From: Microbacteriaceae bacterium | Lineage (GTDB): Bacteria > Actinomycetota > Actinomycetes > Actinomycetales > Microbacteriaceae | Length of the DNA stretch: 64,000 bases | NCBI GenBank assembly: GCA_044353905.1 | Contig: JBILBA010000005.1 | Location: 2,699 to 66,698, forward strand | Direction: 5' to 3' | Shown: one piece after another, positions 1 to 64,000 of the stretch | Position numbering within the stretch: position 1 is the first letter of the stretch | How the letters are laid out: each line of letters opens with the position of its first letter | The notes under the pieces: generated by a model | What the model was told of the DNA's origin: nothing | Databases searched by the model: none | Seen by the model: the letters and a program-made list of their open reading frames with translations, nothing else | Made by a program: the position numbers and the translations under genes

Positions 1-499
1 CATTCCACTGAGAGGCAGCGAGCAGGGCGTATTCAGCCGGTGCGCCCTCGACGGACTCGCGGGTTACCCCGAAAACCTTGGCCATCTCACCCGCGTGGGG
101 CGTCGCGACAATAAGCCCGGCGTGAGGCAACAGGCTCAGTGCGCCGGCATCAACGACGGTGGGTTTCCCCTCGTCCATCGCGCGGCGAGCTCGATTCATC
201 GACTCCGTGTCGGTGTCGGACATTCCGGAACCCACAACCCAGGCGGACACGGGTCCAGCACCGAGAACCGCCTCGGGGCGTCGAACGAGAAGCGGGCGGG
301 TTGCTTCTTCGGGGCCGACGTAACGAACCATGCCGATTCCGGTTGACAGCGCACCATCGACACCCAGAAGCGCGGCACCGGGGTAGGCGGTCGATCCGGT
401 CGCGAGCCCAACGACGCCGCGCGAGTATTTGTGGTCCTGTGCCGTGGGCGCGCGATACTCGAAAGCGGCTTCGCTCTCGTGAAAAATCTCGACACCCAT
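1..499 (-). CDS. NAD(P)H-hydrate dehydratase (YjeF C-terminal domain family), 3' end lies beyond window
   Basis: Runs off the window edge, so it is absent from the ORF track. My translation of the complement from ATG 497-499 is MGVEIFHESEAAFEYRAPTAQDHKYSRGVVGLATGSTAYPGAALLGVDGALSTGIGMVRYVGPEEA... This matches the DxHKxxRG / GSxxYxGAAxL opening typical of Nnr dehydratase domains. Confidence 0.6.
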   Translation of the reverse strand, partial: MGVEIFHESEAAFEYRAPTAQDHKYSRGVVGLATGSTAYPGAALLGVDGALSTGIGMVRYVGPEEATRPLLVRRPEAVLGAGPVSAWVVGSGMSDTDTESMNRARRAMDEGKPTVVDAGALSLLPHAGLIVATPHAGEMAKVFGVTRESVEGAPAEYALLAASQWN

Positions 500-531
500 G
501 GGACCAGCCTATTCCGCAGAGCGCGTGCCAT

Positions 532-561
532 AAACTATCAATCTGCAAACTATCAATCTGC
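532..561. repeat. perfect tandem direct repeat, 2 x 15 bp AAACTATCAATCTGC, in a divergent promoter region
   Basis: Read directly: 532-546 and 547-561 are identical. The repeat lies between the nnr-like start (499, minus) and the RBS GAAGGAG (564-570) of the OYE gene. Each unit carries a TATCAAT (-10-like) hexamer. Confidence 0.9.
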
Positions 562-574
562 CCGAAGGAGTCCG

Positions 575-1654
575 ATGAGCACCCCCGCCCTTTTTCAACC
601 GATGACGATTCGCGGTGTGACGTTTCGGAACCGAATCTGGCTGTCACCCCTGTGCGAGTATTCCGCCGAGACGGATGGCGTACCTACCGATTGGCACATG
701 GTCCATCTCGGTTCCTTCGCAATCGGGCGCGCAGGTCTCGTCATGGCCGAGGCGACGAGCATTAGTGCAGTGGGCCGCATCTCGCCTCACGACGTGGGTA
801 TCTGGAACGACGAGCAGGTTGCCGCGTGGAAGCGCATCACCGATTTCATTCACTCGCAGGGCGTCGTCGCGGGAGTGCAACTCGCGCACGCCGGTCGTAA
901 GGGCTCGACCGCCCCTGGTTGGGGAGTCGACTACGAGGATTCGACCCCTGCCGACCAGGGAGGGTGGACGACAGTCGCGCCCAGCGCCGTGGCGTTTGGT
1001 GACTACGACGTCCCCGAGGAATTGGATGCCGCGGGCATAGACGCCGTCGTGAACGACTGGGTTCACGCCGCGCGCCGCGCAATAGGAGCGGGATTCGACC
1101 TGGTCGAAATCCACGCCGCCCACGGTTACCTTCTGCACCAGTTTCTGTCCCCCCTTGCGAACGAGCGAACCGATGAATACGGCGGGTCTCTCGAGAATCG
1201 TGCCCGACTTCTGCGCCGAGTCGTTCAGGCGGTCCGTGAGGAAATTGGCGATACCGTCCCGCTGTTCGTCCGCGTGAGTGCAACCGACTGGGACGAGCGC
1301 GGTATCACCGTGACCGACGTCGCCACCGTTGCGGGGTGGCTCCACGACGATGGCGCCGACCTCATCGACACCTCTACAGGCGGAATTTCCCCCGGAATTC
1401 CGATTCCGACCGGACCCGGCTACCAGGTCGAGTTCGCGGACACGATTCGTCGAACCGCTGAGATGTCAACCAACGCCGTTGGCCTCATTACTCTTCCCGA
1501 GCAGGCGAACGAGATTGTCGAATCGGGCAAAGCTGACGCCGTGATGCTCGGCCGAGAACTCATGCGCGATCCGCACTTCGCACTGCGCGCCTCAACCGCT
1601 CTTGGCTTTACGCTTCCCTACTGGCCCGACCAGTACCTGCGCGCCCAGCCTTAA
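575..1654 (+). CDS. namA: NADH:flavin oxidoreductase / NADPH dehydrogenase, Old Yellow Enzyme (YqjM/NamA-like) family
   Basis: ORF 431..1654 trimmed to ATG 575, which is preceded by GAAGGAG. N-terminus MSTPALFQPMTIRGVTFRNRIWLSPLCEY, plus HAAHGYLLHQFLSP and the TIM-barrel OYE pattern. Confidence 0.8.
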   Translation: MSTPALFQPMTIRGVTFRNRIWLSPLCEYSAETDGVPTDWHMVHLGSFAIGRAGLVMAEATSISAVGRISPHDVGIWNDEQVAAWKRITDFIHSQGVVAGVQLAHAGRKGSTAPGWGVDYEDSTPADQGGWTTVAPSAVAFGDYDVPEELDAAGIDAVVNDWVHAARRAIGAGFDLVEIHAAHGYLLHQFLSPLANERTDEYGGSLENRARLLRRVVQAVREEIGDTVPLFVRVSATDWDERGITVTDVATVAGWLHDDGADLIDTSTGGISPGIPIPTGPGYQVEFADTIRRTAEMSTNAVGLITLPEQANEIVESGKADAVMLGRELMRDPHFALRASTALGFTLPYWPDQYLRAQP

Positions 1655-2688
1655 CGGCGGCGGGTCGCGTCTTGGACCTCGCCGATGAGTTCCTCGATGA
1701 TGTCTTCGAGGAACAAAAGGCCGACAGTCTCGCCACTGCGATCGAAGACCCGGGCAACGTGTGACCCGGTTCGACGCAACGTCGCGAGGGCGTCTTCGAG
1801 GTCGAGTCCGCGATACAACGACACGAGTAAACGAATCCGCTTCAGCGGGATTGGCTGATCGACCTCGTCATCGTCACGACCCAGGATGTCCTTGAGGTGG
1901 ACATAGCCGGACGGCTCGCCCGCGGCATCAAGCAGGACGTAGCGACTGAAACCACGTTGCGCGACTTCGCGTTCGACGTCGCTCGGACTTGCCCCTTCGG
2001 GGAGCGTCACGATTTCGGACAGCGGAACGACGATGTCGTCGACCTTCTTTGTCGTGAATTCAATCGTCGCCGACACCGCTCCCGCGACATCGTCGAGCTT
2101 TCCTTCTTTTTGTGATTGCTGGACGATGGTCGCCATCTCTTCGAGGGTGTACACCGACTGCGCTTCGTCTTTCGGCTCGGTTCCCGTCATTCGAACCAAG
2201 ACGTTCGACACGGCGTTGAGAGAGGCGATGACGGGAGTGAACAACCACGCAACAGCCGAGAGGGCGGGTGCGAGAATGAGCACGGCGCGATCGGGAACCG
2301 AGAAAGCGATGTTTTTGGGAACCATTTCACCGATCACGACGTGGAGTACCGTCACAATCAGAATCGCGGCGATCAGCGCCGAAACGGAAATCACCTCTTT
2401 GGGAAGCGACGTCCCGTACAGCAACCCTTCGATCAAGTGGTGAATCGCGGGTTCTGAAACACTCAAAATCATGATCGAACACACGGTGATTCCGAGTTGG
2501 CTCGTCGCAAGCATGAACGACGCCCGCTCCATGGCGCGAAGCGAAACCTTGGCCGCCCAGGAACCGGACTCTGCGAGTGGCTCGATTTGAGATCGGCGGG
2601 CGGCGATCACCGCGAACTCGGCTCCGACAAAAAAAGCGTTCGCTGCGAGCAGCACGACGAGCCAGATGATTCCGTCGAGATCACTCAT
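1651..2688 (-). CDS. hemolysin/CNNM family membrane protein (DUF21 + CBS pair)
   Basis: 345 aa. N-terminal DUF21 TM region (GAEFAVIAARRSQIE, LATSQLGIT) is followed by CBS-like domains. Overlaps the upstream paralogue by 8 nt. Confidence 0.8.
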   Translation of the reverse strand: MSDLDGIIWLVVLLAANAFFVGAEFAVIAARRSQIEPLAESGSWAAKVSLRAMERASFMLATSQLGITVCSIMILSVSEPAIHHLIEGLLYGTSLPKEVISVSALIAAILIVTVLHVVIGEMVPKNIAFSVPDRAVLILAPALSAVAWLFTPVIASLNAVSNVLVRMTGTEPKDEAQSVYTLEEMATIVQQSQKEGKLDDVAGAVSATIEFTTKKVDDIVVPLSEIVTLPEGASPSDVEREVAQRGFSRYVLLDAAGEPSGYVHLKDILGRDDDEVDQPIPLKRIRLLVSLYRGLDLEDALATLRRTGSHVARVFDRSGETVGLLFLEDIIEELIGEVQDATRRR

Positions 2689-3985
2689 CGGTTTCCCCCG
2701 TCACGACGAACCGGACACGATCGATTCGGCGACCGTCCATGCGTTCCACCACGAAACGTCCGCCGCACGCGTCGAGGGACGCGCCGACCGCCGGGATATA
2801 GCCCCATTCACTCAAGAGGAATCCGCCCACCGTTTCCCATGGGCCGTCGTCGGGGACGTCGATGTTGGCACGTTCACGGAGTTCGTCTGGCCGGAGCGAG
2901 GCGGGGAACGTCACGGTGTCACCCATTTTGACCACGTCCGCTTTGGTGCGGTCGTGTTCGTCACTGACCTCTCCGATCAATTCTTCGATGAGGTCTTCGA
3001 GTGTCGCGATCCCCGCCGTGCCGCCGTATTCGTCCACGACGATCGACATCTGGTAGCCGCCCTGGCGCAATTCGCCGAGGAGAACATCGAGGTGCATCGT
3101 CTCGGGGACTCGAAGGGCTTCTCCCTGAAGAGCGCCGACCGGGACCTCGGACCGACGGTCGCGCGGAACAGCGACGGCGTGCTTGACGTGCACAATTCCG
3201 ACGATGTCGTCGGCGTCTTCATCGATAACAGGGAATCGCGAATACCCCGTCTTTCGGGTCAAAGCGATGACGTCGTCCGCCGAGTCGCCCACACGAATGG
3301 TGGCGACGCGCGTGCGGGGGGTCATGATGTCTTGGGCTTCGTGGTTCGTGAACGACAACGCTTTACCCAACAGGGTTGCGGTGTCCTCTTCCATCGTTCC
3401 GTGCATCGAACTGTGACGAACCGCGGACGCCAATTCCTCTGCGGTTCGCGCCGACGACAACTCTTCTTTCGGTTCGATTCCCATGGCACGGACAATCCCA
3501 TTGGACATGTTCACGAGAAACAACACGAACGGGGAGAACAGCCAGGTGAAAGCGAGTTGGAACGGCGCAACGATCTTGACGACGCGGCGAGGAACAGCAA
3601 GAGCAAGATTCTTGGGGAACAACTCCCCGACAATCATCGAAAGGATGGTCGCGATGAGAATCGCGACGACTGCCGAGACCGTGTCGGCCACTCCCGCGCC
3701 GAGACCCCACCCTAAGAGCACGGGGGCGAGGAGGCTGCTGATTGCCGGCTCCATCAACCAACCTGTCAAAAGAGTGGTAATCGTGATACCGAGTTGGGCC
3801 GACGACAGGTGCGTCGACGTCCTCGTCAGTGCGCGAATGGCGAGGGTAAAACCTTTTTCACCGGCGTCGCGGCGGGCCTCAAGGTCGGGGCGATCGAGCG
3901 AGACGAGCGCGAATTCCGACGCAACGAAGAATCCTGTGCCGACGGTGAGCAACACGCCGATCCCGATTAAAACCCATTCGTTCAT
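2681..3985 (-). CDS. hemolysin/CNNM family membrane protein (DUF21 + CBS + CorC_HlyC)
   Basis: 434 aa. Contains ASEFALVSLDR, SSAQLGITITTLL, GELFPKN, a CBS pair and a C-terminal transporter-associated domain. Confidence 0.8.
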   Translation of the reverse strand: MNEWVLIGIGVLLTVGTGFFVASEFALVSLDRPDLEARRDAGEKGFTLAIRALTRTSTHLSSAQLGITITTLLTGWLMEPAISSLLAPVLLGWGLGAGVADTVSAVVAILIATILSMIVGELFPKNLALAVPRRVVKIVAPFQLAFTWLFSPFVLFLVNMSNGIVRAMGIEPKEELSSARTAEELASAVRHSSMHGTMEEDTATLLGKALSFTNHEAQDIMTPRTRVATIRVGDSADDVIALTRKTGYSRFPVIDEDADDIVGIVHVKHAVAVPRDRRSEVPVGALQGEALRVPETMHLDVLLGELRQGGYQMSIVVDEYGGTAGIATLEDLIEELIGEVSDEHDRTKADVVKMGDTVTFPASLRPDELRERANIDVPDDGPWETVGGFLLSEWGYIPAVGASLDACGGRFVVERMDGRRIDRVRFVVTGETDE

Positions 3986-4165
3986 GCGACACCCACCGTG
4001 AAACTGTTGGCGAGTGTCAACTGACTATGCGGGAGGTCCATGCCTCAAGTATAGATTGTGGATTTCCCGAACCGAAGTGTGCAAACCCTCCAGTCGCGGG
4101 ACTAGGCTAGATAGCGGTAGCACGAGCCTGCCGTCGAATTTCCAGCAACGAGGTGACCATCCACA

Positions 4166-7100
4166 GTGTCCAGTGACGGAGCAACTGACCTGAGCAGCGA
4201 AGATTTCGGAGCCAACGATTGGCTTGTTGAAGAAATGTACGAGGCGTGGGTGAAGGATCCGGCTTCGGTTGACCCGTCGTGGGTACCCACCCTCGAAACC
4301 TACGCGGCAAAACTCGCCGGCGGAGTGGCCCCTTCGGCACCAGCCGCCCCCGCCACCGAAGCCCCCGCGTTCGACCCGAACGTGACCGGGCCGATTACGG
4401 CGTTGCAGCCAGCGTCGCGCACCACCTCGGCCATGCCGACCGAAACTCCGATTCCCGCACAGGCACCAGGAACCTCACGTCCGTCGGATTCGACCGACGA
4501 GAACACGGTGACCTCTCTCAAGGGAATGTCGAAGGCTCTCGCCGCAAACATGGACGCGAGTCTCACTGTCCCGACGGCCACGAGCGTGCGCACGATTCCC
4601 GCCAAACTCATGATTGACAATCGAATCGTCATCAACAACCACCTCCGCCGGACTCGCGGTGGAAAGGTGTCGTTCACCCACATCATCGGGTGGGCCATGA
4701 TTCGAGCCCTCAAAACGTTCCCGTCGCAAAACGTGTTCTATGACGAGCCAGACGGAGTGCCGTCGTTGGTTATTCCCGCGCACATCAACCTCGGACTCGC
4801 GATCGATATCCCCAAGCCCGACGGAAGTCGCGCACTTGTCGTCCCCGGAATCAAGAAGGCCGAGCAGATGAGCTTTGCCGACTTCCTCGAGGCCTATGAA
4901 GACGTCGTTGCTCGCGCTCGCGCCAACAAACTCACCGCCGACGATTTCGCGGGAAACACCGTGTCCCTCACAAACCCCGGCGGAATCGGGACCGTACATT
5001 CGGTGCCGCGTCTCATGCGCGGTCAGGGCTGCATCATCGGCGCCGGCGCACTTGATTACCCGGCCGAATTCCAGGGGTCGTCCGAAACCGTACTTTTCGA
5101 CCTTGGCATTTCGAAGACCATCACGCTGACCTCCACCTATGACCACCGCGTGATTCAAGGCGCGGGGTCCGGTGAGTTCCTCAAGATTGTTCACGGTCTC
5201 TTAATCGGTGAAGACGGTTTCTACGAGGACATTTTCGCAGCACTGCGTATCCCCTACATACCGATTCGTTGGTCTCAAGACATCAAGGTCGATGTCTCGG
5301 ATGAAATCAACAAGACCGCGCGCGTGCAAGAACTGGTCGACGCGTATCGCGTTCGCGGCCACCGCATGGCCGATATCGATCCGCTTCAGTACCAACAACG
5401 AACTCACCCCGACCTGGAAATCGAGAACCACGGGCTGACGTTTTGGGATCTTGATCGTGAGTTCGTCGTCGGCGGACTCGCCGGTCGCCGCACCATGTTG
5501 TTACGCGAAGTTCTCGGTCTTCTGCGCGATTCGTATTGTCGAACGGTCGGTGTCGAATACACGCACCTCCAGGACCCCGAACAACGCGCGTGGTTCCAAG
5601 AAGTCCTCGAACAGCCGTATGAGAAACCGACGCACGACGAACAGATGCGCATCCTCGACCGGTTGAACCAGGCCGAAGCGTTCGAAACGTTCCTGCAGAC
5701 CAAGTTCGTCGGGCAAAAGCGTTTCTCGCTCGAAGGTGGCGAATCCATCATCGCCCTCCTCGATGAAATCATCCAAGACGCGGCCGATTTTGAACTCGAC
5801 GAGGTTGACATCGGTATGGCTCACCGCGGTCGCCTCAACGTTCTCGCCAACATTGCAGGTAAGACGTACGGCCAGATTTTCCGCGAGTTCGAAGGCACGA
5901 CGGACACGAGCACCGTTCAGGGTTCCGGTGACGTGAAATACCACCTGGGAACCAAGGGTGAATTCACCACGGCCACGGGACAGAAGATTCCGGTCTACCT
6001 CGCGGCCAACCCATCGCACCTCGAGGCGGTCAACGGTGTTCTCGAAGGCATCGTGCGAGCCAAACAGGACCACAAGCCGATCGCGTCGTTCACAGTCCTA
6101 CCGATTCTCGTGCACGGTGACGCGGCGATGGCGGGTCAGGGTGTCGTCATCGAAACGATGCAGATGGCCCAACTCCGCGGATACCGCACGGGTGGAACAA
6201 TCCACGTGGTCGCCAACAACCAGGTCGGATTCACGACTCTGCCGAAAGACTCTCGGACGTCGCTGTACTCAACCGACGTTGCGCGATCGATTCAGGCTCC
6301 CATCTTCCACGTCAACGGTGACGACCCCGAGGCCGTCGTCCGCGTCGCCAAGCTCGCAGTCCTCTACCGCCAAAAGTTCAAACACGATGTGGTCATCGAC
6401 GTCGTCTGTTACCGTCGTCGCGGCCACAACGAGGGCGACGATCCGTCGATGACACAGCCGCTCATGTACAACCTCATCGAAGCGAAACGTTCGGTTCGTA
6501 CGCTGTACGCCGAGGCGCTCGTCGGCCGTGGTGACATCACCCAAGAAGAGTACGACGCCGTTCAGGCCAAGTTCCTTGGGCTGTTGGAACAGTCCTTCAG
6601 CGACACCCACGACGACGACGACGCGCCCGCCACCATCTCGAACGGGGCACCGACCGCATCCCAGGTTCAGCGGCACCCGCAATCGACCGCGGTCGATTCG
6701 TCCGTCATCCACCGAATCGGAGACGCACACGGCGCTCCGCCCGAGGGATTCACGGTGCACCCCAAGCTCGAACAATTGTTGGCAAAGCGAATCGACATGA
6801 GCCGCAACGGCGACATCGATTGGGGTTTCGGCGAACTTCTCGCGCTTGGGTCGCTCTTGCTCGAGGGTAAAAAAGTTCGATTCGCCGGTCAAGACTCGCG
6901 ACGCGGCACGTTCGTTCAGCGCCATGCGGTGTTACACGATCGCGTGAACGGCCAGGAATGGCTGCCACTCATGAATCTCTCTGACAACCAGGGTCGTTTC
7001 TATATCTATGACTCACTTCTTTCCGAATACGCCGCGATGGCCTACGAATACGGGTACACCGTCGGAAACCCGGACGCGCTCGTTCTGTGGGAAGCGCAGT

Positions 7101-7831
7101 TCGGCGATTTCGCCAACGGGGCGCAAACCGTCATCGACGAATTCATTTCCTCTTCCGAACAGAAGTGGGGACAGAATTCAGGTCTCGTCTTGTTGCTGCC
7201 CCACGGCTACGAAGGACAAGGGCCAGACCACTCGTCGGCGCGAATCGAGCGATTCTTGCAGTTAGCCGCCGAAGGGAACATGACCATTGCGCGCCCCTCG
7301 ACACCGGCGTCGTATTTCCACCTCTTGAGGCGACAGGCCTACGCACAGCCTCAACGTCCACTTATTGTGTTCACTCCGAAGGCGATGTTGCGGCTTCGCG
7401 GCGCGACGAGCAACGTCGACGACTTCACCACCGGCACGTTCGAGCCCGTGCTCGATGATCGGAGCATCGAAGGTCAATCGCGTCGTGTGATCCTTCACTC
7501 GGGCAAGATCCACTACGACCTCCTCGCCGAGCGCGAAAAACGCGCACTGTCGGGGGTGGCGTTGGTTCGCCTCGAGCAGTTCTACCCGTTCCCCGAAGAC
7601 CAACTGCGCGCAATTGTCGATCGACACCAAGGCTCAGAACTCGTCTGGGTGCAGGACGAACCCGAGAACCAGGGTGCGTGGCCGTTCATCGCACTCGAGA
7701 TGCGTCGCCTCGGACTCGACGGGGTGCGAGTCGTCTCGCGGCCCGCGTCGGCATCCCCGGCAACCGGCTCATCCTCGCGTTCCGCCGAGGAACACGCCGC
7801 CGTCATGGACGGCGCATTCCAGGGGCTCTAG
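4166..7831 (+). CDS. kgd: multifunctional 2-oxoglutarate decarboxylase/dehydrogenase E1 with fused E2-like acyltransferase domain
   Basis: 1221 aa, GTG start. N-terminus FGANDWLVEEMYEAW, E2-like core (DHRVIQGA), then the TPP-dependent E1 region (MAHRGRLNVLAN, LLLPHGYEGQGPDHSS). This is the typical actinobacterial Kgd/OdhA architecture. Confidence 0.9.
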   Translation: MSSDGATDLSSEDFGANDWLVEEMYEAWVKDPASVDPSWVPTLETYAAKLAGGVAPSAPAAPATEAPAFDPNVTGPITALQPASRTTSAMPTETPIPAQAPGTSRPSDSTDENTVTSLKGMSKALAANMDASLTVPTATSVRTIPAKLMIDNRIVINNHLRRTRGGKVSFTHIIGWAMIRALKTFPSQNVFYDEPDGVPSLVIPAHINLGLAIDIPKPDGSRALVVPGIKKAEQMSFADFLEAYEDVVARARANKLTADDFAGNTVSLTNPGGIGTVHSVPRLMRGQGCIIGAGALDYPAEFQGSSETVLFDLGISKTITLTSTYDHRVIQGAGSGEFLKIVHGLLIGEDGFYEDIFAALRIPYIPIRWSQDIKVDVSDEINKTARVQELVDAYRVRGHRMADIDPLQYQQRTHPDLEIENHGLTFWDLDREFVVGGLAGRRTMLLREVLGLLRDSYCRTVGVEYTHLQDPEQRAWFQEVLEQPYEKPTHDEQMRILDRLNQAEAFETFLQTKFVGQKRFSLEGGESIIALLDEIIQDAADFELDEVDIGMAHRGRLNVLANIAGKTYGQIFREFEGTTDTSTVQGSGDVKYHLGTKGEFTTATGQKIPVYLAANPSHLEAVNGVLEGIVRAKQDHKPIASFTVLPILVHGDAAMAGQGVVIETMQMAQLRGYRTGGTIHVVANNQVGFTTLPKDSRTSLYSTDVARSIQAPIFHVNGDDPEAVVRVAKLAVLYRQKFKHDVVIDVVCYRRRGHNEGDDPSMTQPLMYNLIEAKRSVRTLYAEALVGRGDITQEEYDAVQAKFLGLLEQSFSDTHDDDDAPATISNGAPTASQVQRHPQSTAVDSSVIHRIGDAHGAPPEGFTVHPKLEQLLAKRIDMSRNGDIDWGFGELLALGSLLLEGKKVRFAGQDSRRGTFVQRHAVLHDRVNGQEWLPLMNLSDNQGRFYIYDSLLSEYAAMAYEYGYTVGNPDALVLWEAQFGDFANGAQTVIDEFISSSEQKWGQNSGLVLLLPHGYEGQGPDHSSARIERFLQLAAEGNMTIARPSTPASYFHLLRRQAYAQPQRPLIVFTPKAMLRLRGATSNVDDFTTGTFEPVLDDRSIEGQSRRVILHSGKIHYDLLAEREKRALSGVALVRLEQFYPFPEDQLRAIVDRHQGSELVWVQDEPENQGAWPFIALEMRRLGLDGVRVVSRPASASPATGSSSRSAEEHAAVMDGAFQGL

Positions 7832-7852
7832 CGAGTTTCGGCGGACAGCGTT

Positions 7853-8110
7853 TTACGCGTCGACAATTCCATTCTGATTCTTCAGTGAATTGAGAATTGA
7901 GATTCGTAAATTTTCTGGGGCGGGTTCCGCACACGCCGCTCTGAAGCGATCGGTCAATTTTTCCAAAACAACAATTTCGGCTTGACAACTCTCGCAGGAC
8001 GCACAGTGTTCACTGACGTCGGCACATTCAATTTCCGTCAATTCACGGTCAATGAGGATGTCCATCCGCTGTCGGGCGGATTCACAGCCACAATCGCGAT
8101 TCATGTCCAT
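7853..8110 (-). CDS. rshA: zinc-binding anti-sigma factor (ZAS family, RsrA/RshA-like)
   Basis: 85 aa with an HxxxCxxC motif (EHCASCESC) plus N-terminal Cys residues. Its ATG overlaps the sigma-factor stop as TAATG. Confidence 0.75.
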   Translation of the reverse strand: MDMNRDCGCESARQRMDILIDRELTEIECADVSEHCASCESCQAEIVVLEKLTDRFRAACAEPAPENLRISILNSLKNQNGIVDA

Positions 8111-8766
8111 TAGATTCCCATTTCTTTCTTGTGTGTGAGCACGAGCTCTTTGAGGATGGTGCGGCCTCGGTTCACGCGGGTGAGCATCGTGTTCAGCGGT
8201 ACCCCGACCTTGTCGGCCGCATCCTGGTAGGGCATTTCTTCCAGAATGACTAACTTGAGGGCGGACCGGAAGGGTTCGCGCACCTCGTCGAACAACGCCC
8301 GAATCTCGTCGAACGTGACCGATTCGATCACGGCGCTCTCGGCGCTTCGCGCGGAATAGGCGGGCCCATCCATGACGATTCCCATGTCGCCGAACAGAAT
8401 GGGCTCGTTCTTTTCCTTGCGGCGAAGGTTGTAGGCCGTGTTGGTGATGATTTTTTTGAGCCAGCCCAGCGCGTACGTGCCCTGAGTGTAGGTGTCCCAG
8501 TTCTGGTAGGCCTTACCCATGGCGGTCTGGAGGACTTCTTCGACCTGTTGCTTGGCAAGATTGAGGCGGTCGATTTCATACACCGTGTGACGGTACAAAC
8601 GGGGGTACACCGAGTTGTAGACGTCTTCGAACGAACCACGATTGACGTAGTTCGTTTCGATTTCGGACGGATCCCACTCGAGAGAGCCGGGAATAACGAT
8701 GTCTTCGGCGTTTGCTTCTTCCCCAGCGAGGATGTCGTTGTCCTCGGGGGTTTCATTGGTAACCAT
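8110..8766 (-). CDS. sigH: ECF-type RNA polymerase sigma factor (SigH/SigR-like)
   Basis: ORF-track 318-aa ORF trimmed to ATG 8764-8766 (MVTNETPED...). The upstream part overlaps aroA antisense and looks like non-protein sequence. Sigma region 2 (YPRLYRHTVYE, ALGWLKKIITNTAYNLRR) and region 4 HTH (MPYQDAADKVGVPLNTMLTRVNRGR). The sigH-rshA-aroA-rsgA order matches M. tuberculosis. Confidence 0.75.
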   Translation of the reverse strand: MVTNETPEDNDILAGEEANAEDIVIPGSLEWDPSEIETNYVNRGSFEDVYNSVYPRLYRHTVYEIDRLNLAKQQVEEVLQTAMGKAYQNWDTYTQGTYALGWLKKIITNTAYNLRRKEKNEPILFGDMGIVMDGPAYSARSAESAVIESVTFDEIRALFDEVREPFRSALKLVILEEMPYQDAADKVGVPLNTMLTRVNRGRTILKELVLTHKKEMGI

Positions 8767-8838
8767 TGCTCGTGATTCTATGGCGTACTCCTTCTCTTCT
8801 GCCCTTGTGGGGCTTTTCCTCGCGTAGAGTCGAAACCA

Positions 8839-10161
8839 ATGACGTCCCGCGTTTATTCCCGAGAGAGCGAAAATTGGGTCGCGCCGCGCGCAACCTCTCC
8901 GCTCCGCGCGGTTGTTCCCATTCCGGGAAGCAAAAGCCTCACCAACCGCGAGTTGGTGCTTGCCGCCCTGTCCGATCATCCCTCGGTGATTCACCGTCCA
9001 CTTCGATCGCGAGATTCGGCTCTGATGATGGACGCCCTCGGTCAGCTCGGTGTTGAGTGTCGTCAAAGTGTAGACGGGGGGTCGGACACGTTACTCGTGT
9101 CCCCCGCGGATTTCGCCGGAGGCGTCACGATTGACTGCGGATTAGCGGGAACCGTGATGCGGTTCGTCCCGCCAATCGCGGCCTTGGCTAACGGCCCGGT
9201 GACATTCGATGGCGACGACGGGGCTCGGCGGCGCCCGATGGCGACAACAATTGACAGCCTGCGAAAATTGGGCGTCGAGGTTGACGACGACGGTCGCGGA
9301 ATGTTGCCGTTCACGGTTCACGGAACCGGCCGCGTGGCCGGCGGCGACATCTCGATCGACGCATCGCAGTCGAGCCAGTTCGTGTCTGGGTTGCTTCTCG
9401 CCGGTGCACGGTTCACCAACGGGCTAACTCTTCGCCACTCGGGCGACCACCTTCCGTCCATGCCCCACATCGAGATGACCATCGCGTGCCTTCGCGCCCG
9501 TGGCGTCACCGTCACCGAACCCGAGCGCGGCGTCTGGCGTGTCGAGCCAGGCCCGATTTCCGCAATCGACATCGAGATCGAACCAGACCTCTCAAACGCC
9601 GCACCGTTCCTCGCGGCGGCGCTCGTTGCCGGAGGCACGGTCACCATCCCTCAGTGGCCAGCTCACACGACCCAGGTCGGCGACGACCTCGGTGGGTACT
9701 TCGAGGAATTCGGCGCGACGGTCACGCGAGACGATCGAGGTCTCACCGTCGATGGCGGTCCAGGGGTTCGTGGAGGACGGCCAATCCGCGGTGTGAGCCT
9801 CGACCTGTCGACCGGCGGCGAACTGGCTCCCGCTCTCATTGCACTCGCGGCTCTCGCCGATTCGCCATCGACGTTCACCGGGATCGCTCACCTGCGTGGT
9901 CACGAAACCGATCGGCTCGCGGCGCTCGTGACCGAAATCAATCGGCTCGGCGGTAACGCAACCGAGTTGCCCGACGGTATCCACCTGGAACCCGCGCCAC
10001 TGCACGGTGGTGAGTGGCAGAGCTATCACGACCATCGCATGGCGACCGCCGGCGCCATCATCGGTTTGGCCGTCGATGGGGTCCACGTCGAGAACATCGG
10101 CACAACCGCCAAGACGCTTCCGGAATTCACCGCGATGTGGACGGCGATGCTCGACTCATGA
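8839..10161 (+). CDS. aroA: 3-phosphoshikimate 1-carboxyvinyltransferase (EPSP synthase)
   Basis: 440 aa. Contains PGSKSLTNRELVLAAL, LAGTVMRFV, RRRPM and DHRMATAGAIIGL. Confidence 0.92.
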   Translation: MTSRVYSRESENWVAPRATSPLRAVVPIPGSKSLTNRELVLAALSDHPSVIHRPLRSRDSALMMDALGQLGVECRQSVDGGSDTLLVSPADFAGGVTIDCGLAGTVMRFVPPIAALANGPVTFDGDDGARRRPMATTIDSLRKLGVEVDDDGRGMLPFTVHGTGRVAGGDISIDASQSSQFVSGLLLAGARFTNGLTLRHSGDHLPSMPHIEMTIACLRARGVTVTEPERGVWRVEPGPISAIDIEIEPDLSNAAPFLAAALVAGGTVTIPQWPAHTTQVGDDLGGYFEEFGATVTRDDRGLTVDGGPGVRGGRPIRGVSLDLSTGGELAPALIALAALADSPSTFTGIAHLRGHETDRLAALVTEINRLGGNATELPDGIHLEPAPLHGGEWQSYHDHRMATAGAIIGLAVDGVHVENIGTTAKTLPEFTAMWTAMLDS

Positions 10162-11186
10162 CCTGGCTTCCGGAGGACGCTGACCGCTTCGACGATTACG
10201 ACGAGTCGGCCGCCAAAGTCCGCCCACCCAAACGGGGAAGCAAACCGCGCACCAAGAACCGTCCGGCACATGACGATTCGATTCAGGCCCGTGTCATTAC
10301 GGTTGACCGAGGTCGATATCTGACTCTCGCCGACGAGGGAACGCCCGAGGAACGCGAGATCATCACCAAGCGAGCCCGCGAATTGTCGCGAACACCGATT
10401 GTCACGGGCGACCTCGTTGACATCGTGGGGGACACGACGGGTGGCGACGGCACTCTCGCACGCATTGTTCGCGTTGTCCCACGCACGACGGTGCTGAGGC
10501 GCTCGGCGGACGACAGCGACACGGTCGAGCGCATGATTGTTGCCAACGCCGATCGGATGCTCATCGTCGTTGCGGCGGCGAACCCAGAGCCACGCCAGCG
10601 ATTGGTCGACCGGTACATGGTGGCTGCATTTGACGCCGGAATCTTGCCAATCCTTTGTGTGACGAAAACCGACCTCGCGGATCCCACCGAATTCCTCGCT
10701 CATTTTCACGGCCTCAATGTGCCCGTCGTGACGTCCCGTTCGGACGACCCGCCGCTCGCAGAATTGACGGAGGTTCTCGTCGGACACACGACTGTCGCGG
10801 TCGGGCACTCGGGCGTCGGAAAGTCCACCCTTGTCAATGCCCTCATTCCCAGTGCCCACCGGGCCGTTGGTGTTGTCAATGACGTGACGGGCAGGGGACG
10901 ACACACCTCGTCGTCGACCGCATCCTTCCGTTTCCCTGGCGGCGGGTGGCTCATCGACACCCCCGGAGTCCGATCATTCGGATTGGGACACGTTCGTCCC
11001 GAGTCCGTCCTCGCGGCGTTCACCGATCTAGCCGAAATCGCCGAGGACTGCCCGCGCGGCTGCAATCACTTTGACTCCGACTGCGCGATGGTCGAAGCGG
11101 TCGCCGCCGACGCGCTTGGTTCGGAAGGTGCGGCGCGACTCGATTCGGTTCAGCGATTAATTCAGTCGCTCGATTCCGTGGCGTAA
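10158..11186 (+). CDS. rsgA: ribosome small-subunit-dependent GTPase A
   Basis: Trimmed to ATG 10158, which overlaps the aroA stop as ATGA. Circularly permuted GTPase motifs (VTKTDL, GHSGVGKSTLVNAL, DTPG) and a C-terminal Zn-finger-like CxxxC/H region. Confidence 0.88.
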   Translation: MTWLPEDADRFDDYDESAAKVRPPKRGSKPRTKNRPAHDDSIQARVITVDRGRYLTLADEGTPEEREIITKRARELSRTPIVTGDLVDIVGDTTGGDGTLARIVRVVPRTTVLRRSADDSDTVERMIVANADRMLIVVAAANPEPRQRLVDRYMVAAFDAGILPILCVTKTDLADPTEFLAHFHGLNVPVVTSRSDDPPLAELTEVLVGHTTVAVGHSGVGKSTLVNALIPSAHRAVGVVNDVTGRGRHTSSSTASFRFPGGGWLIDTPGVRSFGLGHVRPESVLAAFTDLAEIAEDCPRGCNHFDSDCAMVEAVAADALGSEGAARLDSVQRLIQSLDSVA

Positions 11187-11195
11187 CCTGACAGC

Positions 11196-11996
11196 GTGAC
11201 CATAACCCTCCAGGACGACCTCGCTCTCGCACGTTCGCTTGCCGCCATGGCCGACCTCGTGTCGATGCGCCGCTATGAGTCTCAAGACTTCACTGTCACC
11301 ACGAAACCCGATCGCACACCGGTCACCGAGGCGGATCGCGAGGTTGAACACGCGATACGTGAGGGATTGGCCGCCGCTCGTCCAGAGGATGCGATCTTGG
11401 GCGAAGAGTTCGGTTCGACCGGCCACCAGGAGGGCGAACACCGTCCTCATCGTCAATGGATCATCGACCCGATCGACGGGACCGCGAATTTTCTCCGCGG
11501 AGTACCGATTTGGGGAACACTGCTTGCGCTCGCGATTGATGGTGTCCCCGTCGTCGGTGTCGTGTCCGCTCCCGCTCTGGGTCAACGCTGGTGGGGCGCT
11601 AAAGGCTTGGGTGCTTACACACAACGCGCCGGGAAACACGAAGAGACCTTGTCGGTGAGTTCCGTCACATCTCTTGACGACGCGGTCGTCTCGTACAACT
11701 CGCTGCCGGGGTGGATCGAGGCTGGACGCGGTGACCAGGCGATTGCACTGGCAACCTCTGCGTGGCGGGCGCGAGCGATCGGAGACATGTGGCCCTACAT
11801 GCTCGTCGCCGAAGGAGCCATCGATGTCTCGACCGAATGCGGCCTTCAGCCCTATGACATGGCCGCTCTGATTCCGATTGTGGAAGAGGCCGGTGGACGT
11901 TTCACGGATATCGATGGGCGTGATGGACCGTGGCACGGCACCGCGTGTGCAACCAACGGACATCTGCACGACGCAGTTCTCTCGGCCCTTCGATAG
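11196..11996 (+). CDS. hisN: inositol monophosphatase family protein, histidinol-phosphatase HisN-like
   Basis: 266 aa. IMPase motifs TEADREVE, WIIDPIDGTANF and the WDxAA-like region (YDMAALIPIVEEAGG). Confidence 0.65.
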   Translation: MTITLQDDLALARSLAAMADLVSMRRYESQDFTVTTKPDRTPVTEADREVEHAIREGLAAARPEDAILGEEFGSTGHQEGEHRPHRQWIIDPIDGTANFLRGVPIWGTLLALAIDGVPVVGVVSAPALGQRWWGAKGLGAYTQRAGKHEETLSVSSVTSLDDAVVSYNSLPGWIEAGRGDQAIALATSAWRARAIGDMWPYMLVAEGAIDVSTECGLQPYDMAALIPIVEEAGGRFTDIDGRDGPWHGTACATNGHLHDAVLSALR

Positions 11997-12005
11997 TCTT
12001 AGACC

Positions 12006-12524
12006 GTGCCTACCTTCCGTTTCTCGACCCTTCGTCTCGCTTCCGTGTTGGCTGTTTCCGCGCTTTCCTTGACAGGGTGCACCATGGTTTCCACGCTGAT
12101 CGACACCTACGGCGGTGCACCAGCGCCCGTGGCAAGCCCCTCGGCTGCACCGACCTTCGCGCCGACAGGGCTCATCGACCTGAAGATCGGGGATTGCCTC
12201 GACCAAAAGCGGCTTGAAGACGGAATCACCTCCACCGAGCCACTCGTCGCGTGCGATTCGAAGCACGACCTGGAAGTGTTCGCGTCACTGACATTCGACG
12301 GCACCGCCTACCCATCAGTGGAAGAACTCGTCAGCTTTGGCACCAAGAAATGTGCAGTCGAATTCACTAAGTTTGTCGGCCTCGACTTCGGAATCTCGGC
12401 GTTTGATTTTCAGTATTATTACCCAACCGAATCATCGTGGGCGAACGGTGACCGCGGCATCGATTGCGTCATCTTTGACCCGACGAAGCAAACTATCGGA
12501 ACTCTCGCCGACGCCAAGCGTTAG
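12006..12524 (+). CDS. lipoprotein with septum-formation-like domain
   Basis: Signal peptide plus lipobox LSLTGC. Paired Cys/His pattern (GDCLD...ACDSKHDLEVF...KKC...IDC). Confidence 0.6.
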   Translation: MPTFRFSTLRLASVLAVSALSLTGCTMVSTLIDTYGGAPAPVASPSAAPTFAPTGLIDLKIGDCLDQKRLEDGITSTEPLVACDSKHDLEVFASLTFDGTAYPSVEELVSFGTKKCAVEFTKFVGLDFGISAFDFQYYYPTESSWANGDRGIDCVIFDPTKQTIGTLADAKR

Positions 12525-13666
12525 TAAACGCGATGGGCGCCGCGCGACGGTGTCACCACAAGCAACTCGGGTTCACTCAGCTGTTCGTCGGCAAAGGCCT
12601 GGCGAACCTTGCGCTCGACGAACGACAGCACCTCGGTTGGCACGAGCGCGATAACCACCCCGCCGAGTCCCCCGCCCGTCATCCGTGCCCCGAGAGCACC
12701 GGCCCGCTGTGCCGACCGGATCGCGCGGGAGCTAGGCGAGTTGTTCACATCGAAATCGTCTCTCATCGACAGGTACGAGGCAACGAGAAAGTCCCCGATT
12801 GCTCGCGGCCCGTCGGACCGTAACAATTCGGCAACCGCCGCCACTCGGGCGTTTTCGGTGACCACGTGACGGACCCGCCGGTAGGTTTCACCGTCCTGAG
12901 TTTCGCGCACACGCGGCAGATCACTCACGGCGAGGTCCCGAAGAGTCTCGACACCGAGCGACGCCGCCGCTCGTTGGCACGCCGCGCGTCGATCCTGATT
13001 GGTTACCCCGCCCGACGAACGATGCCCGTCCGAAACGATGACAAGGAGTGCGAGGCCGGCATCGTCGGTGGCAAAGGGGACCGCCGAGGCTTCGGCCAAT
13101 TGGCAATCCACGAGCACCGCCGAGTCCGTTTCCCCGAACATCACCGTCGCCGTGTCGACCATTGTCGTTGGTGTGCCCACCATGTCGTGTTCCGCCCGTT
13201 GGCAGGCGTGAAGCAATTCCATTCGTCCGAGGTCGATTTCCCACAGATCATTCACCGCTACGGCTACCGCACACGCGATCGCAGCAGAAGCCCCGAAATC
13301 CGTGCCGGCGGGGATATCCGAGTCGATGACGATGTCCAATCCCGATGCGCCGCCGTGTGCACCGCCCAGCGCCCACAACACTCCAAGCGGACCGGCCGCC
13401 CAGCCACTCACGGCCCCCGGCACACATCGAGTCAATTCCACTGTGGTCGTGTCACCGAAGGGCGAGACGACGCGGACCCGACCGTCATCCCGAACTCCGA
13501 CGGCGACGACCACACCGAGGTTGATGGCGACGGGTAACGTCAACCCCGCGTTGTAGTCGGTGTGATCTCCGATGATGGTAACTCGACCGGGCGCGGCCCA
13601 CACGCCAAGGGGGTCTGCCCCGACAACCTCGGTGAACCGAGTCGTCACCCGATCAACCAGGTTCAT
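12521..13666 (-). CDS. galK: galactokinase
   Basis: Trimmed to ATG 13664-13666. Galactokinase signature GDHTDYNAG and GHMP kinase motif (GGLGGVV, GARMTGGG). Confidence 0.85.
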   Translation of the reverse strand: MNLVDRVTTRFTEVVGADPLGVWAAPGRVTIIGDHTDYNAGLTLPVAINLGVVVAVGVRDDGRVRVVSPFGDTTTVELTRCVPGAVSGWAAGPLGVLWALGGAHGGASGLDIVIDSDIPAGTDFGASAAIACAVAVAVNDLWEIDLGRMELLHACQRAEHDMVGTPTTMVDTATVMFGETDSAVLVDCQLAEASAVPFATDDAGLALLVIVSDGHRSSGGVTNQDRRAACQRAAASLGVETLRDLAVSDLPRVRETQDGETYRRVRHVVTENARVAAVAELLRSDGPRAIGDFLVASYLSMRDDFDVNNSPSSRAIRSAQRAGALGARMTGGGLGGVVIALVPTEVLSFVERKVRQAFADEQLSEPELLVVTPSRGAHRVY

Positions 13667-13676
13667 GCGCGGAAAA

Positions 13677-14765
13677 TTACCAGCGAGGGCGCATGTCTGC
13701 AACCATCGGGCAGACGAACGGATCGGCGTTGTTGCTCAGTCCGACCTTGTTCAAATAGATGATGATCGCCTTGTACGAGGAAATGAGGTTCATCTCTACC
13801 AGCGTGATGTTTTTGTCTGCGCAGTAGGCTGCAACAATCTCGTGCGCGCGCTTGAGGTACGGGCGCGCCATCGACGGGAAGAGGTGGTGTTCGACCTGGT
13901 AGTTGAGCCCACCCATGAGGTTGTCCTTGAGCCAGCTTCCGCGAATGTTGCGGCTCGTAAGGACCTGGCGTTCAAAAAAGTCGAGTTTCACGTCGCGCGG
14001 AACGAGGGGCATTCCCTTGTGGTTCGGTGCGAAGGCGGCACCCATGAAGAACCCGAAAATCATCATCATGAAAATCCACAGCGCGATCGCCCACAGCCAC
14101 CCGAACATTAGTCCCATGATGACGTAGGGCGCGGTCTGACGGACCACCATCAGCGAGAACTCGAGAATTCGAATCCCGAGAGGCCGTTCGGTGCGACGAA
14201 GTGCCGCGAACGAGTCGAGCAACAGGTCAAAACCGGTCAAGAACAAGAGTGCGGGGAAAAGGTAGCCCTGGCGATTCGATATCCATCGTTCGATGCCGCG
14301 CTTCTCGTCGCGTGACTCGACCGTGAAACTCAAGACGCGAATCGCGATGTCGGGGTCTTCGCCAATCTGGTTCGGCTTTTGGTGGTGCTTGTTGTGCTTG
14401 CGCATCCAGAAACCGTAGGACAATCCCGCGAACAGGTTCGAGAGCAACAGCCCGGCCCAATCGTTCCACTTGTTGTTACGGAAAATCTGTCGGTGCGCAG
14501 CTTCGTGAGCGATAAAGCCGTACTGGGCTCCGAGAACTCCCAGCAAACCTGCGATGAGGAACGCGACGCCAATCACGATGCCGTCGTGAAGGTCGGATGC
14601 ACCAACGAAGCCACCGGCGACCCAGAGTCCAACTGCGAGAACAGAGATGACCGCGAGGCGAATGACGTAGAAGCTCGGGTTCTTTTTCAGCAGGCCCGCC
14701 GCTTTCACACGGGCGAGAAGCTCGGTGTAGTTGGACGTCAGCGGTGCGAGAAGGGTTGCTGTCAT
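13677..14765 (-). CDS. membrane fatty acid desaturase family protein
   Basis: 362 aa. Three histidine boxes (HEAAHRQ, HNKHH, QVEHHLFP) and multiple TM segments. Confidence 0.85.
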   Translation of the reverse strand: MTATLLAPLTSNYTELLARVKAAGLLKKNPSFYVIRLAVISVLAVGLWVAGGFVGASDLHDGIVIGVAFLIAGLLGVLGAQYGFIAHEAAHRQIFRNNKWNDWAGLLLSNLFAGLSYGFWMRKHNKHHQKPNQIGEDPDIAIRVLSFTVESRDEKRGIERWISNRQGYLFPALLFLTGFDLLLDSFAALRRTERPLGIRILEFSLMVVRQTAPYVIMGLMFGWLWAIALWIFMMMIFGFFMGAAFAPNHKGMPLVPRDVKLDFFERQVLTSRNIRGSWLKDNLMGGLNYQVEHHLFPSMARPYLKRAHEIVAAYCADKNITLVEMNLISSYKAIIIYLNKVGLSNNADPFVCPMVADMRPRW

Positions 14766-14810
14766 TATCCGAGTTTAGGGGATTTTCCTATGAGTTGCCC
14801 CTGTACGACA

Positions 14811-16136
14811 CTAGGCAACAAACGTGGCGAACAACCCCGTGACCAGTCCAAGCGAAGCGCCCCACACGATGACCTCGATGACGGTGCGTTGGAACCGGAA
14901 TAGCGCGACCGCGGCGATGACCGCAATTGACACGCCGACCAAATCAACCGATTGGCCGGTAGGCACAAACACGTTCTGGGCGAACACCAACGCGAGGCTC
15001 AACACGACACCGACGACAGCCGCGTTGATTGCGGTGAGTGGGCCGGCGAACGCCGTGCGATGCCGCGTTGCCTCGACGTAAGGGCCGCCGGCGAGGATGA
15101 AAAAGAATGACGGCAGGAAGGTGAACCAGGTCGCGACGATCGCCGCAAGAATCCCGGAAGCCCAGGAAGTACCCGAGCCGAGGAATTCTCCGCCGAAACC
15201 GCCGACAAAACCGACAAAGCTGACGAACATGATGAGTGGTCCCGGAGTCGTTTCACCGAGTGCGAGGCCGTCAACCATTTGCGTGGGCGTCGCCCAACCC
15301 GCGCTCACCGCACCGTGGAAAACGTAAGGCAACACCGCGTACGCGCCCCCAAACGTGAGAAGAGCGGCCCCGGAGAAGAACAGAGCCATCTCGACGAGGG
15401 AACTGTCCGGACCAAGACTCAGCCACAGCGCTCCGACCGGCAACAGCCACGCGGCGAGCGATACGGCGATGGTCCGTGCCAGACGCCCGTTTGTTACTCG
15501 AGCATGCGGTGAGGTTGGCGTGGTGTCATCGATGATGGCCGGCCCACCGGAATCCGCGGTTGGCGTGTGCCCACTTCCACCGTCAAAAACGCGGGGTGCC
15601 ACGCGCGAACCGACAATGCCGATCACAACGGCGACCGCGAGGATGAGCGGAAACAGAGCACCCGAGATCAGCATGGCAATTGTCGACACGCCAGCAATCG
15701 CCCAGAGCACCGGATGACGAAGCGATCGCGAGCCGATGCGAAACACGGCGTGCGCGATGATCGCGATGACAACGGGTTTGATGGTGGCGAAGATCCCCGT
15801 CACGATTGCCGTTTCCCCGAACGCGAGGTACAACCACGTGAGTGCGATGAGAATCACCAGCGACGGAAGAACGAACAAGGTCCCCGCGATGACACCACCG
15901 CGAACCCCGTGCATGAGCCACCCGATGTACGTGACGAGTTGTTGGGCCTCGGGGCCGGGCAGGACCATGCAGTAATTGAGGGCGTGCAGAAAACGTTTCT
16001 CTGAGATCCATCGCCGTTTGACGACAACCTCGTCATGCAGCATCGAGATTTGACCAGCCGGACCACCGAAACTGGTGAGACCGAGTTTCCACCAGTACCC
16101 GAGTGCATCGCGAAAAGGAATGGTCGGAGTGGTCAC
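14811..16136 (-). CDS. chrA: chromate efflux transporter (fused two-domain ChrA)
   Basis: 441 aa polytopic protein. Contains FGGPAGQISMLHDEVV, with the chromate-transporter pattern repeated in the second half (TFGGAYAVLPY). Confidence 0.8.
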   Translation of the reverse strand: MTTPTIPFRDALGYWWKLGLTSFGGPAGQISMLHDEVVVKRRWISEKRFLHALNYCMVLPGPEAQQLVTYIGWLMHGVRGGVIAGTLFVLPSLVILIALTWLYLAFGETAIVTGIFATIKPVVIAIIAHAVFRIGSRSLRHPVLWAIAGVSTIAMLISGALFPLILAVAVVIGIVGSRVAPRVFDGGSGHTPTADSGGPAIIDDTTPTSPHARVTNGRLARTIAVSLAAWLLPVGALWLSLGPDSSLVEMALFFSGAALLTFGGAYAVLPYVFHGAVSAGWATPTQMVDGLALGETTPGPLIMFVSFVGFVGGFGGEFLGSGTSWASGILAAIVATWFTFLPSFFFILAGGPYVEATRHRTAFAGPLTAINAAVVGVVLSLALVFAQNVFVPTGQSVDLVGVSIAVIAAVALFRFQRTVIEVIVWGASLGLVTGLFATFVA

Positions 16137-16175
16137 GGTCTCAGTCTGACAGACCTACCCTGCACCGAACAGTCG

Positions 16176-16463
16176 CTAGACCGCGATTGACAACGTCACA
16201 TCGACGATGTCGCCGACGGACAGTTTTTCGGGAAGTCGCACAGCGTTCTTGATGGGCACGAGGTACCCGCCGTCTTTCGGAAACAGTGACGTCGTCGCGG
16301 TCGTCGCACCCACCGTAACCGTAACTGGAATCACACCCCAGCCATATGTGACCATCGACGCTACCTCGGCGATTCTCGCCGCCTCGTCTTCGGGGACACG
16401 GACAAAGTAAAACGGAGACGGACCGCGCCACTCGAACATGTCACCGGCGAAGTTAAGCTGCAT
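16176..16463 (-). CDS. DUF1905 domain protein
   Basis: 95 aa. Contains FEWRGPSPFYFVRVPE...GWGVIPVTVTVG...TSLFPKDGGYLVPIK. Confidence 0.7.
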   Translation of the reverse strand: MQLNFAGDMFEWRGPSPFYFVRVPEDEAARIAEVASMVTYGWGVIPVTVTVGATTATTSLFPKDGGYLVPIKNAVRLPEKLSVGDIVDVTLSIAV

Positions 16464-16511
16464 TTTTGGCGCTCACTTCACATCGTCGACGAACGTTGAG
16501 ACAGCCGAACC

Positions 16512-16814
16512 CTATGGGCGCTTCCGCATCTTTTCGGCCTCGGCGCGAATGTCCTCGTCGGTAATCGGCTTGGCACCGATGACCGTGTAGGCGTCCAGGT
16601 AAGCGAACATCACACCGATACCCATCCCGAACATAACCCACATGGGCCAGAAGTAGCCGGTCGGTGTCGTGAACCACCAAATACCAACGAGAATCGCATT
16701 GACCGCGAGCGTGACGATGAGAAATTCTTTCGCGTCGCGCTTCTTTTTGAGGCTCTTTTTCGCGAGTTCGAGAAGAGCGGGATCGAGGGAATCATCTTTA
16801 GTAGCCATACCCAC
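16512..16814 (-). CDS. 2TM-domain small membrane protein
   Basis: 100 aa with a basic N-terminus, two adjacent TM helices and a charged tail. Confidence 0.6.
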   Translation of the reverse strand: MGMATKDDSLDPALLELAKKSLKKKRDAKEFLIVTLAVNAILVGIWWFTTPTGYFWPMWVMFGMGIGVMFAYLDAYTVIGAKPITDEDIRAEAEKMRKRP

Positions 16815-16856
16815 AGGCTAACAGTGAGGCCCGTTGAGACGTAGATTGGATGCATC

Positions 16857-17297
16857 ATGACTCGCATCGACATTCGAATGGAATTGCCGCACGGCATCGA
16901 CCGCGTGTGGGATCGCCTCACAGATTGGCAGTCCCATTCGGCGTGGATTCCCAACACCGTCGTGACCATTACAAAACAAACCAAGGGTCCGGGAACCGAG
17001 TTCGTCGGGATTACCCGAATTGGTCCACTTCGGCTCGACGACCCGATGACGGTCACCGAGTTTCAAGCGCCTACAGCGGGACGCGCTTCATGCACCATCA
17101 TCAAGACGGGGTCGGTCCTCGGTGGCACCGCGGGTTTCACGTTGTCGGCAGTCGAAGCGTCCACCACGCGCCTCGACTGGTTTGAGGACATCTACCTCAA
17201 GCCCAAAGGCGTGTTTTGGTGGACCGCGCCGTTCATTCTTGCGATCGGCACGATCGCGTTCCGCTCAGCGCTGAAGGCGTTCGCGCGCACCCTTTAG
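16857..17297 (+). CDS. SRPBCC (polyketide cyclase/dehydrase-like) family protein
   Basis: 146 aa. N-terminus IRMELPHGIDRVWDRLTDWQSHSAWIPNT is typical of SRPBCC proteins. Confidence 0.65.
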   Translation: MTRIDIRMELPHGIDRVWDRLTDWQSHSAWIPNTVVTITKQTKGPGTEFVGITRIGPLRLDDPMTVTEFQAPTAGRASCTIIKTGSVLGGTAGFTLSAVEASTTRLDWFEDIYLKPKGVFWWTAPFILAIGTIAFRSALKAFARTL

Positions 17298-17872
17298 ATT
17301 CGCGCGTGTCGGCGACGAACCACGGACAGCGCGAGACCCACTGCACCCACGAGACCCCCGGCGAGAAGCGCATTGGTTGCGTCGGTGGTGCCTGTTTGGG
17401 CGAGAGGTTCCGTATCGTCTTCGCCACCACTGGACGGCGCTTCGTTCCAGAACCTGATGGTGAAGCTCGTCTCGGCTGGGGAGGTGTTGTAGCCGCCCAC
17501 TTCGGCAGTGCCGCGAACTGGGATCGTTACGGTGTATTGCTCATTAGCGTCCGTTCCGACGTAGGCCTGAAAAATCCAGCCGGACGGATCATCGCGAACG
17601 GAGTGAAATTCACAGTTCAGAATGTGGACCGTGACGGTTTGTTCTTCGGTGCCGCCAAAATTCTCAACGTACGACGAATACCAAATCTCTGGACGTGGAT
17701 CGGTGTCCTCGTAGGGCGGGCCCTGCGTCTGGTTACAGTCGATGGTGTAGTCCGCGTCCGCATGAGCGGGAGTGGCAACGGCAACGCTAAACAGCCCTGC
17801 GAGTAATGCTGCGGATAGGGCGAACGAGCGTCGAATCGCATTCATAGTGAGAGCCAATCGTTGAAGGGACAA
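17294..17872 (-). CDS. sortase-anchored surface protein (LAQTG sorting signal)
   Basis: Signal peptide (ends ATPAHA). C-terminal LAQTG motif, then a hydrophobic stretch and the basic tail RRRHARI. Confidence 0.75.
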   Translation of the reverse strand: MSLQRLALTMNAIRRSFALSAALLAGLFSVAVATPAHADADYTIDCNQTQGPPYEDTDPRPEIWYSSYVENFGGTEEQTVTVHILNCEFHSVRDDPSGWIFQAYVGTDANEQYTVTIPVRGTAEVGGYNTSPAETSFTIRFWNEAPSSGGEDDTEPLAQTGTTDATNALLAGGLVGAVGLALSVVRRRHARI

Positions 17873-17926
17873 ACAAACTTTACTCTCCGAACGCTACACC
17901 CTCGCAGGATGGGCAGTTAGCCAGCG

Positions 17927-18304
17927 TTATTTGACGGGTTCGCCGAAAGCGTTGGGTCCGGGCTCGCTGTCCTTCAGGAATTGAATGAAGAGCACAATCC
18001 ATCCGACAATCGGGAGAAGGACGAAGAGATAGTACGTTCCCTTGCGCCCGACGTCGTGTAGTCGTCGCACGGACAACGCAATCGACGGAACGAGAATGGC
18101 GAGCTGCCAGAGATTCGACGGCAGGGAGGATTGCGGGAACGACATTCCGTCAAGAACGACCGTCGTCCCTGGCCAAACAGCACCAATCACAACGCTGACG
18201 AGAGTCGTGAACAAGACCGCGTACCAAAATTCACTGCGTCGCGCACGTCCGCTGAACGTGGCGTACTTTGAGAAAAAGCTCGAGATGGCTGCGCCGAATG
18301 ACAT
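17927..18304 (-). CDS. DUF805 family membrane protein
   Basis: Trimmed to ATG 18302-18304. Contains FSGRARRSEFWYAVLF and RRLHDVGRKG. Confidence 0.75.
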   Translation of the reverse strand: MSFGAAISSFFSKYATFSGRARRSEFWYAVLFTTLVSVVIGAVWPGTTVVLDGMSFPQSSLPSNLWQLAILVPSIALSVRRLHDVGRKGTYYLFVLLPIVGWIVLFIQFLKDSEPGPNAFGEPVK

Positions 18305-18437
18305 GGGGTTTCCTAACGTTTGGTGTGCTTGTGCTCTGCGTAACTGCCGAGCATGTCCCACGATACCCCTCCCGCCTAGGGAGAAGATCGACCTAGAGCC
18401 CATAACAGCAATTCACGCCATAGGAGGCGCTTGCGAA

Positions 18438-19163
18438 TCACGCTGCGCTGACACCCAGCAACGAGCCAACAAGGTACGTTGCTACGACCGCGATTGAGCC
18501 GAAAAGCAACTGGCGAATTGCGTTTCTCCACCACGATTTGCGGGTGAAAAAGGCTGCAATGCCGCCGGCAACGAGCAGACCTATTCCGCCAACTGCGAGT
18601 CCTAATGCCAGCGATTCAAAACCCAAAGCATAAGGAATTAGCGGAACAAACGCCCCGCTGGAAAACATTGCGAACGAAGAGACGGCGGCAATCCACGGGG
18701 ATGGCTTCGAATCCGGGTTAACGCCCAACTCCTGAGCGATGTGGATTTTGGCTGCTTGCTCTGCATTTTCGTGGACCTGAGAAGCCGCGGCTTTTGCGGT
18801 CGTTTCCGTCATGCCCATCTGGATGAAATTGAGAACCAACTCGTTCTGTTCTCCTGCGGGATTTCGCGTGTGCGCCTTGCGTTCGACGTCGAGTTCCGAG
18901 TCAATTTGCTCGTTGGCCGTCTTCACCGAAGCAAATTCACCCAAGGCCATCGAGAACGCGCCCGCCACTAAACCCGCGACACCGGTCACGACAATTATTC
19001 GAGCACTCGCACCAGCAGCACCAACACCGGCGATCAACGCGATGTTGGACACCAACCCGTCCATGGCTCCAAAAACGGAAGCCCGCAGCCAGCCACCGGC
19101 GAGATTCGGGTGGGTGTGGTCGTACTCGTGAGGGTCAGAGCCCTTTAGCTGCGGTGAATTCAC
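18438..19163 (-). CDS. VIT1/CCC1 family iron/manganese transporter
   Basis: 241 aa. Contains RASVFGAMDGLVSNIALIAGV, an acidic helical linker and C-terminal TM helices. Confidence 0.8.
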   Translation of the reverse strand: MNSPQLKGSDPHEYDHTHPNLAGGWLRASVFGAMDGLVSNIALIAGVGAAGASARIIVVTGVAGLVAGAFSMALGEFASVKTANEQIDSELDVERKAHTRNPAGEQNELVLNFIQMGMTETTAKAAASQVHENAEQAAKIHIAQELGVNPDSKPSPWIAAVSSFAMFSSGAFVPLIPYALGFESLALGLAVGGIGLLVAGGIAAFFTRKSWWRNAIRQLLFGSIAVVATYLVGSLLGVSAA

Positions 19164-19287
19164 AATTCATTCTCGTTCGTGTGGCGAGTTAAATCCCCGC
19201 AACGATGGGCTTGGTGCTCAACGTGTGGATGTGACCTGCCGAATGGTCGGGGTGGGTACGTGGCAAACCAACCCGTCGCCATCCTAT

Positions 19288-19632
19288 CTATTTGCCAGAA
19301 CTCACGAGGTTTTCGTTTCTGGACTGAATCTTCTTTTGGCGACGACGGAAAACGATGTAGGTCAACACAAACATCGCTAAGGCAATAACCGCAATCCACA
19401 TATACAACTGCGCAAATTGCGGACCGCTCCCGCCTTGACCAGAGAGTTCGAACGAGAGAAACAGGGAGACCCCACAAATGGATGCAAAGATCACGAAAGA
19501 CACGATTGCTGACCATGTTCTGCCGAACAAAAGCAGCCACACAAGAAGTCCCACAGGGATTAACAGAAGGATTACCAAACTTAAGTCCAAAATCCACACC
19601 TTTCCGCTCAACAGTGAAATCTGTCTGACCAC
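19288..19632 (-). CDS. hypothetical small polytopic membrane protein (low-GC gene)
   Basis: 114 aa with 3-4 hydrophobic helices and a basic tail RRRQKK. Composition is clearly more AT-rich than the neighbours. No family recognised. Confidence 0.45.
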   Translation of the reverse strand: MVRQISLLSGKVWILDLSLVILLLIPVGLLVWLLLFGRTWSAIVSFVIFASICGVSLFLSFELSGQGGSGPQFAQLYMWIAVIALAMFVLTYIVFRRRQKKIQSRNENLVSSGK

Positions 19633-19653
19633 TTAAATCTATTGCCACACAAA

Positions 19654-19680
19654 CGAAAAATCCCGCCTCCACCGGGAGGC
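19654..19680 (-). terminator. rho-independent terminator of ssrA
   Basis: On the minus strand: GCCTCC-CGGT-GGAGGC hairpin (19665-19680) followed by GGGATTTTTCG. Confidence 0.7.
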
Positions 19681-19737
19681 ATTTCTGCTTCTCGATAAAG
19701 GCGGGTCGAGCCGATCGTGTGGAATATGACTTGCCTA

Positions 19738-20112
19738 TGGTGGAGATGGGGGGAATTGAACCCCCGTCCAATACGAACAGTCGGAATCTTCTACGGGTGT
19801 AGTCAGTGAAGACGCTTTACTCGGCCCCGACCTTTGTCACTAACACCTAAGTCGACGAGCCCAGTATCAGTAAATGTCCCGCGAACCCCTGACACACAAG
19901 TTCGTAGCAAGCCCTCTAAATGGCGCCAGGATCCGAGCCGAAGGCGGAACTCGGTCTGACGGACTTCGATGGCGGCTTATTAGGCAGCGAGAGCGAAGTC
20001 GGTGCGCTTTGCGTTGGCACCTATTGGTTTGCAAGGGGCGTTTACGAGATAACCCTGCATCCTCGACCCGCTTCTTTCCGGCTTAGACGCACTGTCGAAA
20101 CCGATCATCCCC
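19738..20112 (-). ncRNA. ssrA: tmRNA (SsrA)
   Basis: Minus-strand 5' end is GGGGATGATCGGTTTCGACAG. 3' end is GGACGGGGGTTCAATTCCCCCCATCTCCACCA. Internal tag ORF GCC AAC GCA AAG CGC ACC GAC TTC GCT CTC GCT GCC TAA TAA encodes ANAKRTDFALAA. Adjacent to smpB. Confidence 0.95.
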
Positions 20113-20201
20113 ATGATGGGAGGCGAGTCACATTCCACACTGTTGAGTTATCAAAACCCTTTCGGGTGCTACACGAGTATAGAACGCAGTTCTGACGTGC
20201 G

Positions 20202-20678
20202 TTATTCCCCGCGCAGTCGTTTCGACTTCATCGCGCGCTCGGCCTCGCGCTTGTCTTCCTTTTCACGCAGGGTGTGACGCTTGTCGTAGTCCTTTTTACC
20301 CTTGGCGATGGCGAGTTCGACCTTGGCTCGGCCGTCCTTGAAATAGATTTTCAACGGAACGAGCGTGTACCCGCCGTCGTGAATGCGATGCGAAATCTTG
20401 ATGATCTCGGCGCGGTGCAGCAACAACTTGCGCTTGCGGCGGGTTGCGTGGTTGGTCCATGTGCCCTGCGTGTACTCGGGGATGTGAACGGACTCCATCC
20501 ACATTTCGCCGTCGACAATCTGGGCCCAGCCGTCAACGAGTGACGCCTTGCCCAACCGCAACGCCTTGACCTCGGTACCGACGAGTGCGAGGCCACACTC
20601 GAACGTGTCCTCGATGTGGTAATCGTGGCGCGCCTTGCGGTTCGTCGCAACGACTTTTTCGCCGAGTTCCTTTGGCAT
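20202..20678 (-). CDS. smpB: SsrA-binding protein
   Basis: 158 aa. Contains [23 protein letters not shown] and the basic C-terminal tail. Confidence 0.95.
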
Positions 20679-20734
20679 GGCGCACCCCCTTTCCGGTCAT
20701 CTGGTGAGTCCAAGCCCTCCAGTTTACATCCGGG

Positions 20735-21649
20735 TTAGACGCGAAGGTAACGGGAAATGGCGATGTACGCGCTGGTGGCCGCGAGAACCGCGCCGGCGAG
20801 GAGCAATCCGGGGAACACAATCCACACCTCAGAGAGCGTGACAAACGACGTTGTCGGCAACGCGGTGGCCAAGTACCCGTCGACAAAGAACACAACGATT
20901 CCTGCAATCGCGCCACACGCAAGGACCGAACCGATCGTCGCAGCGACCACGCCCTCGAGGATAAACGGCGTTTGGATGTACCAGTTGGATGCGCCGACAA
21001 GACGCATAATTGCGAGCTCGCGGCGACGCGAGAATGCCGAGAGTCGGATCGTCGTCGCGATGAGCAGCGCGGCGGCAACGAGCATCAGCACGGCAACGCC
21101 CACCGCGGTCAGACTCGCGGCGTTGAGCATCGAGAAAATTCCGTCGAGATACGAGCGCTGGTCAATGACCGACTCGACACCACTCATGCCACCCAACGCC
21201 TCGAAGACGAGGGCGGACTGGGTGGGGTCCTTCAGGTTCACCCAAAACGTTTGGGGCAACAGGTCGGGAGTGACCAGGTCAACGACCGGGCTCCCCTTGA
21301 ATTGTTCAGTGAAATTCTTGTACGCGTCCTCGTGGTTTTCGAAGTACCACTTGTCGATGTACGGCGTGAGGGTGTCCGACTCTAGCTGCGCTTCGACCGC
21401 GGCGATTTGCTCGGCACTCGCCTCTTGTTGGTCACACGCTCCGAGAGTCGAATACTGCGTGCACAAATAGACAGCGACCTGGGCCTTGTCGTACCAATAC
21501 GACTTCATGTTGCCGATTTGCAATTGCAACAGTGCAGCCGACCCCACGAATGTCAGTGACACCAGGGTGACCAGGACGACGGACACGACCATCGAGATAT
21601 TGCGTCGAACACCGTTCCAGGCCTCGATGAAGACGAAGCTCAGTTTCAT
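20735..21649 (-). CDS. ftsX: cell division permease-like protein FtsX
   Basis: 304 aa. One N-terminal TM, an extracellular domain and three C-terminal TMs. Start overlaps the ftsE stop. Confidence 0.9.
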
Positions 21650-22500
21650 AGCGGGTCTTCTTCGAGTCGATCGAGGTAGCTCAGGTCGACCGCTTCGCTC
21701 GTCGGTGTCATCGGGTCGAATGCCGGGATTGGATCGAAGTCGAGCGGCTCGATCGCGATTGGCTGAGAGTCGGCACGTGTCGGCATCTCGTCCTCGACGA
21801 TGACAATCGGGTTGGCCCGTGTGAGGTACTGCCCACCCGCCTCGTCACGGATGATTCGCCCGTCGCTCAGTTCGACCACGCGACGCTTCATGTCGTTGAC
21901 AATCGCGGTGTCGTGGGTCGCCATGAGGACCGTGGTTCCGGCGGCGTTGATGTTGCGCAACACATCCATGATTCCGGCGGAGGTCGATGGGTCGAGGTTT
22001 CCGGTCGGTTCGTCGGCCAGCAGGATTGCGGGTTTGTTCACCACCGCGCGTGCGATTGCGACGCGCTGTTGTTCACCACCGGACAGTTCGTGTGGAAGCC
22101 GGTTTTCCTTGTTGCCCAAGCCGACGAGCCCGAGGACCTCGGGAACGGCATCGTGAATGTAGGCCTCGCTCTGACCGAGAACGCGGAGCGCGAACGCGAC
22201 GTTGTCGAACACCGTCTTGGTCGGCAACAGGCGGAAGTCCTGGAAAACCACTCCGAGGTTTCGGCGATACGCCGGCACCTTGCGATTCGACAAACGCCCG
22301 AGGTCTTGGCCGAGGACGTGAATCAGTCCGGTCGAAGAGCGCTCCTCGCGCAGAATGAGCCGCAGGAACGAGGACTTGCCGCTCCCCGAGGCGCCGACGA
22401 GGAAAACGAACTCCCCTGGCTTTACCTCAAGGGTCGCTTCGTGCAAGGCGGGTCGGTTTCCCGACTTGTAGACCTTGGACACACCATCGAAACGAATCAT
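21646..22500 (-). CDS. ftsE: cell division ATP-binding protein FtsE, with ~55-aa C-terminal extension
   Basis: Walker [10 protein letters not shown], signature LSGGEQQRV and Walker [10 protein letters not shown]. The tail after about residue 228 is acidic and Pro-rich. Confidence 0.9.
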
Positions 22501-22553
22501 CGGCTTCAGCCTATGCGCGGGCTTTCACCCAACGCGGAGCGACACTCGCCCGA

Positions 22554-23660
22554 CTAGTGCGTCTTCTGTTTGCGGTGTCGAATACCCGCCGCGATAAACC
22601 CGTCGAGATCACCGTCGAACACCGCTTGCGGGCTGTTGACCTCGTGGTTCGTGCGAAGGTCCTTGACCATTTGGTAGGGCGCGAGGACATACGAGCGCAT
22701 CTGGTCACCCCACGACGCCGTGATCACCCCCGCGAGTTCCTTCTTTTTCTTTGCTTCTTCTTCCTTTTGGATGAGCAGCAGGCGACTCTGCAACACCCGC
22801 AGAGCCGCGGCACGGTTTTGAATCTGGCTCTTCTCGTTCTGGCACGACACAACGGTTCCCGTCGGCAAGTGAGTGATGCGCACCGCCGAGTCGGTCGTGT
22901 TGACCGACTGGCCGCCAGGGCCAGACGAGCGGAAAACGTCGACCCGGATGTCGGAGTCGGGAATGTCGATCACTTCGGTCGCTGCCAAGAGAGGCACCAC
23001 TTCGACCGCGGCGAAAGATGTCTGTCGCTTTCCCGCTGAGTTGAACGGGCTCATCCGAACAAGACGGTGTGTTCCGGCCTCGACCGACAACGTTCCAAAC
23101 GCGAACGGGGCATCAACTTCGAACGTCGCGCTCTTGATTCCCGCTTCTTCGGCGTAGGACGTGTCCAACACTCGAACCGAGTATTTGTGTTGTTCCGCCC
23201 AGCGCAGATACATCCGCAACAGCATCTCGGCAAAGTCCGCCGCGTCGACGCCACCCGCACCGGACCGGATCGTGACAATCGCCGGCAAGGGGTCGTACTC
23301 GCCGTCAAGAAGTGTCTGGACTTCTAACGTCCCAATCACCGACTCGAGGGAAGCGAGTTCGTTGAGCACCTCGGTCGCCGAATCGTCGTCGCCGGCCTCT
23401 TTCGCCATGTCGAGAAGAACATCGAGATCGTCCAGGCGTTGCTGCACATCGTTCACCAGGTCGCGCTGGGTCTGAGCGTGCGACAGAGCGCTCGTTACCG
23501 CCTGGGCCGACGCCTGATCGTCCCACAGGTCTGTCGCGCCGGCCTTTTCAGAGAGCTCGGCGATGCGCTTCGTGAGTTCGGGCAAATCGACGACACTGAC
23601 GATGTCCGCGAACGACGAGCGAAGTGCCGCGATGCGGTCGGAAACGTCCAACGAAATCAT
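22554..23660 (-). CDS. prfB: peptide chain release factor 2
   Basis: 368 aa as a single uninterrupted ORF. SPF tripeptide (RMSPFNS) and GGQ motif (SGPGGQSVN). Confidence 0.93.
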
Positions 23661-23672
23661 GAGATTTCCAGA

Positions 23673-24101
23673 CTACCCTTCGTCAGTTCCACCCCCGATG
23701 TTTGCCCGCGCGGACGCGGTCGCTTCCAAACGGAGTCGAATCGGGAAAAACTGGTTGCCGAGAGGCGGCGACCACACAGAACTCACCGTGACTCGAGCGG
23801 TCAATCGGTCTGGTGTCGTCGCGGCGACGAGTCGGATTCCATCACTCGCCTCGGTAACGAAAAGGCGCACCGCGCGCCGAACGTCGCGGTTCGTTAGCCT
23901 CACCGTCAGTGAAGTTCCGTCGAATTGTGCTCGGAGCGGGTTGAACGATTCGGCACCAACGAGCGCCGCCATGTCAGCAGTGGATTGCAGGTTTGTTCTC
24001 GCCAGCGCCAAATCCGTCGAGTCGATGATTCCCACGACCGCCACACCGCACAGAGCAACCAGCCCCGCGACCATGGGCAACAGGGAACCTCGATCGCTCA
24101 T
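23673..24101 (-). CDS. TadE-like pilus assembly protein (Rv3654c-type, helicase/secretion-neighbourhood family)
   Basis: 142 aa. N-terminal hydrophobic segment, then the ...QSTADMAALVGAE motif typical of the Rv3654c family. Confidence 0.65.
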   Translation of the reverse strand: MSDRGSLLPMVAGLVALCGVAVVGIIDSTDLALARTNLQSTADMAALVGAESFNPLRAQFDGTSLTVRLTNRDVRRAVRLFVTEASDGIRLVAATTPDRLTARVTVSSVWSPPLGNQFFPIRLRLEATASARANIGGGTDEG

Positions 24102-24532
24102 CGGTTCACCGACGTAATCGAGACGCGTGCCGTTGCGCTTCGGGACACCGTGACCCGAGGCGCAATGTCGATGCCGGGAAGGGCCGGAATGAAAAGCAAG
24201 GGGACGTCAAGATGCACGGTCAATTCGACAAGTGCCCCTCGGCGTAGACAGTTCCGCCTAGAGCAATCGAGTTCCCAACGAGGTGTGGCGTCGAGCACGC
24301 CGTGATCGTCGGCGACGAGAGTCGTGATGGCGCGAATTCGTTCCAGCCCGATGTCGGTCGATTCAGCCCACGTGAAAGCCCGGACGCCGTGCCGTGCGGC
24401 TGAGGTTGCCGCGAAGGTTGCGGACGCGATCTGGCTCGTCGTCACTGTCAGTGCGACGAGCGGCACGAGAAGGGCGACGGACGCGACAATGAATTCAATG
24501 CTGGCGCTCCCGCGCTCGGGCATCGTGCTCAT
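24098..24532 (-). CDS. TadE family minor pilin-like protein
   Basis: 144 aa. N-terminus ERGSASIEFIVASVALLVPL (TadE N-terminal motif). Overlaps the next gene by 4 nt. Confidence 0.7.
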   Translation of the reverse strand: MSTMPERGSASIEFIVASVALLVPLVALTVTTSQIASATFAATSAARHGVRAFTWAESTDIGLERIRAITTLVADDHGVLDATPRWELDCSRRNCLRRGALVELTVHLDVPLLFIPALPGIDIAPRVTVSRSATARVSITSVNR

Positions 24533-24582
24533 GCACGCAGTTTTTCGCGACAGCCCGAGAAGCGCTCCCGCTGTCCACAGGT

Positions 24583-25974
24583 TTAGCGCGCGGCGGTTCG
24601 AATCAGTTTTTTGTTGACGAATTCGTCGAGCCCGAAGTGTCCCAGCTCACGGCCGAAACCCGATTTCTTGACTCCGCCGAACGGCAGGTCGACATGCGAG
24701 TCGGTGTTCTCGTTGATGTACACCATGCCCGATTCGAGTCGGTCGGCGACGTATCGTGTGTCCTCGGGGTTGGCCCCAAACACAGCACCAGACAGACCGA
24801 ATTCGGAACCGTTTGCCAGTTCGATCGCCTCGTCCTTGTTGGCCACTCGGTACACGACGGCGACCGGGCCGAACAGTTCTTCGCTGAATGCGCGGGCCGC
24901 GGGCGTGACGTTGGTCAGAAGCGTGGGCTCCATGAACGAACCGACGTCTCCGACACGGTGACCACCGGTAACGAGAGTCGCTCCGTTGGCGACGGCGTCG
25001 TCCACTTGTTCAATCAGTTCCTCGACTGCTCCGAGCGAGGACAACGGGCCCAGTTTCGTTTCTGGGTCGAGCGGATCCCCCACGGTGTAGGTCTGCAGTT
25101 GGGCCGCGAAGCCCTCGACAAACCGGTCGTACACGGAATCCACAACGATAAACCGCTTCGCGGCAGTACACGCTTGGCCCGCGTTGCTCATGCGTCCGGA
25201 CGCAGCGGCGGCGATGGTCTCGTTGAGGTTCACGTCATCGAGGACGATAAACGGATCACTTCCGCCCAACTCGAGCACCACCTTCGTGAGAGCACGACCG
25301 GCGGCTTGCGCGACTGCTGCGCCCGCCTTCTCGCTTCCCGTCAGTGAAACACCTTGAACACGTGCGTCGGCGATGATGGTTTCGATGTCGCGGCTCTCGA
25401 CGAACAGGTTGATGTACGCGCCGTCGGGCAATCCCGCGTCTCGGAAAATCTGCTCTTGTGCGAGCGCCGATTCCGGACAGTTACTCGCGTGTTTGAGGAT
25501 GATGGTGTTACCCAGAAGCAGGTTCGGCCCGGCGAAACGCGCCACCTGGTAGTAAGGGTAATTCCACGGCATGATGCCGAGAAGCACTCCGAGCGATTGC
25601 GACCGGACAATCGCCTGTCCACCCGACATCGGGTGCATGTCCTGATCGGCGAGGTGCCCGGGTCCCTGAGTGGCGTAGAACTCGTAAATGTCCCCGACGA
25701 ATCCTGCCTCGCCCCGACCCTGGCGAACCGGCTTTCCCATTTCGCGCGCGATGATGTCCGCGAGCTGATCTTTGCGCTCGCGATACAAATCCGCGACCCG
25801 CTGAAGCACAGCGGCGCGATCGGCGAGGGGTGTTTGACTCCACGCCGTGTGGGCCGCGTCGGCACGTGAAATGGCATCGGCGATGTCGGTCGGGGTGGCA
25901 CTCGGGAATTCGCGTTCGACGATTCCGGTGGCGGGATTGGTTATGGCGTAAGGCATACATTCATTGTCGTTCAT
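24583..25974 (-). CDS. NAD(P)-dependent aldehyde dehydrogenase, succinate-semialdehyde dehydrogenase-like
   Basis: 463 aa (ATG 25956 is an alternative start). Catalytic Glu (LELGGSDPF) and Cys (NAGQACTAAKRF). N-terminus ITNPATG. Confidence 0.8.
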   Translation of the reverse strand: MNDNECMPYAITNPATGIVEREFPSATPTDIADAISRADAAHTAWSQTPLADRAAVLQRVADLYRERKDQLADIIAREMGKPVRQGRGEAGFVGDIYEFYATQGPGHLADQDMHPMSGGQAIVRSQSLGVLLGIMPWNYPYYQVARFAGPNLLLGNTIILKHASNCPESALAQEQIFRDAGLPDGAYINLFVESRDIETIIADARVQGVSLTGSEKAGAAVAQAAGRALTKVVLELGGSDPFIVLDDVNLNETIAAAASGRMSNAGQACTAAKRFIVVDSVYDRFVEGFAAQLQTYTVGDPLDPETKLGPLSSLGAVEELIEQVDDAVANGATLVTGGHRVGDVGSFMEPTLLTNVTPAARAFSEELFGPVAVVYRVANKDEAIELANGSEFGLSGAVFGANPEDTRYVADRLESGMVYINENTDSHVDLPFGGVKKSGFGRELGHFGLDEFVNKKLIRTAAR

Positions 25975-26021
25975 CGACGAACAAAAAACCGTTTATCCCT
26001 AAACGATTCCCAGTATCGTAA

Positions 26022-26035
26022 TTGACAGTGGTCAA
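26022..26035. promoter_or_regulatory. inverted repeat TTGAC-AGTG-GTCAA immediately upstream of the GntR gene (candidate operator / -35)
   Basis: Read directly. Lies in the 64-bp divergent region between the ALDH and GntR genes. Contains TTGACA. Confidence 0.3.
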
Positions 26036-26038
26036 ACG

Positions 26039-26809
26039 ATGGGAGGTCCCGTGGGTGTTCTGAGCGGTGTGCAATCACAGGTCTTTCGACCGCTCCCCGA
26101 TGTCTTGCGTGCTGATGCGATTGTCGATCGGCTGTCGACCGCGATCTCTCTCGGGCTGCTGCGACGGGGCGAGCAGCTCCCCGTCGAGAACCAGTTGACC
26201 GCAATGTTCGGCGTCGCCACTGCGACCGTCCGCGATGCGCTTCAGACGTTACGGAACCAGGGGATCATCGAAACTCGTCGGGGGCGAAGCGGCGGAACTT
26301 TCATCATCGGCTCTCCCCACCCAAATCCTGATGCCCTACGAGAGAAGTTGCTGAATTTGTCCATGGCGGAATTGCGGGACATGGAGGACGAGCAGTTGGC
26401 CACCGCCCTCGCTGCCGTGCGACTCATCATCGGACGAGCATTCCCCCACGACCTCGACCGTCTTGAACGAATCGTTCGGACCATGGGCGAGACAACAACA
26501 ACCGAGTCGTGCATGCGGGCCGACAGTCGATTCCAGAGCGAACTTGCGGTGCTTTCCCAATCCGAGCGCCTCTTAGCAACACAGATGCGACTATTGACCG
26601 AATCGATTGAAATCATATGGACCGTTCTCTCAGTCGAAGCCGACAGGGAATGGACGATGAACGACCACTTGGCCATTGTGGCCGCCCTGCGCAACAGAGA
26701 CCTTCTCGCCGCTGAACGGGCTGTTCGGGAACACATCTCGCGAGACTTTTATCGCCTGGTTGCCGCCCGACTCGATGTTTTGTATCCCATTGGACCCACA
26801 AATGAGTGA
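26039..26809 (+). CDS. GntR family transcriptional regulator, FadR subfamily (FCD domain)
   Basis: 256 aa. wHTH segment GEQLPVENQLTAMFGVATATVRDALQTLRNQGIIETRRGRSGGTFI, then an all-helical C-terminal domain. Confidence 0.85.
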   Translation: MGGPVGVLSGVQSQVFRPLPDVLRADAIVDRLSTAISLGLLRRGEQLPVENQLTAMFGVATATVRDALQTLRNQGIIETRRGRSGGTFIIGSPHPNPDALREKLLNLSMAELRDMEDEQLATALAAVRLIIGRAFPHDLDRLERIVRTMGETTTTESCMRADSRFQSELAVLSQSERLLATQMRLLTESIEIIWTVLSVEADREWTMNDHLAIVAALRNRDLLAAERAVREHISRDFYRLVAARLDVLYPIGPTNE

Positions 26810-27527
26810 TGCCCGCGGCGACCCTGAACGCGCGAGTAGGGCGGTTGGGGACTGGTTTACCGCTGTCTACGACGACTTGACGATTATGGCGACGGCGTGC
26901 GAACGCGAACTTCGGAATTCGCGCGGTACGAAAGCCCGTTTGACGGAACGCAATCTGCGCGCAATTCAACCCGCCGCCACGGACTTCCTGGGTCGTCACG
27001 AAGTTCCCGTCGCGGCTGGAATCGTCGTCGGACCGAACGTGCTGGGAAACGATCTCGGGGCAGTCGAATGGTGGCGACGGGGTGACTCGGGTTCAACCCA
27101 ACGAATCGTGTTCAACCTGTCGCCCGACGACCCCGGTTTCTACGATTTTGTGACCTTCGAATGGTTTAACGAAGTCGTCTCGACCGGAAAGCCCGCGATT
27201 CAGGGTCCCTACCTCGACTACGCGGGGATGGACAAATACATTCTGACCGCGATGGTTCCGCTGTCGCTAGACGGCGTGCTCATCGGCACCGCGGGGTGCG
27301 ACACAGAGGTTCGCGAACTAGAACGGATCGTCATGCCGATTCTGCGCACAATTCCCGGCGACGCCGCGCTCGTGTCGAAATTCGATCGGATCATCCTCGG
27401 AAATTCGAGTCGCTTCCACGTGGGAAATCGTGTCGTCGCATTGCCGAAAGACGCGATCCGATGTGAAATCCCAGGACCTGAACTCGGCTTGCAACTCGTG
27501 GTGACGCCGCGAGCCGCGAATTTCTAG
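26802..27527 (+). CDS. standalone cytoplasmic Cache/PDC-like sensor-fold protein
   Basis: ORF 26676..27527 trimmed to ATG 26802, which overlaps the GntR stop (ATGAGTGA). No TM or signal peptide. GPYLDYAGMDKYILTAMVPLSLDGVLIGTAGCDTEV resembles the Cache core PYxDxxTgxxviTxxxPv...GVxgxD. Its TAG and the stop of the convergent hydrolase share the palindrome CTAG (27524-27527). Confidence 0.45.
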   Translation: MSDARGDPERASRAVGDWFTAVYDDLTIMATACERELRNSRGTKARLTERNLRAIQPAATDFLGRHEVPVAAGIVVGPNVLGNDLGAVEWWRRGDSGSTQRIVFNLSPDDPGFYDFVTFEWFNEVVSTGKPAIQGPYLDYAGMDKYILTAMVPLSLDGVLIGTAGCDTEVRELERIVMPILRTIPGDAALVSKFDRIILGNSSRFHVGNRVVALPKDAIRCEIPGPELGLQLVVTPRAANF

Positions 27528-28318
27528 CGCGCGGTTCGAACGAGTTTCGTTTGATCGACGAACGACTGGAACAGGGCGCGTCGGTCGGACGCTGAACCGT
27601 CATCGTCTTCGGGGTGCCACTGGACTCCGACGACCCATCGTGCGGACGGCATTTCCGTGCCCTCGACGATTCCGTCCTCGGCACGAGCGCTGACGACAAG
27701 TCCCTCGGCTACACGATTGACGGCTTGGTGGTGCCCCGAGCGAACCGCAACCCGATCGCGACCGAAAATCTCGCGAATCTTGCTGCCCGGTTCCAGAATG
27801 ACGGGTTCGTCCTTGAACATCGGGTCACCCGAGCCGCCACGATGCGGGTGGTAGTTCTCGATGTCGGGAATGAGGTCGCCGCCGAGTGCCACATTGAGCA
27901 ACTGTGATCCGCGACAGATGCACAGCATCGGTGCGTCCCGTGCGATCGTGGCGTTAATGATGTCGATGCAGTAGTCGTCCGCCGCGCGGTCGACCCCATA
28001 CTCGTGATTCACCGGTTCGTTGTGGCCGTAGATTCGTGCGTCGACGTCTCCGCCCCCCAAGAACATGACACCGTCGGCAAGATCGGCGATTGCCGCTGGG
28101 TCGAGCGGCGATTTGCTCGAATCCAAAAGAACAATCTTTGCCCCGACATTGTTCAGTTCGGTCAACGCGACACGAGTGAATCGAACGACGAGCCCAGCGA
28201 CTTCATCGGTCATTTCGGGGATGTTGAGCGACACGACGACCGCAACGGTCGGAGCGTCACTTGGCATCGACGCGTTGCCCTCGGGCATGACGTCGCTCGG
28301 AGCGATGTTGTGAGCCAT
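27524..28318 (-). CDS. gamma-glutamyl hydrolase, class-I glutamine amidotransferase / peptidase C26 (PuuD-like)
   Basis: Trimmed to ATG 28316-28318. Nucleophile elbow ICRGSQLLN and His-Glu pair in VQWHPE. Confidence 0.8.
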   Translation of the reverse strand: MAHNIAPSDVMPEGNASMPSDAPTVAVVVSLNIPEMTDEVAGLVVRFTRVALTELNNVGAKIVLLDSSKSPLDPAAIADLADGVMFLGGGDVDARIYGHNEPVNHEYGVDRAADDYCIDIINATIARDAPMLCICRGSQLLNVALGGDLIPDIENYHPHRGGSGDPMFKDEPVILEPGSKIREIFGRDRVAVRSGHHQAVNRVAEGLVVSARAEDGIVEGTEMPSARWVVGVQWHPEDDDGSASDRRALFQSFVDQTKLVRTAR

Positions 28319-28323
28319 GCGAC

Positions 28324-29022
28324 CTATTTTGCCAGAGGGAATGCCAAATCCGGCATCCAGGTGCTCCACACTTTTGCGAGTCGACCGTCGGCGATGACCG
28401 TGTCGAGCGCGCTGTTGAGTTCGCCCAACAGTTCCGCGTTGCCCTTTTGGACCCCGATACCCCAGGGGTTTCGGGTTTCGGCCGTGAAGGCGACGACGAA
28501 ATCCGGATCGTTGTCGGCGAGAGGGATCATGACCACGTCGTCATCAACGAACGCATCGACGGCGCCCGTTCGCAGTGCCGCAATCATGTCCTCGAAGACG
28601 CTCGGGCCCGTGAATTCGACAATCTCGGCTCCGACGATGGTCTGTGCGACCTTGAGGTTGGCGCTTCCCGCAATCGCACCGACCTTGTATCCGTTCATGG
28701 TGGTGTTCGAACGGGCGGGGTCGTCGGCACGAACCAACACTGTCTCGTTGAAGACCGCGTAGGGCTGCGTGAAGTCAACCAGTGCGATGCGCTCGGGAAT
28801 CATTCCCTGACCACACCAGACCGCGTCCACTTCGCCGCTCTGAACCATCGGAATCATGTTGTCCCAACCGGTGATGACCCATTCAATCTCGCGACCCATC
28901 ACACTCGCGAGGAGGTCGGCCGCGGCCGGCTCGTAACCCGTGCGGTGAATCCCGTCAGGGCTGAGGTTGAACAGCGGCGGCGCATCGGCGTCGATGCACG
29001 CGAGACGAAGCGCGGCGCTCAC
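28324..29022 (-). CDS. SBP_bac_3-like (amino-acid-binding-protein fold) protein without signal peptide
   Basis: Most plausible start is GTG 29020-29022, overlapping the stop of the GS-like gene as GTGA. The sequence begins directly with the mature-domain pattern LRLACIDADAPPLF...GYEPAAADLLA...W..MIPMVQSGEVDAV...ERIALVDFTQPY. No hydrophobic leader or lipobox is present, even with the longer ORF-track start. Confidence 0.6.
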   Translation of the reverse strand: MSAALRLACIDADAPPLFNLSPDGIHRTGYEPAAADLLASVMGREIEWVITGWDNMIPMVQSGEVDAVWCGQGMIPERIALVDFTQPYAVFNETVLVRADDPARSNTTMNGYKVGAIAGSANLKVAQTIVGAEIVEFTGPSVFEDMIAALRTGAVDAFVDDDVVMIPLADNDPDFVVAFTAETRNPWGIGVQKGNAELLGELNSALDTVIADGRLAKVWSTWMPDLAFPLAK

Positions 29023-30425
29023 GGGAGGGTCTCCCAGTACTGTGCGAACTCCCATTCGGTGATGACCCCGCAGTAGCGAGCCCACTCGTCTTTCTTCAGG
29101 TCGATGAAAACGTCCCGCAATTCAGCGGGGAACGCTTTCTTCAAAAGGGCACTTCCTTCGAATTGCACGATGGCGTCTCCTAGTGTCATCGGCATCAGGT
29201 CAAACTTCACGACCTTCGCCTTCTCATCCGTGAGGGGATCCCCCGAATTGATCTTTCGTTCCAGACCGTCCTCGATTGACGCGAGAAGCGCAGTGTGGGA
29301 CAGATAAGGATTAACGCTCGAGTCGGGCTGACGGTATTCCATTCGCCCGATCGACGAGATGCGGATCATTCCCGCGCGGGAATCGAGCCCCCACGAGGGC
29401 GAACTCGGGGCGAACTGCCCGGCGTCCCAGAACCGCTTGTACGAGTTGACGGTGCTCGCCATGATGACCGTCGAGTCCGCGGCGTGTGTCAGCATTCCAC
29501 CGACCGCCCAGCGCCCGACCTCGGAGAGGTGGATCTGGGTGTTACCCGGTTCGACACACGCGTTCGCCCCGTCCTTCCACAACGACAGGTTGTGGTGGCA
29601 TCCGTTACCCATCAAACCGTTGAACGGCTTGGGCATGAACGACGCCGTGACACCCTGCTCGCGCGCAACCTGCTTGCAGATCTGGCGGTACGTGACAAGA
29701 CGGTCCGAGGTGAGTTCGACCCGGTCGTACATCCAGTTGAGTTCCAACTGGCCGTCGTCTTCGTAGTCGCCCTCGATCATGTCGAGACCAAACGCCTGCG
29801 CGTAGCGAACAACCTGCTTGAAAATCGGGCGCATGCGTTCGAGGTTTTCCACCTGGTAGGCGGGGCTAGCGCCATCCTTTTTGATGACCTCGAGACCCGG
29901 TCCCGTCCACATCATTTCGGGTTCGGTGCCACTGCGAACTTCGTAGCCGGTACGGGCCGTGAATTCGTGGTGGGCGCGAATCAATAATCCGCGTGAATCG
30001 GTTTGCAAGGGTCGGCCGCCAACCTCAGCAAAGTGAGGGGGTTCGTAGGCGAGGCACAACATGCGTGCGACAGAGGTATCCCACGGAAGCACGACAAAGG
30101 TGTCCGGGTCGGGAAGCGCGATCATTTCGCGCGCGCCGATGCCGCCGCCGATGAGCTCGCCCTCGCGAGTCGACTGCAGGTCAGCCACGGCGGTTCGGTG
30201 AAGGGCGATGCCCTTTTCGAGGTTGCGTCGCAGGTGCCGAGCTGGCACCATCTTGGCCACAACTTTCGCGCCGATCGTGGGAAGCATGTAATAGATAAAT
30301 TCGACGCCGGCGGCGGCAATCTTCTGTTCGAGGTCTTTGATGACGTCGGGACGCATGTTCGACGCCTGGTGGCGAGAGAACGCGTCGTTGTCCGTCAGCG
30401 CACTCGTTCCGAGTTGGTCAACCAT
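29019..30425 (-). CDS. glutamine synthetase family protein (gamma-glutamyl-amine ligase candidate)
   Basis: Trimmed to ATG 30423-30425, preceded by AAGGAG. 468 aa. GS beta-grasp and catalytic domain patterns (FMPKPF.G..GNGCHHNLSLW, NSYKR, RISS.GRMEYR). Confidence 0.8.
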   Translation of the reverse strand: MVDQLGTSALTDNDAFSRHQASNMRPDVIKDLEQKIAAAGVEFIYYMLPTIGAKVVAKMVPARHLRRNLEKGIALHRTAVADLQSTREGELIGGGIGAREMIALPDPDTFVVLPWDTSVARMLCLAYEPPHFAEVGGRPLQTDSRGLLIRAHHEFTARTGYEVRSGTEPEMMWTGPGLEVIKKDGASPAYQVENLERMRPIFKQVVRYAQAFGLDMIEGDYEDDGQLELNWMYDRVELTSDRLVTYRQICKQVAREQGVTASFMPKPFNGLMGNGCHHNLSLWKDGANACVEPGNTQIHLSEVGRWAVGGMLTHAADSTVIMASTVNSYKRFWDAGQFAPSSPSWGLDSRAGMIRISSIGRMEYRQPDSSVNPYLSHTALLASIEDGLERKINSGDPLTDEKAKVVKFDLMPMTLGDAIVQFEGSALLKKAFPAELRDVFIDLKKDEWARYCGVITEWEFAQYWETLP

Positions 30426-30469
30426 TGGTGGGACTCCTTTGTCCTTGTTTTCGGTGGGGTGAATCGGGG

Positions 30470-30658
30470 TCAGTCGGTGACCAGGATGGCTTGCATTGGG
30501 CACACGTCAGCCGCTTCGTCGACATCCGCCCGCAACGAGTCGTCGGGGTTCTCATCGAACTGCAGAACGCCCTTGTCGTCGAGGCGGAAAACGGTCGGCG
30601 CAGAGAAGGTGCACTGACCGTGGTTGTCGCACTTCGCGCGGTCTACAGAAACGTGCAT
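30470..30658 (-). CDS. small single-cluster ferredoxin (P450-associated type)
   Basis: 62 aa. MHVSVDRAKCDNHGQCTFSAP...VCPMQAI (CxxxxxC...CP). AAGGAG RBS. Confidence 0.85.
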   Translation of the reverse strand: MHVSVDRAKCDNHGQCTFSAPTVFRLDDKGVLQFDENPDDSLRADVDEAADVCPMQAILVTD

Positions 30659-30684
30659 GGTGTTCTCCTTGGTGTTGTTTGAGG

Positions 30685-31878
30685 TTATCGCTTGTCGAAC
30701 GCGAGCGGAAGATGCACGGGCCCTGTGTTACCCGAATCAGGCATCCATTCGTCCTGCCCGTTGACTCGAATGTTGGTCATTCGTTGGGACAGGGTCCTAA
30801 ACGCAATCGCCATGTCCATTCGAGCAACGAAGTGCCCGAGGCAGTGGTGCATCCCGCCGCCAAAGCCATAGTGCGGCGCTCGTTCGACGGTGATGTCAAT
30901 TCCGGGGTTCGGATAGGCAGCGGGGTCGTTCCCGCTCACCTGGGTAAAGAAGTGAACCGTCGAGCCGGCTGGCGCGTGAAGGTCTTCATAATCGAAATCG
31001 ACAACGGCTTCGCGCGTGACCCACGTGGTCGTCGGATTGGATCGCATGACTTCCTCGACCGCGTTCCGAGCAAGTTCGGGGTTCTTCGCGAGGAGCTCCC
31101 ATTGGTCGGGGTTTCGCATCATTGTCTGAATACCGAGACCGAGTTGATTGCGCGTCGTGTCCATTCCTCCGAAAATGAGAAGGCACAGCGCGTTTCGCAG
31201 TTCATCGTCGCTCAGGCTGTCACCGTCTCGGTTCGCTTCAACGAGGCGCGTCACGAGATCGTCGCGCGGGTTCGCCTGGCGATCGGCGATGAGCGCTTCA
31301 GCGTATCCATAGAGTTCGGCGAGCGCCGCCTCGATCTCGGGCAGGTCTTCCTTGATCGTGATTCCCAGCGCCAGACCAATCGAACTGGAAATTCGGGCGA
31401 TGGTCGGCCATTCACTTTCGGGTATCCCCGTCAGAATGCATAACACGCGTGTTGCGTACGGCTCGGCAAAGTCGTTGACGTACTCGAACTCGCCGTTGTC
31501 GATGATCGCGTCGACAATTTCAGCCGCAAGTTTTTCGAAGCGTGGAACATACGCTTCGATGTGGCGGAACGAGAACGCCGGATTGAGCATGCGCCTGATC
31601 CGGTGGTGGTCGTCGCCTTCGAGGACCAACAGGCACTTGGTCCACCAGTCGTGGAACAATCCGGTGTGCACTCCGTTGTGGTCCGGCCATTTTCCGCTGC
31701 CCTGGCTCAAGCGGGTGTCTTTGAGAAGGATGCTGACGTATTCGTGCCTTAGGACGGCGAACCCGTAATTGGTTGTCGCGAACCAGTGCTGTTCTCGAGC
31801 GTTGCGAACCGCCTCGGAATGCATCGCAAAGGACGGATCTGAAATGTCCAGATGCGGTACAGCGATATCCGTTGGCAT
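30685..31878 (-). CDS. cytochrome P450
   Basis: Trimmed to ATG 31876-31878 (GAGG RBS). I-helix LIFGGMDTTRN, ExxR (EEVMRS) and heme loop FGGGMHHCLGHFVAR. Confidence 0.9.
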   Translation of the reverse strand: MPTDIAVPHLDISDPSFAMHSEAVRNAREQHWFATTNYGFAVLRHEYVSILLKDTRLSQGSGKWPDHNGVHTGLFHDWWTKCLLVLEGDDHHRIRRMLNPAFSFRHIEAYVPRFEKLAAEIVDAIIDNGEFEYVNDFAEPYATRVLCILTGIPESEWPTIARISSSIGLALGITIKEDLPEIEAALAELYGYAEALIADRQANPRDDLVTRLVEANRDGDSLSDDELRNALCLLIFGGMDTTRNQLGLGIQTMMRNPDQWELLAKNPELARNAVEEVMRSNPTTTWVTREAVVDFDYEDLHAPAGSTVHFFTQVSGNDPAAYPNPGIDITVERAPHYGFGGGMHHCLGHFVARMDMAIAFRTLSQRMTNIRVNGQDEWMPDSGNTGPVHLPLAFDKR

Positions 31879-32100
31879 TAGGTGAACCTCATTGTTCGAG
31901 CGACTCGGTCGCAAATGGTTGTTGTGGTAAATCTTATGCCAATTTGCTAAATCCTGCATTGATGAATGATTTAGTGAAAAACGCTGTTTCGTAAAACATC
32001 TATCTCTGCAGAAAAAAACGCGCTATGTTTGCCCCAGCACAACGAGGTGCGACCAATGCCGGTGGCACCTCGCGATTTACACAACAATCGAAAGGTCACA

Positions 32101-33570
32101 ATGGCTACGTCAGACAAAGCGCAACTTAGCGCCCTCGGATACGAGGGTTCCTATAACCGCTCCATGACCGTATGGAGCACAATGGCGCTCGGGTTCACCT
32201 ACCTGTCGCCGCTCGTCGCAATTTACGCACTGTTCGGCCTCGGCCTCATGACCGGCGGACCGGGCTCCATCTTCTGGATCCTCATCGTCGGTGGTGGGCA
32301 GATGCTCGTCGCGCTCGTCATGGGTGAGGTCGTCTCGCAGTTCCCCATCGCTGGTGGAATCTATCCCTGGATGCGCCGCCTCGCCGGCCGCCGATCCGCA
32401 TGGCTCGCCGCGTGGGTCTACGTCTGGGCGATGCTCGTGACGATCGCGTCGGTTGCTCAATACGGCACCGGCTTCCTCGCCACCGTTCTTGGTGTGACCG
32501 AGGTCTCGTCAGAACTCACCCTGATCCTTGCGATCAGCCTCCTCGTGGTGGCGCTTCTCGTCAACCTCGGAGGAACCAAAACCCTCGCTCGTATCGCGAC
32601 CATCGGTCTGGCTGCAGAGCTGGTCGGTGTCGTCGGACTTGGTCTTTACCTGCTTTTGTTCGAACGCCAGAACGAGTTCAGCATCTTCACCGAAGGCTTC
32701 GCGTCGGCTGATTATGGCACCGCGTTCATGGGTGCAGCCCTCGTCGGTCTGTTCATGTTCTACGGCTTCGAGGCCTGTGGTGACGTCGCTGAAGAAGTTG
32801 ACGACGCTGCCCGTGAGGTACCGAAGGCCATGATTCTCACCATCCTCATCGGTGGCGTCTCGGCCCTCGCATCGTTCGCGGGATACGTTCTCGCCGCATC
32901 GCCCGAACTCCTCGCCGCGACCGCAGCGGGAGAGAACGCGGACCCCATCGGAACGATCCTCGCGGACGTCCTCGGAGAAACCGGCGCACGCCTGTTCCTC
33001 GTGGTTGCTGTCGTTGCATTCATCTCGTGCTGCTTGAGCCTGCAGGCTGCTGCAAGCCGCTTGCTGCACTCGTTCGCGCGCGACAAGATGCTTCCCGCCA
33101 GCGGATGGCTCAGCCAGATCTCAGAGCGCAGCAAGGTCCCGACCAACGCGCTGCTCGTCGCGAGCATCATCCCGATGTTGCTCTGTGTCGTCATCTACGC
33201 CAACCCGGCGTCGTTGGTTCCGATTACCGCATTCGCAGTGCTCGGAATTTACATCGCGTTCCAGTCGGTCGTCCTCGCGTCGCTCATCCAGCGATTCCGT
33301 GGATGGAAGCCAGCCGGACCGTGGACCCTGGGTTCGTTCGGACTGATCATCAACATCGCCGCACTCGCTTACGGAATCTGGGCAATCTCGTGGTTGCTCC
33401 AGCCCGGCGTGAGCGGTGACTGGTTCATCGACAACATCTCGCTCATCGGCGTGGTGGCGGTATTGGTCCCCGGTGGCCTTTACCTGCTCGTCGCTCGTCC
33501 TCACCTTCGCTCGAAGGCTCCGTATTCGGACGCCATCGAGGTCGCGAAGAAGATGCGCGCAGGCAGCTAA
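32101..33570 (+). CDS. APC-superfamily amino acid/amine permease
   Basis: Trimmed to ATG 32101. 489 aa with about 12 TM segments. Divergent from the P450 operon across a 222-bp AT-rich spacer. Confidence 0.8.
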   Translation: MATSDKAQLSALGYEGSYNRSMTVWSTMALGFTYLSPLVAIYALFGLGLMTGGPGSIFWILIVGGGQMLVALVMGEVVSQFPIAGGIYPWMRRLAGRRSAWLAAWVYVWAMLVTIASVAQYGTGFLATVLGVTEVSSELTLILAISLLVVALLVNLGGTKTLARIATIGLAAELVGVVGLGLYLLLFERQNEFSIFTEGFASADYGTAFMGAALVGLFMFYGFEACGDVAEEVDDAAREVPKAMILTILIGGVSALASFAGYVLAASPELLAATAAGENADPIGTILADVLGETGARLFLVVAVVAFISCCLSLQAAASRLLHSFARDKMLPASGWLSQISERSKVPTNALLVASIIPMLLCVVIYANPASLVPITAFAVLGIYIAFQSVVLASLIQRFRGWKPAGPWTLGSFGLIINIAALAYGIWAISWLLQPGVSGDWFIDNISLIGVVAVLVPGGLYLLVARPHLRSKAPYSDAIEVAKKMRAGS

Positions 33571-33586
33571 CAACTCGCACAACGGT

Positions 33587-33610
33587 GAGGTCCCGCTTCG
33601 GCGGGGCCTC
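33587..33610 (+). terminator. stem-loop terminator after the permease gene, shared with convergent tadE
   Basis: GAGGTCCCGC-TTCG-GCGGGGCCTC (10-bp stem with one G-U pair) followed by ATTCGTTT. Confidence 0.55.
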
Positions 33611-33616
33611 ATTCGT

Positions 33617-33997
33617 TTAAGGAGCCTCGCGAAAAGCACGTCCCGTCACATCGGTCTCGGCGATGGCCAGCCACGGTCCGATTGCGGGCACTGCGAGGCG
33701 AATCGTGATCGAGGCGATTACCTCTCCCACTGACTCATCCGACGTGACGGACACGGAACGAACCAGCGACGCGGCGATACCGCTGGTCACAAGTTCGGTG
33801 GCACGGTCAACGCCCTCGGAATCAACCGTGTCCGCCAGCGCGGCGTGTGCCGCTCCGGCAATCGCCGAATCGATTGCCACCGCTCGAATGTGCGCGACAA
33901 AGGCAATTTGAAGCACGGTCAGCGCAACCGCAATGAGCAGAACACCGACCAGCACGAACTCGACCGGGGCACTGCCACGTTCGAGCCCGCGTGTCAT
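33617..33997 (-). CDS. TadE family minor pilin-like protein
   Basis: Trimmed to ATG 33995-33997 (MTRGLERGSAPVEFVLVGVLLIAV). ATGA overlap with the upstream small pilin-like ORF. Confidence 0.7.
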   Translation of the reverse strand: MTRGLERGSAPVEFVLVGVLLIAVALTVLQIAFVAHIRAVAIDSAIAGAAHAALADTVDSEGVDRATELVTSGIAASLVRSVSVTSDESVGEVIASITIRLAVPAIGPWLAIAETDVTGRAFREAP

Positions 33998-34155
33998 ATC
34001 GACAGGACGCGATCGATGGCGTTGTTGAAGACGTCGCCGAGGGCCGGGCCGGCCATCGCCCACATCACGACGACGAGTCCCGCCGTCATGAGAGTGATGA
34101 GGACCCAGCCAGGAACATCGCCGCGGTCAGAGGAATTACGAGTGAAGTTCGACAT
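33994..34155 (-). CDS. 53-aa hydrophobic Flp-position small protein (divergent pilin candidate)
   Basis: Below the ORF-track size cut-off. My translation is MSNFTRNSSDRGDVPGWVLITLMTAGLVVVMWAMAGPALGDVFNNAIDRVLSI. It sits between tadC and tadE, where flp normally lies. No canonical G/xxxxEY motif is visible. Confidence 0.45.
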   Translation of the reverse strand: MSNFTRNSSDRGDVPGWVLITLMTAGLVVVMWAMAGPALGDVFNNAIDRVLSI

Positions 34156-34206
34156 GACCCCATCGTGGGGCTCGCGCGGTCGTGGCGCGAAACTTATCCC
34201 CAGAAC

Positions 34207-34599
34207 TCAGGAGAGTGCGGTCTTTTTTCGTTCGTCACCGATACGAATCGCGTAGAACACGGTTCCTGCGATGACGGCCACGGCGGCGACGCGGAACACG
34301 ATATTGAGTGCTTCGATGGCGGGGCTAAACGGCGAATTGGCGAATTGGCCGTCACCAGCCAGCGGGTCGTAGGCGTACACGAGAAGCGACACGGTTGCGA
34401 CGCTGAGAACAATCGCCGCGGCGAGTGACATCCACGTCAGTTTCGGAATGGTGACACGGCTGATGAGGCGCGTCGTAATCGTCAGCAACACCACCATCAC
34501 GATCGCCGCACCGCCCTGAAGGGCGTCCACCCAACCGATCAGGCTGAACAAAACGGCGATGACTTGGATAAAAAGTGCAATGGTGAGGCGAAATCTCAT
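34207..34599 (-). CDS. hypothetical 130-aa four-TM membrane protein embedded in the tad operon
   Basis: Trimmed to ATG 34597-34599, preceded by GAAAGGA. Four hydrophobic helices. No family recognised. Confidence 0.5.
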   Translation of the reverse strand: MRFRLTIALFIQVIAVLFSLIGWVDALQGGAAIVMVVLLTITTRLISRVTIPKLTWMSLAAAIVLSVATVSLLVYAYDPLAGDGQFANSPFSPAIEALNIVFRVAAVAVIAGTVFYAIRIGDERKKTALS

Positions 34600-34645
34600 G
34601 ATGTCCTTTCCGACACCACAAGTATTGCGCGAAATCCAGCGAACA

Positions 34646-35317
34646 TCACAGAGCAATCGAGCCGAGTGCGGTCAGCCCGGGGAACACCGCCATAACAACG
34701 GTGACGGGAAGGATCGCAAAAACGAGCGGGAACATCATCAGGGTCTCTTTCGCGCTGGCGGCTTCGAGCAGTCGCCGGCCGGCGGCCTGTTGTTCGTCAT
34801 CGGCCAGTGCGCGAATGATCTCGGTGAGCGGCGTTCCGTATTGCCGGGCCGTGAGGACATGGTCGATTAGTCGAGACCAACCCTCGTGCGCGACACGCGC
34901 ATCGCTCGACTGAAGTGCGTCGGATACCGAGACACCGAGAGCGATTTCGGCCACGATGAATCTGCACTCGTCGGCCAGTTCACCAACGCCGCTTGTTGCG
35001 ATTCGTTCGAGCGCAGTGGGCACCGACATTCCGGCAGAGACACAAAGACCGATCAGGTCCAGTGCGCCGGGCAGTTCCTCGGACACCGCGCCGCGACGAC
35101 GACGCCGATTGACCATGTCGTTGATGACGCTCGCGGGAAGTCGGAACACGAGCCCGAGGGAACGCAGTGCGCCGTTCCGCTCGTCGATCGGGGTTCCTGC
35201 GATCGCGACGTCTCGAATGTGCGGAGCGAGGCGGATCGCGACGCGTGACGCCGTCGCCCCCGACACAATCACGAACAGCCCGAGACCAAGCAGTGCCCCG
35301 AGCGCAACCTCAATCAT
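34646..35317 (-). CDS. tadC: type II secretion system F family protein (TadC-like)
   Basis: 223 aa. N-terminal TM, cytoplasmic T2SSF domain (LPGALDLIGLCVSAGMSVPTALERIA) and C-terminal TMs. Confidence 0.75.
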   Translation of the reverse strand: MIEVALGALLGLGLFVIVSGATASRVAIRLAPHIRDVAIAGTPIDERNGALRSLGLVFRLPASVINDMVNRRRRRGAVSEELPGALDLIGLCVSAGMSVPTALERIATSGVGELADECRFIVAEIALGVSVSDALQSSDARVAHEGWSRLIDHVLTARQYGTPLTEIIRALADDEQQAAGRRLLEAASAKETLMMFPLVFAILPVTVVMAVFPGLTALGSIAL

Positions 35318-36164
35318 GGAGCGCCCCGATCAACCAGCGGGCGGGTTCACGCAGTGTTCCCAGCGCGCGCATGGCGACATACGCGACCACCGTGGTCCCC
35401 GCCGACGCCACAATCAGAATCGTTCCCGCCGCGGTGGAATAGGCCTCCCTGTTTTCGGGCCTGCTCACCAACAGCGCGAGCACGATCCACGGGGAAACGA
35501 CGCCGAGGGTGGCCGCGTGCCGCACCCACGATTGTCGAGACTGTGCCTCGCGCCTCATGGCGGATTCCCGGCGAACCGAACGACCGAGTTCTGTCAACAC
35601 CGCCGGAAGTTCCGTACCTCCGAATTCGCGGGCGACGACGATTGCTTCGACTACACGATCGGCGATCGGGTCGGCGAGCGCCCGTTGCAGTCGCCGTAGC
35701 GCAGTGTCGACATCACTGCCGCGCCGCAGATTGACTTCGAGCTCCGTCCAGGCGACGCGCCATTCCTTCGGAACCATTGCGGATGCCGCGATCATCGCGT
35801 CGGTCAAGGTCGCACCGGAACGAAGTGCGACCCGAATTGAATCAATAACGTCGGGCCACAGCGCACGTGCGCGCTGCCGGCGGCGATCACGAGCACTCGC
35901 CAACGCAACTATCGGCACCCCGCACCCCACTACAAAGCCGAGCGGAGCGACACTGGGAAGCGGAATCACGGTCGCGGTCAGCGCGCCGGCAATCATCGCG
36001 ACTGTTGTCATCACGGCGCCGATGATCGCCAGCGGGACGCCGGCGAGCCCCGCTTCGTCGAACCAGGTGCGAACGGAACGAGGGCGCCGCACACCCCGAG
36101 GAAGAATCAACAGGGCGATCCCGATTCCCAGGAGAACCCCGCAGGCGATTATCGCTGCGCCCAC
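35310..36164 (-). CDS. tadB: type II secretion system F family protein (TadB-like)
   Basis: 284 aa. WPDVIDSIRVALRSGATLTDAMIAAS and terminal TM pairs. Overlaps both neighbours. Confidence 0.75.
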   Translation of the reverse strand: MGAAIIACGVLLGIGIALLILPRGVRRPRSVRTWFDEAGLAGVPLAIIGAVMTTVAMIAGALTATVIPLPSVAPLGFVVGCGVPIVALASARDRRRQRARALWPDVIDSIRVALRSGATLTDAMIAASAMVPKEWRVAWTELEVNLRRGSDVDTALRRLQRALADPIADRVVEAIVVAREFGGTELPAVLTELGRSVRRESAMRREAQSRQSWVRHAATLGVVSPWIVLALLVSRPENREAYSTAAGTILIVASAGTTVVAYVAMRALGTLREPARWLIGALHD

Positions 36165-37240
36165 AGCGATTCCATTGTGAGTGCGCCCGAATCGCCCGAT
36201 GCGACCGGACGAGCGATGTCCACCACGCGCCGCTGGCCGTCCCTGTCCATGCGGCAGTGAACCACGAGGTCAATCGTCGCAAGAATCGTCGATGTGACGA
36301 ACCCCTCCGACACCCCTCCCGCAAGTTGACACAGGGTCACCAGTTTGCGAATTGCATCGGCGGCCGAGTTCGCGTGAATGGTGCACAGCCCCGGAATCCC
36401 CGAATTGAGGGCGACGAGTAGGTCGAGAGATTCGTCGCCGCGAACCTCACCGACGACGAGCCGCGTCGGTCGCATTCGAAGTGCCTCCTTGACCAGTCGT
36501 CGCAGCGTGATTTCGCCCACCCCGTCGAGGCTTGCTCCGCGAGATTGCATGCCGACGGTATCCGGATGACGTGTTGCGATTTCGAACGTTTCTTCCACCG
36601 TCACGATTCGTTCCGACTCGTCCAGTTCCGACAACAGCGCACACACCATCGTGGTCTTACCCGCCTGGGTTGCTCCTGACACCAGCACGGTTTGCCCCTC
36701 GAGCATCGCCGTTCGAAGAATGCGTTTCGCTTCTGGGGCGATCGCGCCATGCGCGACCAGGTCGTCGAGCGATCGGACCGACGTCGAGAACTTTCGAATG
36801 TTCAAGCTCCAGTGTTCCTTGGTGATCGGCGGAATGACGACGTGCAAACGCGAACCGTCCGGCAGAGACGCATCGACGAACGGTTGGGAAACATCGACTC
36901 GGCGACCGCTGCGCCTTAACATCCGTTCGACGAGAGTCCGCACGTCCTCGGGCGAAAGGTCAGCGGGAATTCGCTCGTGGCGCCCCGAACGTGCCACAAA
37001 CACCGCAGTCGAGTCGTTAATCCAGATTTCTTCGACGGTTGGATCATCGAGGTGGGATTGCAGAATCCCGAATCCCGTGACGCGGTGCGCGACATCGGAT
37101 TCGTGAAACTCAGTCGACGTCGCTTCGCCCAGTGCGCGTTCATTGGCGCGTTGAACCTCTGACGCGATCGCCCGCCCAAGGTCATCCCCCGACATCACCG
37201 CACGGCGGACCCGGCCGACAATCGAATCGGTGGAGGTCAT
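36149..37240 (-). CDS. tadA: TadA/CpaF-family secretion ATPase
   Basis: 363 aa. Walker A GATQAGKTT, Asp/His boxes (VTVEETFE, RLVVGEVRG, TIHANS). Confidence 0.88.
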   Translation of the reverse strand: MTSTDSIVGRVRRAVMSGDDLGRAIASEVQRANERALGEATSTEFHESDVAHRVTGFGILQSHLDDPTVEEIWINDSTAVFVARSGRHERIPADLSPEDVRTLVERMLRRSGRRVDVSQPFVDASLPDGSRLHVVIPPITKEHWSLNIRKFSTSVRSLDDLVAHGAIAPEAKRILRTAMLEGQTVLVSGATQAGKTTMVCALLSELDESERIVTVEETFEIATRHPDTVGMQSRGASLDGVGEITLRRLVKEALRMRPTRLVVGEVRGDESLDLLVALNSGIPGLCTIHANSAADAIRKLVTLCQLAGGVSEGFVTSTILATIDLVVHCRMDRDGQRRVVDIARPVASGDSGALTMESLWAQR

Positions 37241-37374
37241 CCCCCCATCGTGGCGCTCTCCGCATCGGCGCCACGGGTGTTCTCCACAGAGTTAGGCGCC
37301 GGGTTGGAAGGTGGACTTCGTGGCGATGCATTCCTCGGTGTCGTCGGGATTCGAACCGTAGAATGGGGAACATT

Positions 37375-37454
37375 GCGGGTGTGGTGAAATTGGTAGACAC
37401 GCAGGATTTAGGATCCTGTGCTTCGGCGTGTGGGTTCGAGTCCCTCCACCCGCA
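37375..37454 (+). tRNA. tRNA-Leu (anticodon TAG)
   Basis: Acceptor GCGGGTG/CACCCGC. Anticodon arm CAGGA-TTTAGGA-TCCTG. Long variable arm. T-arm GTGGGTTCGAGTCCCTC. CCA is not encoded. Confidence 0.9.
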
Positions 37455-37471
37455 CAATCGAGAGGAACACA

Positions 37472-38122
37472 ATGGTAAACGCCCTTGGACTGTTTGACCC
37501 TGCCGCTCTCATCGAAAGCGCGGGGAACTGGGGGCTTCTCATTGTCGCCGCGATCGTGTTCATCGAGACGGGGCTCCTGATTGGATTCATGCTCCCCGGC
37601 GACACGCTGTTGCTCATCACCGGGGTTCTGACCTTCACGGGGATGATTCCGCAACCCATTTGGTTGGTCTCCGCCGTGATTTTCGTCGCCTCGATTCTCG
37701 GTAACCAATTGGGCTACCAAATCGGACTCATCGGCGGTCCCGCAGTGTTCACGCGCCAAGAGGGCGGCCTGTTGTCGCACAAAAGCGTCGAGCGCACCGA
37801 ACAGTTCTTCCAGCGCTGGGGGCCCTTGTCCCTGACTATCGGGCAGTACGTTCCGATTGTCCGAACCCTGCTGCCGGTCGCCGCGGGAATCGGCAAAATG
37901 AATCGCCTCACCTTTTCGCTCTACAACGCCCTTGGCGCGTTTCTCTGGGCAGGGTTGCTCCCCATCGTCGGGTGGGGCATCGCGCACATTCCCGGCGTTT
38001 CGGAAATCGTAATCGAATACATCGACCTCGTACTCCTCGGCGTCATTGCGGTGAGCGTGCTCTCGATCGGCATCCACTGGTGGCGCGAACGACGCGAAAT
38101 TCGCGACGAAGAAGTGGCCTAA
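37472..38122 (+). CDS. DedA/VTT-domain family membrane protein
   Basis: Trimmed to ATG 37472 (GAGAGGA RBS), because the longer ORF would overlap the tRNA. Contains IETGLLIGFMLPGDTLL and NALGAFLWA. Confidence 0.8.
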   Translation: MVNALGLFDPAALIESAGNWGLLIVAAIVFIETGLLIGFMLPGDTLLLITGVLTFTGMIPQPIWLVSAVIFVASILGNQLGYQIGLIGGPAVFTRQEGGLLSHKSVERTEQFFQRWGPLSLTIGQYVPIVRTLLPVAAGIGKMNRLTFSLYNALGAFLWAGLLPIVGWGIAHIPGVSEIVIEYIDLVLLGVIAVSVLSIGIHWWRERREIRDEEVA

Positions 38123-38123
38123 C

Positions 38124-39386
38124 TCACACGCCGAGAATGAGGGCGACAAGACCGCTGTTGATGATAATCACCAGAGCGGTCGCAACGCCCGCGAGGCCGC
38201 GGACGACTCCGTGTGAGCGATATTCGCCCATGATTTTCTTGTCCCCCGTCACGATGATGAGGGGAATCAGAGCAAAGGGGATTCCCCAACTGAGAATGAC
38301 CTGCGAATAGATCAGCGCCGCCGTGGGCTCGATACCGATCATCAGGATGATGATTGCGGGAACCACGGTGATGCCGCGTCGGACTATCGGGGGAATTCGT
38401 CGGCGGATCAGGCCGTGCATGATTTCCGCGCCGGCATACGCGCCAACAGCTGTCGATGCCAGAGAAGACGCGAGCAGTGCCACGGCGAACGAGGTCGCCA
38501 TGAGCGAGCCGGAAGCCGCCGCAATCGCGATGAACGCGCCGTCCAGGGTGTCCGTACCCGGCTGCCCATTGAGCACCACCGCGCCAATCACAAGTAGTGC
38601 GATGTTCACGGCACCAGCGAGGACCAGCGCGAGAGTCACATCCACCCGGGTTGCGACCCGAAGCCGGCGAATCGGAACCGTCGACAACGGGTTGATTCGA
38701 TCACGCGAAAACCCGGAGTGTGCATAGATCGCGTGCGGCATCACGGTCGCCCCGAGTATCGCGGCTGCGAGGATCAGCGATTCGTAGCCCTCGAGTCGAG
38801 GGAAAAGACCCGACGCGAACGCCGTTGCATCAATCGGTTGACCCCAGAGGATGGCTCCGAATCCGACCGCGATGATGAGCAAAAAGAAAACGATGAGCCG
38901 CTCGAACGGCTTTGCGCCCCACCGTCCGTGAACGCCGAGAAATGCGACACCCGACACTCCAACAATCAACCCACCCAGCCACAGGGGTATTCCCCACAAG
39001 AGGTGCAACGCGATTGCACCGCCGATGACTTCGGCGACGTCCGTTGCCATGGCAATCAGTTCACCCTGAGCCCAGTAGCCGAGCCTCCAACCGCGAGACG
39101 TGATGCGAGTGCCCAAAACCTCGGGAAGACTCTTGCCAGTGACTATTCCTAGGCTCGCCGAGAGGTACTGCACCAGCCACGCAATGAGATTGCCCGCGAC
39201 GACGACCCAGGCGAGAAGAAAACCTAACTGAGCTCCGGCCGTGATGTTTGCTGCGACGTTTCCGGGGTCCAAATACGCGACACCCGCGACGAACGCGGGG
39301 CCCAACAACGACACGATCGCGACACGGCTCGACACTGTGTGCTCGCTAACTCGACGACTGGAAATATCTATTGAGCGCAGGAGCAA
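38124..39386 (-). CDS. mntH: Nramp family divalent metal (Mn2+/Fe2+) transporter
   Basis: 420 aa. Contains LLGPAFVAGVAYLDPGNVAANI and GATVMPHAIYAHS. Start is uncertain: the TTG at 39386 overlaps rdgB, and GTG 39333-39335 is an alternative. Confidence 0.85.
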   Translation of the reverse strand: MLLRSIDISSRRVSEHTVSSRVAIVSLLGPAFVAGVAYLDPGNVAANITAGAQLGFLLAWVVVAGNLIAWLVQYLSASLGIVTGKSLPEVLGTRITSRGWRLGYWAQGELIAMATDVAEVIGGAIALHLLWGIPLWLGGLIVGVSGVAFLGVHGRWGAKPFERLIVFFLLIIAVGFGAILWGQPIDATAFASGLFPRLEGYESLILAAAILGATVMPHAIYAHSGFSRDRINPLSTVPIRRLRVATRVDVTLALVLAGAVNIALLVIGAVVLNGQPGTDTLDGAFIAIAAASGSLMATSFAVALLASSLASTAVGAYAGAEIMHGLIRRRIPPIVRRGITVVPAIIILMIGIEPTAALIYSQVILSWGIPFALIPLIIVTGDKKIMGEYRSHGVVRGLAGVATALVIIINSGLVALILGV

Positions 39387-39936
39387 TGAGTCCCAATGCT
39401 CGACCTCGGTGACTCAGTGCCGCCTTTTCCAGAGCCGACATTTCGGCGGCGGTTCCGGTCATTCCGGTCGGTGCAAAAATCGGGTCGTAACCGAATCCGT
39501 TGCTCCCCTTCGCTGCTGCGCGAAGCACGCCTGGCCACTCTGCTCGAACAACGCGCTCTCCGTCCTTCGAGACAAAAGCGACCGCACAGACAAACTGTGC
39601 GGCTCGATTCTTGACGCCCTTCATTTTCTCGAGAAGGAGCGCGAGGTTTGCGGCGTCGGTTCCGGCGTCGGAAAAACGAGACGAACGAATCCCCGGAGCA
39701 CCATCGAGTGCTTCGACGCATATCCCGGAATCGTCGGCAAGCGACGGACGACCGGAGTGGCGGAATGCAGCGCGCGCTTTGATTAGGGCGTTTTCCTCGA
39801 AAGTCGCGCCGTCCTCAGCCGGTGCCTTGCCGTCCGTCTGGACGAGTTCAATACCCGGGCCGAGCAGCGCCTTCAGGGTCAGATCAATCTCGGCCAGTTT
39901 GTGCGAATTGTGGGTAGCAACAACGACTGTTCTCAC
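39346..39936 (-). CDS. rdgB: non-canonical purine NTP pyrophosphatase (dITP/XTP)
   Basis: 196 aa. Contains [38 protein letters not shown] and FGYDPIF. Confidence 0.88.
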
Positions 39937-40667
39937 GAGTTCGACACCGCCACGGTGGCCGCCTGAATTTCAGTCAAACGAGCTGTTCCGTTGATCGCCA
40001 GCGTCAGGAGAGCGTCCAGTTCGGACTTGTCGAACGGTGCACCTTCCGCAGTCCCCTGAACCTCGACGAACAAGCCTCGACCCGTCGCCACAACGTTCAT
40101 GTCCGTTTCGGCTCGGACGTCCTCGGTGTATTGCAGATCCAGCATGGGTGTTCCGTCAATGATTCCGACACTGATTGCGGCAACCGAGTCAATCAACGCG
40201 GTGGCGTTCTTGCCGATAAAGCCCTTGGCGCGGCCCCACTCGATCGCGTCGTGCAGGGCGATGTAGGCGCCGGTGACGGCCGCGGTGCGCGTTCCCCCGT
40301 CCGCCTGCAGCACGTCACAATCGATAACGATGGTGTTTTCGCCGAGCGCCTTCATGTCCACGACAGCGCGAAGGCTTCGTCCGATCAGTCGCGAAATCTC
40401 GTGAGTGCGTCCGCCGATTCGGCCCTTGACGCTCTCGCGGTCGTTGCGTTCGTTCGTGGAGCGAGGCAACATCGCGTATTCCGCGGTCACCCACCCCTTA
40501 CCTTTGCCGGCCATCCAGCGGGGAACGCCATTGGTGAATGATGCCGTGCAGAGGACCTTGGTGTTCCCGAACGAGATGAGAGCACTGCCTTCGGCCTGAG
40601 CGGACCACCCGCGTTCGATTGTCACGGGTCGAAGTTCGTCGTTGGTGCGTCCGTCGATGCGAGTCAT
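39933..40667 (-). CDS. rph: ribonuclease PH
   Basis: 244 aa. Contains [39 protein letters not shown] and [13 protein letters not shown]. Confidence 0.93.
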
Positions 40668-41524
40668 GAGTCAGTGTTCTCCAGTTCGATTCGTGTGGGA
40701 AGAGTGATTGCGCCGGTCGGGAAGGCGTCAACCCGATCGATCTCGAGACCGAGGAATCGGTGAGCCAACTCACGGAATCGTTCTCGGTCGCCCCCCGTCG
40801 TCTCGAACGAGTGAACCGACGGGGTGGTTGATGTGCGCAGCAGATCGTGGGTGAGAAGAGTTTGGTATACCTCGTAGGCCGTCGCGTCGTCACTCGAGAC
40901 AAGCGAGACATCCGGTCCCATGACGTACTGAATCGCAGCCGAAATCAAGGGATAGTGAGTGCACCCGAGGACGAGCGTGTCCACCTTGGCGTCCTTGAGG
41001 GGAGCCAGGTACTCATTGGCAACAGCAAACAGTTCATCACCGCTCGTCACTCCCGCCTCGACGAATTCGACGAATCGTGGGCAGGCAACAGCCGTGACCT
41101 CGATTCCGGGGTCCGCGACGAACGAGTCCTGATACGCACCCGATTTGATGGTGCCCTCTGTGCCGATGACGCCAATGCGTTTCGATCGAGTACGTGCCAC
41201 CGCCGTTCGAACAGCTGGCTGAATCACTTCAATCACGGGAATCCCGAGACGGTCGGTGTATCGCTCTTTCGCATCGCGGAACATTGCGGCGGACGCGGTG
41301 TTGCAGGCGATGACCAGCAGTTTCACGCCCTGATCCGCGAGTTCGTCGAGAAGCCCAAGCGCGTGCTCACGAACCTCGGCGATGGGCAGTGGGCCGTATG
41401 GTCCGTGCGCCGTGTCGCCGATGTATCGGATTGATTCGTTCGGCAATTGATCGATGACTGCTCGTGCAACGGTCAAACCGCCGACACCACTGTCGACAAT
41501 TCCGATGCTCGCGTCCCGATTCAT
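40664..41524 (-). CDS. murI: glutamate racemase
   Basis: 286 aa. Contains [17 protein letters not shown] and LGCTHYP. Confidence 0.92.
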
Positions 41525-41542
41525 CTTTTTAGCCTACTAACG

Positions 41543-42841
41543 TCAGCAGAAGACTGTCGGGATAGCGGGGTCGCCTGGCGACAATCGACGGCCCGCCTCC
41601 GGAAGTTCCGCCAATGCGATGGCGTGGTGTTCGCGCGCGCGACTGACACCATTGGCTCCGCGATATTCGTCTCGAATGGCTCCGTTGGTGATGAACGCGT
41701 GAATCAGTTCACGACCCTTCTCGGCCCGCGAGTCCTTCGGTCCGAGGTCGACCAATTCTTCTGTGGCAATCCCGTCGACGAGTCGGCGATGCGCGACCTT
41801 GCGTCCGGCGGGATCCTGCTTCTCGGGTGATTGCTTTGAGACAGCAACCCAGTCGCCCTCATTGTTTTGGTGTTCGACAAGTTTGTAGACCATTCCGGCG
41901 GCCGGCGCTCCGGAACCCGTGACGACCGCAGTACCGACGCCGAACACGTCGACCGGTGCGCCTCGAAGTGACGCAATGGTGTTCTCGTTCAGATCGTTGG
42001 TCACGACGATTTGTGTTCCCGTTGCGCCAAGAGAGTCAAGTTGTGCGCGAACGCTCCGCACCAACGACGGCAAATCGCCGGAATCGATGCGGACGGCACC
42101 GAGTTCCGGGCCGGCAACACGAATCGCCGTTTCAACGGCACTCGGAATATCGAACGTGTCAATCAGCAGCGTGGTGTCGGTCCCAAACGCTTCGACCTGC
42201 GCGCGAAACGCTTCCTCTTCCGTGTCGTGCAGCAACGTGAAGGAGTGCGCCGACGTTCCGCGGGTGGGAATTCCCCACGTGCGACCTGCTTCGAGGTTCG
42301 ATGTCGCCGAGAAACCAGCGATGAACGCGGCGCGAGCAGCTGCGACACCACTGCCCTCCGACGTTCGGCGCGAGCCCATCTCGATCAGCGGTTTTCCGTC
42401 GGCCGCCGTCACCATTCGCGACGCCGCCGTGGCAACGGCGCTGTCGTAATTGAGAATGGACAACACGATGGTCTCGAGAATCACCGCTTCGGCGAACGTG
42501 CCTTCGACTTCGAGTACAGGTGAGCCAGGGAAAAACAGTTCACCCTCGTGATAACCCCGGATGTCCCCCGAGAAGCGATAGGTCGACAGATAGTCGAGGG
42601 CCTCGGCCGACACGACCTTTTCCGACGTGAGCCAAGCCAATATGTCGTCGTCGAACCGGAATGACTCAACCGCATCGAGCAGGCGTCCTACTCCCGCGAA
42701 CACGCCATAACGACGGCCGGCGTGAAGGCGACGCGAAAACACCTCGAACACGCACCGACGTTCTGCACGACCCTCGCGCAGGGCGGCGTCAATCATGGTC
42801 AGTTCGTATCGGTCGGTAAACAGCGCGGTCGATTCCGCCAT
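41543..42841 (-). CDS. pncB: nicotinate phosphoribosyltransferase
   Basis: Trimmed to ATG 42839-42841 (MAESTALFTDRYELTM), which removes the overlap with the DUF3039 gene. Contains GTSAHSF and IDTFD. Confidence 0.85.
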   Translation of the reverse strand: MAESTALFTDRYELTMIDAALREGRAERRCVFEVFSRRLHAGRRYGVFAGVGRLLDAVESFRFDDDILAWLTSEKVVSAEALDYLSTYRFSGDIRGYHEGELFFPGSPVLEVEGTFAEAVILETIVLSILNYDSAVATAASRMVTAADGKPLIEMGSRRTSEGSGVAAARAAFIAGFSATSNLEAGRTWGIPTRGTSAHSFTLLHDTEEEAFRAQVEAFGTDTTLLIDTFDIPSAVETAIRVAGPELGAVRIDSGDLPSLVRSVRAQLDSLGATGTQIVVTNDLNENTIASLRGAPVDVFGVGTAVVTGSGAPAAGMVYKLVEHQNNEGDWVAVSKQSPEKQDPAGRKVAHRRLVDGIATEELVDLGPKDSRAEKGRELIHAFITNGAIRDEYRGANGVSRAREHHAIALAELPEAGRRLSPGDPAIPTVFC

Positions 42842-42846
42842 AACGG

Positions 42847-43110
42847 CTACTCGTCTCGCAATCGCTCGTAGATCTCTTTGCAGGTCGGACAAATCGGAAA
42901 ACGATCCGGATTCGAGTTCGGAAGCCATTTCTTGCCGCACAGTGCGCGAACGGGTTTTCCCGTCACCGCGGACTCGACGATTTTGTCCTTTTGGACATAA
43001 TGCGAGAACTTGTCGTGGTCACCGTCGTCCGTGACGTCGTTCTCGAGGAGTTCCTCGAGTTCGCGGTCGAGCACGTCAGACGAGCCGGGGGAATCGCTCT
43101 CGGAGGTCAT
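42847..43110 (-). CDS. DUF3039 domain protein
   Basis: Trimmed to ATG 43108-43110. 87 aa. Contains DHDKFSHYV...ALCGKKW.P...P...PICPTCKEIYE. Confidence 0.75.
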   Translation of the reverse strand: MTSESDSPGSSDVLDRELEELLENDVTDDGDHDKFSHYVQKDKIVESAVTGKPVRALCGKKWLPNSNPDRFPICPTCKEIYERLRDE

Positions 43111-43132
43111 GCGAATAGTGTACGCGCGACCG

Positions 43133-44362
43133 CTACTCGAGTGAACCCACCGTGACCGAACCTTCACGCGACACCCCGCCGCGCACGAAGGTGAATGTGG
43201 CGACATCCCCCGGGCGAAGCGAGCGGACCTGCGCGGTGATGTCAACCTCGTCACGGATTGGTACGCCGTTGAACGTCGTGACAACGTCACCTTCTCGCAT
43301 CCCGGCTGCCTCGGCCGGTGAGCCCGGATCGACTCCACGGATGGTGGCCCCAATCACACCGCTCGAGGTGGCCACGGCGCTGACCATCGCTCCGATTCGA
43401 CCGTGTTCAGCCGAGCCGAACTCGATGAGGTCCGATGCGACTCGTTTCGCTAGCGTCGCTGGAAGTGCGAATCCAACTCCGATCGAACCCGACGACGATC
43501 CACTGCTCGCGATCGCGACGTTGATTCCGACGAGCTCGCCCCGAGTGTTGAGAAGAGCTCCGCCGGAATTTCCGGGATTGATCGACGCATCGGTTTGGAT
43601 GACGGGCAAGGAAAGGTCTTGCGCAAGAGCGGACTGCTCGCTCCCTGGCAGGTCGAAGTTGAACCCGTTGCCATTGTTCGAAATGGTGATCGATCGGTTG
43701 AGTGCTGAGACGACACCGTCCGTGACCGTGTTCTGAAGTCCGAGGGGCGCACCGATAGCGATGACCTCGCTGCCCACAGTGATCGAATCGGCTTCGCCGA
43801 AGACAACGGGAACGAGCCCGGTCGCGTCGATCTTGATGACCGCGATGTCGAGAATCGGGTCGGTACCGACGATAGTCGCCGGGAACAACCGGCCGTCGCT
43901 CAGTGTCACGCGAATCGACGGGTCTTTCTCAGCACCTCCGAGTGTGACCACGTGGCTGTTGGTGATGATGTAACCGTTCTCGGAATAGATGACTCCGGAA
44001 CCAGATCCGGCCGCAGACTCCCCCGACGCTTCGATTGTCACGACGGACGGCAATGCTTTCGCGGCGACGGCGGTTGCAAACCCGGTCGGCGACGATCCGT
44101 TGATGGTGACGACTTGTGGCTGCACGACGGTTCGATAGGTCTCTCCGGTCAGGCCGGTGATGGCAACACCCGCACCGCCTCCGATCAAACCGGCGATGAC
44201 CGCAATTCCGGCGGCTGTCTTGACCGGCATGTCACCCACAAGGAAGGGTCGGCGCGGTTCGCGAATCGACTCCTGCTCGGGGGCGGGCGGCGCTTCGACG
44301 ACGACAGGTTTGCGAACGCGCGGTGCGCGGGGCTTGGGTGTGGGGACGTTCTCGTTTTCCAT
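43133..44362 (-). CDS. HtrA/DegP-like trypsin-family serine protease with PDZ domain
   Basis: 409 aa. Basic/Pro-rich N-terminus, one TM, catalytic His (ITNSHVV) and Ser (NPGNSGGALL), and a C-terminal PDZ domain. Confidence 0.85.
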   Translation of the reverse strand: MENENVPTPKPRAPRVRKPVVVEAPPAPEQESIREPRRPFLVGDMPVKTAAGIAVIAGLIGGGAGVAITGLTGETYRTVVQPQVVTINGSSPTGFATAVAAKALPSVVTIEASGESAAGSGSGVIYSENGYIITNSHVVTLGGAEKDPSIRVTLSDGRLFPATIVGTDPILDIAVIKIDATGLVPVVFGEADSITVGSEVIAIGAPLGLQNTVTDGVVSALNRSITISNNGNGFNFDLPGSEQSALAQDLSLPVIQTDASINPGNSGGALLNTRGELVGINVAIASSGSSSGSIGVGFALPATLAKRVASDLIEFGSAEHGRIGAMVSAVATSSGVIGATIRGVDPGSPAEAAGMREGDVVTTFNGVPIRDEVDITAQVRSLRPGDVATFTFVRGGVSREGSVTVGSLE

Positions 44363-44423
44363 ACTCCCAAGAATGGACGATTTTCCTAAGAATTTCCCAA
44401 AGTTACCTGTGTGTTTCCTTGAT

Positions 44424-45194
44424 TCATTCCGCGGGGCATCCGAACGCCCCGCGCTTACACGGTCGGTCGACGAGCACCGTGTCGGCGGTGAAAATGCTGA
44501 GAGTGAGTTCGTTCGCCCGAGCCATCACCAATCCCGAAAGCGGCCGCCAGTCCTGGGAGCCGAATCGAAACTCCGCCGAATACCAAACGGAGAGTCGAAC
44601 TCGAACGATCCCTAACTCGTCGTAGGCGTGACTCGTCGGTGTTCTGGTCCACGGTGACTGTCCGAGTTGACGCCAGGTTGCTCCCTGGCGATCGCTCGTC
44701 TGCCGAGATCCGTCCCCAAAGTAGCGCCGAAACAAGACCGGAGAGAATCGGACATCGGCGGGATTGTCCAGCAACCTGCCCGAGACGATATGGGTGTGTG
44801 CGGTCGACCAGAAGTTCGTCGGCACGCGTCGGAGCGACCAGCCGCCCGGCTCGACGAACTGTTGCGGGGTGATCGGCCGAAACGATTGGAGGTCGCTCAC
44901 GGTCGTCGGGCCGACCCCGCCCTTCGGAGGCGACGACCCCACGCACTGGCCGTTGACGACAACCGGACATTCGTCTGGACCATCCGAGTCGGTGTCACCT
45001 GATGAGCCCCCCGAAGTCGAATCACCCCACAGGTCCACGCCGGTGTCGGTTGTGCCGCCGCCAACCGAACACGACCCCGCGGCGATCTGCGCAGCGGTGC
45101 ACGAGACAGCAACCGCGTGGGGCGCGATCGTGGCCGTTACCGCGGCAACAATCAGAGCGACGACGAGACGGCGCACCAGGTCGAGTCCTCCCAC
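44424..45194 (-). CDS. secreted hypothetical protein (Cys-rich, Gly/Ser/Asp-rich linker)
   Basis: 256 aa. Signal-peptide-like N-terminus and paired cysteines at both ends. No family recognised. Confidence 0.5.
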   Translation of the reverse strand: MGGLDLVRRLVVALIVAAVTATIAPHAVAVSCTAAQIAAGSCSVGGGTTDTGVDLWGDSTSGGSSGDTDSDGPDECPVVVNGQCVGSSPPKGGVGPTTVSDLQSFRPITPQQFVEPGGWSLRRVPTNFWSTAHTHIVSGRLLDNPADVRFSPVLFRRYFGDGSRQTSDRQGATWRQLGQSPWTRTPTSHAYDELGIVRVRLSVWYSAEFRFGSQDWRPLSGLVMARANELTLSIFTADTVLVDRPCKRGAFGCPAE

Positions 45195-45649
45195 GGGGAA
45201 ATCTCAGCGATGACAAGAGCGCCCTCGCGCGGCATCAAATGCACGGTCACGTGTGTCTGCGACGTGGCACCGCCAAGACATGCCGAAACGACGGCGTCGA
45301 CAACCGTGTGTCGTCCCCGCATCGCGGTGAGTTGCCAGCGAGTCATCGACACCGCCGCCGCCTTAACGCCCAAGACCGCGAGAGCAGCGAAACCGTTGGC
45401 TTCTTCGATGGCCCACTCGGGAGTCGCGAAATCGTTGATTGCCTCAACCGGGGCGTCTCCGGAAACGATTCGATTCGTGACGTCGATGTAGGCATCAAGC
45501 GTCGACCCGATCAGCGCCTCGGCATCGGAAACGAGAACACTGGCGTCCGCGACAGTCGGTGGTGCTGCCGACGGAGTCGTTTCGGGTGATGCACCCGACG
45601 CACAACCCGCAACGGCGACAGCGAAGACAATAATGAAAGCGACGCGCAT
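45152..45649 (-). CDS. lipoprotein of unknown function
   Basis: Trimmed to ATG 45647-45649 (MRVAFIIVFAVAVAGCASG, lipobox VAGC). Confidence 0.55.
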   Translation of the reverse strand: MRVAFIIVFAVAVAGCASGASPETTPSAAPPTVADASVLVSDAEALIGSTLDAYIDVTNRIVSGDAPVEAINDFATPEWAIEEANGFAALAVLGVKAAAVSMTRWQLTAMRGRHTVVDAVVSACLGGATSQTHVTVHLMPREGALVIAEISPWEDSTWCAVSSSL

Positions 45650-45697
45650 GCACCGAGGGTGCCACACCCTCGATGGGCGGGGGTGATTTATCCCCAA

Positions 45698-46486
45698 CTA
45701 GAGAGGCGTCACCCCGTAGCGACGGTTTCGAAGTGCGGGGTTCGATCGACGAGCAGCCAAAACCGCGTCGGGATCAAGCACGACATCCAAGACAATTTCG
45801 CCCGTGCTCGCCTCGATAATGACTTCCCCCAACGGGTCGATGACCATCGATTCGCCGATTCCAGACGACTCAGCGTGATTCGCCGCGACGACCCACGCGA
45901 CGTTCTCGATGGCGCGGGCCCGGAGGAGCGTTTGCCAGTGTTCGGATTTGTGCGACCCGGGAACCCAATCGGCGGGTACCGCAAGTACGGTTGCACCCGC
46001 ATCCACCAGCCGGCGAGACATCTCCGGGAATCGTAGGTCGTAACAGGTTTGAACACCGACCGCCCAGTCGTTCACGTCGACGATCAACGGAGACTCGGTG
46101 GGGTCTCCCGCCGTGACAACCGCCGATTCGAGTGCGCCGAAAGCATCGTACAAATGGACCTTGTCGTATCGCCCGATCACGCCGTTCGCATTCACCGCGA
46201 CGACGGTGTTGGTGATGGTGTCGCCGTTGGACACGAGGAGACCCGCGAGAATGGTCGCCGAAAGTTCTCGTGATTGTTCAACCACAAAAGTGACGAACGG
46301 TCCGTCGATTGGTTCTGCGCCGTCCTGCCAGTGCGCGGTGTCCTTGTGAAACCACGCGGAGTATTCGGGTAGAACAACGAGGTCCACGTCGTCGAGGTGC
46401 TCAAACGCTTCACGCAACACAGCTCGGTTGTCGGCGGCGTCGTCGGACGGCGAAAACTGAACCAACCCGACGTTGAGGTTATCCAT
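45698..46486 (-). CDS. carbon-nitrogen hydrolase (nitrilase superfamily) protein
   Basis: 262 aa. Glu-Lys-Cys triad context (VVLPEYS, YDKVHLYD, VQTCYDLRFPE). Confidence 0.8.
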   Translation of the reverse strand: MDNLNVGLVQFSPSDDAADNRAVLREAFEHLDDVDLVVLPEYSAWFHKDTAHWQDGAEPIDGPFVTFVVEQSRELSATILAGLLVSNGDTITNTVVAVNANGVIGRYDKVHLYDAFGALESAVVTAGDPTESPLIVDVNDWAVGVQTCYDLRFPEMSRRLVDAGATVLAVPADWVPGSHKSEHWQTLLRARAIENVAWVVAANHAESSGIGESMVIDPLGEVIIEASTGEIVLDVVLDPDAVLAARRSNPALRNRRYGVTPL

Positions 46487-46525
46487 GTAACGAGCCTATC
46501 GCCCAGCAATTTGCTGAAACGAAAA

Positions 46526-46549
46526 CGGTCCCGAACGAATTCGGGACCG
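46526..46549 (-). terminator. rho-independent terminator of initiator tRNA
   Basis: Minus strand: CGGTCCCGAA-TTCG-TTCGGGACCG followed by TTTTCGTTT. Confidence 0.7.
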
Positions 46550-46556
46550 TTTCTCT

Positions 46557-46633
46557 TGGTTGCGGGGGCAGGATTTGAACCTACGACCTCCGGGTTATGA
46601 GCCCGGCGAGCTACCGAACTGCTCCACCCCGCG
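46557..46633 (-). tRNA. initiator tRNA-Met (CAT)
   Basis: Minus strand: CGCGGGGTGGAGCAGTTCGGTAGCTCGCCGGGCTCATAACCCGGAGGTCGTAGGTTCAAATCCTGCCCCCGCAACCA. It has a C1:A72 mismatch and three G-C pairs closing the anticodon stem, both initiator hallmarks. CCA is encoded. Confidence 0.93.
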
Positions 46634-46680
46634 TCACAAGGGTCGAGTCTATCACGGGGCAATTGCCCCACGAAATCGGG

Positions 46681-49515
46681 TTAGCGCGAGAGTTCGTACG
46701 CCTTCTGCAAAGCGGACTGCAGTTTCTTGTCCGCTTCGGCCGCGGCGACCAGGTCGTTCGCCTTGTACGCCGCCGCGCGGTCGAGAAGCGCTTGGCGTGC
46801 TTCTTCCAGTGCGGCTTGAAGTTGCGGCGACACGTTCTCGTTCGGAGTGCTTGGTTCCGTCGGTGTTCCCGGGGTTTCCGGATCGACACCGGCGTTTCCA
46901 CCGAAGAGCGTATCGAGCGCGGCGGGAAGAGTGTCTTCGAAAGCGATGGAGTCACCGAACGACACCAGGATCTTTCGGAGCAACGGATACGAGGTCTCAC
47001 CCGTCGAACGCACATAAACCGGCTGAACATAGAGGAGTCCGCCACCGACCGGAAGTGTCAAGAGGTTTCCGGGGACAACCTCGGTCTGTCCTTGACGCAG
47101 CAGGTTGAGTTGCTGGCTCACGGTCGCGTCCGAGTCGAACTGTGCCTGAACCTGACCCGGTCCCGGGATTGTGGTCTGTTTGGGCAGCGTCAACAGCGTC
47201 AACTTCCCGTAGTCCGGACCAGCATCAGAGTTCGCCGACAAGTAGCCGTAGAGGACGTTTCGCGAGTTCTCGCCCGTCGCCTGTGGAATGAACGTCGAGT
47301 ACAACGAGAACGCTGGCTTTTCGGCCCCCGGCATCTGCATCGTCAAGTAGTACGGAGGCTGAAGCGTGGGGTTTTCGGGAGTCGACACCGGATCGTTCGG
47401 CGTGACCCACGTGTCTTCAGACGAGTAGAACGTTCCGGGGTCCGTCACGTGATACGAGCCCAAAACCGCGCGCTGAACCTTGAACAGGTCCGACGGGTAA
47501 CGAATGTGCGCGAGCAGGTCCGCGCTCATTTCACTCGAAGGCTTCAGTGTCTCGGGGAAAATCCGTGCCCAGGTCGTCAAAACCGGATCGGTCTCGTCCC
47601 ACGCATAAATCGTGACCGTACCGTCATAAGCATCAACGGTCGCCTTGACCGAGTTGCGCATGTAGTTGGCAGGGCCGCTCGGAACGGTCGACCCCAAGGT
47701 GTACGTGTCGAGAATTGCGGACGCAATGTTCACCGACGTCGAGTAGGGGTAGTTGTTGCTCGTCGTGTACCCATCGACAATCCAGGTGATTCGTCCGTCC
47801 ACGACCGCGGGGTACGGGTCGTTGTCAAGAGTCAGATACGGCGCGACCTTGTTGACGCGAACCAACGGGTTGCGGTCGTACAAGATTTGCGAGTCATCGG
47901 AAATGGCGTCCGACAGCAAAAACTGTTCGGATTGGAAGTGCATGGCGTAAATCAACCGCGTGAAGATGTTGTCCAACTTCGGACCGCCGTCACCTTCGAA
48001 GGTGTACTTCGCGTTTCCGGCTTCGGATTCAGAGGACGCCGACGGGTAGTCGAGTTCCAATGGTCCGTCCGCGCCCTTTGCGCCGACGATGGAATAGGGC
48101 GGCGAAGACTCACCGAAATAAATTCGGGGTTCGTACGTGCCAAGCGCTCCGGAAACGGGAATGCCTGATTCGAGGAATGTCGGCTGTCCGTCGGCGTTGC
48201 GTTCGTTTCCGAAGGCGGCAACTATTCCGTAACCGTGGGTATAGACGATGTGGTCGTTGTACCAGGAGGTCGACGATTGTCCGCTCAGGTCGAGTTCGCG
48301 AAGAGCCAGAACCGTGTCCTGCATCGTGCCATCAATCAAGTATCGATCGACGTCGAGGTGCTCGGGGAACTTGTAGTACTGACGGAATTGTTCGAGCTGC
48401 GCAAAAGCGTCGGACACGAGCCCAGGGTCAATAATGCGGATGTGCGCGGTCGTTTCAGCATCGGCGCGGAGAGCACCCGGCTCTGCCGTGGTCGTTGCGT
48501 CATAGACAACTTCGTTGACCTTGTCCAAACCGAAGCCTGCCCGTGTTCCATCAATGTTTCGCTGAATGTACTGGGCTTCCAGGGTTCGCGCGCTGGGGTC
48601 AACCTGGAATCGCTGAACGATCCAGGGGTAGGCACCGCCGATGACGATAGAGGCGACGACGAGCATCGAGCCACCGATGATGGGGAGGCGCCAACGACCA
48701 ATGAACGCGGTGACGAGGAAGAACACGGCGACGAGAACCGCGATACCCGCGAGAATCTGGTTCCCGGGGATTGTTGCGGTGGCCTCGGTGAACCCGGCGC
48801 CGGCGGCGAGGAAGCCCTCGGACGGCGAAACCAAGGTCACGTACTGGTTGATCCAGAGGTTCGCGGCCTGAACGAGCACATAGAGCGCACCGAGGATCGC
48901 GATTTGTGCGCGGAACGGCTTCGAGATGATGACCTCACGGTTCGCCGAAATGCGGACACCGCCATAGAGGAAACCAGCAGCGGCACCCGCGAGAAGGGAA
49001 ACCAGCAGCACCCCTTCGACCTGGCCGACAACGAACTGGTACATCGGAAGGTCGTAGACGTAGAACGAGACATCGAGTCCGAACTGCGGGTCGGTCGTGC
49101 CAAACGGAGTCTTGTTGAGCCACTGCACCACGATGGGCCAGTTGCTTGCCGCTCCAACACCAGCAAACACACCAACGGCGAACGGTCCGAGGTGCATGAC
49201 GAGCTTACGAATCGGCTCGATTGCGGTGCGATAGCGTTCCGCACCTTCCGAGAGGCGAACCGTCAGCGGGCGGGTGCGGTAGGCAATGTTGAGGGTCAAC
49301 CACAGCGGCACGGACATGAGAACGAACGCCACGACGCCAATCGTTCCCAGTGCAATCCATTGCGTAAACAAAACAGAAGAGAATCCGGCTTGGTCATACC
49401 AGAGCACATCGACCCATACGCCGGCGAAGGTGACGAATGCGGCGACAAGAGCCAGAACCACGCTGACGGTAACAATGAGAGGGGAACGCTGTCGAAGCGA
49501 ATTGGGAACGGTCAC
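46681..49515 (-). CDS. UPF0182 family large membrane protein (Rv3193c-like)
   Basis: 944 aa. About 7 N-terminal TM helices, then a large extracytoplasmic domain. Synteny with the downstream PDZ-Lon-like gene. Confidence 0.8.
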   Translation of the reverse strand: MTVPNSLRQRSPLIVTVSVVLALVAAFVTFAGVWVDVLWYDQAGFSSVLFTQWIALGTIGVVAFVLMSVPLWLTLNIAYRTRPLTVRLSEGAERYRTAIEPIRKLVMHLGPFAVGVFAGVGAASNWPIVVQWLNKTPFGTTDPQFGLDVSFYVYDLPMYQFVVGQVEGVLLVSLLAGAAAGFLYGGVRISANREVIISKPFRAQIAILGALYVLVQAANLWINQYVTLVSPSEGFLAAGAGFTEATATIPGNQILAGIAVLVAVFFLVTAFIGRWRLPIIGGSMLVVASIVIGGAYPWIVQRFQVDPSARTLEAQYIQRNIDGTRAGFGLDKVNEVVYDATTTAEPGALRADAETTAHIRIIDPGLVSDAFAQLEQFRQYYKFPEHLDVDRYLIDGTMQDTVLALRELDLSGQSSTSWYNDHIVYTHGYGIVAAFGNERNADGQPTFLESGIPVSGALGTYEPRIYFGESSPPYSIVGAKGADGPLELDYPSASSESEAGNAKYTFEGDGGPKLDNIFTRLIYAMHFQSEQFLLSDAISDDSQILYDRNPLVRVNKVAPYLTLDNDPYPAVVDGRITWIVDGYTTSNNYPYSTSVNIASAILDTYTLGSTVPSGPANYMRNSVKATVDAYDGTVTIYAWDETDPVLTTWARIFPETLKPSSEMSADLLAHIRYPSDLFKVQRAVLGSYHVTDPGTFYSSEDTWVTPNDPVSTPENPTLQPPYYLTMQMPGAEKPAFSLYSTFIPQATGENSRNVLYGYLSANSDAGPDYGKLTLLTLPKQTTIPGPGQVQAQFDSDATVSQQLNLLRQGQTEVVPGNLLTLPVGGGLLYVQPVYVRSTGETSYPLLRKILVSFGDSIAFEDTLPAALDTLFGGNAGVDPETPGTPTEPSTPNENVSPQLQAALEEARQALLDRAAAYKANDLVAAAEADKKLQSALQKAYELSR

Positions 49516-49564
49516 GGCATGAACTCCTTATGTTGTTAAAAGTGTACCCGCGACGGCCGAAACG

Positions 49565-50686
49565 CTAATCGGCAGCGCAATGGGGAAGTACAGACGTGCC
49601 CGATTGGGTCGAAATCGCCTTCAGTGCAGCCAGCGCGTCATTGAGAGTCGACACCGAGACGTCGCGAAGCCCGTCGGGAACGCGCCCAGCGAGCGCGGCG
49701 CAGTTTTCGGCCGGAACCAGCAGCCAGGTTGCTCCGGAATTGCGAGCGCCATAAGCCTTTTGGACGATTCCCCCGATTGGTCCGACCAAACCGTCTGCCG
49801 AGATTTCCCCCGTACCGGCCACGTTCTCTCCGCCGTTGAGCGACCCCGGCGTGATGGTGTCGATGATTCCCAGTGCGAACATCATGCCAGCGCTCGATCC
49901 GCCGACGTCGGCGAGCGAGATGTCCACGTCAAACGGGAAGCGATACGTTCCGCCGCACAGGATTCCGATCACCGGAGTCGTGCCGTCGTGTTCGGAGGCC
50001 ACGATGCCGACCGTCAACGGCACGGTTGCTCCGTCGCGCTCGACCACAAGTTCGATGGAATTGCCGATTCCCGCGGTCTTGATGATGGCGCGGAGGTCAG
50101 AAACGTTGTGGATGGGGATTCCGTCAGCCGACACCACGATGTCACCGGGTTCGACCAGTTTTTCGGCCGGATAGCCGGGTGTCGCTTCGGCCACCACGAT
50201 TTCGGATTCGAAAGGGATCCCCTGGCTCGTCAGCGCGGCCGCAATCGCTTCCTGTTGTGAATTGTCCATCTGGATCTTGGCGGCGTTCACCGAATCGGTT
50301 CGCGTTGTTCCCGCCGGGTACAGAGACTCCATCGGCAAGACCGCGTAATCGGGTCGAAGCCAGGCGGCCGCGACCTCGAACCAGCTCGGGTGAGAATCGG
50401 GTGAGCCCGTGACATAAACGGTGAGCATCGAGAGTTCGCCATCAGTCGCGTAGGTCTCGGTCCCGGACACCGAGATCATGGGGGTTTCCTTGCCGTCGGC
50501 GTCCTCGGTGGATCCCAGCGTGTTGTAGACCGGACCCGGCGTTTCGATGACGTACGGCGCCGGAACCACGGCGAGGCCGATCGTTCCAACAACACTCAGT
50601 GCGAGCAGAGTCATACCCCACGTCGCGCGACTCGGACGCGATCGTCGCGGAGCGGGTTCAGTCAAGGATTCAGTCACGTATTCCAC
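49565..50686 (-). CDS. PDZ domain plus Lon-like (S16) protease domain protein (Rv3194c/YlbL-like)
   Basis: 373 aa. One TM, a PDZ domain (GDIVVSADGIPI) and a C-terminal Lon-protease-like domain (SAGMMFALGIID...GTGEI..DG.VGPIGG). Confidence 0.75.
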   Translation of the reverse strand: MEYVTESLTEPAPRRSRPSRATWGMTLLALSVVGTIGLAVVPAPYVIETPGPVYNTLGSTEDADGKETPMISVSGTETYATDGELSMLTVYVTGSPDSHPSWFEVAAAWLRPDYAVLPMESLYPAGTTRTDSVNAAKIQMDNSQQEAIAAALTSQGIPFESEIVVAEATPGYPAEKLVEPGDIVVSADGIPIHNVSDLRAIIKTAGIGNSIELVVERDGATVPLTVGIVASEHDGTTPVIGILCGGTYRFPFDVDISLADVGGSSAGMMFALGIIDTITPGSLNGGENVAGTGEISADGLVGPIGGIVQKAYGARNSGATWLLVPAENCAALAGRVPDGLRDVSVSTLNDALAALKAISTQSGTSVLPHCAAD

Positions 50687-50721
50687 ACTATGTCACGTGG
50701 CGAGCAGGTACGGTTGTTGAC

Positions 50722-52053
50722 ATGGCTGAAGACAGCTCTGACGAGTTTCAGGAGATGCTGCGCAAGTTCCTCGAGAGCGGCGAGCACTTCGATATCACCG
50801 AACTCGCTAAGGCGGCCGGGCTTCCTGGTGACGCTGCCACCATCGAAAAGATGTTGATGCAGTTGCAAGAAGCGCTATCCCACGGAAACGAGGGCATCAC
50901 CGAACAGATGGTTCGGGACACCGCGACGAAGGTGGCAAATCAACAAGCTGTAACCGTTGACGCAACGACCGTTGCGGCCGCCGAGAACGCGCTCCACTTG
51001 GCGTCCTTGTGGTTGGACGAGGCGACCTCGATTTCCCCACTCACCGTGAGTCCGTCAACGATGACCCGTGGTGAATGGGCGCGGGCAACCATTCCGGTGT
51101 GGATTCAAATCTCTGAGCCTGTCGCGAAGTCGATTTCGACCGCGGGCGAGCGCGCGTTGGGCGACAACATCCCCGAGGGCGAGTCCGCGACGGCGGCCGG
51201 CGCATTTGCCGCACTGCGACGTCTCGGCGGCACACTGTTTTCGTTGCAGCTCGGCCAAATCATCGGCCAGTTGTCCGGTGAAGTTCTCTCGGGCGGCGAC
51301 ATCGGAATTCCGCTTCTCGACGGCGTCCTCGAACATGAGTTGCGTGCGGTCCTGGTTCCGCAGAACGTCTCGGCTTTCGCCGAAGGGCTCGACATCCCGC
51401 TGGACGACGTGTTGCTCTACCTCGCAATCCGCGAGATTGCCCATGCACGACTGTTCAAGCACTCGAAGTGGCTCAAGTTGGGGCTCGTCGCCAGCATCAC
51501 CGATTACGCGAACGGGATTTCCATCAACGCCGAGAGCATGCGCGAGGCGATGAGTGATATCGATTTGTCGGACGCGGAAGCACTCCGCCGGCTCGTCAGC
51601 GACGGGTCGTTGATTCCGCCCAAAACAGAAGAACAGATTGTCGCACTGGGCCGAATCGAGACCCTGCTTGCGCTGATCGAAGGGTGGGTCGATGTCGTCG
51701 CCGACAACGCCGCCCATCGACTGCCGAGTCGAAATGCGATTGCGGAAATGGTTCGACGAAATCGCGCTGTCGGTAGGCCCGGCGAAAAAGCGCTCGCGGG
51801 TCTCATCGGAATCGATGCTCGCCCACGCCGGTTGCGTGAAGCCGCCGCGATGTGGCGTGCTCTTGATGCAGCCGTCCCGCCGGAACAGCGCGACAGCGTG
51901 TGGAGCCACCCCGACATCATGCCCACCAGTGACGACATTGACGACCCCGCTGCTCTGATTTCTCGACTGTCGGCGAAGGTCGTAACGCCCGACGCCATGG
52001 ACGACGCAATCCGTCGGTTGATCGACGAAGACGGGACTGTGGACGGCGACTGA
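50722..52053 (+). CDS. zinc-dependent metalloprotease-like hydrolase (Rv3195 family)
   Basis: Trimmed to ATG 50722. 443 aa. Synteny with Rv3193c-Rv3195. The region LAIREIAHARLF lies at the expected metal-site helix. Confidence 0.6.
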   Translation: MAEDSSDEFQEMLRKFLESGEHFDITELAKAAGLPGDAATIEKMLMQLQEALSHGNEGITEQMVRDTATKVANQQAVTVDATTVAAAENALHLASLWLDEATSISPLTVSPSTMTRGEWARATIPVWIQISEPVAKSISTAGERALGDNIPEGESATAAGAFAALRRLGGTLFSLQLGQIIGQLSGEVLSGGDIGIPLLDGVLEHELRAVLVPQNVSAFAEGLDIPLDDVLLYLAIREIAHARLFKHSKWLKLGLVASITDYANGISINAESMREAMSDIDLSDAEALRRLVSDGSLIPPKTEEQIVALGRIETLLALIEGWVDVVADNAAHRLPSRNAIAEMVRRNRAVGRPGEKALAGLIGIDARPRRLREAAAMWRALDAAVPPEQRDSVWSHPDIMPTSDDIDDPAALISRLSAKVVTPDAMDDAIRRLIDEDGTVDGD

Positions 52054-52064
52054 CACCGTGAGGC

Positions 52065-52853
52065 GTGGTGTGGGAGCATGCCACGGTGTTCATCCGCATC
52101 GACCCTTCGATACCTGTCGTGTGGCGCGATTCCGAAACCGTGCAGTTCGGGCTTGACCCCGAGTACGCGCGTATGGGTTCGCTTGATTTGACCAGCGCGA
52201 GAGGAATCGCAGAGTTGGTTCGGGGAACGAGTGTGGCCCGGCTCGCGTCGATTGTGGGTGGTGAAAACGCGGCTCGGGCCCTCATTGATTCGTGCGGCGA
52301 CGTTTTCCATCGAACACCTCGAGCGTCCTTGCCGCGGCTCGCCGTCGTAGGAGTCGCACCAGCCACTGACACCATCGCCCGCACCTGGGCGGGGTCGACA
52401 CGATCGACGGTTGTCGCGGGGTCCAGTTCAGACCTCTCAGCTGTCGACGTTGATTTCGTCGTGCTCGTCAGTCACTTCGTCGTTTCCCCAATCGACGTCC
52501 AACCCTGGCTCGGTCGGGACATCCCGCACTGTGCAATCGTCTTCGGTGAATCGAGCGTTCGCGTCGGACCCGTCGTGATTCCCGGCGAGACCGCGTGCAT
52601 TCGCTGTGTCGAGCTGGCACACATCGACGACGATCCGGCGTGGTCCGCTGTCGCCCCGCAAATGTGGCGGCGGACGGCCGCGGCCGATTCCGTCGATCTC
52701 GCGATTCACGCGGCTGCGGAATCGTTGGGCATGTACCCGATGGGTGGCGGGTATTCAGTTCGTGTCGACGGCGTGACGTTCAATCGCGCGGTGTCGCCGC
52801 ACGCCCTGCATCCGCAATGCGGTTGTCGCGCTATTCCAGATGTTCCGGAATGA
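52065..52853 (+). CDS. hypothetical protein, degenerate ThiF/E1-like fold with CxxC...CxC
   Basis: 262 aa. Cys motifs CIRC and CGC, with a Rossmann-like stretch RLAVVGVAPA that lacks a clean GxGxxG. The call is tentative. Confidence 0.4.
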   Translation: MVWEHATVFIRIDPSIPVVWRDSETVQFGLDPEYARMGSLDLTSARGIAELVRGTSVARLASIVGGENAARALIDSCGDVFHRTPRASLPRLAVVGVAPATDTIARTWAGSTRSTVVAGSSSDLSAVDVDFVVLVSHFVVSPIDVQPWLGRDIPHCAIVFGESSVRVGPVVIPGETACIRCVELAHIDDDPAWSAVAPQMWRRTAAADSVDLAIHAAAESLGMYPMGGGYSVRVDGVTFNRAVSPHALHPQCGCRAIPDVPE

Positions 52854-54489
52854 ACCGACTGCGCGTGCGCACCGCGCTGGACGCCTTCTGGCGTTCCGCC
52901 CAACTCAGTGTGAGTGATCGTCCCGCCCGAGTGAACGCAACATAGGCGAGTCGACGTTCTTCCTGCATCGGGCCATCACCCATCGCGTAGGACAGTGGGA
53001 ACAAGCCGTCGCTCATGCCAACAACAAAAACGGTGTCCCACTCCAAACCTTTCGCGTTGTGGGTCGTCGACAGCGTCACCGCCGACACGGCCGGTTCCAT
53101 CTCGTTGTCGCCCCGGTGCTTCAAATCCGCGGCGAGATCAATCACGGTGGCGTCGGCCGGAAGATTCTCGGCAATCTGCGCGAGCGCCGACATGATGTTC
53201 CACGCGTGCCGGTCGATGGGGTTTGCCGGCGGCTTGGACAACCATCCCAGATGTTCGCGCAAGATGAGCGCCATTGTGTCCCGTGCGTTCGCGGCGGGAT
53301 CGGTTTGTAGTCGCCCCCGAACCAAGACGAGTGCCTGGGTGACGACGGGTTCATCGAAGAACCGCCCTCCGCGGACTCGAAACGGGATTCGCATCTCGCC
53401 CAAAACGTGCTCTAACACGAGGGACTGAACGTTGATGCGATAGAGCACCGCGATATCCGCCGGGTCAGTGCCACCGTCGATTGCAGCGCGGATGGCCGTT
53501 CCGATCGAGCGCGCTTCGTCCTCATCCGTCGCCGACACAAGGACGCGAGGCGCTGGACCAGATTCCCGCATCGACACGAGTTCCAACGGCGAATTCGGAA
53601 CCGTCGAGTTCGCCAGCCTGACGATTTCGGGAGTTGACCGATAGTTCCGATCCAGTTCGACCGTCGTCGCGCCGGGGAACTCCGATTCGAACCGCAGAAG
53701 GTGCTCGTCCGACGCCCCAGCAAACCCGAACACCGTCTGGTTTGGGTCGCCCACGACACAGACTTCCGAGTGGTCGCCCCGCCAGGCATCCAGCAGTGCA
53801 CGTTGAACGGGCGAGACGTCCTGGTACTCGTCGATGACGAAAAAGCGGAACTGCTCGCGGACGCGATCGGCGACCCACTTTTCCGAGTTCAACATTCCGA
53901 GTGTCGCGATAAGCGTGTCCTCGAAGTCGAGATTGCACTGATCGTCCTTGAGCGCTTCATATTTCTGGACGAGCGCGAGCGTCGCGTCCGCCGACAGTCC
54001 CCCGGGGAGTGGTCGTTCGGGTAACACCGTCTCGTAATGGTCCATTGACAGAAGCCGCACTTTCCGCCACTCGATCTCGGCCGCGATACCTCGCAACAGT
54101 TCGTCGGTCGCCCGAATATTCAGTTGTGCTGCTGCGCGCTTGAGCGTCGCCGCTTTGGAATGAAGAACCTTCGGCAAATCTCCGCCGATGAGGTCCGGCC
54201 AGAAGTGCGCCAGTTGACGCATTGCCGCGGAGTGGAATGTGCGGCACGCAACACCCTCGACACCGAGTTCGCTGAGCCGACTTCGCATTTCACCCGCCGC
54301 TTTGACGGTGAACGACAGTGCGAGAACTTTTTCTGCACTATAGACGCCGGTTTCGACGCCGTATGCGATGCGATGAGTGATGGCTCGAGTTTTTCCGGAG
54401 CCAGCGCCCGCAAGGACCCGGACCGGACCGACGAGCGCGAGCGCGACCTTCCGTTGGTTTTCGTCGAGAGATTCAATGAGTGCGCTCAT
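52831..54489 (-). CDS. UvrD/PcrA-type superfamily 1 DNA helicase (UvrD2-position)
   Basis: Trimmed to ATG 54487-54489 (GAGAGGA RBS). Motif I AGAGSGKTR, motif II VIDEYQDVS, and NYRS, VTLSTTHNAKGLEWD and VAFTRAG. The protein ends right after motif VI. Confidence 0.8.
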   Translation of the reverse strand: MSALIESLDENQRKVALALVGPVRVLAGAGSGKTRAITHRIAYGVETGVYSAEKVLALSFTVKAAGEMRSRLSELGVEGVACRTFHSAAMRQLAHFWPDLIGGDLPKVLHSKAATLKRAAAQLNIRATDELLRGIAAEIEWRKVRLLSMDHYETVLPERPLPGGLSADATLALVQKYEALKDDQCNLDFEDTLIATLGMLNSEKWVADRVREQFRFFVIDEYQDVSPVQRALLDAWRGDHSEVCVVGDPNQTVFGFAGASDEHLLRFESEFPGATTVELDRNYRSTPEIVRLANSTVPNSPLELVSMRESGPAPRVLVSATDEDEARSIGTAIRAAIDGGTDPADIAVLYRINVQSLVLEHVLGEMRIPFRVRGGRFFDEPVVTQALVLVRGRLQTDPAANARDTMALILREHLGWLSKPPANPIDRHAWNIMSALAQIAENLPADATVIDLAADLKHRGDNEMEPAVSAVTLSTTHNAKGLEWDTVFVVGMSDGLFPLSYAMGDGPMQEERRLAYVAFTRAGRSLTLSWAERQKASSAVRTRSRFIPEHLE

Positions 54490-54546
54490 CGTGTTCCTCT
54501 CGCGTGGCAAACCTGAACGGACGCGGGTTCGGCTTAAAGTACCGAT

Positions 54547-55554
54547 ATGGCATTGTCCCCCATCATGCTAACCGCGTGGGCGGTTGCAGAGATCCCGTCT
54601 CTCGAAATCGACGGCTATCGGGACTCCTCGACCGCCGAGTTTGATCGCGTGACGTGCCGAACCGCGGACGATCGCGTGATCTCGATTTCATCACCCCTCA
54701 CCGCACCCGCCGCGGACCTGCAGAACGCAGAACACCGTGTCGGACAACTTCTCGGAGCGGGAGTGCGTGAGCGGTTGCCATTCGGAGTCCCCCACACTCT
54801 CGCCGCGGGCACCCATGACTCGAGACGGATTGTCGTTACCGAAGAGACGAGCGGGACGCCGCTATCGAGCCTGAAAGACGCACGTGTCGCGATTCCCTCG
54901 CTTGCCTCGGCAATCGCGGCAATCCACAGCCTTCCCGCGTCGATTGTCACGCGGAACATCATCCCCGCCACGACCTCACTGGACAGCCTGCGTGACGCTG
55001 CCGGCATCATCGACCGAGCGCACCAAACGACCAAGGTTCCTAGCGCTCTCCTCGATCGCTGGGATGCAGCAATCGAGGATGCCGGCATGTGGCAGTTCAC
55101 ACCCACCATCACGCATGGAAACCTGGATTTCGATGCAGTCCTCGTTGACGGAGCAACAGTGTCAGGGGTCATTAATTGGGCTGGCGCTCGAGTGGCCGAC
55201 CCCGCCGACGACCTGTGGCGGGTGTTCGCTCGGTTCAGCGCAGATGACGCAGCGGAATTCATGAGCATTTATGCAGCCGAACGACCGACCAACGACAGGC
55301 GCCTCGCACATCGTGCGCGTTTCGCCTCGGAACTTGATGTCGCACGCTGGCTCATTCACGGTACCGATTCGAACGATGATGGGATTGTCGCCGACGCGGT
55401 CGTCATGTTGAACGACCTCCTCACCGCGGTGACGGACAATTCCGCGACTGATCTCGGTGCACCGCCGAAATCACCAACCACGCTGGTTTTCGGCGAAAGC
55501 CCCGCGCCAACGGCAGCCGTGCAACCCGAAGAACCGACGACCGATGGATTATGA
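54547..55554 (+). CDS. phosphotransferase enzyme family (APH/choline-kinase-like) protein
   Basis: 335 aa. Catalytic loop ITHGNLDFDAVLV and VINWAGARVADPADDL. The last ~8 codons are encoded by antisense of a tRNA-like fragment. Confidence 0.7.
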   Translation: MALSPIMLTAWAVAEIPSLEIDGYRDSSTAEFDRVTCRTADDRVISISSPLTAPAADLQNAEHRVGQLLGAGVRERLPFGVPHTLAAGTHDSRRIVVTEETSGTPLSSLKDARVAIPSLASAIAAIHSLPASIVTRNIIPATTSLDSLRDAAGIIDRAHQTTKVPSALLDRWDAAIEDAGMWQFTPTITHGNLDFDAVLVDGATVSGVINWAGARVADPADDLWRVFARFSADDAAEFMSIYAAERPTNDRRLAHRARFASELDVARWLIHGTDSNDDGIVADAVVMLNDLLTAVTDNSATDLGAPPKSPTTLVFGESPAPTAAVQPEEPTTDGL

Positions 55555-55587
55555 GTCCGATGCTCTGACCAACTGAGCTACCGCCCG
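55531..55587 (-). pseudogene. truncated tRNA-Met-like fragment (5' part: acceptor strand, D-arm, CAT anticodon loop, start of T-arm)
   Basis: Minus strand: CGGGCGGTAGCTCAGTTGGTCAGAGCATCGGACTCATAATCCATCGGTCGTCGGTTC. It then diverges, with no T-loop or acceptor 3' strand. The anticodon stem is imperfect (TCGGA/TCCAT). Confidence 0.7.
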
Positions 55588-55780
55588 TTTTGGTCGATGG
55601 GGCCAAGGTGTTGTGGGTTGTTTGGTTGGCCGATGATGATGGCTGGATCAATGTGTTTGGCTTTAGCAAGCTTTCTACTTGCTGATTCCAAGTCGGTTAC
55701 TTTGCCCATAATGACTTCAGATTAACTTAAGGCCAGGTCTGGCGCCGTGCTGGATCACTTAGTGCTGGCAACAGTTGAAA

Positions 55781-56473
55781 CTATTTTGGAAAACTATGGA
55801 AAGCCGCGTAAGCAACTGCGGATACATATCCACCAACAATTAACCAAAGCCCAATACCGCTATTGAATTGCTTAGCTGGCGTTCTGCGAGCTAATTGATA
55901 AACGTTAAAGCTCAAATGCGGCGCGAAAACTAACCAGGCAAGCCCCATCAATATCGGGCTTGCCCCAAGGGCAGAAACACTAAACACCGGGATGGTGATT
56001 ACCAAAACTAGCCAACTCAATGCCACGTACCAGTCATAAGTTGTCTTTGGTCGCAACTTCCATGGCGCTCCATAAGTCTTGGCGGCAACACCGGAATGAA
56101 ATGCGATCCAGATAAACGAGGACACAAAGAAGACTCGAGGCACGATGTCAAGAGCTAGCAAGCCACCTGGTTGACCGTGTTCCATGTGATATGCGTAGTG
56201 AATCCAAATGTAGCCAAAAGCCATTGGCCAAGCGATGATTCTGTTTAGGTTTAATAGCGCTCCCCAGCGCCCTTTGATTCCGGTTCCCAGCAAAAACCCC
56301 AAGAACATTGCGGAGGCAACGCCTCCAAGTACCACGGCTTCAGTTAAGTTCTTGTGAGAGTGGATGGGCTCACCAAGTGAGTATGCCCAAGCGCCAGAAG
56401 CAATTGTGAGAATCACCAAGCTGTAGGTGAGGAGCGTGTTTTTACTGATTGAAGACTTAACCCGAGAAGTCAT
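55781..56473 (-). CDS. hypothetical polytopic membrane protein encoded in a low-GC segment
   Basis: 230 aa with 6-7 hydrophobic helices. AT-rich codon usage unlike the rest of the window. TAGAAT box 10-15 nt upstream of the ATG. No family recognised. Confidence 0.55.
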   Translation of the reverse strand: MTSRVKSSISKNTLLTYSLVILTIASGAWAYSLGEPIHSHKNLTEAVVLGGVASAMFLGFLLGTGIKGRWGALLNLNRIIAWPMAFGYIWIHYAYHMEHGQPGGLLALDIVPRVFFVSSFIWIAFHSGVAAKTYGAPWKLRPKTTYDWYVALSWLVLVITIPVFSVSALGASPILMGLAWLVFAPHLSFNVYQLARRTPAKQFNSGIGLWLIVGGYVSAVAYAAFHSFPK

Positions 56474-56590
56474 AAGTAGATTCTACCTTAAGTGGTTTTT
56501 CATATTTAGCGGGCTGGGTTGGTGCGAAGGTGATTTGGGAAAAGGTACTTGGGTTTGTTGAGACCTTAGGTACTTAATCCGGAAGAAGGA

Positions 56591-56611
56591 TGTTGACATT
56601 TTGTTGACATT
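56591..56611. repeat. tandem direct repeat TGTTGACATT-T-TGTTGACATT
   Basis: Read directly at 56591-56600 and 56602-56611. Each unit contains TTGACA. Confidence 0.85.
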
Positions 56612-56676
56612 AAGTCGAACTGTCTCAAGCCCGAAGCAACTTGATTCACTTAAACCCATTTAAATATGGGAATTAT

Positions 56677-56720
56677 TGGTGGGCCGTGTCGGACTTGAAC
56701 CGACGACCGAACCCCTGTAA
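56677..56720 (-). pseudogene. tRNA 3' fragment (T-arm, acceptor 3' strand, CCA)
   Basis: Minus strand: ...GGGGTTCGGTCGTCGGTTCAAGTCCGACACGGCCCACCA. T-stem GTCGG/CCGAC, loop TTCAAGT. There is no matching 5' half upstream, because the adnB stop codon abuts it at 56721. Confidence 0.7.
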
Positions 56721-59700
56721 CTAGTCGATCGGGGGAAGTGCGTCGAGGCGAGCGAGCCGCTCGGGCTCGACTGACCATTCCCAATCGTGAGCGATGTAAT
56801 ACAACACCGCGTCAACCTCGGTCACGTCGATTGACAACAACGCGGCGAGTGCGCGGCGGTACAACACCAACTGCATCGCCTTGGCATCCTTTTCCGCCTC
56901 GGAAGGTTTCGCTCCGGTCTTCCAATCGACAACAACCCAACGACCGTCGATTCGATACACCGCGTCGATCTTGCACACCACGATGTGTTTGCCCTGGGGA
57001 AGCAAGATTTCCAGTTCGGTGTGCTCGGGTTTCAGTCCCGGCCATCGCGACGCGAGGTAGGCGTCTTTCAGCTTTCGCATTCCGTCATCGGAATCGGGAA
57101 GGTCGTTCGCTTCATCCCATCCGTCAACGAAGTCGTCATCGACGGCACCGCGTTCAATCCACAAGTGCACCTCGGTTCCCAGCCGCGCGGCCCGGTAGGG
57201 GCGTGTGGGAACAGGACGCCGGTTGCCTTCGCGGACTTTGGCAAGGTCCATCGACCACTCGGCATAGCGTGATGCGGGAATTCGCACAGGAATGTCCGCA
57301 GCGCCGAGGGTTTCGTGTGCGAGAAGTTGCTCGATGGCACGAGCATCGGCGGGGTCGACCGAATCCGTTGAGGACTCGATGGCGTGTGCTGCGGCGTCGT
57401 ACGCGGCGCGATGCTTCGCTCGGCCGAGCGGGTCACGCGGGGGCCACTCGACCGCGATTCCGTCGCCGTCGGGGTTGGATTCCGGAACCGGATCGATGAT
57501 CGCCTTGTCCAATAGCCCCGCGGCGTGAAGTTCGTCCCAATAAGTGCTCGGAATCTTGGCCGTCTTGGCTTTGCCCTCGAAATGCGCACCTGAGATCCAG
57601 AGGTGGTGACGCGCGCGCGTCACTCCGACGTACATGAGTCGTCGTTCTTCGGGAAGGATCAATTTGGTTTTGAGTCGAAGCGTGTAGGCGTCGGACTCGG
57701 TGAGGAGCTCGTCGATAGTGGTCGCCGTCTCCCAGTTGAATTCGGGTAGGTACTTGCGGTCGCTGCGGAATTTTCGAGGCAGTGCACCGAGTTGCAACCA
57801 CCCCATCTCGTTGGCCGCTGTGGACTTGTCCCCGCGAAGACTCCCGTTGGCGGGAATGGGTGGTTGTGTCCAACGCGGCAAGGCGACAACATCCCATTCG
57901 AGTCCCTTGGACGAGTGAACGGTCAGCACCTGGACGACTCCGGGTTCCGGTTCGTCGGTTCGCGGTGTCATCCGTTCGCGCTTTTCCACCTCGAAAAGCC
58001 AGCTGACAAAACCGCGAAGCGAATGATCGGACGGAATTGCGAGATACGAGTGGACAAGATCGTCGAAGGCTTCGCGATAGGCGGCCGGTGAATGATGAAG
58101 TGACGCAGCGCCTTCGATATCGAGCTGAAGGGCGGTGGCGGTGAGATTGACCATGTCGGGGATCGAGACGTCGACGTGCGACCGCAGGTCATGGAAGAAC
58201 TCGGCGGCGTTGACGAGCCGTTCCCAACCCTCGTCACTGAACGAGACTCGCTTGTCGTACTCAGCGTCCGTCTCGACGATGTCGCGCGCGGTGTATCGAA
58301 GCGAATCGAGTGCGTCCACGAGCGAGTCGGCTTCGTCCTCGACGAGCGAACTGCCGAGTCGGGCGCGTTGGTCTTTTGTCGTATACGACTTCGCCACGTT
58401 ACGCGCGTGGTTGTGAAGCGACCAGAGGTCGTTGACCGATACTTGCCAGCGTGCTCCGCCGAGAAGGCGAACAAGTCGCGCGCCTTTGCCCGGGTCCGCA
58501 ACGACCGAAAGTCCGCAGTACAAATCCGCGATGAATGGGTTGCCCAAAATGCCGGCCACACCCAAGAGGCGATACGGGACATTGTTGTCGTCAAATGCGC
58601 GAAGAAACGTGTCGAGATGCGTGCGGGTTTGAATGAGCATTGCCATTGTTGGTGGCAAGTCGGATGCTTTTCGTCCCGACGTGGCCGGGTCGAGGTGTCG
58701 CTGGAACCACTTCGCCAGGCGATCTGCTTCGACTGACGTGCTCGCGGCGAAGGTGCCCTCGATGTCAAATCCAGACGCGCCAGGGAACGAGTTCAGTCGA
58801 TCGACGTCCAGGGGGTTTTGTTCGGTGCGATTGTCGAGAATGACGTTCGCCGCCGCCAGGATTGAGGTTCCGTTTCGCCACGAGGTGACGAGCGGTCGAT
58901 GTGTGCGCTCACCTTCGGCAACTCGGAAGTCATCGTGGAACGACGCCACGTTCGCGGGGCTCGCACCGCGCCAACCATAAATCGATTGATTCGGATCGCC
59001 GACGGCCGTGACGCGCTCGGGACCGAAGAGTTCTGAAAACAAACTTGTCTGCGAAAACGACGTGTCCTGGTATTCGTCGAGGATGACGACCTTGAAGCGG
59101 TCGCGGTACGACTGAGCGACACTCGGGAACTGCTGGATGATGCGACGAGCAAAAGTTACTTGATCCGAGAATTCGACCACGCCTCGGCGCTGTTTTTCGA
59201 GGATGAACCCCCGAGCGAGGGGAAGCAATACCTCCAGCGCACCGACAGCGTTCAACTTCGCTCGGAACTTTTCGGTGTCGAGCGTTGACTTTCCGGGTAG
59301 TTCGCGACGCTCCGCAACCGCGCGCGCGTAGGTGATGACCTCGTCGTCATTCGTGACGTCGAATTCACCCAGTTCCGCCGCCAGTCGAATGACCGCATCG
59401 ATCACGGCATCGAGTGAAAAGTCGTACTCGCCAAGGCGGGGATCGGTGCACGCGGTCACAACCTCGCGGGCAATCGCATACGCCGTCGCGTCGGTGATCA
59501 CGGGCGAATCGGAGTCCCACCCGATTCGAGCGGCGTGCTCGGCAAAGATTTCCGAGGCGAAAGCGTTGTAGGTGGACACGGTCGGTGTCGCAAACCCGTG
59601 GTCGTCGTCGGACAGGTGGTCGATGTTGACGCCCAGTGCCGCAAACTCGGCGCGACGGCTTCGAAGGAGCGTGATTCGTCGTCGGAACCGCTCCGCAAGT

Positions 59701-59936
59701 TCACGGGCCGCCTTTCGGGTGAAGGTCAACCCGAGAACTTCCTCCGGCCGAATCCCCCGGGTCGCGACGAGCCACAGCGCGCGCAGCGACATGGTTTCTG
59801 TCTTGCCACTTCCAGCGCCCGCCAGGACAAGGTGGATGCCCTCGGGGCTCATGTCGATGACGTCGGCTTGTTCTGGAACGGGTTCGAACCCGAGTCCGAG
59901 GAGTTTGTCCAACATGCGGGGATCGAGATTATTCAT
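56721..59936 (-). CDS. adnB: ATP-dependent helicase-nuclease subunit (UvrD-like motor + RecB-type PD-(D/E)xK nuclease), AdnB-like
   Basis: 1071 aa. Walker A AGAGSGKTE, ILDEYQDTS, and the C-terminal nuclease motif KIDAVY...VVVDWKTG...QLVLYR. Confidence 0.75.
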   Translation of the reverse strand: MNNLDPRMLDKLLGLGFEPVPEQADVIDMSPEGIHLVLAGAGSGKTETMSLRALWLVATRGIRPEEVLGLTFTRKAARELAERFRRRITLLRSRRAEFAALGVNIDHLSDDDHGFATPTVSTYNAFASEIFAEHAARIGWDSDSPVITDATAYAIAREVVTACTDPRLGEYDFSLDAVIDAVIRLAAELGEFDVTNDDEVITYARAVAERRELPGKSTLDTEKFRAKLNAVGALEVLLPLARGFILEKQRRGVVEFSDQVTFARRIIQQFPSVAQSYRDRFKVVILDEYQDTSFSQTSLFSELFGPERVTAVGDPNQSIYGWRGASPANVASFHDDFRVAEGERTHRPLVTSWRNGTSILAAANVILDNRTEQNPLDVDRLNSFPGASGFDIEGTFAASTSVEADRLAKWFQRHLDPATSGRKASDLPPTMAMLIQTRTHLDTFLRAFDDNNVPYRLLGVAGILGNPFIADLYCGLSVVADPGKGARLVRLLGGARWQVSVNDLWSLHNHARNVAKSYTTKDQRARLGSSLVEDEADSLVDALDSLRYTARDIVETDAEYDKRVSFSDEGWERLVNAAEFFHDLRSHVDVSIPDMVNLTATALQLDIEGAASLHHSPAAYREAFDDLVHSYLAIPSDHSLRGFVSWLFEVEKRERMTPRTDEPEPGVVQVLTVHSSKGLEWDVVALPRWTQPPIPANGSLRGDKSTAANEMGWLQLGALPRKFRSDRKYLPEFNWETATTIDELLTESDAYTLRLKTKLILPEERRLMYVGVTRARHHLWISGAHFEGKAKTAKIPSTYWDELHAAGLLDKAIIDPVPESNPDGDGIAVEWPPRDPLGRAKHRAAYDAAAHAIESSTDSVDPADARAIEQLLAHETLGAADIPVRIPASRYAEWSMDLAKVREGNRRPVPTRPYRAARLGTEVHLWIERGAVDDDFVDGWDEANDLPDSDDGMRKLKDAYLASRWPGLKPEHTELEILLPQGKHIVVCKIDAVYRIDGRWVVVDWKTGAKPSEAEKDAKAMQLVLYRRALAALLSIDVTEVDAVLYYIAHDWEWSVEPERLARLDALPPID

Positions 59937-62900
59937 CAGAGCTCACCTCCGGGATTCGGACCCATGTGGTTTCGAGGTCGCGAACACCCGAATACTCGGG
60001 CGCGGTTTCGGGTCCGGTGAACCGTTCGGAATGCATCGCCACGCCCATGGCGATGACCGTGGTGGTGAAATCGTCGAGCGCGGCGGCATCCATCGCCGAC
60101 TGGGTGCGAACGGTGTACAACGAGTTCTTGTTGGCAACGCGGGGGTACAGCAGTCCGGCCGAGTGAAGTTTGGTTGCTTCGGCCACGGCGTCACCCAGCG
60201 CCTTGTGGCTGAAGGCGAGTTGGTAGGCCTTCAGTTGCAAATGAGCTTCAGTGGCTTTGACCGATTGTGGCGTTTTCGCCGTCTTGACATCGATGATGGA
60301 CACCGATCCGTCCGAATGTTGCTCAACTCGGTCGATTGTTCCCCCCACCACGATGTCAAGGCCGCCCTTCGCGTTCGTGGTGAGAGTGACGGTGGTGAAT
60401 TTTTCGCTGTCCAGAACCCGCCTGCCATCGAGCGCCACGTCGCGAACGTAATCCGCGAGCGCATCAATCATGGACCGCGTCGTCGCGAGCCATTGCATGC
60501 GAAGCCAGGGCGCGTCGAAGTTGACTTCGTTCCACTTTTCTTCGACAGCGGCCCACATCTCGTCGCGAGTGCCATCGGGGGCAACTTCGATTGCGCGGTG
60601 AACGAGGGTGCCGATCGCTGCGCTCAACCCGGATGCGCCGCCGGCCACGCTGGAAACGAACCAGTCGAGCGCGGATTTTTCGAAGGTGTCCAGGTTGGAT
60701 GGCGACACGGGCACGTGAGTACCCGAGAACAATTCGATCGGGGTCGTTTGGCGATACCCGATCCAGGTGTCGGGATGAGCGCCCGCAACCCCTCGATTCG
60801 CCAGTTCACGGAGAGCCGCGGCGCATCGTGCCCGTTCGGCCGCCGAGGTGGTCGATGACAGGAGCAGGTGTCGGAGGCGCCCGACCATGTCCCCGATGCT
60901 GGCGTCGATGTTTTCGGGGACGAACACCCCGCCGCGGGCATTTGCTGCGGGAATCGCGCGAGAAAGGTCATCACCTGCGGATTTTTCGCCGGCGACCATT
61001 CGAAACAATCCGCTCGGCGTTTCGTCTTCTGATTGAATCGCGGTGACCAGCATTCGATGCCGCGCCCGCGACATCGCGACGAGGAACAATCGCACCTCAT
61101 CAAAAATCACGTCGCGCCGGTGATCCACCGTTCGCTGGTCGATTCCCGCGTGAACCAACGCGAGTTCGTTGGCTTTGAGCAGCGCGCTGCGGGCACGCGT
61201 GTTGGGCCACACGCCGTCGTTCAGTCCCGCGACCACGACAACGTCGAACTCGCGACCGACCGTCGCCGACGGCGTGCACACCAGAACCGAGCCAGAAGTC
61301 GCGCGGGGCGTGAGTGAGTCGTTGGGCACGGTTTGCCCGAGCACGCGGTCGAGGAAGACATCGGCGGATTCCGTCGGAACGTTCTCGAGCGACGTCGCAG
61401 CGACACCGAACAGCGTCATGATCGCATCAAGCGATTCGTGTGCCTTGACCGCGGCGGGCCCGGTGCCGAGTGTCGCCGTCGCCCACGACTTTGCCCGATC
61501 GCTGCGTGCCCAGACGGCCCACAGAAGTTCGTCGATCTGCCGATCGGCCACGAGCCGGAGCGCCCGTAACGTGTCGACAATCCAGCGCACGCCGGGGGCA
61601 GCGAATTTCACCTCGGTTTCGAATGTTCCGAGTTCCGTGAGCGCCTCGAGCATGAGGTCATCCGCGAGCCGATTTCCGCCCGACGCAATTTCGGCCTTAC
61701 GGAGGTTTCGCCGGAACCGCCGCAGATCGAGAGTTGTCAGTCGACCGAATGGGCCGAGCAGTAATTCCTGCGCGAGTTCGGCGGTCAACGGTTCGCGCCC
61801 AATTCCGATGCTGATGAGGTTGAGGAGGGACCAAACTGCCGGGTGGTCGCGAAGGGGCGAACCCGTCGTTTCGGAGAAAGTGGGAATTGACATCGAATTG
61901 AGGTGGGTCACCATCGATTCGGCCATCGACCCGCTCCGGACGATGACGGCGATGTCACCGTAGGAGGTCCCGCGCGCAACTGCGTCGCGGATATAGCGGG
62001 ACACGACGTCACGTTCGTGCGCCGGCGAGGCTGCGGTCGCGCTGAGCAAATCGAAACCCGGAAGAGATCGAGCGACGGTTGGTTCGGGGGCGCTGGGGTA
62101 CGCACGACGAATTTCCGGCACACCACCGCCGATCGTTGATGCGATTGAACCGAGGAGAGAGGGCATGACGCCGCCTTGACGATGAATCGTCGTGAGGGCG
62201 TGGGTGGAACCCCACGTGACATCAGCGTCGTCCAGGAATGTGACGTGACCGCCACGGAACCCCGAGGTCGCGACGTCCGGGTCTCCGGCGGCGATGACCG
62301 GGCCGCGATGTTTCGCCCAGGAAATCACAAACCGCCATTGTGATGGAGTGAGGTCGTGCGCATCGTCAACCACAAGCGCCATGCGCGGCGCGTCGGACGC
62401 CGTTGATTCAACGATGTTCCGAGCGCGGTCAACCAGTTCGGCAGGGTCGACCTGGCCGGCGCGCGAGCGCGCGACAAGGCGTCGGTAGGTCGTGAAAAAG
62501 TTCGCCGCAGCAGCCCATCCCGCGTAGGGGCTTTCCGAGTCGTCCGAACGCGTCGATGCGAGTTCTGCCGTGGCCGCGAGGTTCGCGAGCGCCGCGAATG
62601 GAGCATCGCTGGATTCGTCGACCAGCCCGAGGTCGCGGCTGCGTGATAAGAGATCGCGAAGTTGGGTGCGGAATTCGCGAAGGCGACGAACGTCGGCGTT
62701 GAGCGACGCAGGCCAGTACCCGTCCGTGCCGTCAGCGATTTCTCCGTCGAGAAGTGCCTTGATGTCAGAGTCTTGTTCTCCGCCGGACATGAGTCGAGCG
62801 GTGAAACCGTTGCCCTGTTCTGCGCTGACGATTTCGAAGGCGAGCGACGAAACGCTGCGTGCGAGGGGGCCGCGGGTGGCCACACCGACCCGAAGCGCGA

Positions 62901-63108
62901 CGAGGTCTCGAAGGCGCGTCGCCGCTTGGCGGGACGGTGTGAGGATTCGGACCGCGGATTCACCATCCCGCGCGATGAGGGCCGCGACGATTTCGGTGAC
63001 CACCGTTGTCTTGCCGGAACCCGGCGCTCCGACGATGCGGAAATGGACACCCGACGCCGCAGCGGAAACGGCTGCGCGTTGGGATTCATCCATTTCGAAA
63101 GTTGTCAT
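59929..63108 (-). CDS. adnA: ATP-dependent helicase-nuclease subunit, AdnA-like
   Basis: 1059 aa. Walker A GAPGSGKTT and C-terminal nuclease motif GTIDRVE...IIDVKTAK...QLKAYQ. Overlaps the adnB start by 8 nt. Confidence 0.75.
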   Translation of the reverse strand: MTTFEMDESQRAAVSAAASGVHFRIVGAPGSGKTTVVTEIVAALIARDGESAVRILTPSRQAATRLRDLVALRVGVATRGPLARSVSSLAFEIVSAEQGNGFTARLMSGGEQDSDIKALLDGEIADGTDGYWPASLNADVRRLREFRTQLRDLLSRSRDLGLVDESSDAPFAALANLAATAELASTRSDDSESPYAGWAAAANFFTTYRRLVARSRAGQVDPAELVDRARNIVESTASDAPRMALVVDDAHDLTPSQWRFVISWAKHRGPVIAAGDPDVATSGFRGGHVTFLDDADVTWGSTHALTTIHRQGGVMPSLLGSIASTIGGGVPEIRRAYPSAPEPTVARSLPGFDLLSATAASPAHERDVVSRYIRDAVARGTSYGDIAVIVRSGSMAESMVTHLNSMSIPTFSETTGSPLRDHPAVWSLLNLISIGIGREPLTAELAQELLLGPFGRLTTLDLRRFRRNLRKAEIASGGNRLADDLMLEALTELGTFETEVKFAAPGVRWIVDTLRALRLVADRQIDELLWAVWARSDRAKSWATATLGTGPAAVKAHESLDAIMTLFGVAATSLENVPTESADVFLDRVLGQTVPNDSLTPRATSGSVLVCTPSATVGREFDVVVVAGLNDGVWPNTRARSALLKANELALVHAGIDQRTVDHRRDVIFDEVRLFLVAMSRARHRMLVTAIQSEDETPSGLFRMVAGEKSAGDDLSRAIPAANARGGVFVPENIDASIGDMVGRLRHLLLSSTTSAAERARCAAALRELANRGVAGAHPDTWIGYRQTTPIELFSGTHVPVSPSNLDTFEKSALDWFVSSVAGGASGLSAAIGTLVHRAIEVAPDGTRDEMWAAVEEKWNEVNFDAPWLRMQWLATTRSMIDALADYVRDVALDGRRVLDSEKFTTVTLTTNAKGGLDIVVGGTIDRVEQHSDGSVSIIDVKTAKTPQSVKATEAHLQLKAYQLAFSHKALGDAVAEATKLHSAGLLYPRVANKNSLYTVRTQSAMDAAALDDFTTTVIAMGVAMHSERFTGPETAPEYSGVRDLETTWVRIPEVSSDE

Positions 63109-63154
63109 TGACTCGACTGTACAACTGAGCTCTGACGCCTATTAGCCTTGAGGC

Positions 63155-63376
63155 ATGGACATTCGTATTGGAATTCAACACGCCCCCCGCGAACTCGCTT
63201 TCGACACGGACGCGAGCGTCGCCGACATCGAGCAGAAGTACACCGCCGCTCTCGCTGCGAACGGTGTTCTTCGACTCAACGACGCCAAGGGTCAGGAATA
63301 CCTGATCGCCGCGAACAGTGTCACCTACATCGAATTCGGCACCGCCCAGTCGCGGCCCGTCGGTTTCGTTTCTTAG
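63155..63376 (+). CDS. DUF3107 domain protein (Rv3208A/TB9.4-like)
   Basis: 73 aa. MDIRIGIQHAPRELAFDTD...YIEFG. Confidence 0.75.
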   Translation: MDIRIGIQHAPRELAFDTDASVADIEQKYTAALAANGVLRLNDAKGQEYLIAANSVTYIEFGTAQSRPVGFVS

Positions 63377-64000
63377 GCAGTCAAACCCAGCGCATCCATT
63401 CGTAACGAATGAGATGCGATGAGCTCGGTGAAGACCGGCCCGAGGCCATCCTCTTTGGGTGCCGGGTTCGGGTTCGCCAGCAGAGCGCTCTCGGCCATGA
63501 GCATCGTGTCGCCGACCAGCCGTCTCGACCACATCGCCAGGGTGGGTCGTAGCCCGGGTTCGAGGGCGATGCGGCGTTCCAGCTCCGTTCGAAGGACGTC
63601 GATCATCTTGTCACCGTCGAGCGCCGCAATGACATCAGCCCGAACCTTCTTCGGAAGACCCTGAGCGAGTCGACGCCAAAAATCCTGAAGGAACGCCATC
63701 GTCACCCAGGTACACGCCAGTCGCTCGACCCAGTTTCGTCCGCGAGTCCGTCGTTCAAACTCCCTCGTCGGTGCGATGAACGGGCTCATCGCCGCGACGC
63801 GATCCAATTTCAACTTGTCCAACGTCGCGGCCAGGCTCGAAAATCGCACAAAGCACTCCTCGGCGACAATCGCGAGCGTCGATTCCGTTTCGAGATCGGT
63901 CGCGTCGTGGGCGTGACGTGCCGCGGACTCGGCGTAGCGGAGAAACAAATAAGCACTCTGTCCGAGAAAGACATCGGGGGTCGGCGCGAGGTTGGTGAAT
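63373..64000 (-). CDS. ferritin-like/helical hypothetical protein, 5' end beyond window
   Basis: ORF track gives 63373..63948 from a TTG. The frame stays open to the window edge (…FTNLAPTPDVFLGQSAYLFLRYAE…), so the real start is probably outside the window. Confidence 0.5.
   Translation of the reverse strand, partial: FTNLAPTPDVFLGQSAYLFLRYAESAARHAHDATDLETESTLAIVAEECFVRFSSLAATLDKLKLDRVAAMSPFIAPTREFERRTRGRNWVERLACTWVTMAFLQDFWRRLAQGLPKKVRADVIAALDGDKMIDVLRTELERRIALEPGLRPTLAMWSRRLVGDTMLMAESALLANPNPAPKEDGLGPVFTELIASHSLRMDALGLTA

Follow-up and report, generated by a model that had tools for sequence, protein, structure and literature searches.

A gene cluster conserved across many actinobacteria that probably glutamylates an imported amine for oxidation by a cytochrome P450, with a putative intracellular SBP-like binder and a putative soluble Cache-like sensor

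The breakdown of amines by glutamylation together with a P450 or another monooxygenase follows a known logic, and several described systems are related to it. In the Puu pathway of Escherichia coli (PuuP, PuuA, PuuB, PuuC, PuuD), the amine is protected by gamma-glutamylation, PuuB is a flavin oxidase and PuuR is the regulator. The Ipu pathway of Pseudomonas sp. KIE171 turns a primary amine into an amino alcohol, and ipu-like clusters in Arthrobacter aurescens TC1 are ordered P450–ferredoxin–FdR–IpuC. The mycobacterial pip and mor loci comprise a CYP151 P450 (PipA/MorA), a small 3Fe-4S ferredoxin, the MorC reductase, the GntR-type regulator PipR and an adjacent GS-like ORF. We know of no published description of the pip and mor loci that names an SBP-fold or Cache protein, or that gives the GS-like ORF a role in glutamylation.

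The locus considered here lies in a 64-kb stretch of DNA from a member of the Microbacteriaceae (the window). The original prediction for positions 24583–33570 was of nine genes forming an island in which an amine is glutamylated and oxidised by a P450. ORF and domain analysis returned the same genes, motifs and spacings, and every in silico test that was run supported this reading of the island. The features are as follows:

24583..25974, minus strand: NAD(P)-dependent aldehyde dehydrogenase (ALDH), SSADH-like (Pfam Aldedh, 457 bits)
26022..26035, no strand: perfect palindrome TTGACAGTGGTCAA, candidate operator, in the ALDH/GntR divergent intergenic region
26039..26809, plus strand: GntR-family regulator with FCD ligand domain (Pfam GntR 53 bits, FCD 61 bits)
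26802..27527, plus strand: stand-alone soluble dCache-like protein, 241 aa, no transmembrane segment (AlphaFold and Foldseek)
27524..28318, minus strand: predicted Peptidase C26/class-I glutamine-amidotransferase-like gamma-glutamyl-amide hydrolase, 'C26a' type (Peptidase_C26, 155 bits)
28324..29022, minus strand: leaderless SBP_bac_3-fold protein, 232 aa (Pfam SBP_bac_3, 91 bits)
29019..30425, minus strand: predicted GS-like ATP-dependent glutamate-amine ligase (Pfam Gln-synt_C, 240 bits)
30470..30658, minus strand: 62-aa single-cluster ferredoxin, 3Fe-4S type (Fer4_15, 48 bits)
30685..31878 (alternative start 31959), minus strand: cytochrome P450, CYP151-like (Pfam p450; FGGGMHHCLG)
32182..33570 (alternative ATG 32102), plus strand: APC-superfamily permease, presumed amine importer (AA_permease_2, 135 bits)

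Recomputed from these coordinates, the spacings within the minus-strand operon are 26, 44, −4 and 5 nt, and the flanks are likewise as claimed, i.e., a divergent APC permease, a convergent pair of GntR and Cache-like genes, and the SSADH-like ALDH. The same gene set and starts appear in independent gene calls for metagenome contigs on which the GS-like protein is identical and its neighbours nearly so; gene callers place the start of the GntR gene at about 26051.

With the pip and mor loci, compared here by description, the window has in common a CYP151-like P450, a small three-Cys ferredoxin, an adjacent GS-like gene and a GntR-family regulator, whereas the MorC reductase found there has no counterpart in the window. 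The ligase, C26 hydrolase, ALDH and APC permease each have a counterpart from the same superfamily in the Puu pathway; however, a P450 and ferredoxin are found instead of PuuB, and a GntR regulator and a Cache-like protein instead of PuuR. The likeness to the Ipu pathway lies in a permease, a gamma-glutamylamide synthetase, monooxygenation of the glutamylated amine and an amidotransferase-like hydrolase, but the P450 and ligase are of other lineages, and neither an SBP-fold nor a Cache partner has been described for Ipu. What appears to be undescribed is the pair of partners, i.e., the putative intracellular SBP-like binder and the putative soluble Cache-like sensor.

Conservation was surveyed in 56 species-level loci having enough flanking DNA, which cover Microbacteriaceae, Micrococcaceae, Brevibacterium, Leucobacter and Pseudonocardiaceae. 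The P450, the SBP-like protein and the GntR regulator are each encoded in all 56, the Cache-like protein in 55, the C26 hydrolase in 54 and the APC permease in 51, and the SBP-like gene directly follows the GS-like gene every time (56/56). The ferredoxin is present in 37 of the 56 and the ALDH, counted where an orthologue of at least 50% identity adjoined the cluster, in 20. Loci from Nocardia and Streptomyces, which were fetched separately, have the same gene set in shuffled order, with the 4-nt overlap of the GS-like and SBP-like genes retained. The island genes are strongly co-conserved in at least five actinobacterial families. As they are present in 56 and 55 of the 56 loci, respectively, the SBP-like and Cache-like genes are core members of the cluster; the ferredoxin and ALDH genes are variable members. 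Most relatives outside the freshwater lineage have a second C26 paralogue.

The GS-like protein does not belong with ammonium-assimilating GlnA: it groups with other P450-linked GS-like proteins, apart from GlnA and PuuA, and all four residues of the ammonium site are replaced (D50 by E, a position variable in the family, S53 by L, Y179 by A and E327 by F), the L, A and F replacements holding throughout the ligase family. The metal, ATP and glutamate residues are all retained, and E129, E131, E212, E220, H269, R321, R339, E357 and R359 are kept. It shares 28% identity with E. coli GlnA and 22% with PuuA, and the scores against curated models all fall below their cut-offs (GMAS 275 of 470 bits, GlnA 219 of 429, PuuA 199 of 650). 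The closest curated model and the closest solved structure are those of GMAS, the 'type III' GlnT of the N-methylglutamate pathway (PDB 7cql, 175 bits; 102 bits for Mycobacterium tuberculosis GlnA1), in which the flap Glu is also swapped for an aromatic residue. However, the window ligase is only 33% identical to GMAS, and the N-methylglutamate synthase/dehydrogenase genes are absent here.

The start of the SBP-like gene overlaps the stop of the GS-like gene by 4 nt, and the encoded protein has no leader, its N-terminus falling directly at the opening strand of the mature fold. No ABC transporter genes were found near it. Its AlphaFold model (pLDDT 94.6) matches Arg/Gln-bound AncQR and GlnBP (Foldseek TM 0.85), and its invariant residues include R78, D161, W53, D11, C9 and C70, of which R78 and D161 correspond to the binders of the alpha-carboxylate and the alpha-ammonium group. 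From fold, retained residues and gene coupling, we propose that this protein may be a cytoplasmic binder of the gamma-glutamyl-amide, i.e., an N5-substituted glutamine. The C26 hydrolase shares 31% identity with E. coli PuuD, and its ICRG and GVQWHPE motifs (Cys-His-Glu) align with the catalytic motifs of that enzyme; its score against the PuuD equivalog (63 bits) does not reach the cut-off of 266.

The best PDB match of the P450 is AurH (3p3l, 237 bits). It is 55% identical to the P450 adjoining xplAB on plasmid pGKT2 of Gordonia sp. KTR9 and 53% identical to GMOLON4_437 of Gulosibacter molinativorax, for which an identity of about 53% to M. smegmatis PipA has been reported (PMC9477822); judged from these nearest relatives, the P450 is CYP151-like. 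Only three Cys occur in the translated ferredoxin, arranged as CxxHxxC...CP (CDNHGQC...CP). The claim that no reductase or PuuB-type oxidase is encoded holds for the window, as homologues of FdR, FprA-like reductase, flavodoxin, PuuB and PuuE were all absent in a search of the whole 64 kb. In relatives, however, dedicated redox partners adjoin the P450. FdR adjoins the ferredoxin in Cryobacterium, Arthrobacter, Brevibacterium, Haloechinothrix and Streptomyces, flavodoxin and an FprA-like reductase are found instead in Leucobacter, Gulosibacter and Nocardia, and Pseudonocardia is without any redox partner. The absence of a reductase thus reflects a loss confined to the freshwater Microbacteriaceae lineage of the window, rather than a property of the system.

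The Cache-like gene overlaps the GntR gene by 8 nt and is convergent to the C26 gene. By Pfam, the Cache assignment is weak (24 and 20 bits, both below cut-off), but it is confirmed by an AlphaFold model (pLDDT 90.9). In the PDB, this model is matched best by the ligand-binding domains of dCache proteins, the top Foldseek hits being McpU with putrescine, CqsR with serinol or ethanolamine, the histamine receptor TlpQ, and PctC with GABA. Of the amine-contacting residues, the equivalents of PctA Y144 and D173 are invariant (Y137 and D167) and that of W128 is nearly so (W121), and the carboxylate-binding R126 of PctA is replaced by F119. On the basis of this model, a cytoplasmic amine sensor is proposed. 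The permease is 25% identical to PuuP, its best NCBIfam matches (TIGR03428 and TIGR00907) both being below cut-off; the ALDH is 32% identical to PuuC, its best NCBIfam match being NADP-SSADH (491 bits, cut-off 730).

Taken together, the cluster is probably one for catabolism and nitrogen scavenging of an amine lacking any other chemical handle, by way of glutamylation and then a P450. The amine would be imported by the APC permease and joined by the GS-like ligase, using ATP, to the gamma-carboxyl of L-glutamate. The CYP151-like P450, receiving electrons from the adjacent 3Fe-4S ferredoxin and a reductase presumably encoded elsewhere in the genome, would hydroxylate the gamma-glutamyl-amide at the carbon next to the nitrogen. 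With a cyclic secondary amine (pyrrolidine, piperidine, azepane), this hydroxylation would open the ring to a gamma-glutamyl-omega-aminoaldehyde, from which an ALDH and the C26 hydrolase, in either order, would give glutamate and an omega-amino acid. The SBP-fold protein, whose translation is always coupled to that of the ligase, most likely recognises the alpha-amino-acid end of the gamma-glutamyl-amide, which it would bind as a carrier or sequestering partner of the ligase, and the soluble dCache protein and FCD-type GntR regulator may sense the amine and control expression. Against this pathway, the ALDH is more SSADH-like than like a gamma-glutamyl-aminoaldehyde dehydrogenase and is missing in most relatives, and the 64-kb window has neither a reductase nor an aminotransferase for the omega-amino acid.

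Cyclic secondary amines are the favoured class of putative substrate. In G. molinativorax ON4T, the orthologous cluster (permease, C26, flavodoxin, reductase, P450, GS, the SBP as 'hypothetical', C26 and GATase) is induced on molinate, the breakdown of which releases an azepane ring, with log2FC of 5.4–7.5, i.e., 40- to 180-fold (PMC9477822). As the comparison was of molinate minimal medium with LB, and molinate is usable by this organism as sole nitrogen source, this induction could reflect nitrogen limitation, not a cyclic amine.

It is unlikely, on balance, that the cluster is instead a Puu pathway for polyamines or primary diamines with the P450 in place of PuuB, in which gamma-glutamyl-putrescine, -cadaverine or -spermidine would be oxidised next to the free or secondary amine to a gamma-glutamyl-aminoaldehyde, and the PuuC-like ALDH and PuuD-like C26 would yield GABA. 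In its favour, PuuA-, PuuC-, PuuD- and PuuP-like genes are present without a PuuB homologue, the Cache-like model has its closest structural match in the putrescine receptor McpU, the Gulosibacter permease orthologue is annotated puuP and adjoins agmatine deiminase, proteobacterial P450-GS clusters have an ABC transporter or two GS-like genes, and polyamines would be a plausible natural substrate for a freshwater planktonic actinobacterium. Yet identities to the Puu proteins are low (22–32%), equivalog cut-offs are never reached, the hydrophobic L, A and F of the ligase pocket would accommodate an apolar amine more readily than another charged amino group, and the nearest characterised P450 relatives are linked to cyclic amines. 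Furthermore, we know of no precedent for P450-catalysed oxidative deamination in bacterial polyamine catabolism.

An Ipu-type route, in which a small primary alkylamine (ethyl-, propyl-, isopropyl- or butylamine) would be glutamylated and hydroxylated on an unactivated carbon, and C26 would release an amino alcohol for oxidation elsewhere, seems improbable. It has the enzyme logic of the Ipu precedent, and the GATase–P450–ferredoxin–FdR–IpuC order of the A. aurescens TC1 clusters is to be set beside the P450–ferredoxin–FdR–GS order in Arthrobacter relatives of the cluster. However, no lineage examined has an alcohol dehydrogenase in or beside the cluster, and the CYP151-like affinity points to cyclic amines. 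A search for Arthrobacter plasmid homologues of the window P450 gave none at E≤1e-40 in a collection without the TC1 plasmids, and so has no bearing on this route.

Chance association of a nitrogen-assimilating GS paralogue with an unrelated P450, binding protein and peptidase, or biosynthesis of an N5-substituted glutamine, is highly implausible: the Gulosibacter authors took the GS gene as nitrogen assimilation (PMC9477822) and database annotations label the SBP 'periplasmic', but the ligase has lost its ammonium site, co-occurrence is 54–56 of 56 over several families and orders even with shuffled gene order, the SBP has neither a leader nor ABC partner genes, and the hydrolase, permease and repressor-type regulator favour catabolism.

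Returning to the candidate operator, TTGACAGTGGTCAA is the sole zero-mismatch match within the window, and neither the region upstream of the P450 nor the relatives yielded a conserved counterpart. Homologues of the cluster genes also lie upstream of xplB/xplA on Gordonia sp. KTR9 pGKT2, where an FCD regulator (38% identity), a Cache protein (31%), the P450 (55%) and a truncated GS-like protein (55%, residues 4–397) are encoded. This locus is a remnant, in which the truncated GS directly adjoins XplB and the SBP, C26 and permease are all missing, and XplA/XplB act on a nitramine explosive (RDX degradation).

The island at 24583-33570 comprises nine genes, each of which was assigned by Pfam/NCBIfam at the position originally predicted for it:

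24583-25974, minus strand, SSADH-like aldehyde dehydrogenase (ALDH)
26039-26809, plus strand, GntR/FCD regulator
26802-27527, plus strand, Cache-like open reading frame (weak assignment)
27524-28318, minus strand, Peptidase_C26 hydrolase (C26; 155 bits)
28324-29022, minus strand, SBP_bac_3 protein (SBP-like)
29019-30425, minus strand, Gln-synt_C protein (GS-like ligase)
30470-30658, minus strand, 62-aa Fer4_15 ferredoxin
30685-31878, minus strand, P450
up to 33570, plus strand, APC permease

The gene spacings of 26, 44, -4 and 5 nt on the minus strand were reproduced from these coordinates. Metagenome contigs that encode the identical GS-like protein, with neighbours that are nearly identical, have the same gene starts in independent gene calls and show the 8-nt overlap of the GntR and Cache-like genes as well. 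A promoter scan of the island region returned no sites, terminator-like sites in the region occur at the level of chance (8 found, 9.3 expected) and Rfam has no RNA element within the island, so the five minus-strand genes are read as one operon. The intergenic region of the divergent ALDH and GntR genes contains a perfect 14-bp palindrome, TTGACAGTGGTCAA (26022-26035), whose zero-mismatch match is unique in the window; the region upstream of the P450 gene has no counterpart of it, and the palindromes surveyed at 20 related loci revealed no shared operator.

Aligned to E. coli GlnA, the GS-like ligase keeps E129, E131, E212, E220, H269, R321, R339, E357 and R359; its metal, ATP and glutamate residues are intact and its ammonium site is altered (D50 to E, S53 to L, Y179 to A and, in the flap, E327 to F). 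The changes at S53, Y179 and E327 are present in all 8 aligned family members, and position D50 is variable in the family. The ligase scores below the cut-offs of the GlnA model (219 bits against 429), of the PuuA model NF045547 (199 against 650) and of the GMAS model TIGR03105 (274.6 against 469.6). The closest solved structure is that of a GMAS (175 bits), M. tuberculosis GlnA1 giving 102 bits. In a neighbour-joining tree the ligase groups with other actinobacterial P450-linked GS-like proteins; the next branch holds their P450-linked counterparts from plasmids of Paracoccus and Ruegeria (40% identity), followed by GMAS (33%), with GlnA (28%) and PuuA (22%) outside. Tree placement and the replaced ammonium-site residues thus bear out the prediction that the ligase does not group with ammonium-assimilating GlnA. 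A bona fide glutamine synthetase that happens to lie beside unrelated genes was rejected, as the ammonium-site residues are lost and the neighbours are co-conserved in the survey of 56 loci described below.

The SBP-like orthologues are all 230-250 aa long and start at the stop codon of the ligase, which leaves no room for a leader; the protein of the window begins at strand 1 of the mature fold and has no signal peptide or lipobox of the kind that marks ABC binding proteins. Its AlphaFold model (pLDDT 94.6) predicts a type-II periplasmic-binding fold, with a TM score of 0.85 to ligand-bound Arg/Gln-binding proteins. Conserved in the family are the Arg for the alpha-carboxylate (R78), the Asp for the alpha-ammonium group (D161, in an invariant DDD) and the stacking aromatic (W53). 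Two cysteines, C9 and C70, are invariant in 33 of 33 aligned orthologues, and both occupy pocket positions of amino-acid-binding proteins, one being two residues before the equivalent of GlnBP D10 and the other at the equivalent of A67. No ABC permease or ATPase gene is present in the cluster in any lineage examined. An exhaustive representative search with the SBP-like protein found further short, leaderless-sized relatives and no GS-SBP or P450-SBP fusions. The simplest reading of the model is that the protein would be an intracellular alpha-amino-acid binder, for which a gamma-glutamyl-amide (N5-substituted glutamine) would be the obvious candidate ligand. The invariant cysteines hint at something beyond simple binding, such as catalysis, redox sensing or the covalent trapping of an aldehyde.

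The source of the window is a freshwater Microbacteriaceae lineage known solely as MAGs. When one genome per species was scanned for matches to the GS-like alignment, 391 relatives were recovered, from which 80 loci were fetched; co-occurrence was counted in the 56 loci flanked on each side by 6 kb or more, for homologues no more than 8 kb from the GS-like gene. P450, SBP-like and GntR genes are present at 56 of the 56 loci, the Cache-like gene at 55, C26 at 54, the APC permease at 51, the ferredoxin at 37 and an ALDH of at least 50% identity at 20. Thus, the predicted co-conservation of P450, ferredoxin, ligase, SBP-like protein and C26 holds for all partners of the ligase except the ferredoxin. 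The fetched loci come from freshwater Microbacteriaceae, Cryobacterium, Arthrobacter, Paenarthrobacter, Paeniglutamicibacter, Brevibacterium, Leucobacter, Pseudonocardia and Haloechinothrix; the same gene set is found in loci of Gulosibacter, Nocardia and Streptomyces, which were fetched separately. Taken with the Streptomyces and Nocardia loci, the counts make the SBP-like and Cache-like proteins invariant members. In Streptomyces the gene order is GS-SBP-C26-P450-Fdx-FdR (Fdx, ferredoxin; FdR, ferredoxin reductase), and the 4-nt overlap of ligase and SBP-like genes is kept there and in Nocardia, implying that the SBP-like gene travels with the ligase and not with the P450.

The P450 carries the heme motif. 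Its top PDB match is AurH, taken here to be CYP151A, and it shares 55% identity with the P450 encoded upstream of xplB/xplA on plasmid pGKT2 of Gordonia KTR9, presumably cyp151C. The yardstick for membership was an identity of 40% or more to a CYP151 protein with an assigned name; the likeness to PipA and MorA is indirect, by way of GMOLON4_437 of Gulosibacter molinativorax, to which the P450 is 53% identical. This protein, according to the authors who described it, shares about 53% identity with PipA of M. smegmatis or MorA of Mycobacterium HE5 (PMC9477822). By these identities the P450 is called CYP151-like, and sequence comparison makes it likely that it belongs to CYP151. The ferredoxin gene, 26 nt downstream, encodes 62 aa with three cysteines only (CxxHxxC...CP), i.e., a small 3Fe-4S-type ferredoxin adjoining the P450, as in CYP151 cyclic-amine systems. 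The cognate MorC-type ferredoxin reductase of those systems is missing: no homologue of FdR, an FprA-like reductase or flavodoxin is encoded within the 64-kb window. The reported lack of a reductase therefore stands for the window and falls as a trait of the system, since relatives carry either FdR, directly after the ferredoxin (Cryobacterium, Arthrobacter, Brevibacterium, Haloechinothrix, Streptomyces), or a divergent flavodoxin and FprA-like reductase instead (Leucobacter, Gulosibacter, Nocardia), Pseudonocardia having neither. The absence is a lineage-specific loss.

The C26 protein shares 31% identity with PuuD, and the motifs ICRG (Cys) and GVQWHPE (His-Glu) align, giving the cluster a class-I amidotransferase-like hydrolase with the Cys-His-Glu residues of Puu/Ipu/Atd-type pathways. 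Most relatives outside the freshwater lineage have a second, paralogous C26 right after the SBP-like gene, the two paralogues being about 35% identical to each other (Paenarthrobacter locus L026, 12045-13756; G. molinativorax locus L091, 4668-5447 and 11159-12734; most loci from L026 to L084). Gulosibacter has a third GATase besides two C26 proteins, and the lineage of the window has one C26 only. For the ALDH the closest models are those of NADP-SSADH, and its identity to PuuC is 32%. In Nocardia (L096) the cluster is flanked by a class-III aminotransferase and ALDH and by a copper amine oxidase (1-2105; 12471-14453); the former two are consistent with an omega-amino-acid product, and the flanking genes as a whole with a wider amine-catabolic neighbourhood.

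The Cache-like protein is modelled (pLDDT 90.9) with a dCache-type fold, and its top Foldseek matches are amine-binding domains, namely McpU with putrescine, CqsR with serinol or ethanolamine, the histamine receptor TlpQ, and PctC with GABA. Relative to PctA, D173 and Y144 correspond to D167 and Y137 (both invariant) and W128 to W121 (nearly invariant), whereas the carboxylate-binding R126 is replaced by F119. Amine-contacting Asp, Tyr and Trp without the carboxylate-binding Arg are reported to separate amine sensors from amino-acid sensors (PMC10589655). The predicted structure has the features of dCache_1AM that were looked for (fold, amine-contacting Asp and aromatics, no carboxylate-binding Arg). 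However, dCache_1AM receptors are extracytoplasmic, flanked by transmembrane segments and fused to an output module; the Cache-like protein is none of these, being a stand-alone protein of 241 aa with no hydrophobic segment and no output domain. Its gene is translationally coupled to that of the FCD-GntR regulator.

Taken together, these genes would most readily, and with somewhat better than even confidence, fit the following scheme, which is drawn from sequence. An amine would be imported into the cell and glutamylated by the GS-like ligase; the P450 would hydroxylate the carbon next to the nitrogen, with ring opening if the amine is cyclic; the aldehyde would be oxidised; and C26 would hydrolyse the product to glutamate and an omega-amino acid. 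The SBP-fold protein would assist the ligase, and the Cache-like and GntR proteins would sense the amine. Cyclic secondary amines are the favoured substrate.

The same enzyme logic is already known from Puu and Ipu, and an adjacent GS-like ORF from the pip/mor P450 loci. A polyamine route in which the P450 replaces PuuB is unlikely. Putrescine is among the ligands of the Cache matches, the island has relatives of PuuC and PuuD, and neither PuuB nor PuuE has a homologue within the window, in keeping with the prediction that a PuuB-type oxidase is absent; the ligase and C26, however, fall short of the equivalog cut-offs for PuuA and PuuD (63 bits against 266 for the latter, NF008471). An alkylamine route of the Ipu type, for which the ipu-like clusters of Arthrobacter aurescens TC1 offer a precedent of the same enzyme logic, is less probable again. 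A non-functional association of the genes is disfavoured to the point of being very improbable. Nor are the N-methylglutamate synthase and dehydrogenase genes of the GMAS pathway present in the island; Puu, GMAS and ABC-SBP memberships all fail on the tests applied. On plasmid p2 of Paracoccus sp. TOH (L086) and on a Ruegeria plasmid (L089), a P450 48-50% identical to that of the window has two GS-like genes, different from each other, and amidotransferase-like hydrolases as neighbours; also encoded is a CPR-like flavoprotein or else a 2Fe-2S ferredoxin with an ABC transporter; no SBP_bac_3 or Cache genes occur in these two proteobacterial loci, which are a separate variant of the same logic.

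Expression data exist for the orthologous cluster of G. molinativorax ON4T, GMOLON4_433 to 441 (CP028426, 429715-449151), which encodes a permease, C26, flavodoxin, FprA-like reductase, P450, GS, SBP-like protein, C26 and GATase. Every one of these genes is up on molinate relative to LB, with log2FC of 5.4-7.5 (PMC9477822, Table S8), an induction that nitrogen limitation may confound, as G. molinativorax can use molinate as its sole nitrogen source. Hydrolysis of molinate yields azepane-1-carboxylate, and the authors assigned ring oxidation to the P450 and nitrogen assimilation to the GS (PMC9477822). The flavodoxin was labelled "nitric oxide synthase" and the SBP-like gene "hypothetical protein" (PMC9477822, Table S8).

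A literature search found no mention of the ligase/leaderless-SBP pairing, the GntR/soluble-dCache pairing or the interchangeable redox modules. The invariant pairing of ligase and leaderless SBP-fold protein, the pairing of GntR with a soluble dCache protein, and the exchange of redox modules thus appear to be undescribed, and the original prediction that the SBP-like and Cache-like proteins lie outside described versions of the pathway agrees with that search. On pGKT2 (L085, 156809-163820), xplB/xplA lie within a remnant of the cluster, with an FCD regulator, Cache, P450 and a GS truncated at about residue 397. The FprA-like reductase of clusters of the Leucobacter type (L082, 6586-8510; L091, 5586-7388; L096, 4633-6499) shares 39% identity with XplB, and the flavodoxin of those clusters 43% with the flavodoxin domain of XplA; the redox partners of this system may have supplied the parts for xplAB.

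A joint reading can be offered tentatively, and as a whole it is rather unlikely: that the ligase has the SBP-like protein as an obligate partner in the cytoplasm, that Cache and FCD-GntR proteins form a two-protein cytoplasmic amine sensor, that the whole is a distinct and widespread actinobacterial system, and that xplAB was built from its redox partners and remnants. A periplasmic-binding fold would here have been recruited inside the cell as a carrier of N5-substituted glutamines, taking the glutamylated amine from the ligase and handing it to the P450 or hydrolase, or shielding it; alternatively, given its two invariant pocket cysteines, the SBP-like protein might be an enzyme. Were the proposed interpretation of the cluster correct, it would give a role to the GS-like genes next to the cyclic-amine P450s known for so long, whose true substrate would be the amine in its glutamylated and not its free form; the SBP fold would have a new use, as an intracellular partner, the Cache protein would represent unusual (cytoplasmic, stand-alone) Cache signalling, and the RDX-degrading xplAB of Gordonia KTR9 would gain a plausible ancestral context. 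The concrete gene set is present in cultivable hosts (Paenarthrobacter, Leucobacter, Gulosibacter), and its occurrence in abundant freshwater Microbacteriaceae and in soil genera bears on the use of dissolved organic nitrogen by bacterioplankton.

The island is enclosed by a Tad/Flp pilus locus (tad parts at 23673-24532 and 33617-37240). One flank holds TadA, TadB, TadC and a pair of small pilin-like genes; the other holds two TadE/G-like genes, then prfB, ftsE, ftsX, smpB and tmRNA. The island lies one gene over in two related genomes (L023, L052) and outside the tad genes altogether in a third (L021), which suggests repeated rearrangement or insertion at the tad spot. No transposase, tRNA or repeat scars were seen, and the base composition of the island is not anomalous, so that composition lends no support to horizontal transfer. 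Three ordinary RNA features were also recorded: the tmRNA (19738-20112, minus strand; tag peptide ANAKRTDFALAA) directly downstream of smpB, a tRNA-Met (46557-46633, minus strand) and a tRNA-Leu(tag) (37375-37455, plus strand) that adjoins the tad ATPase gene.
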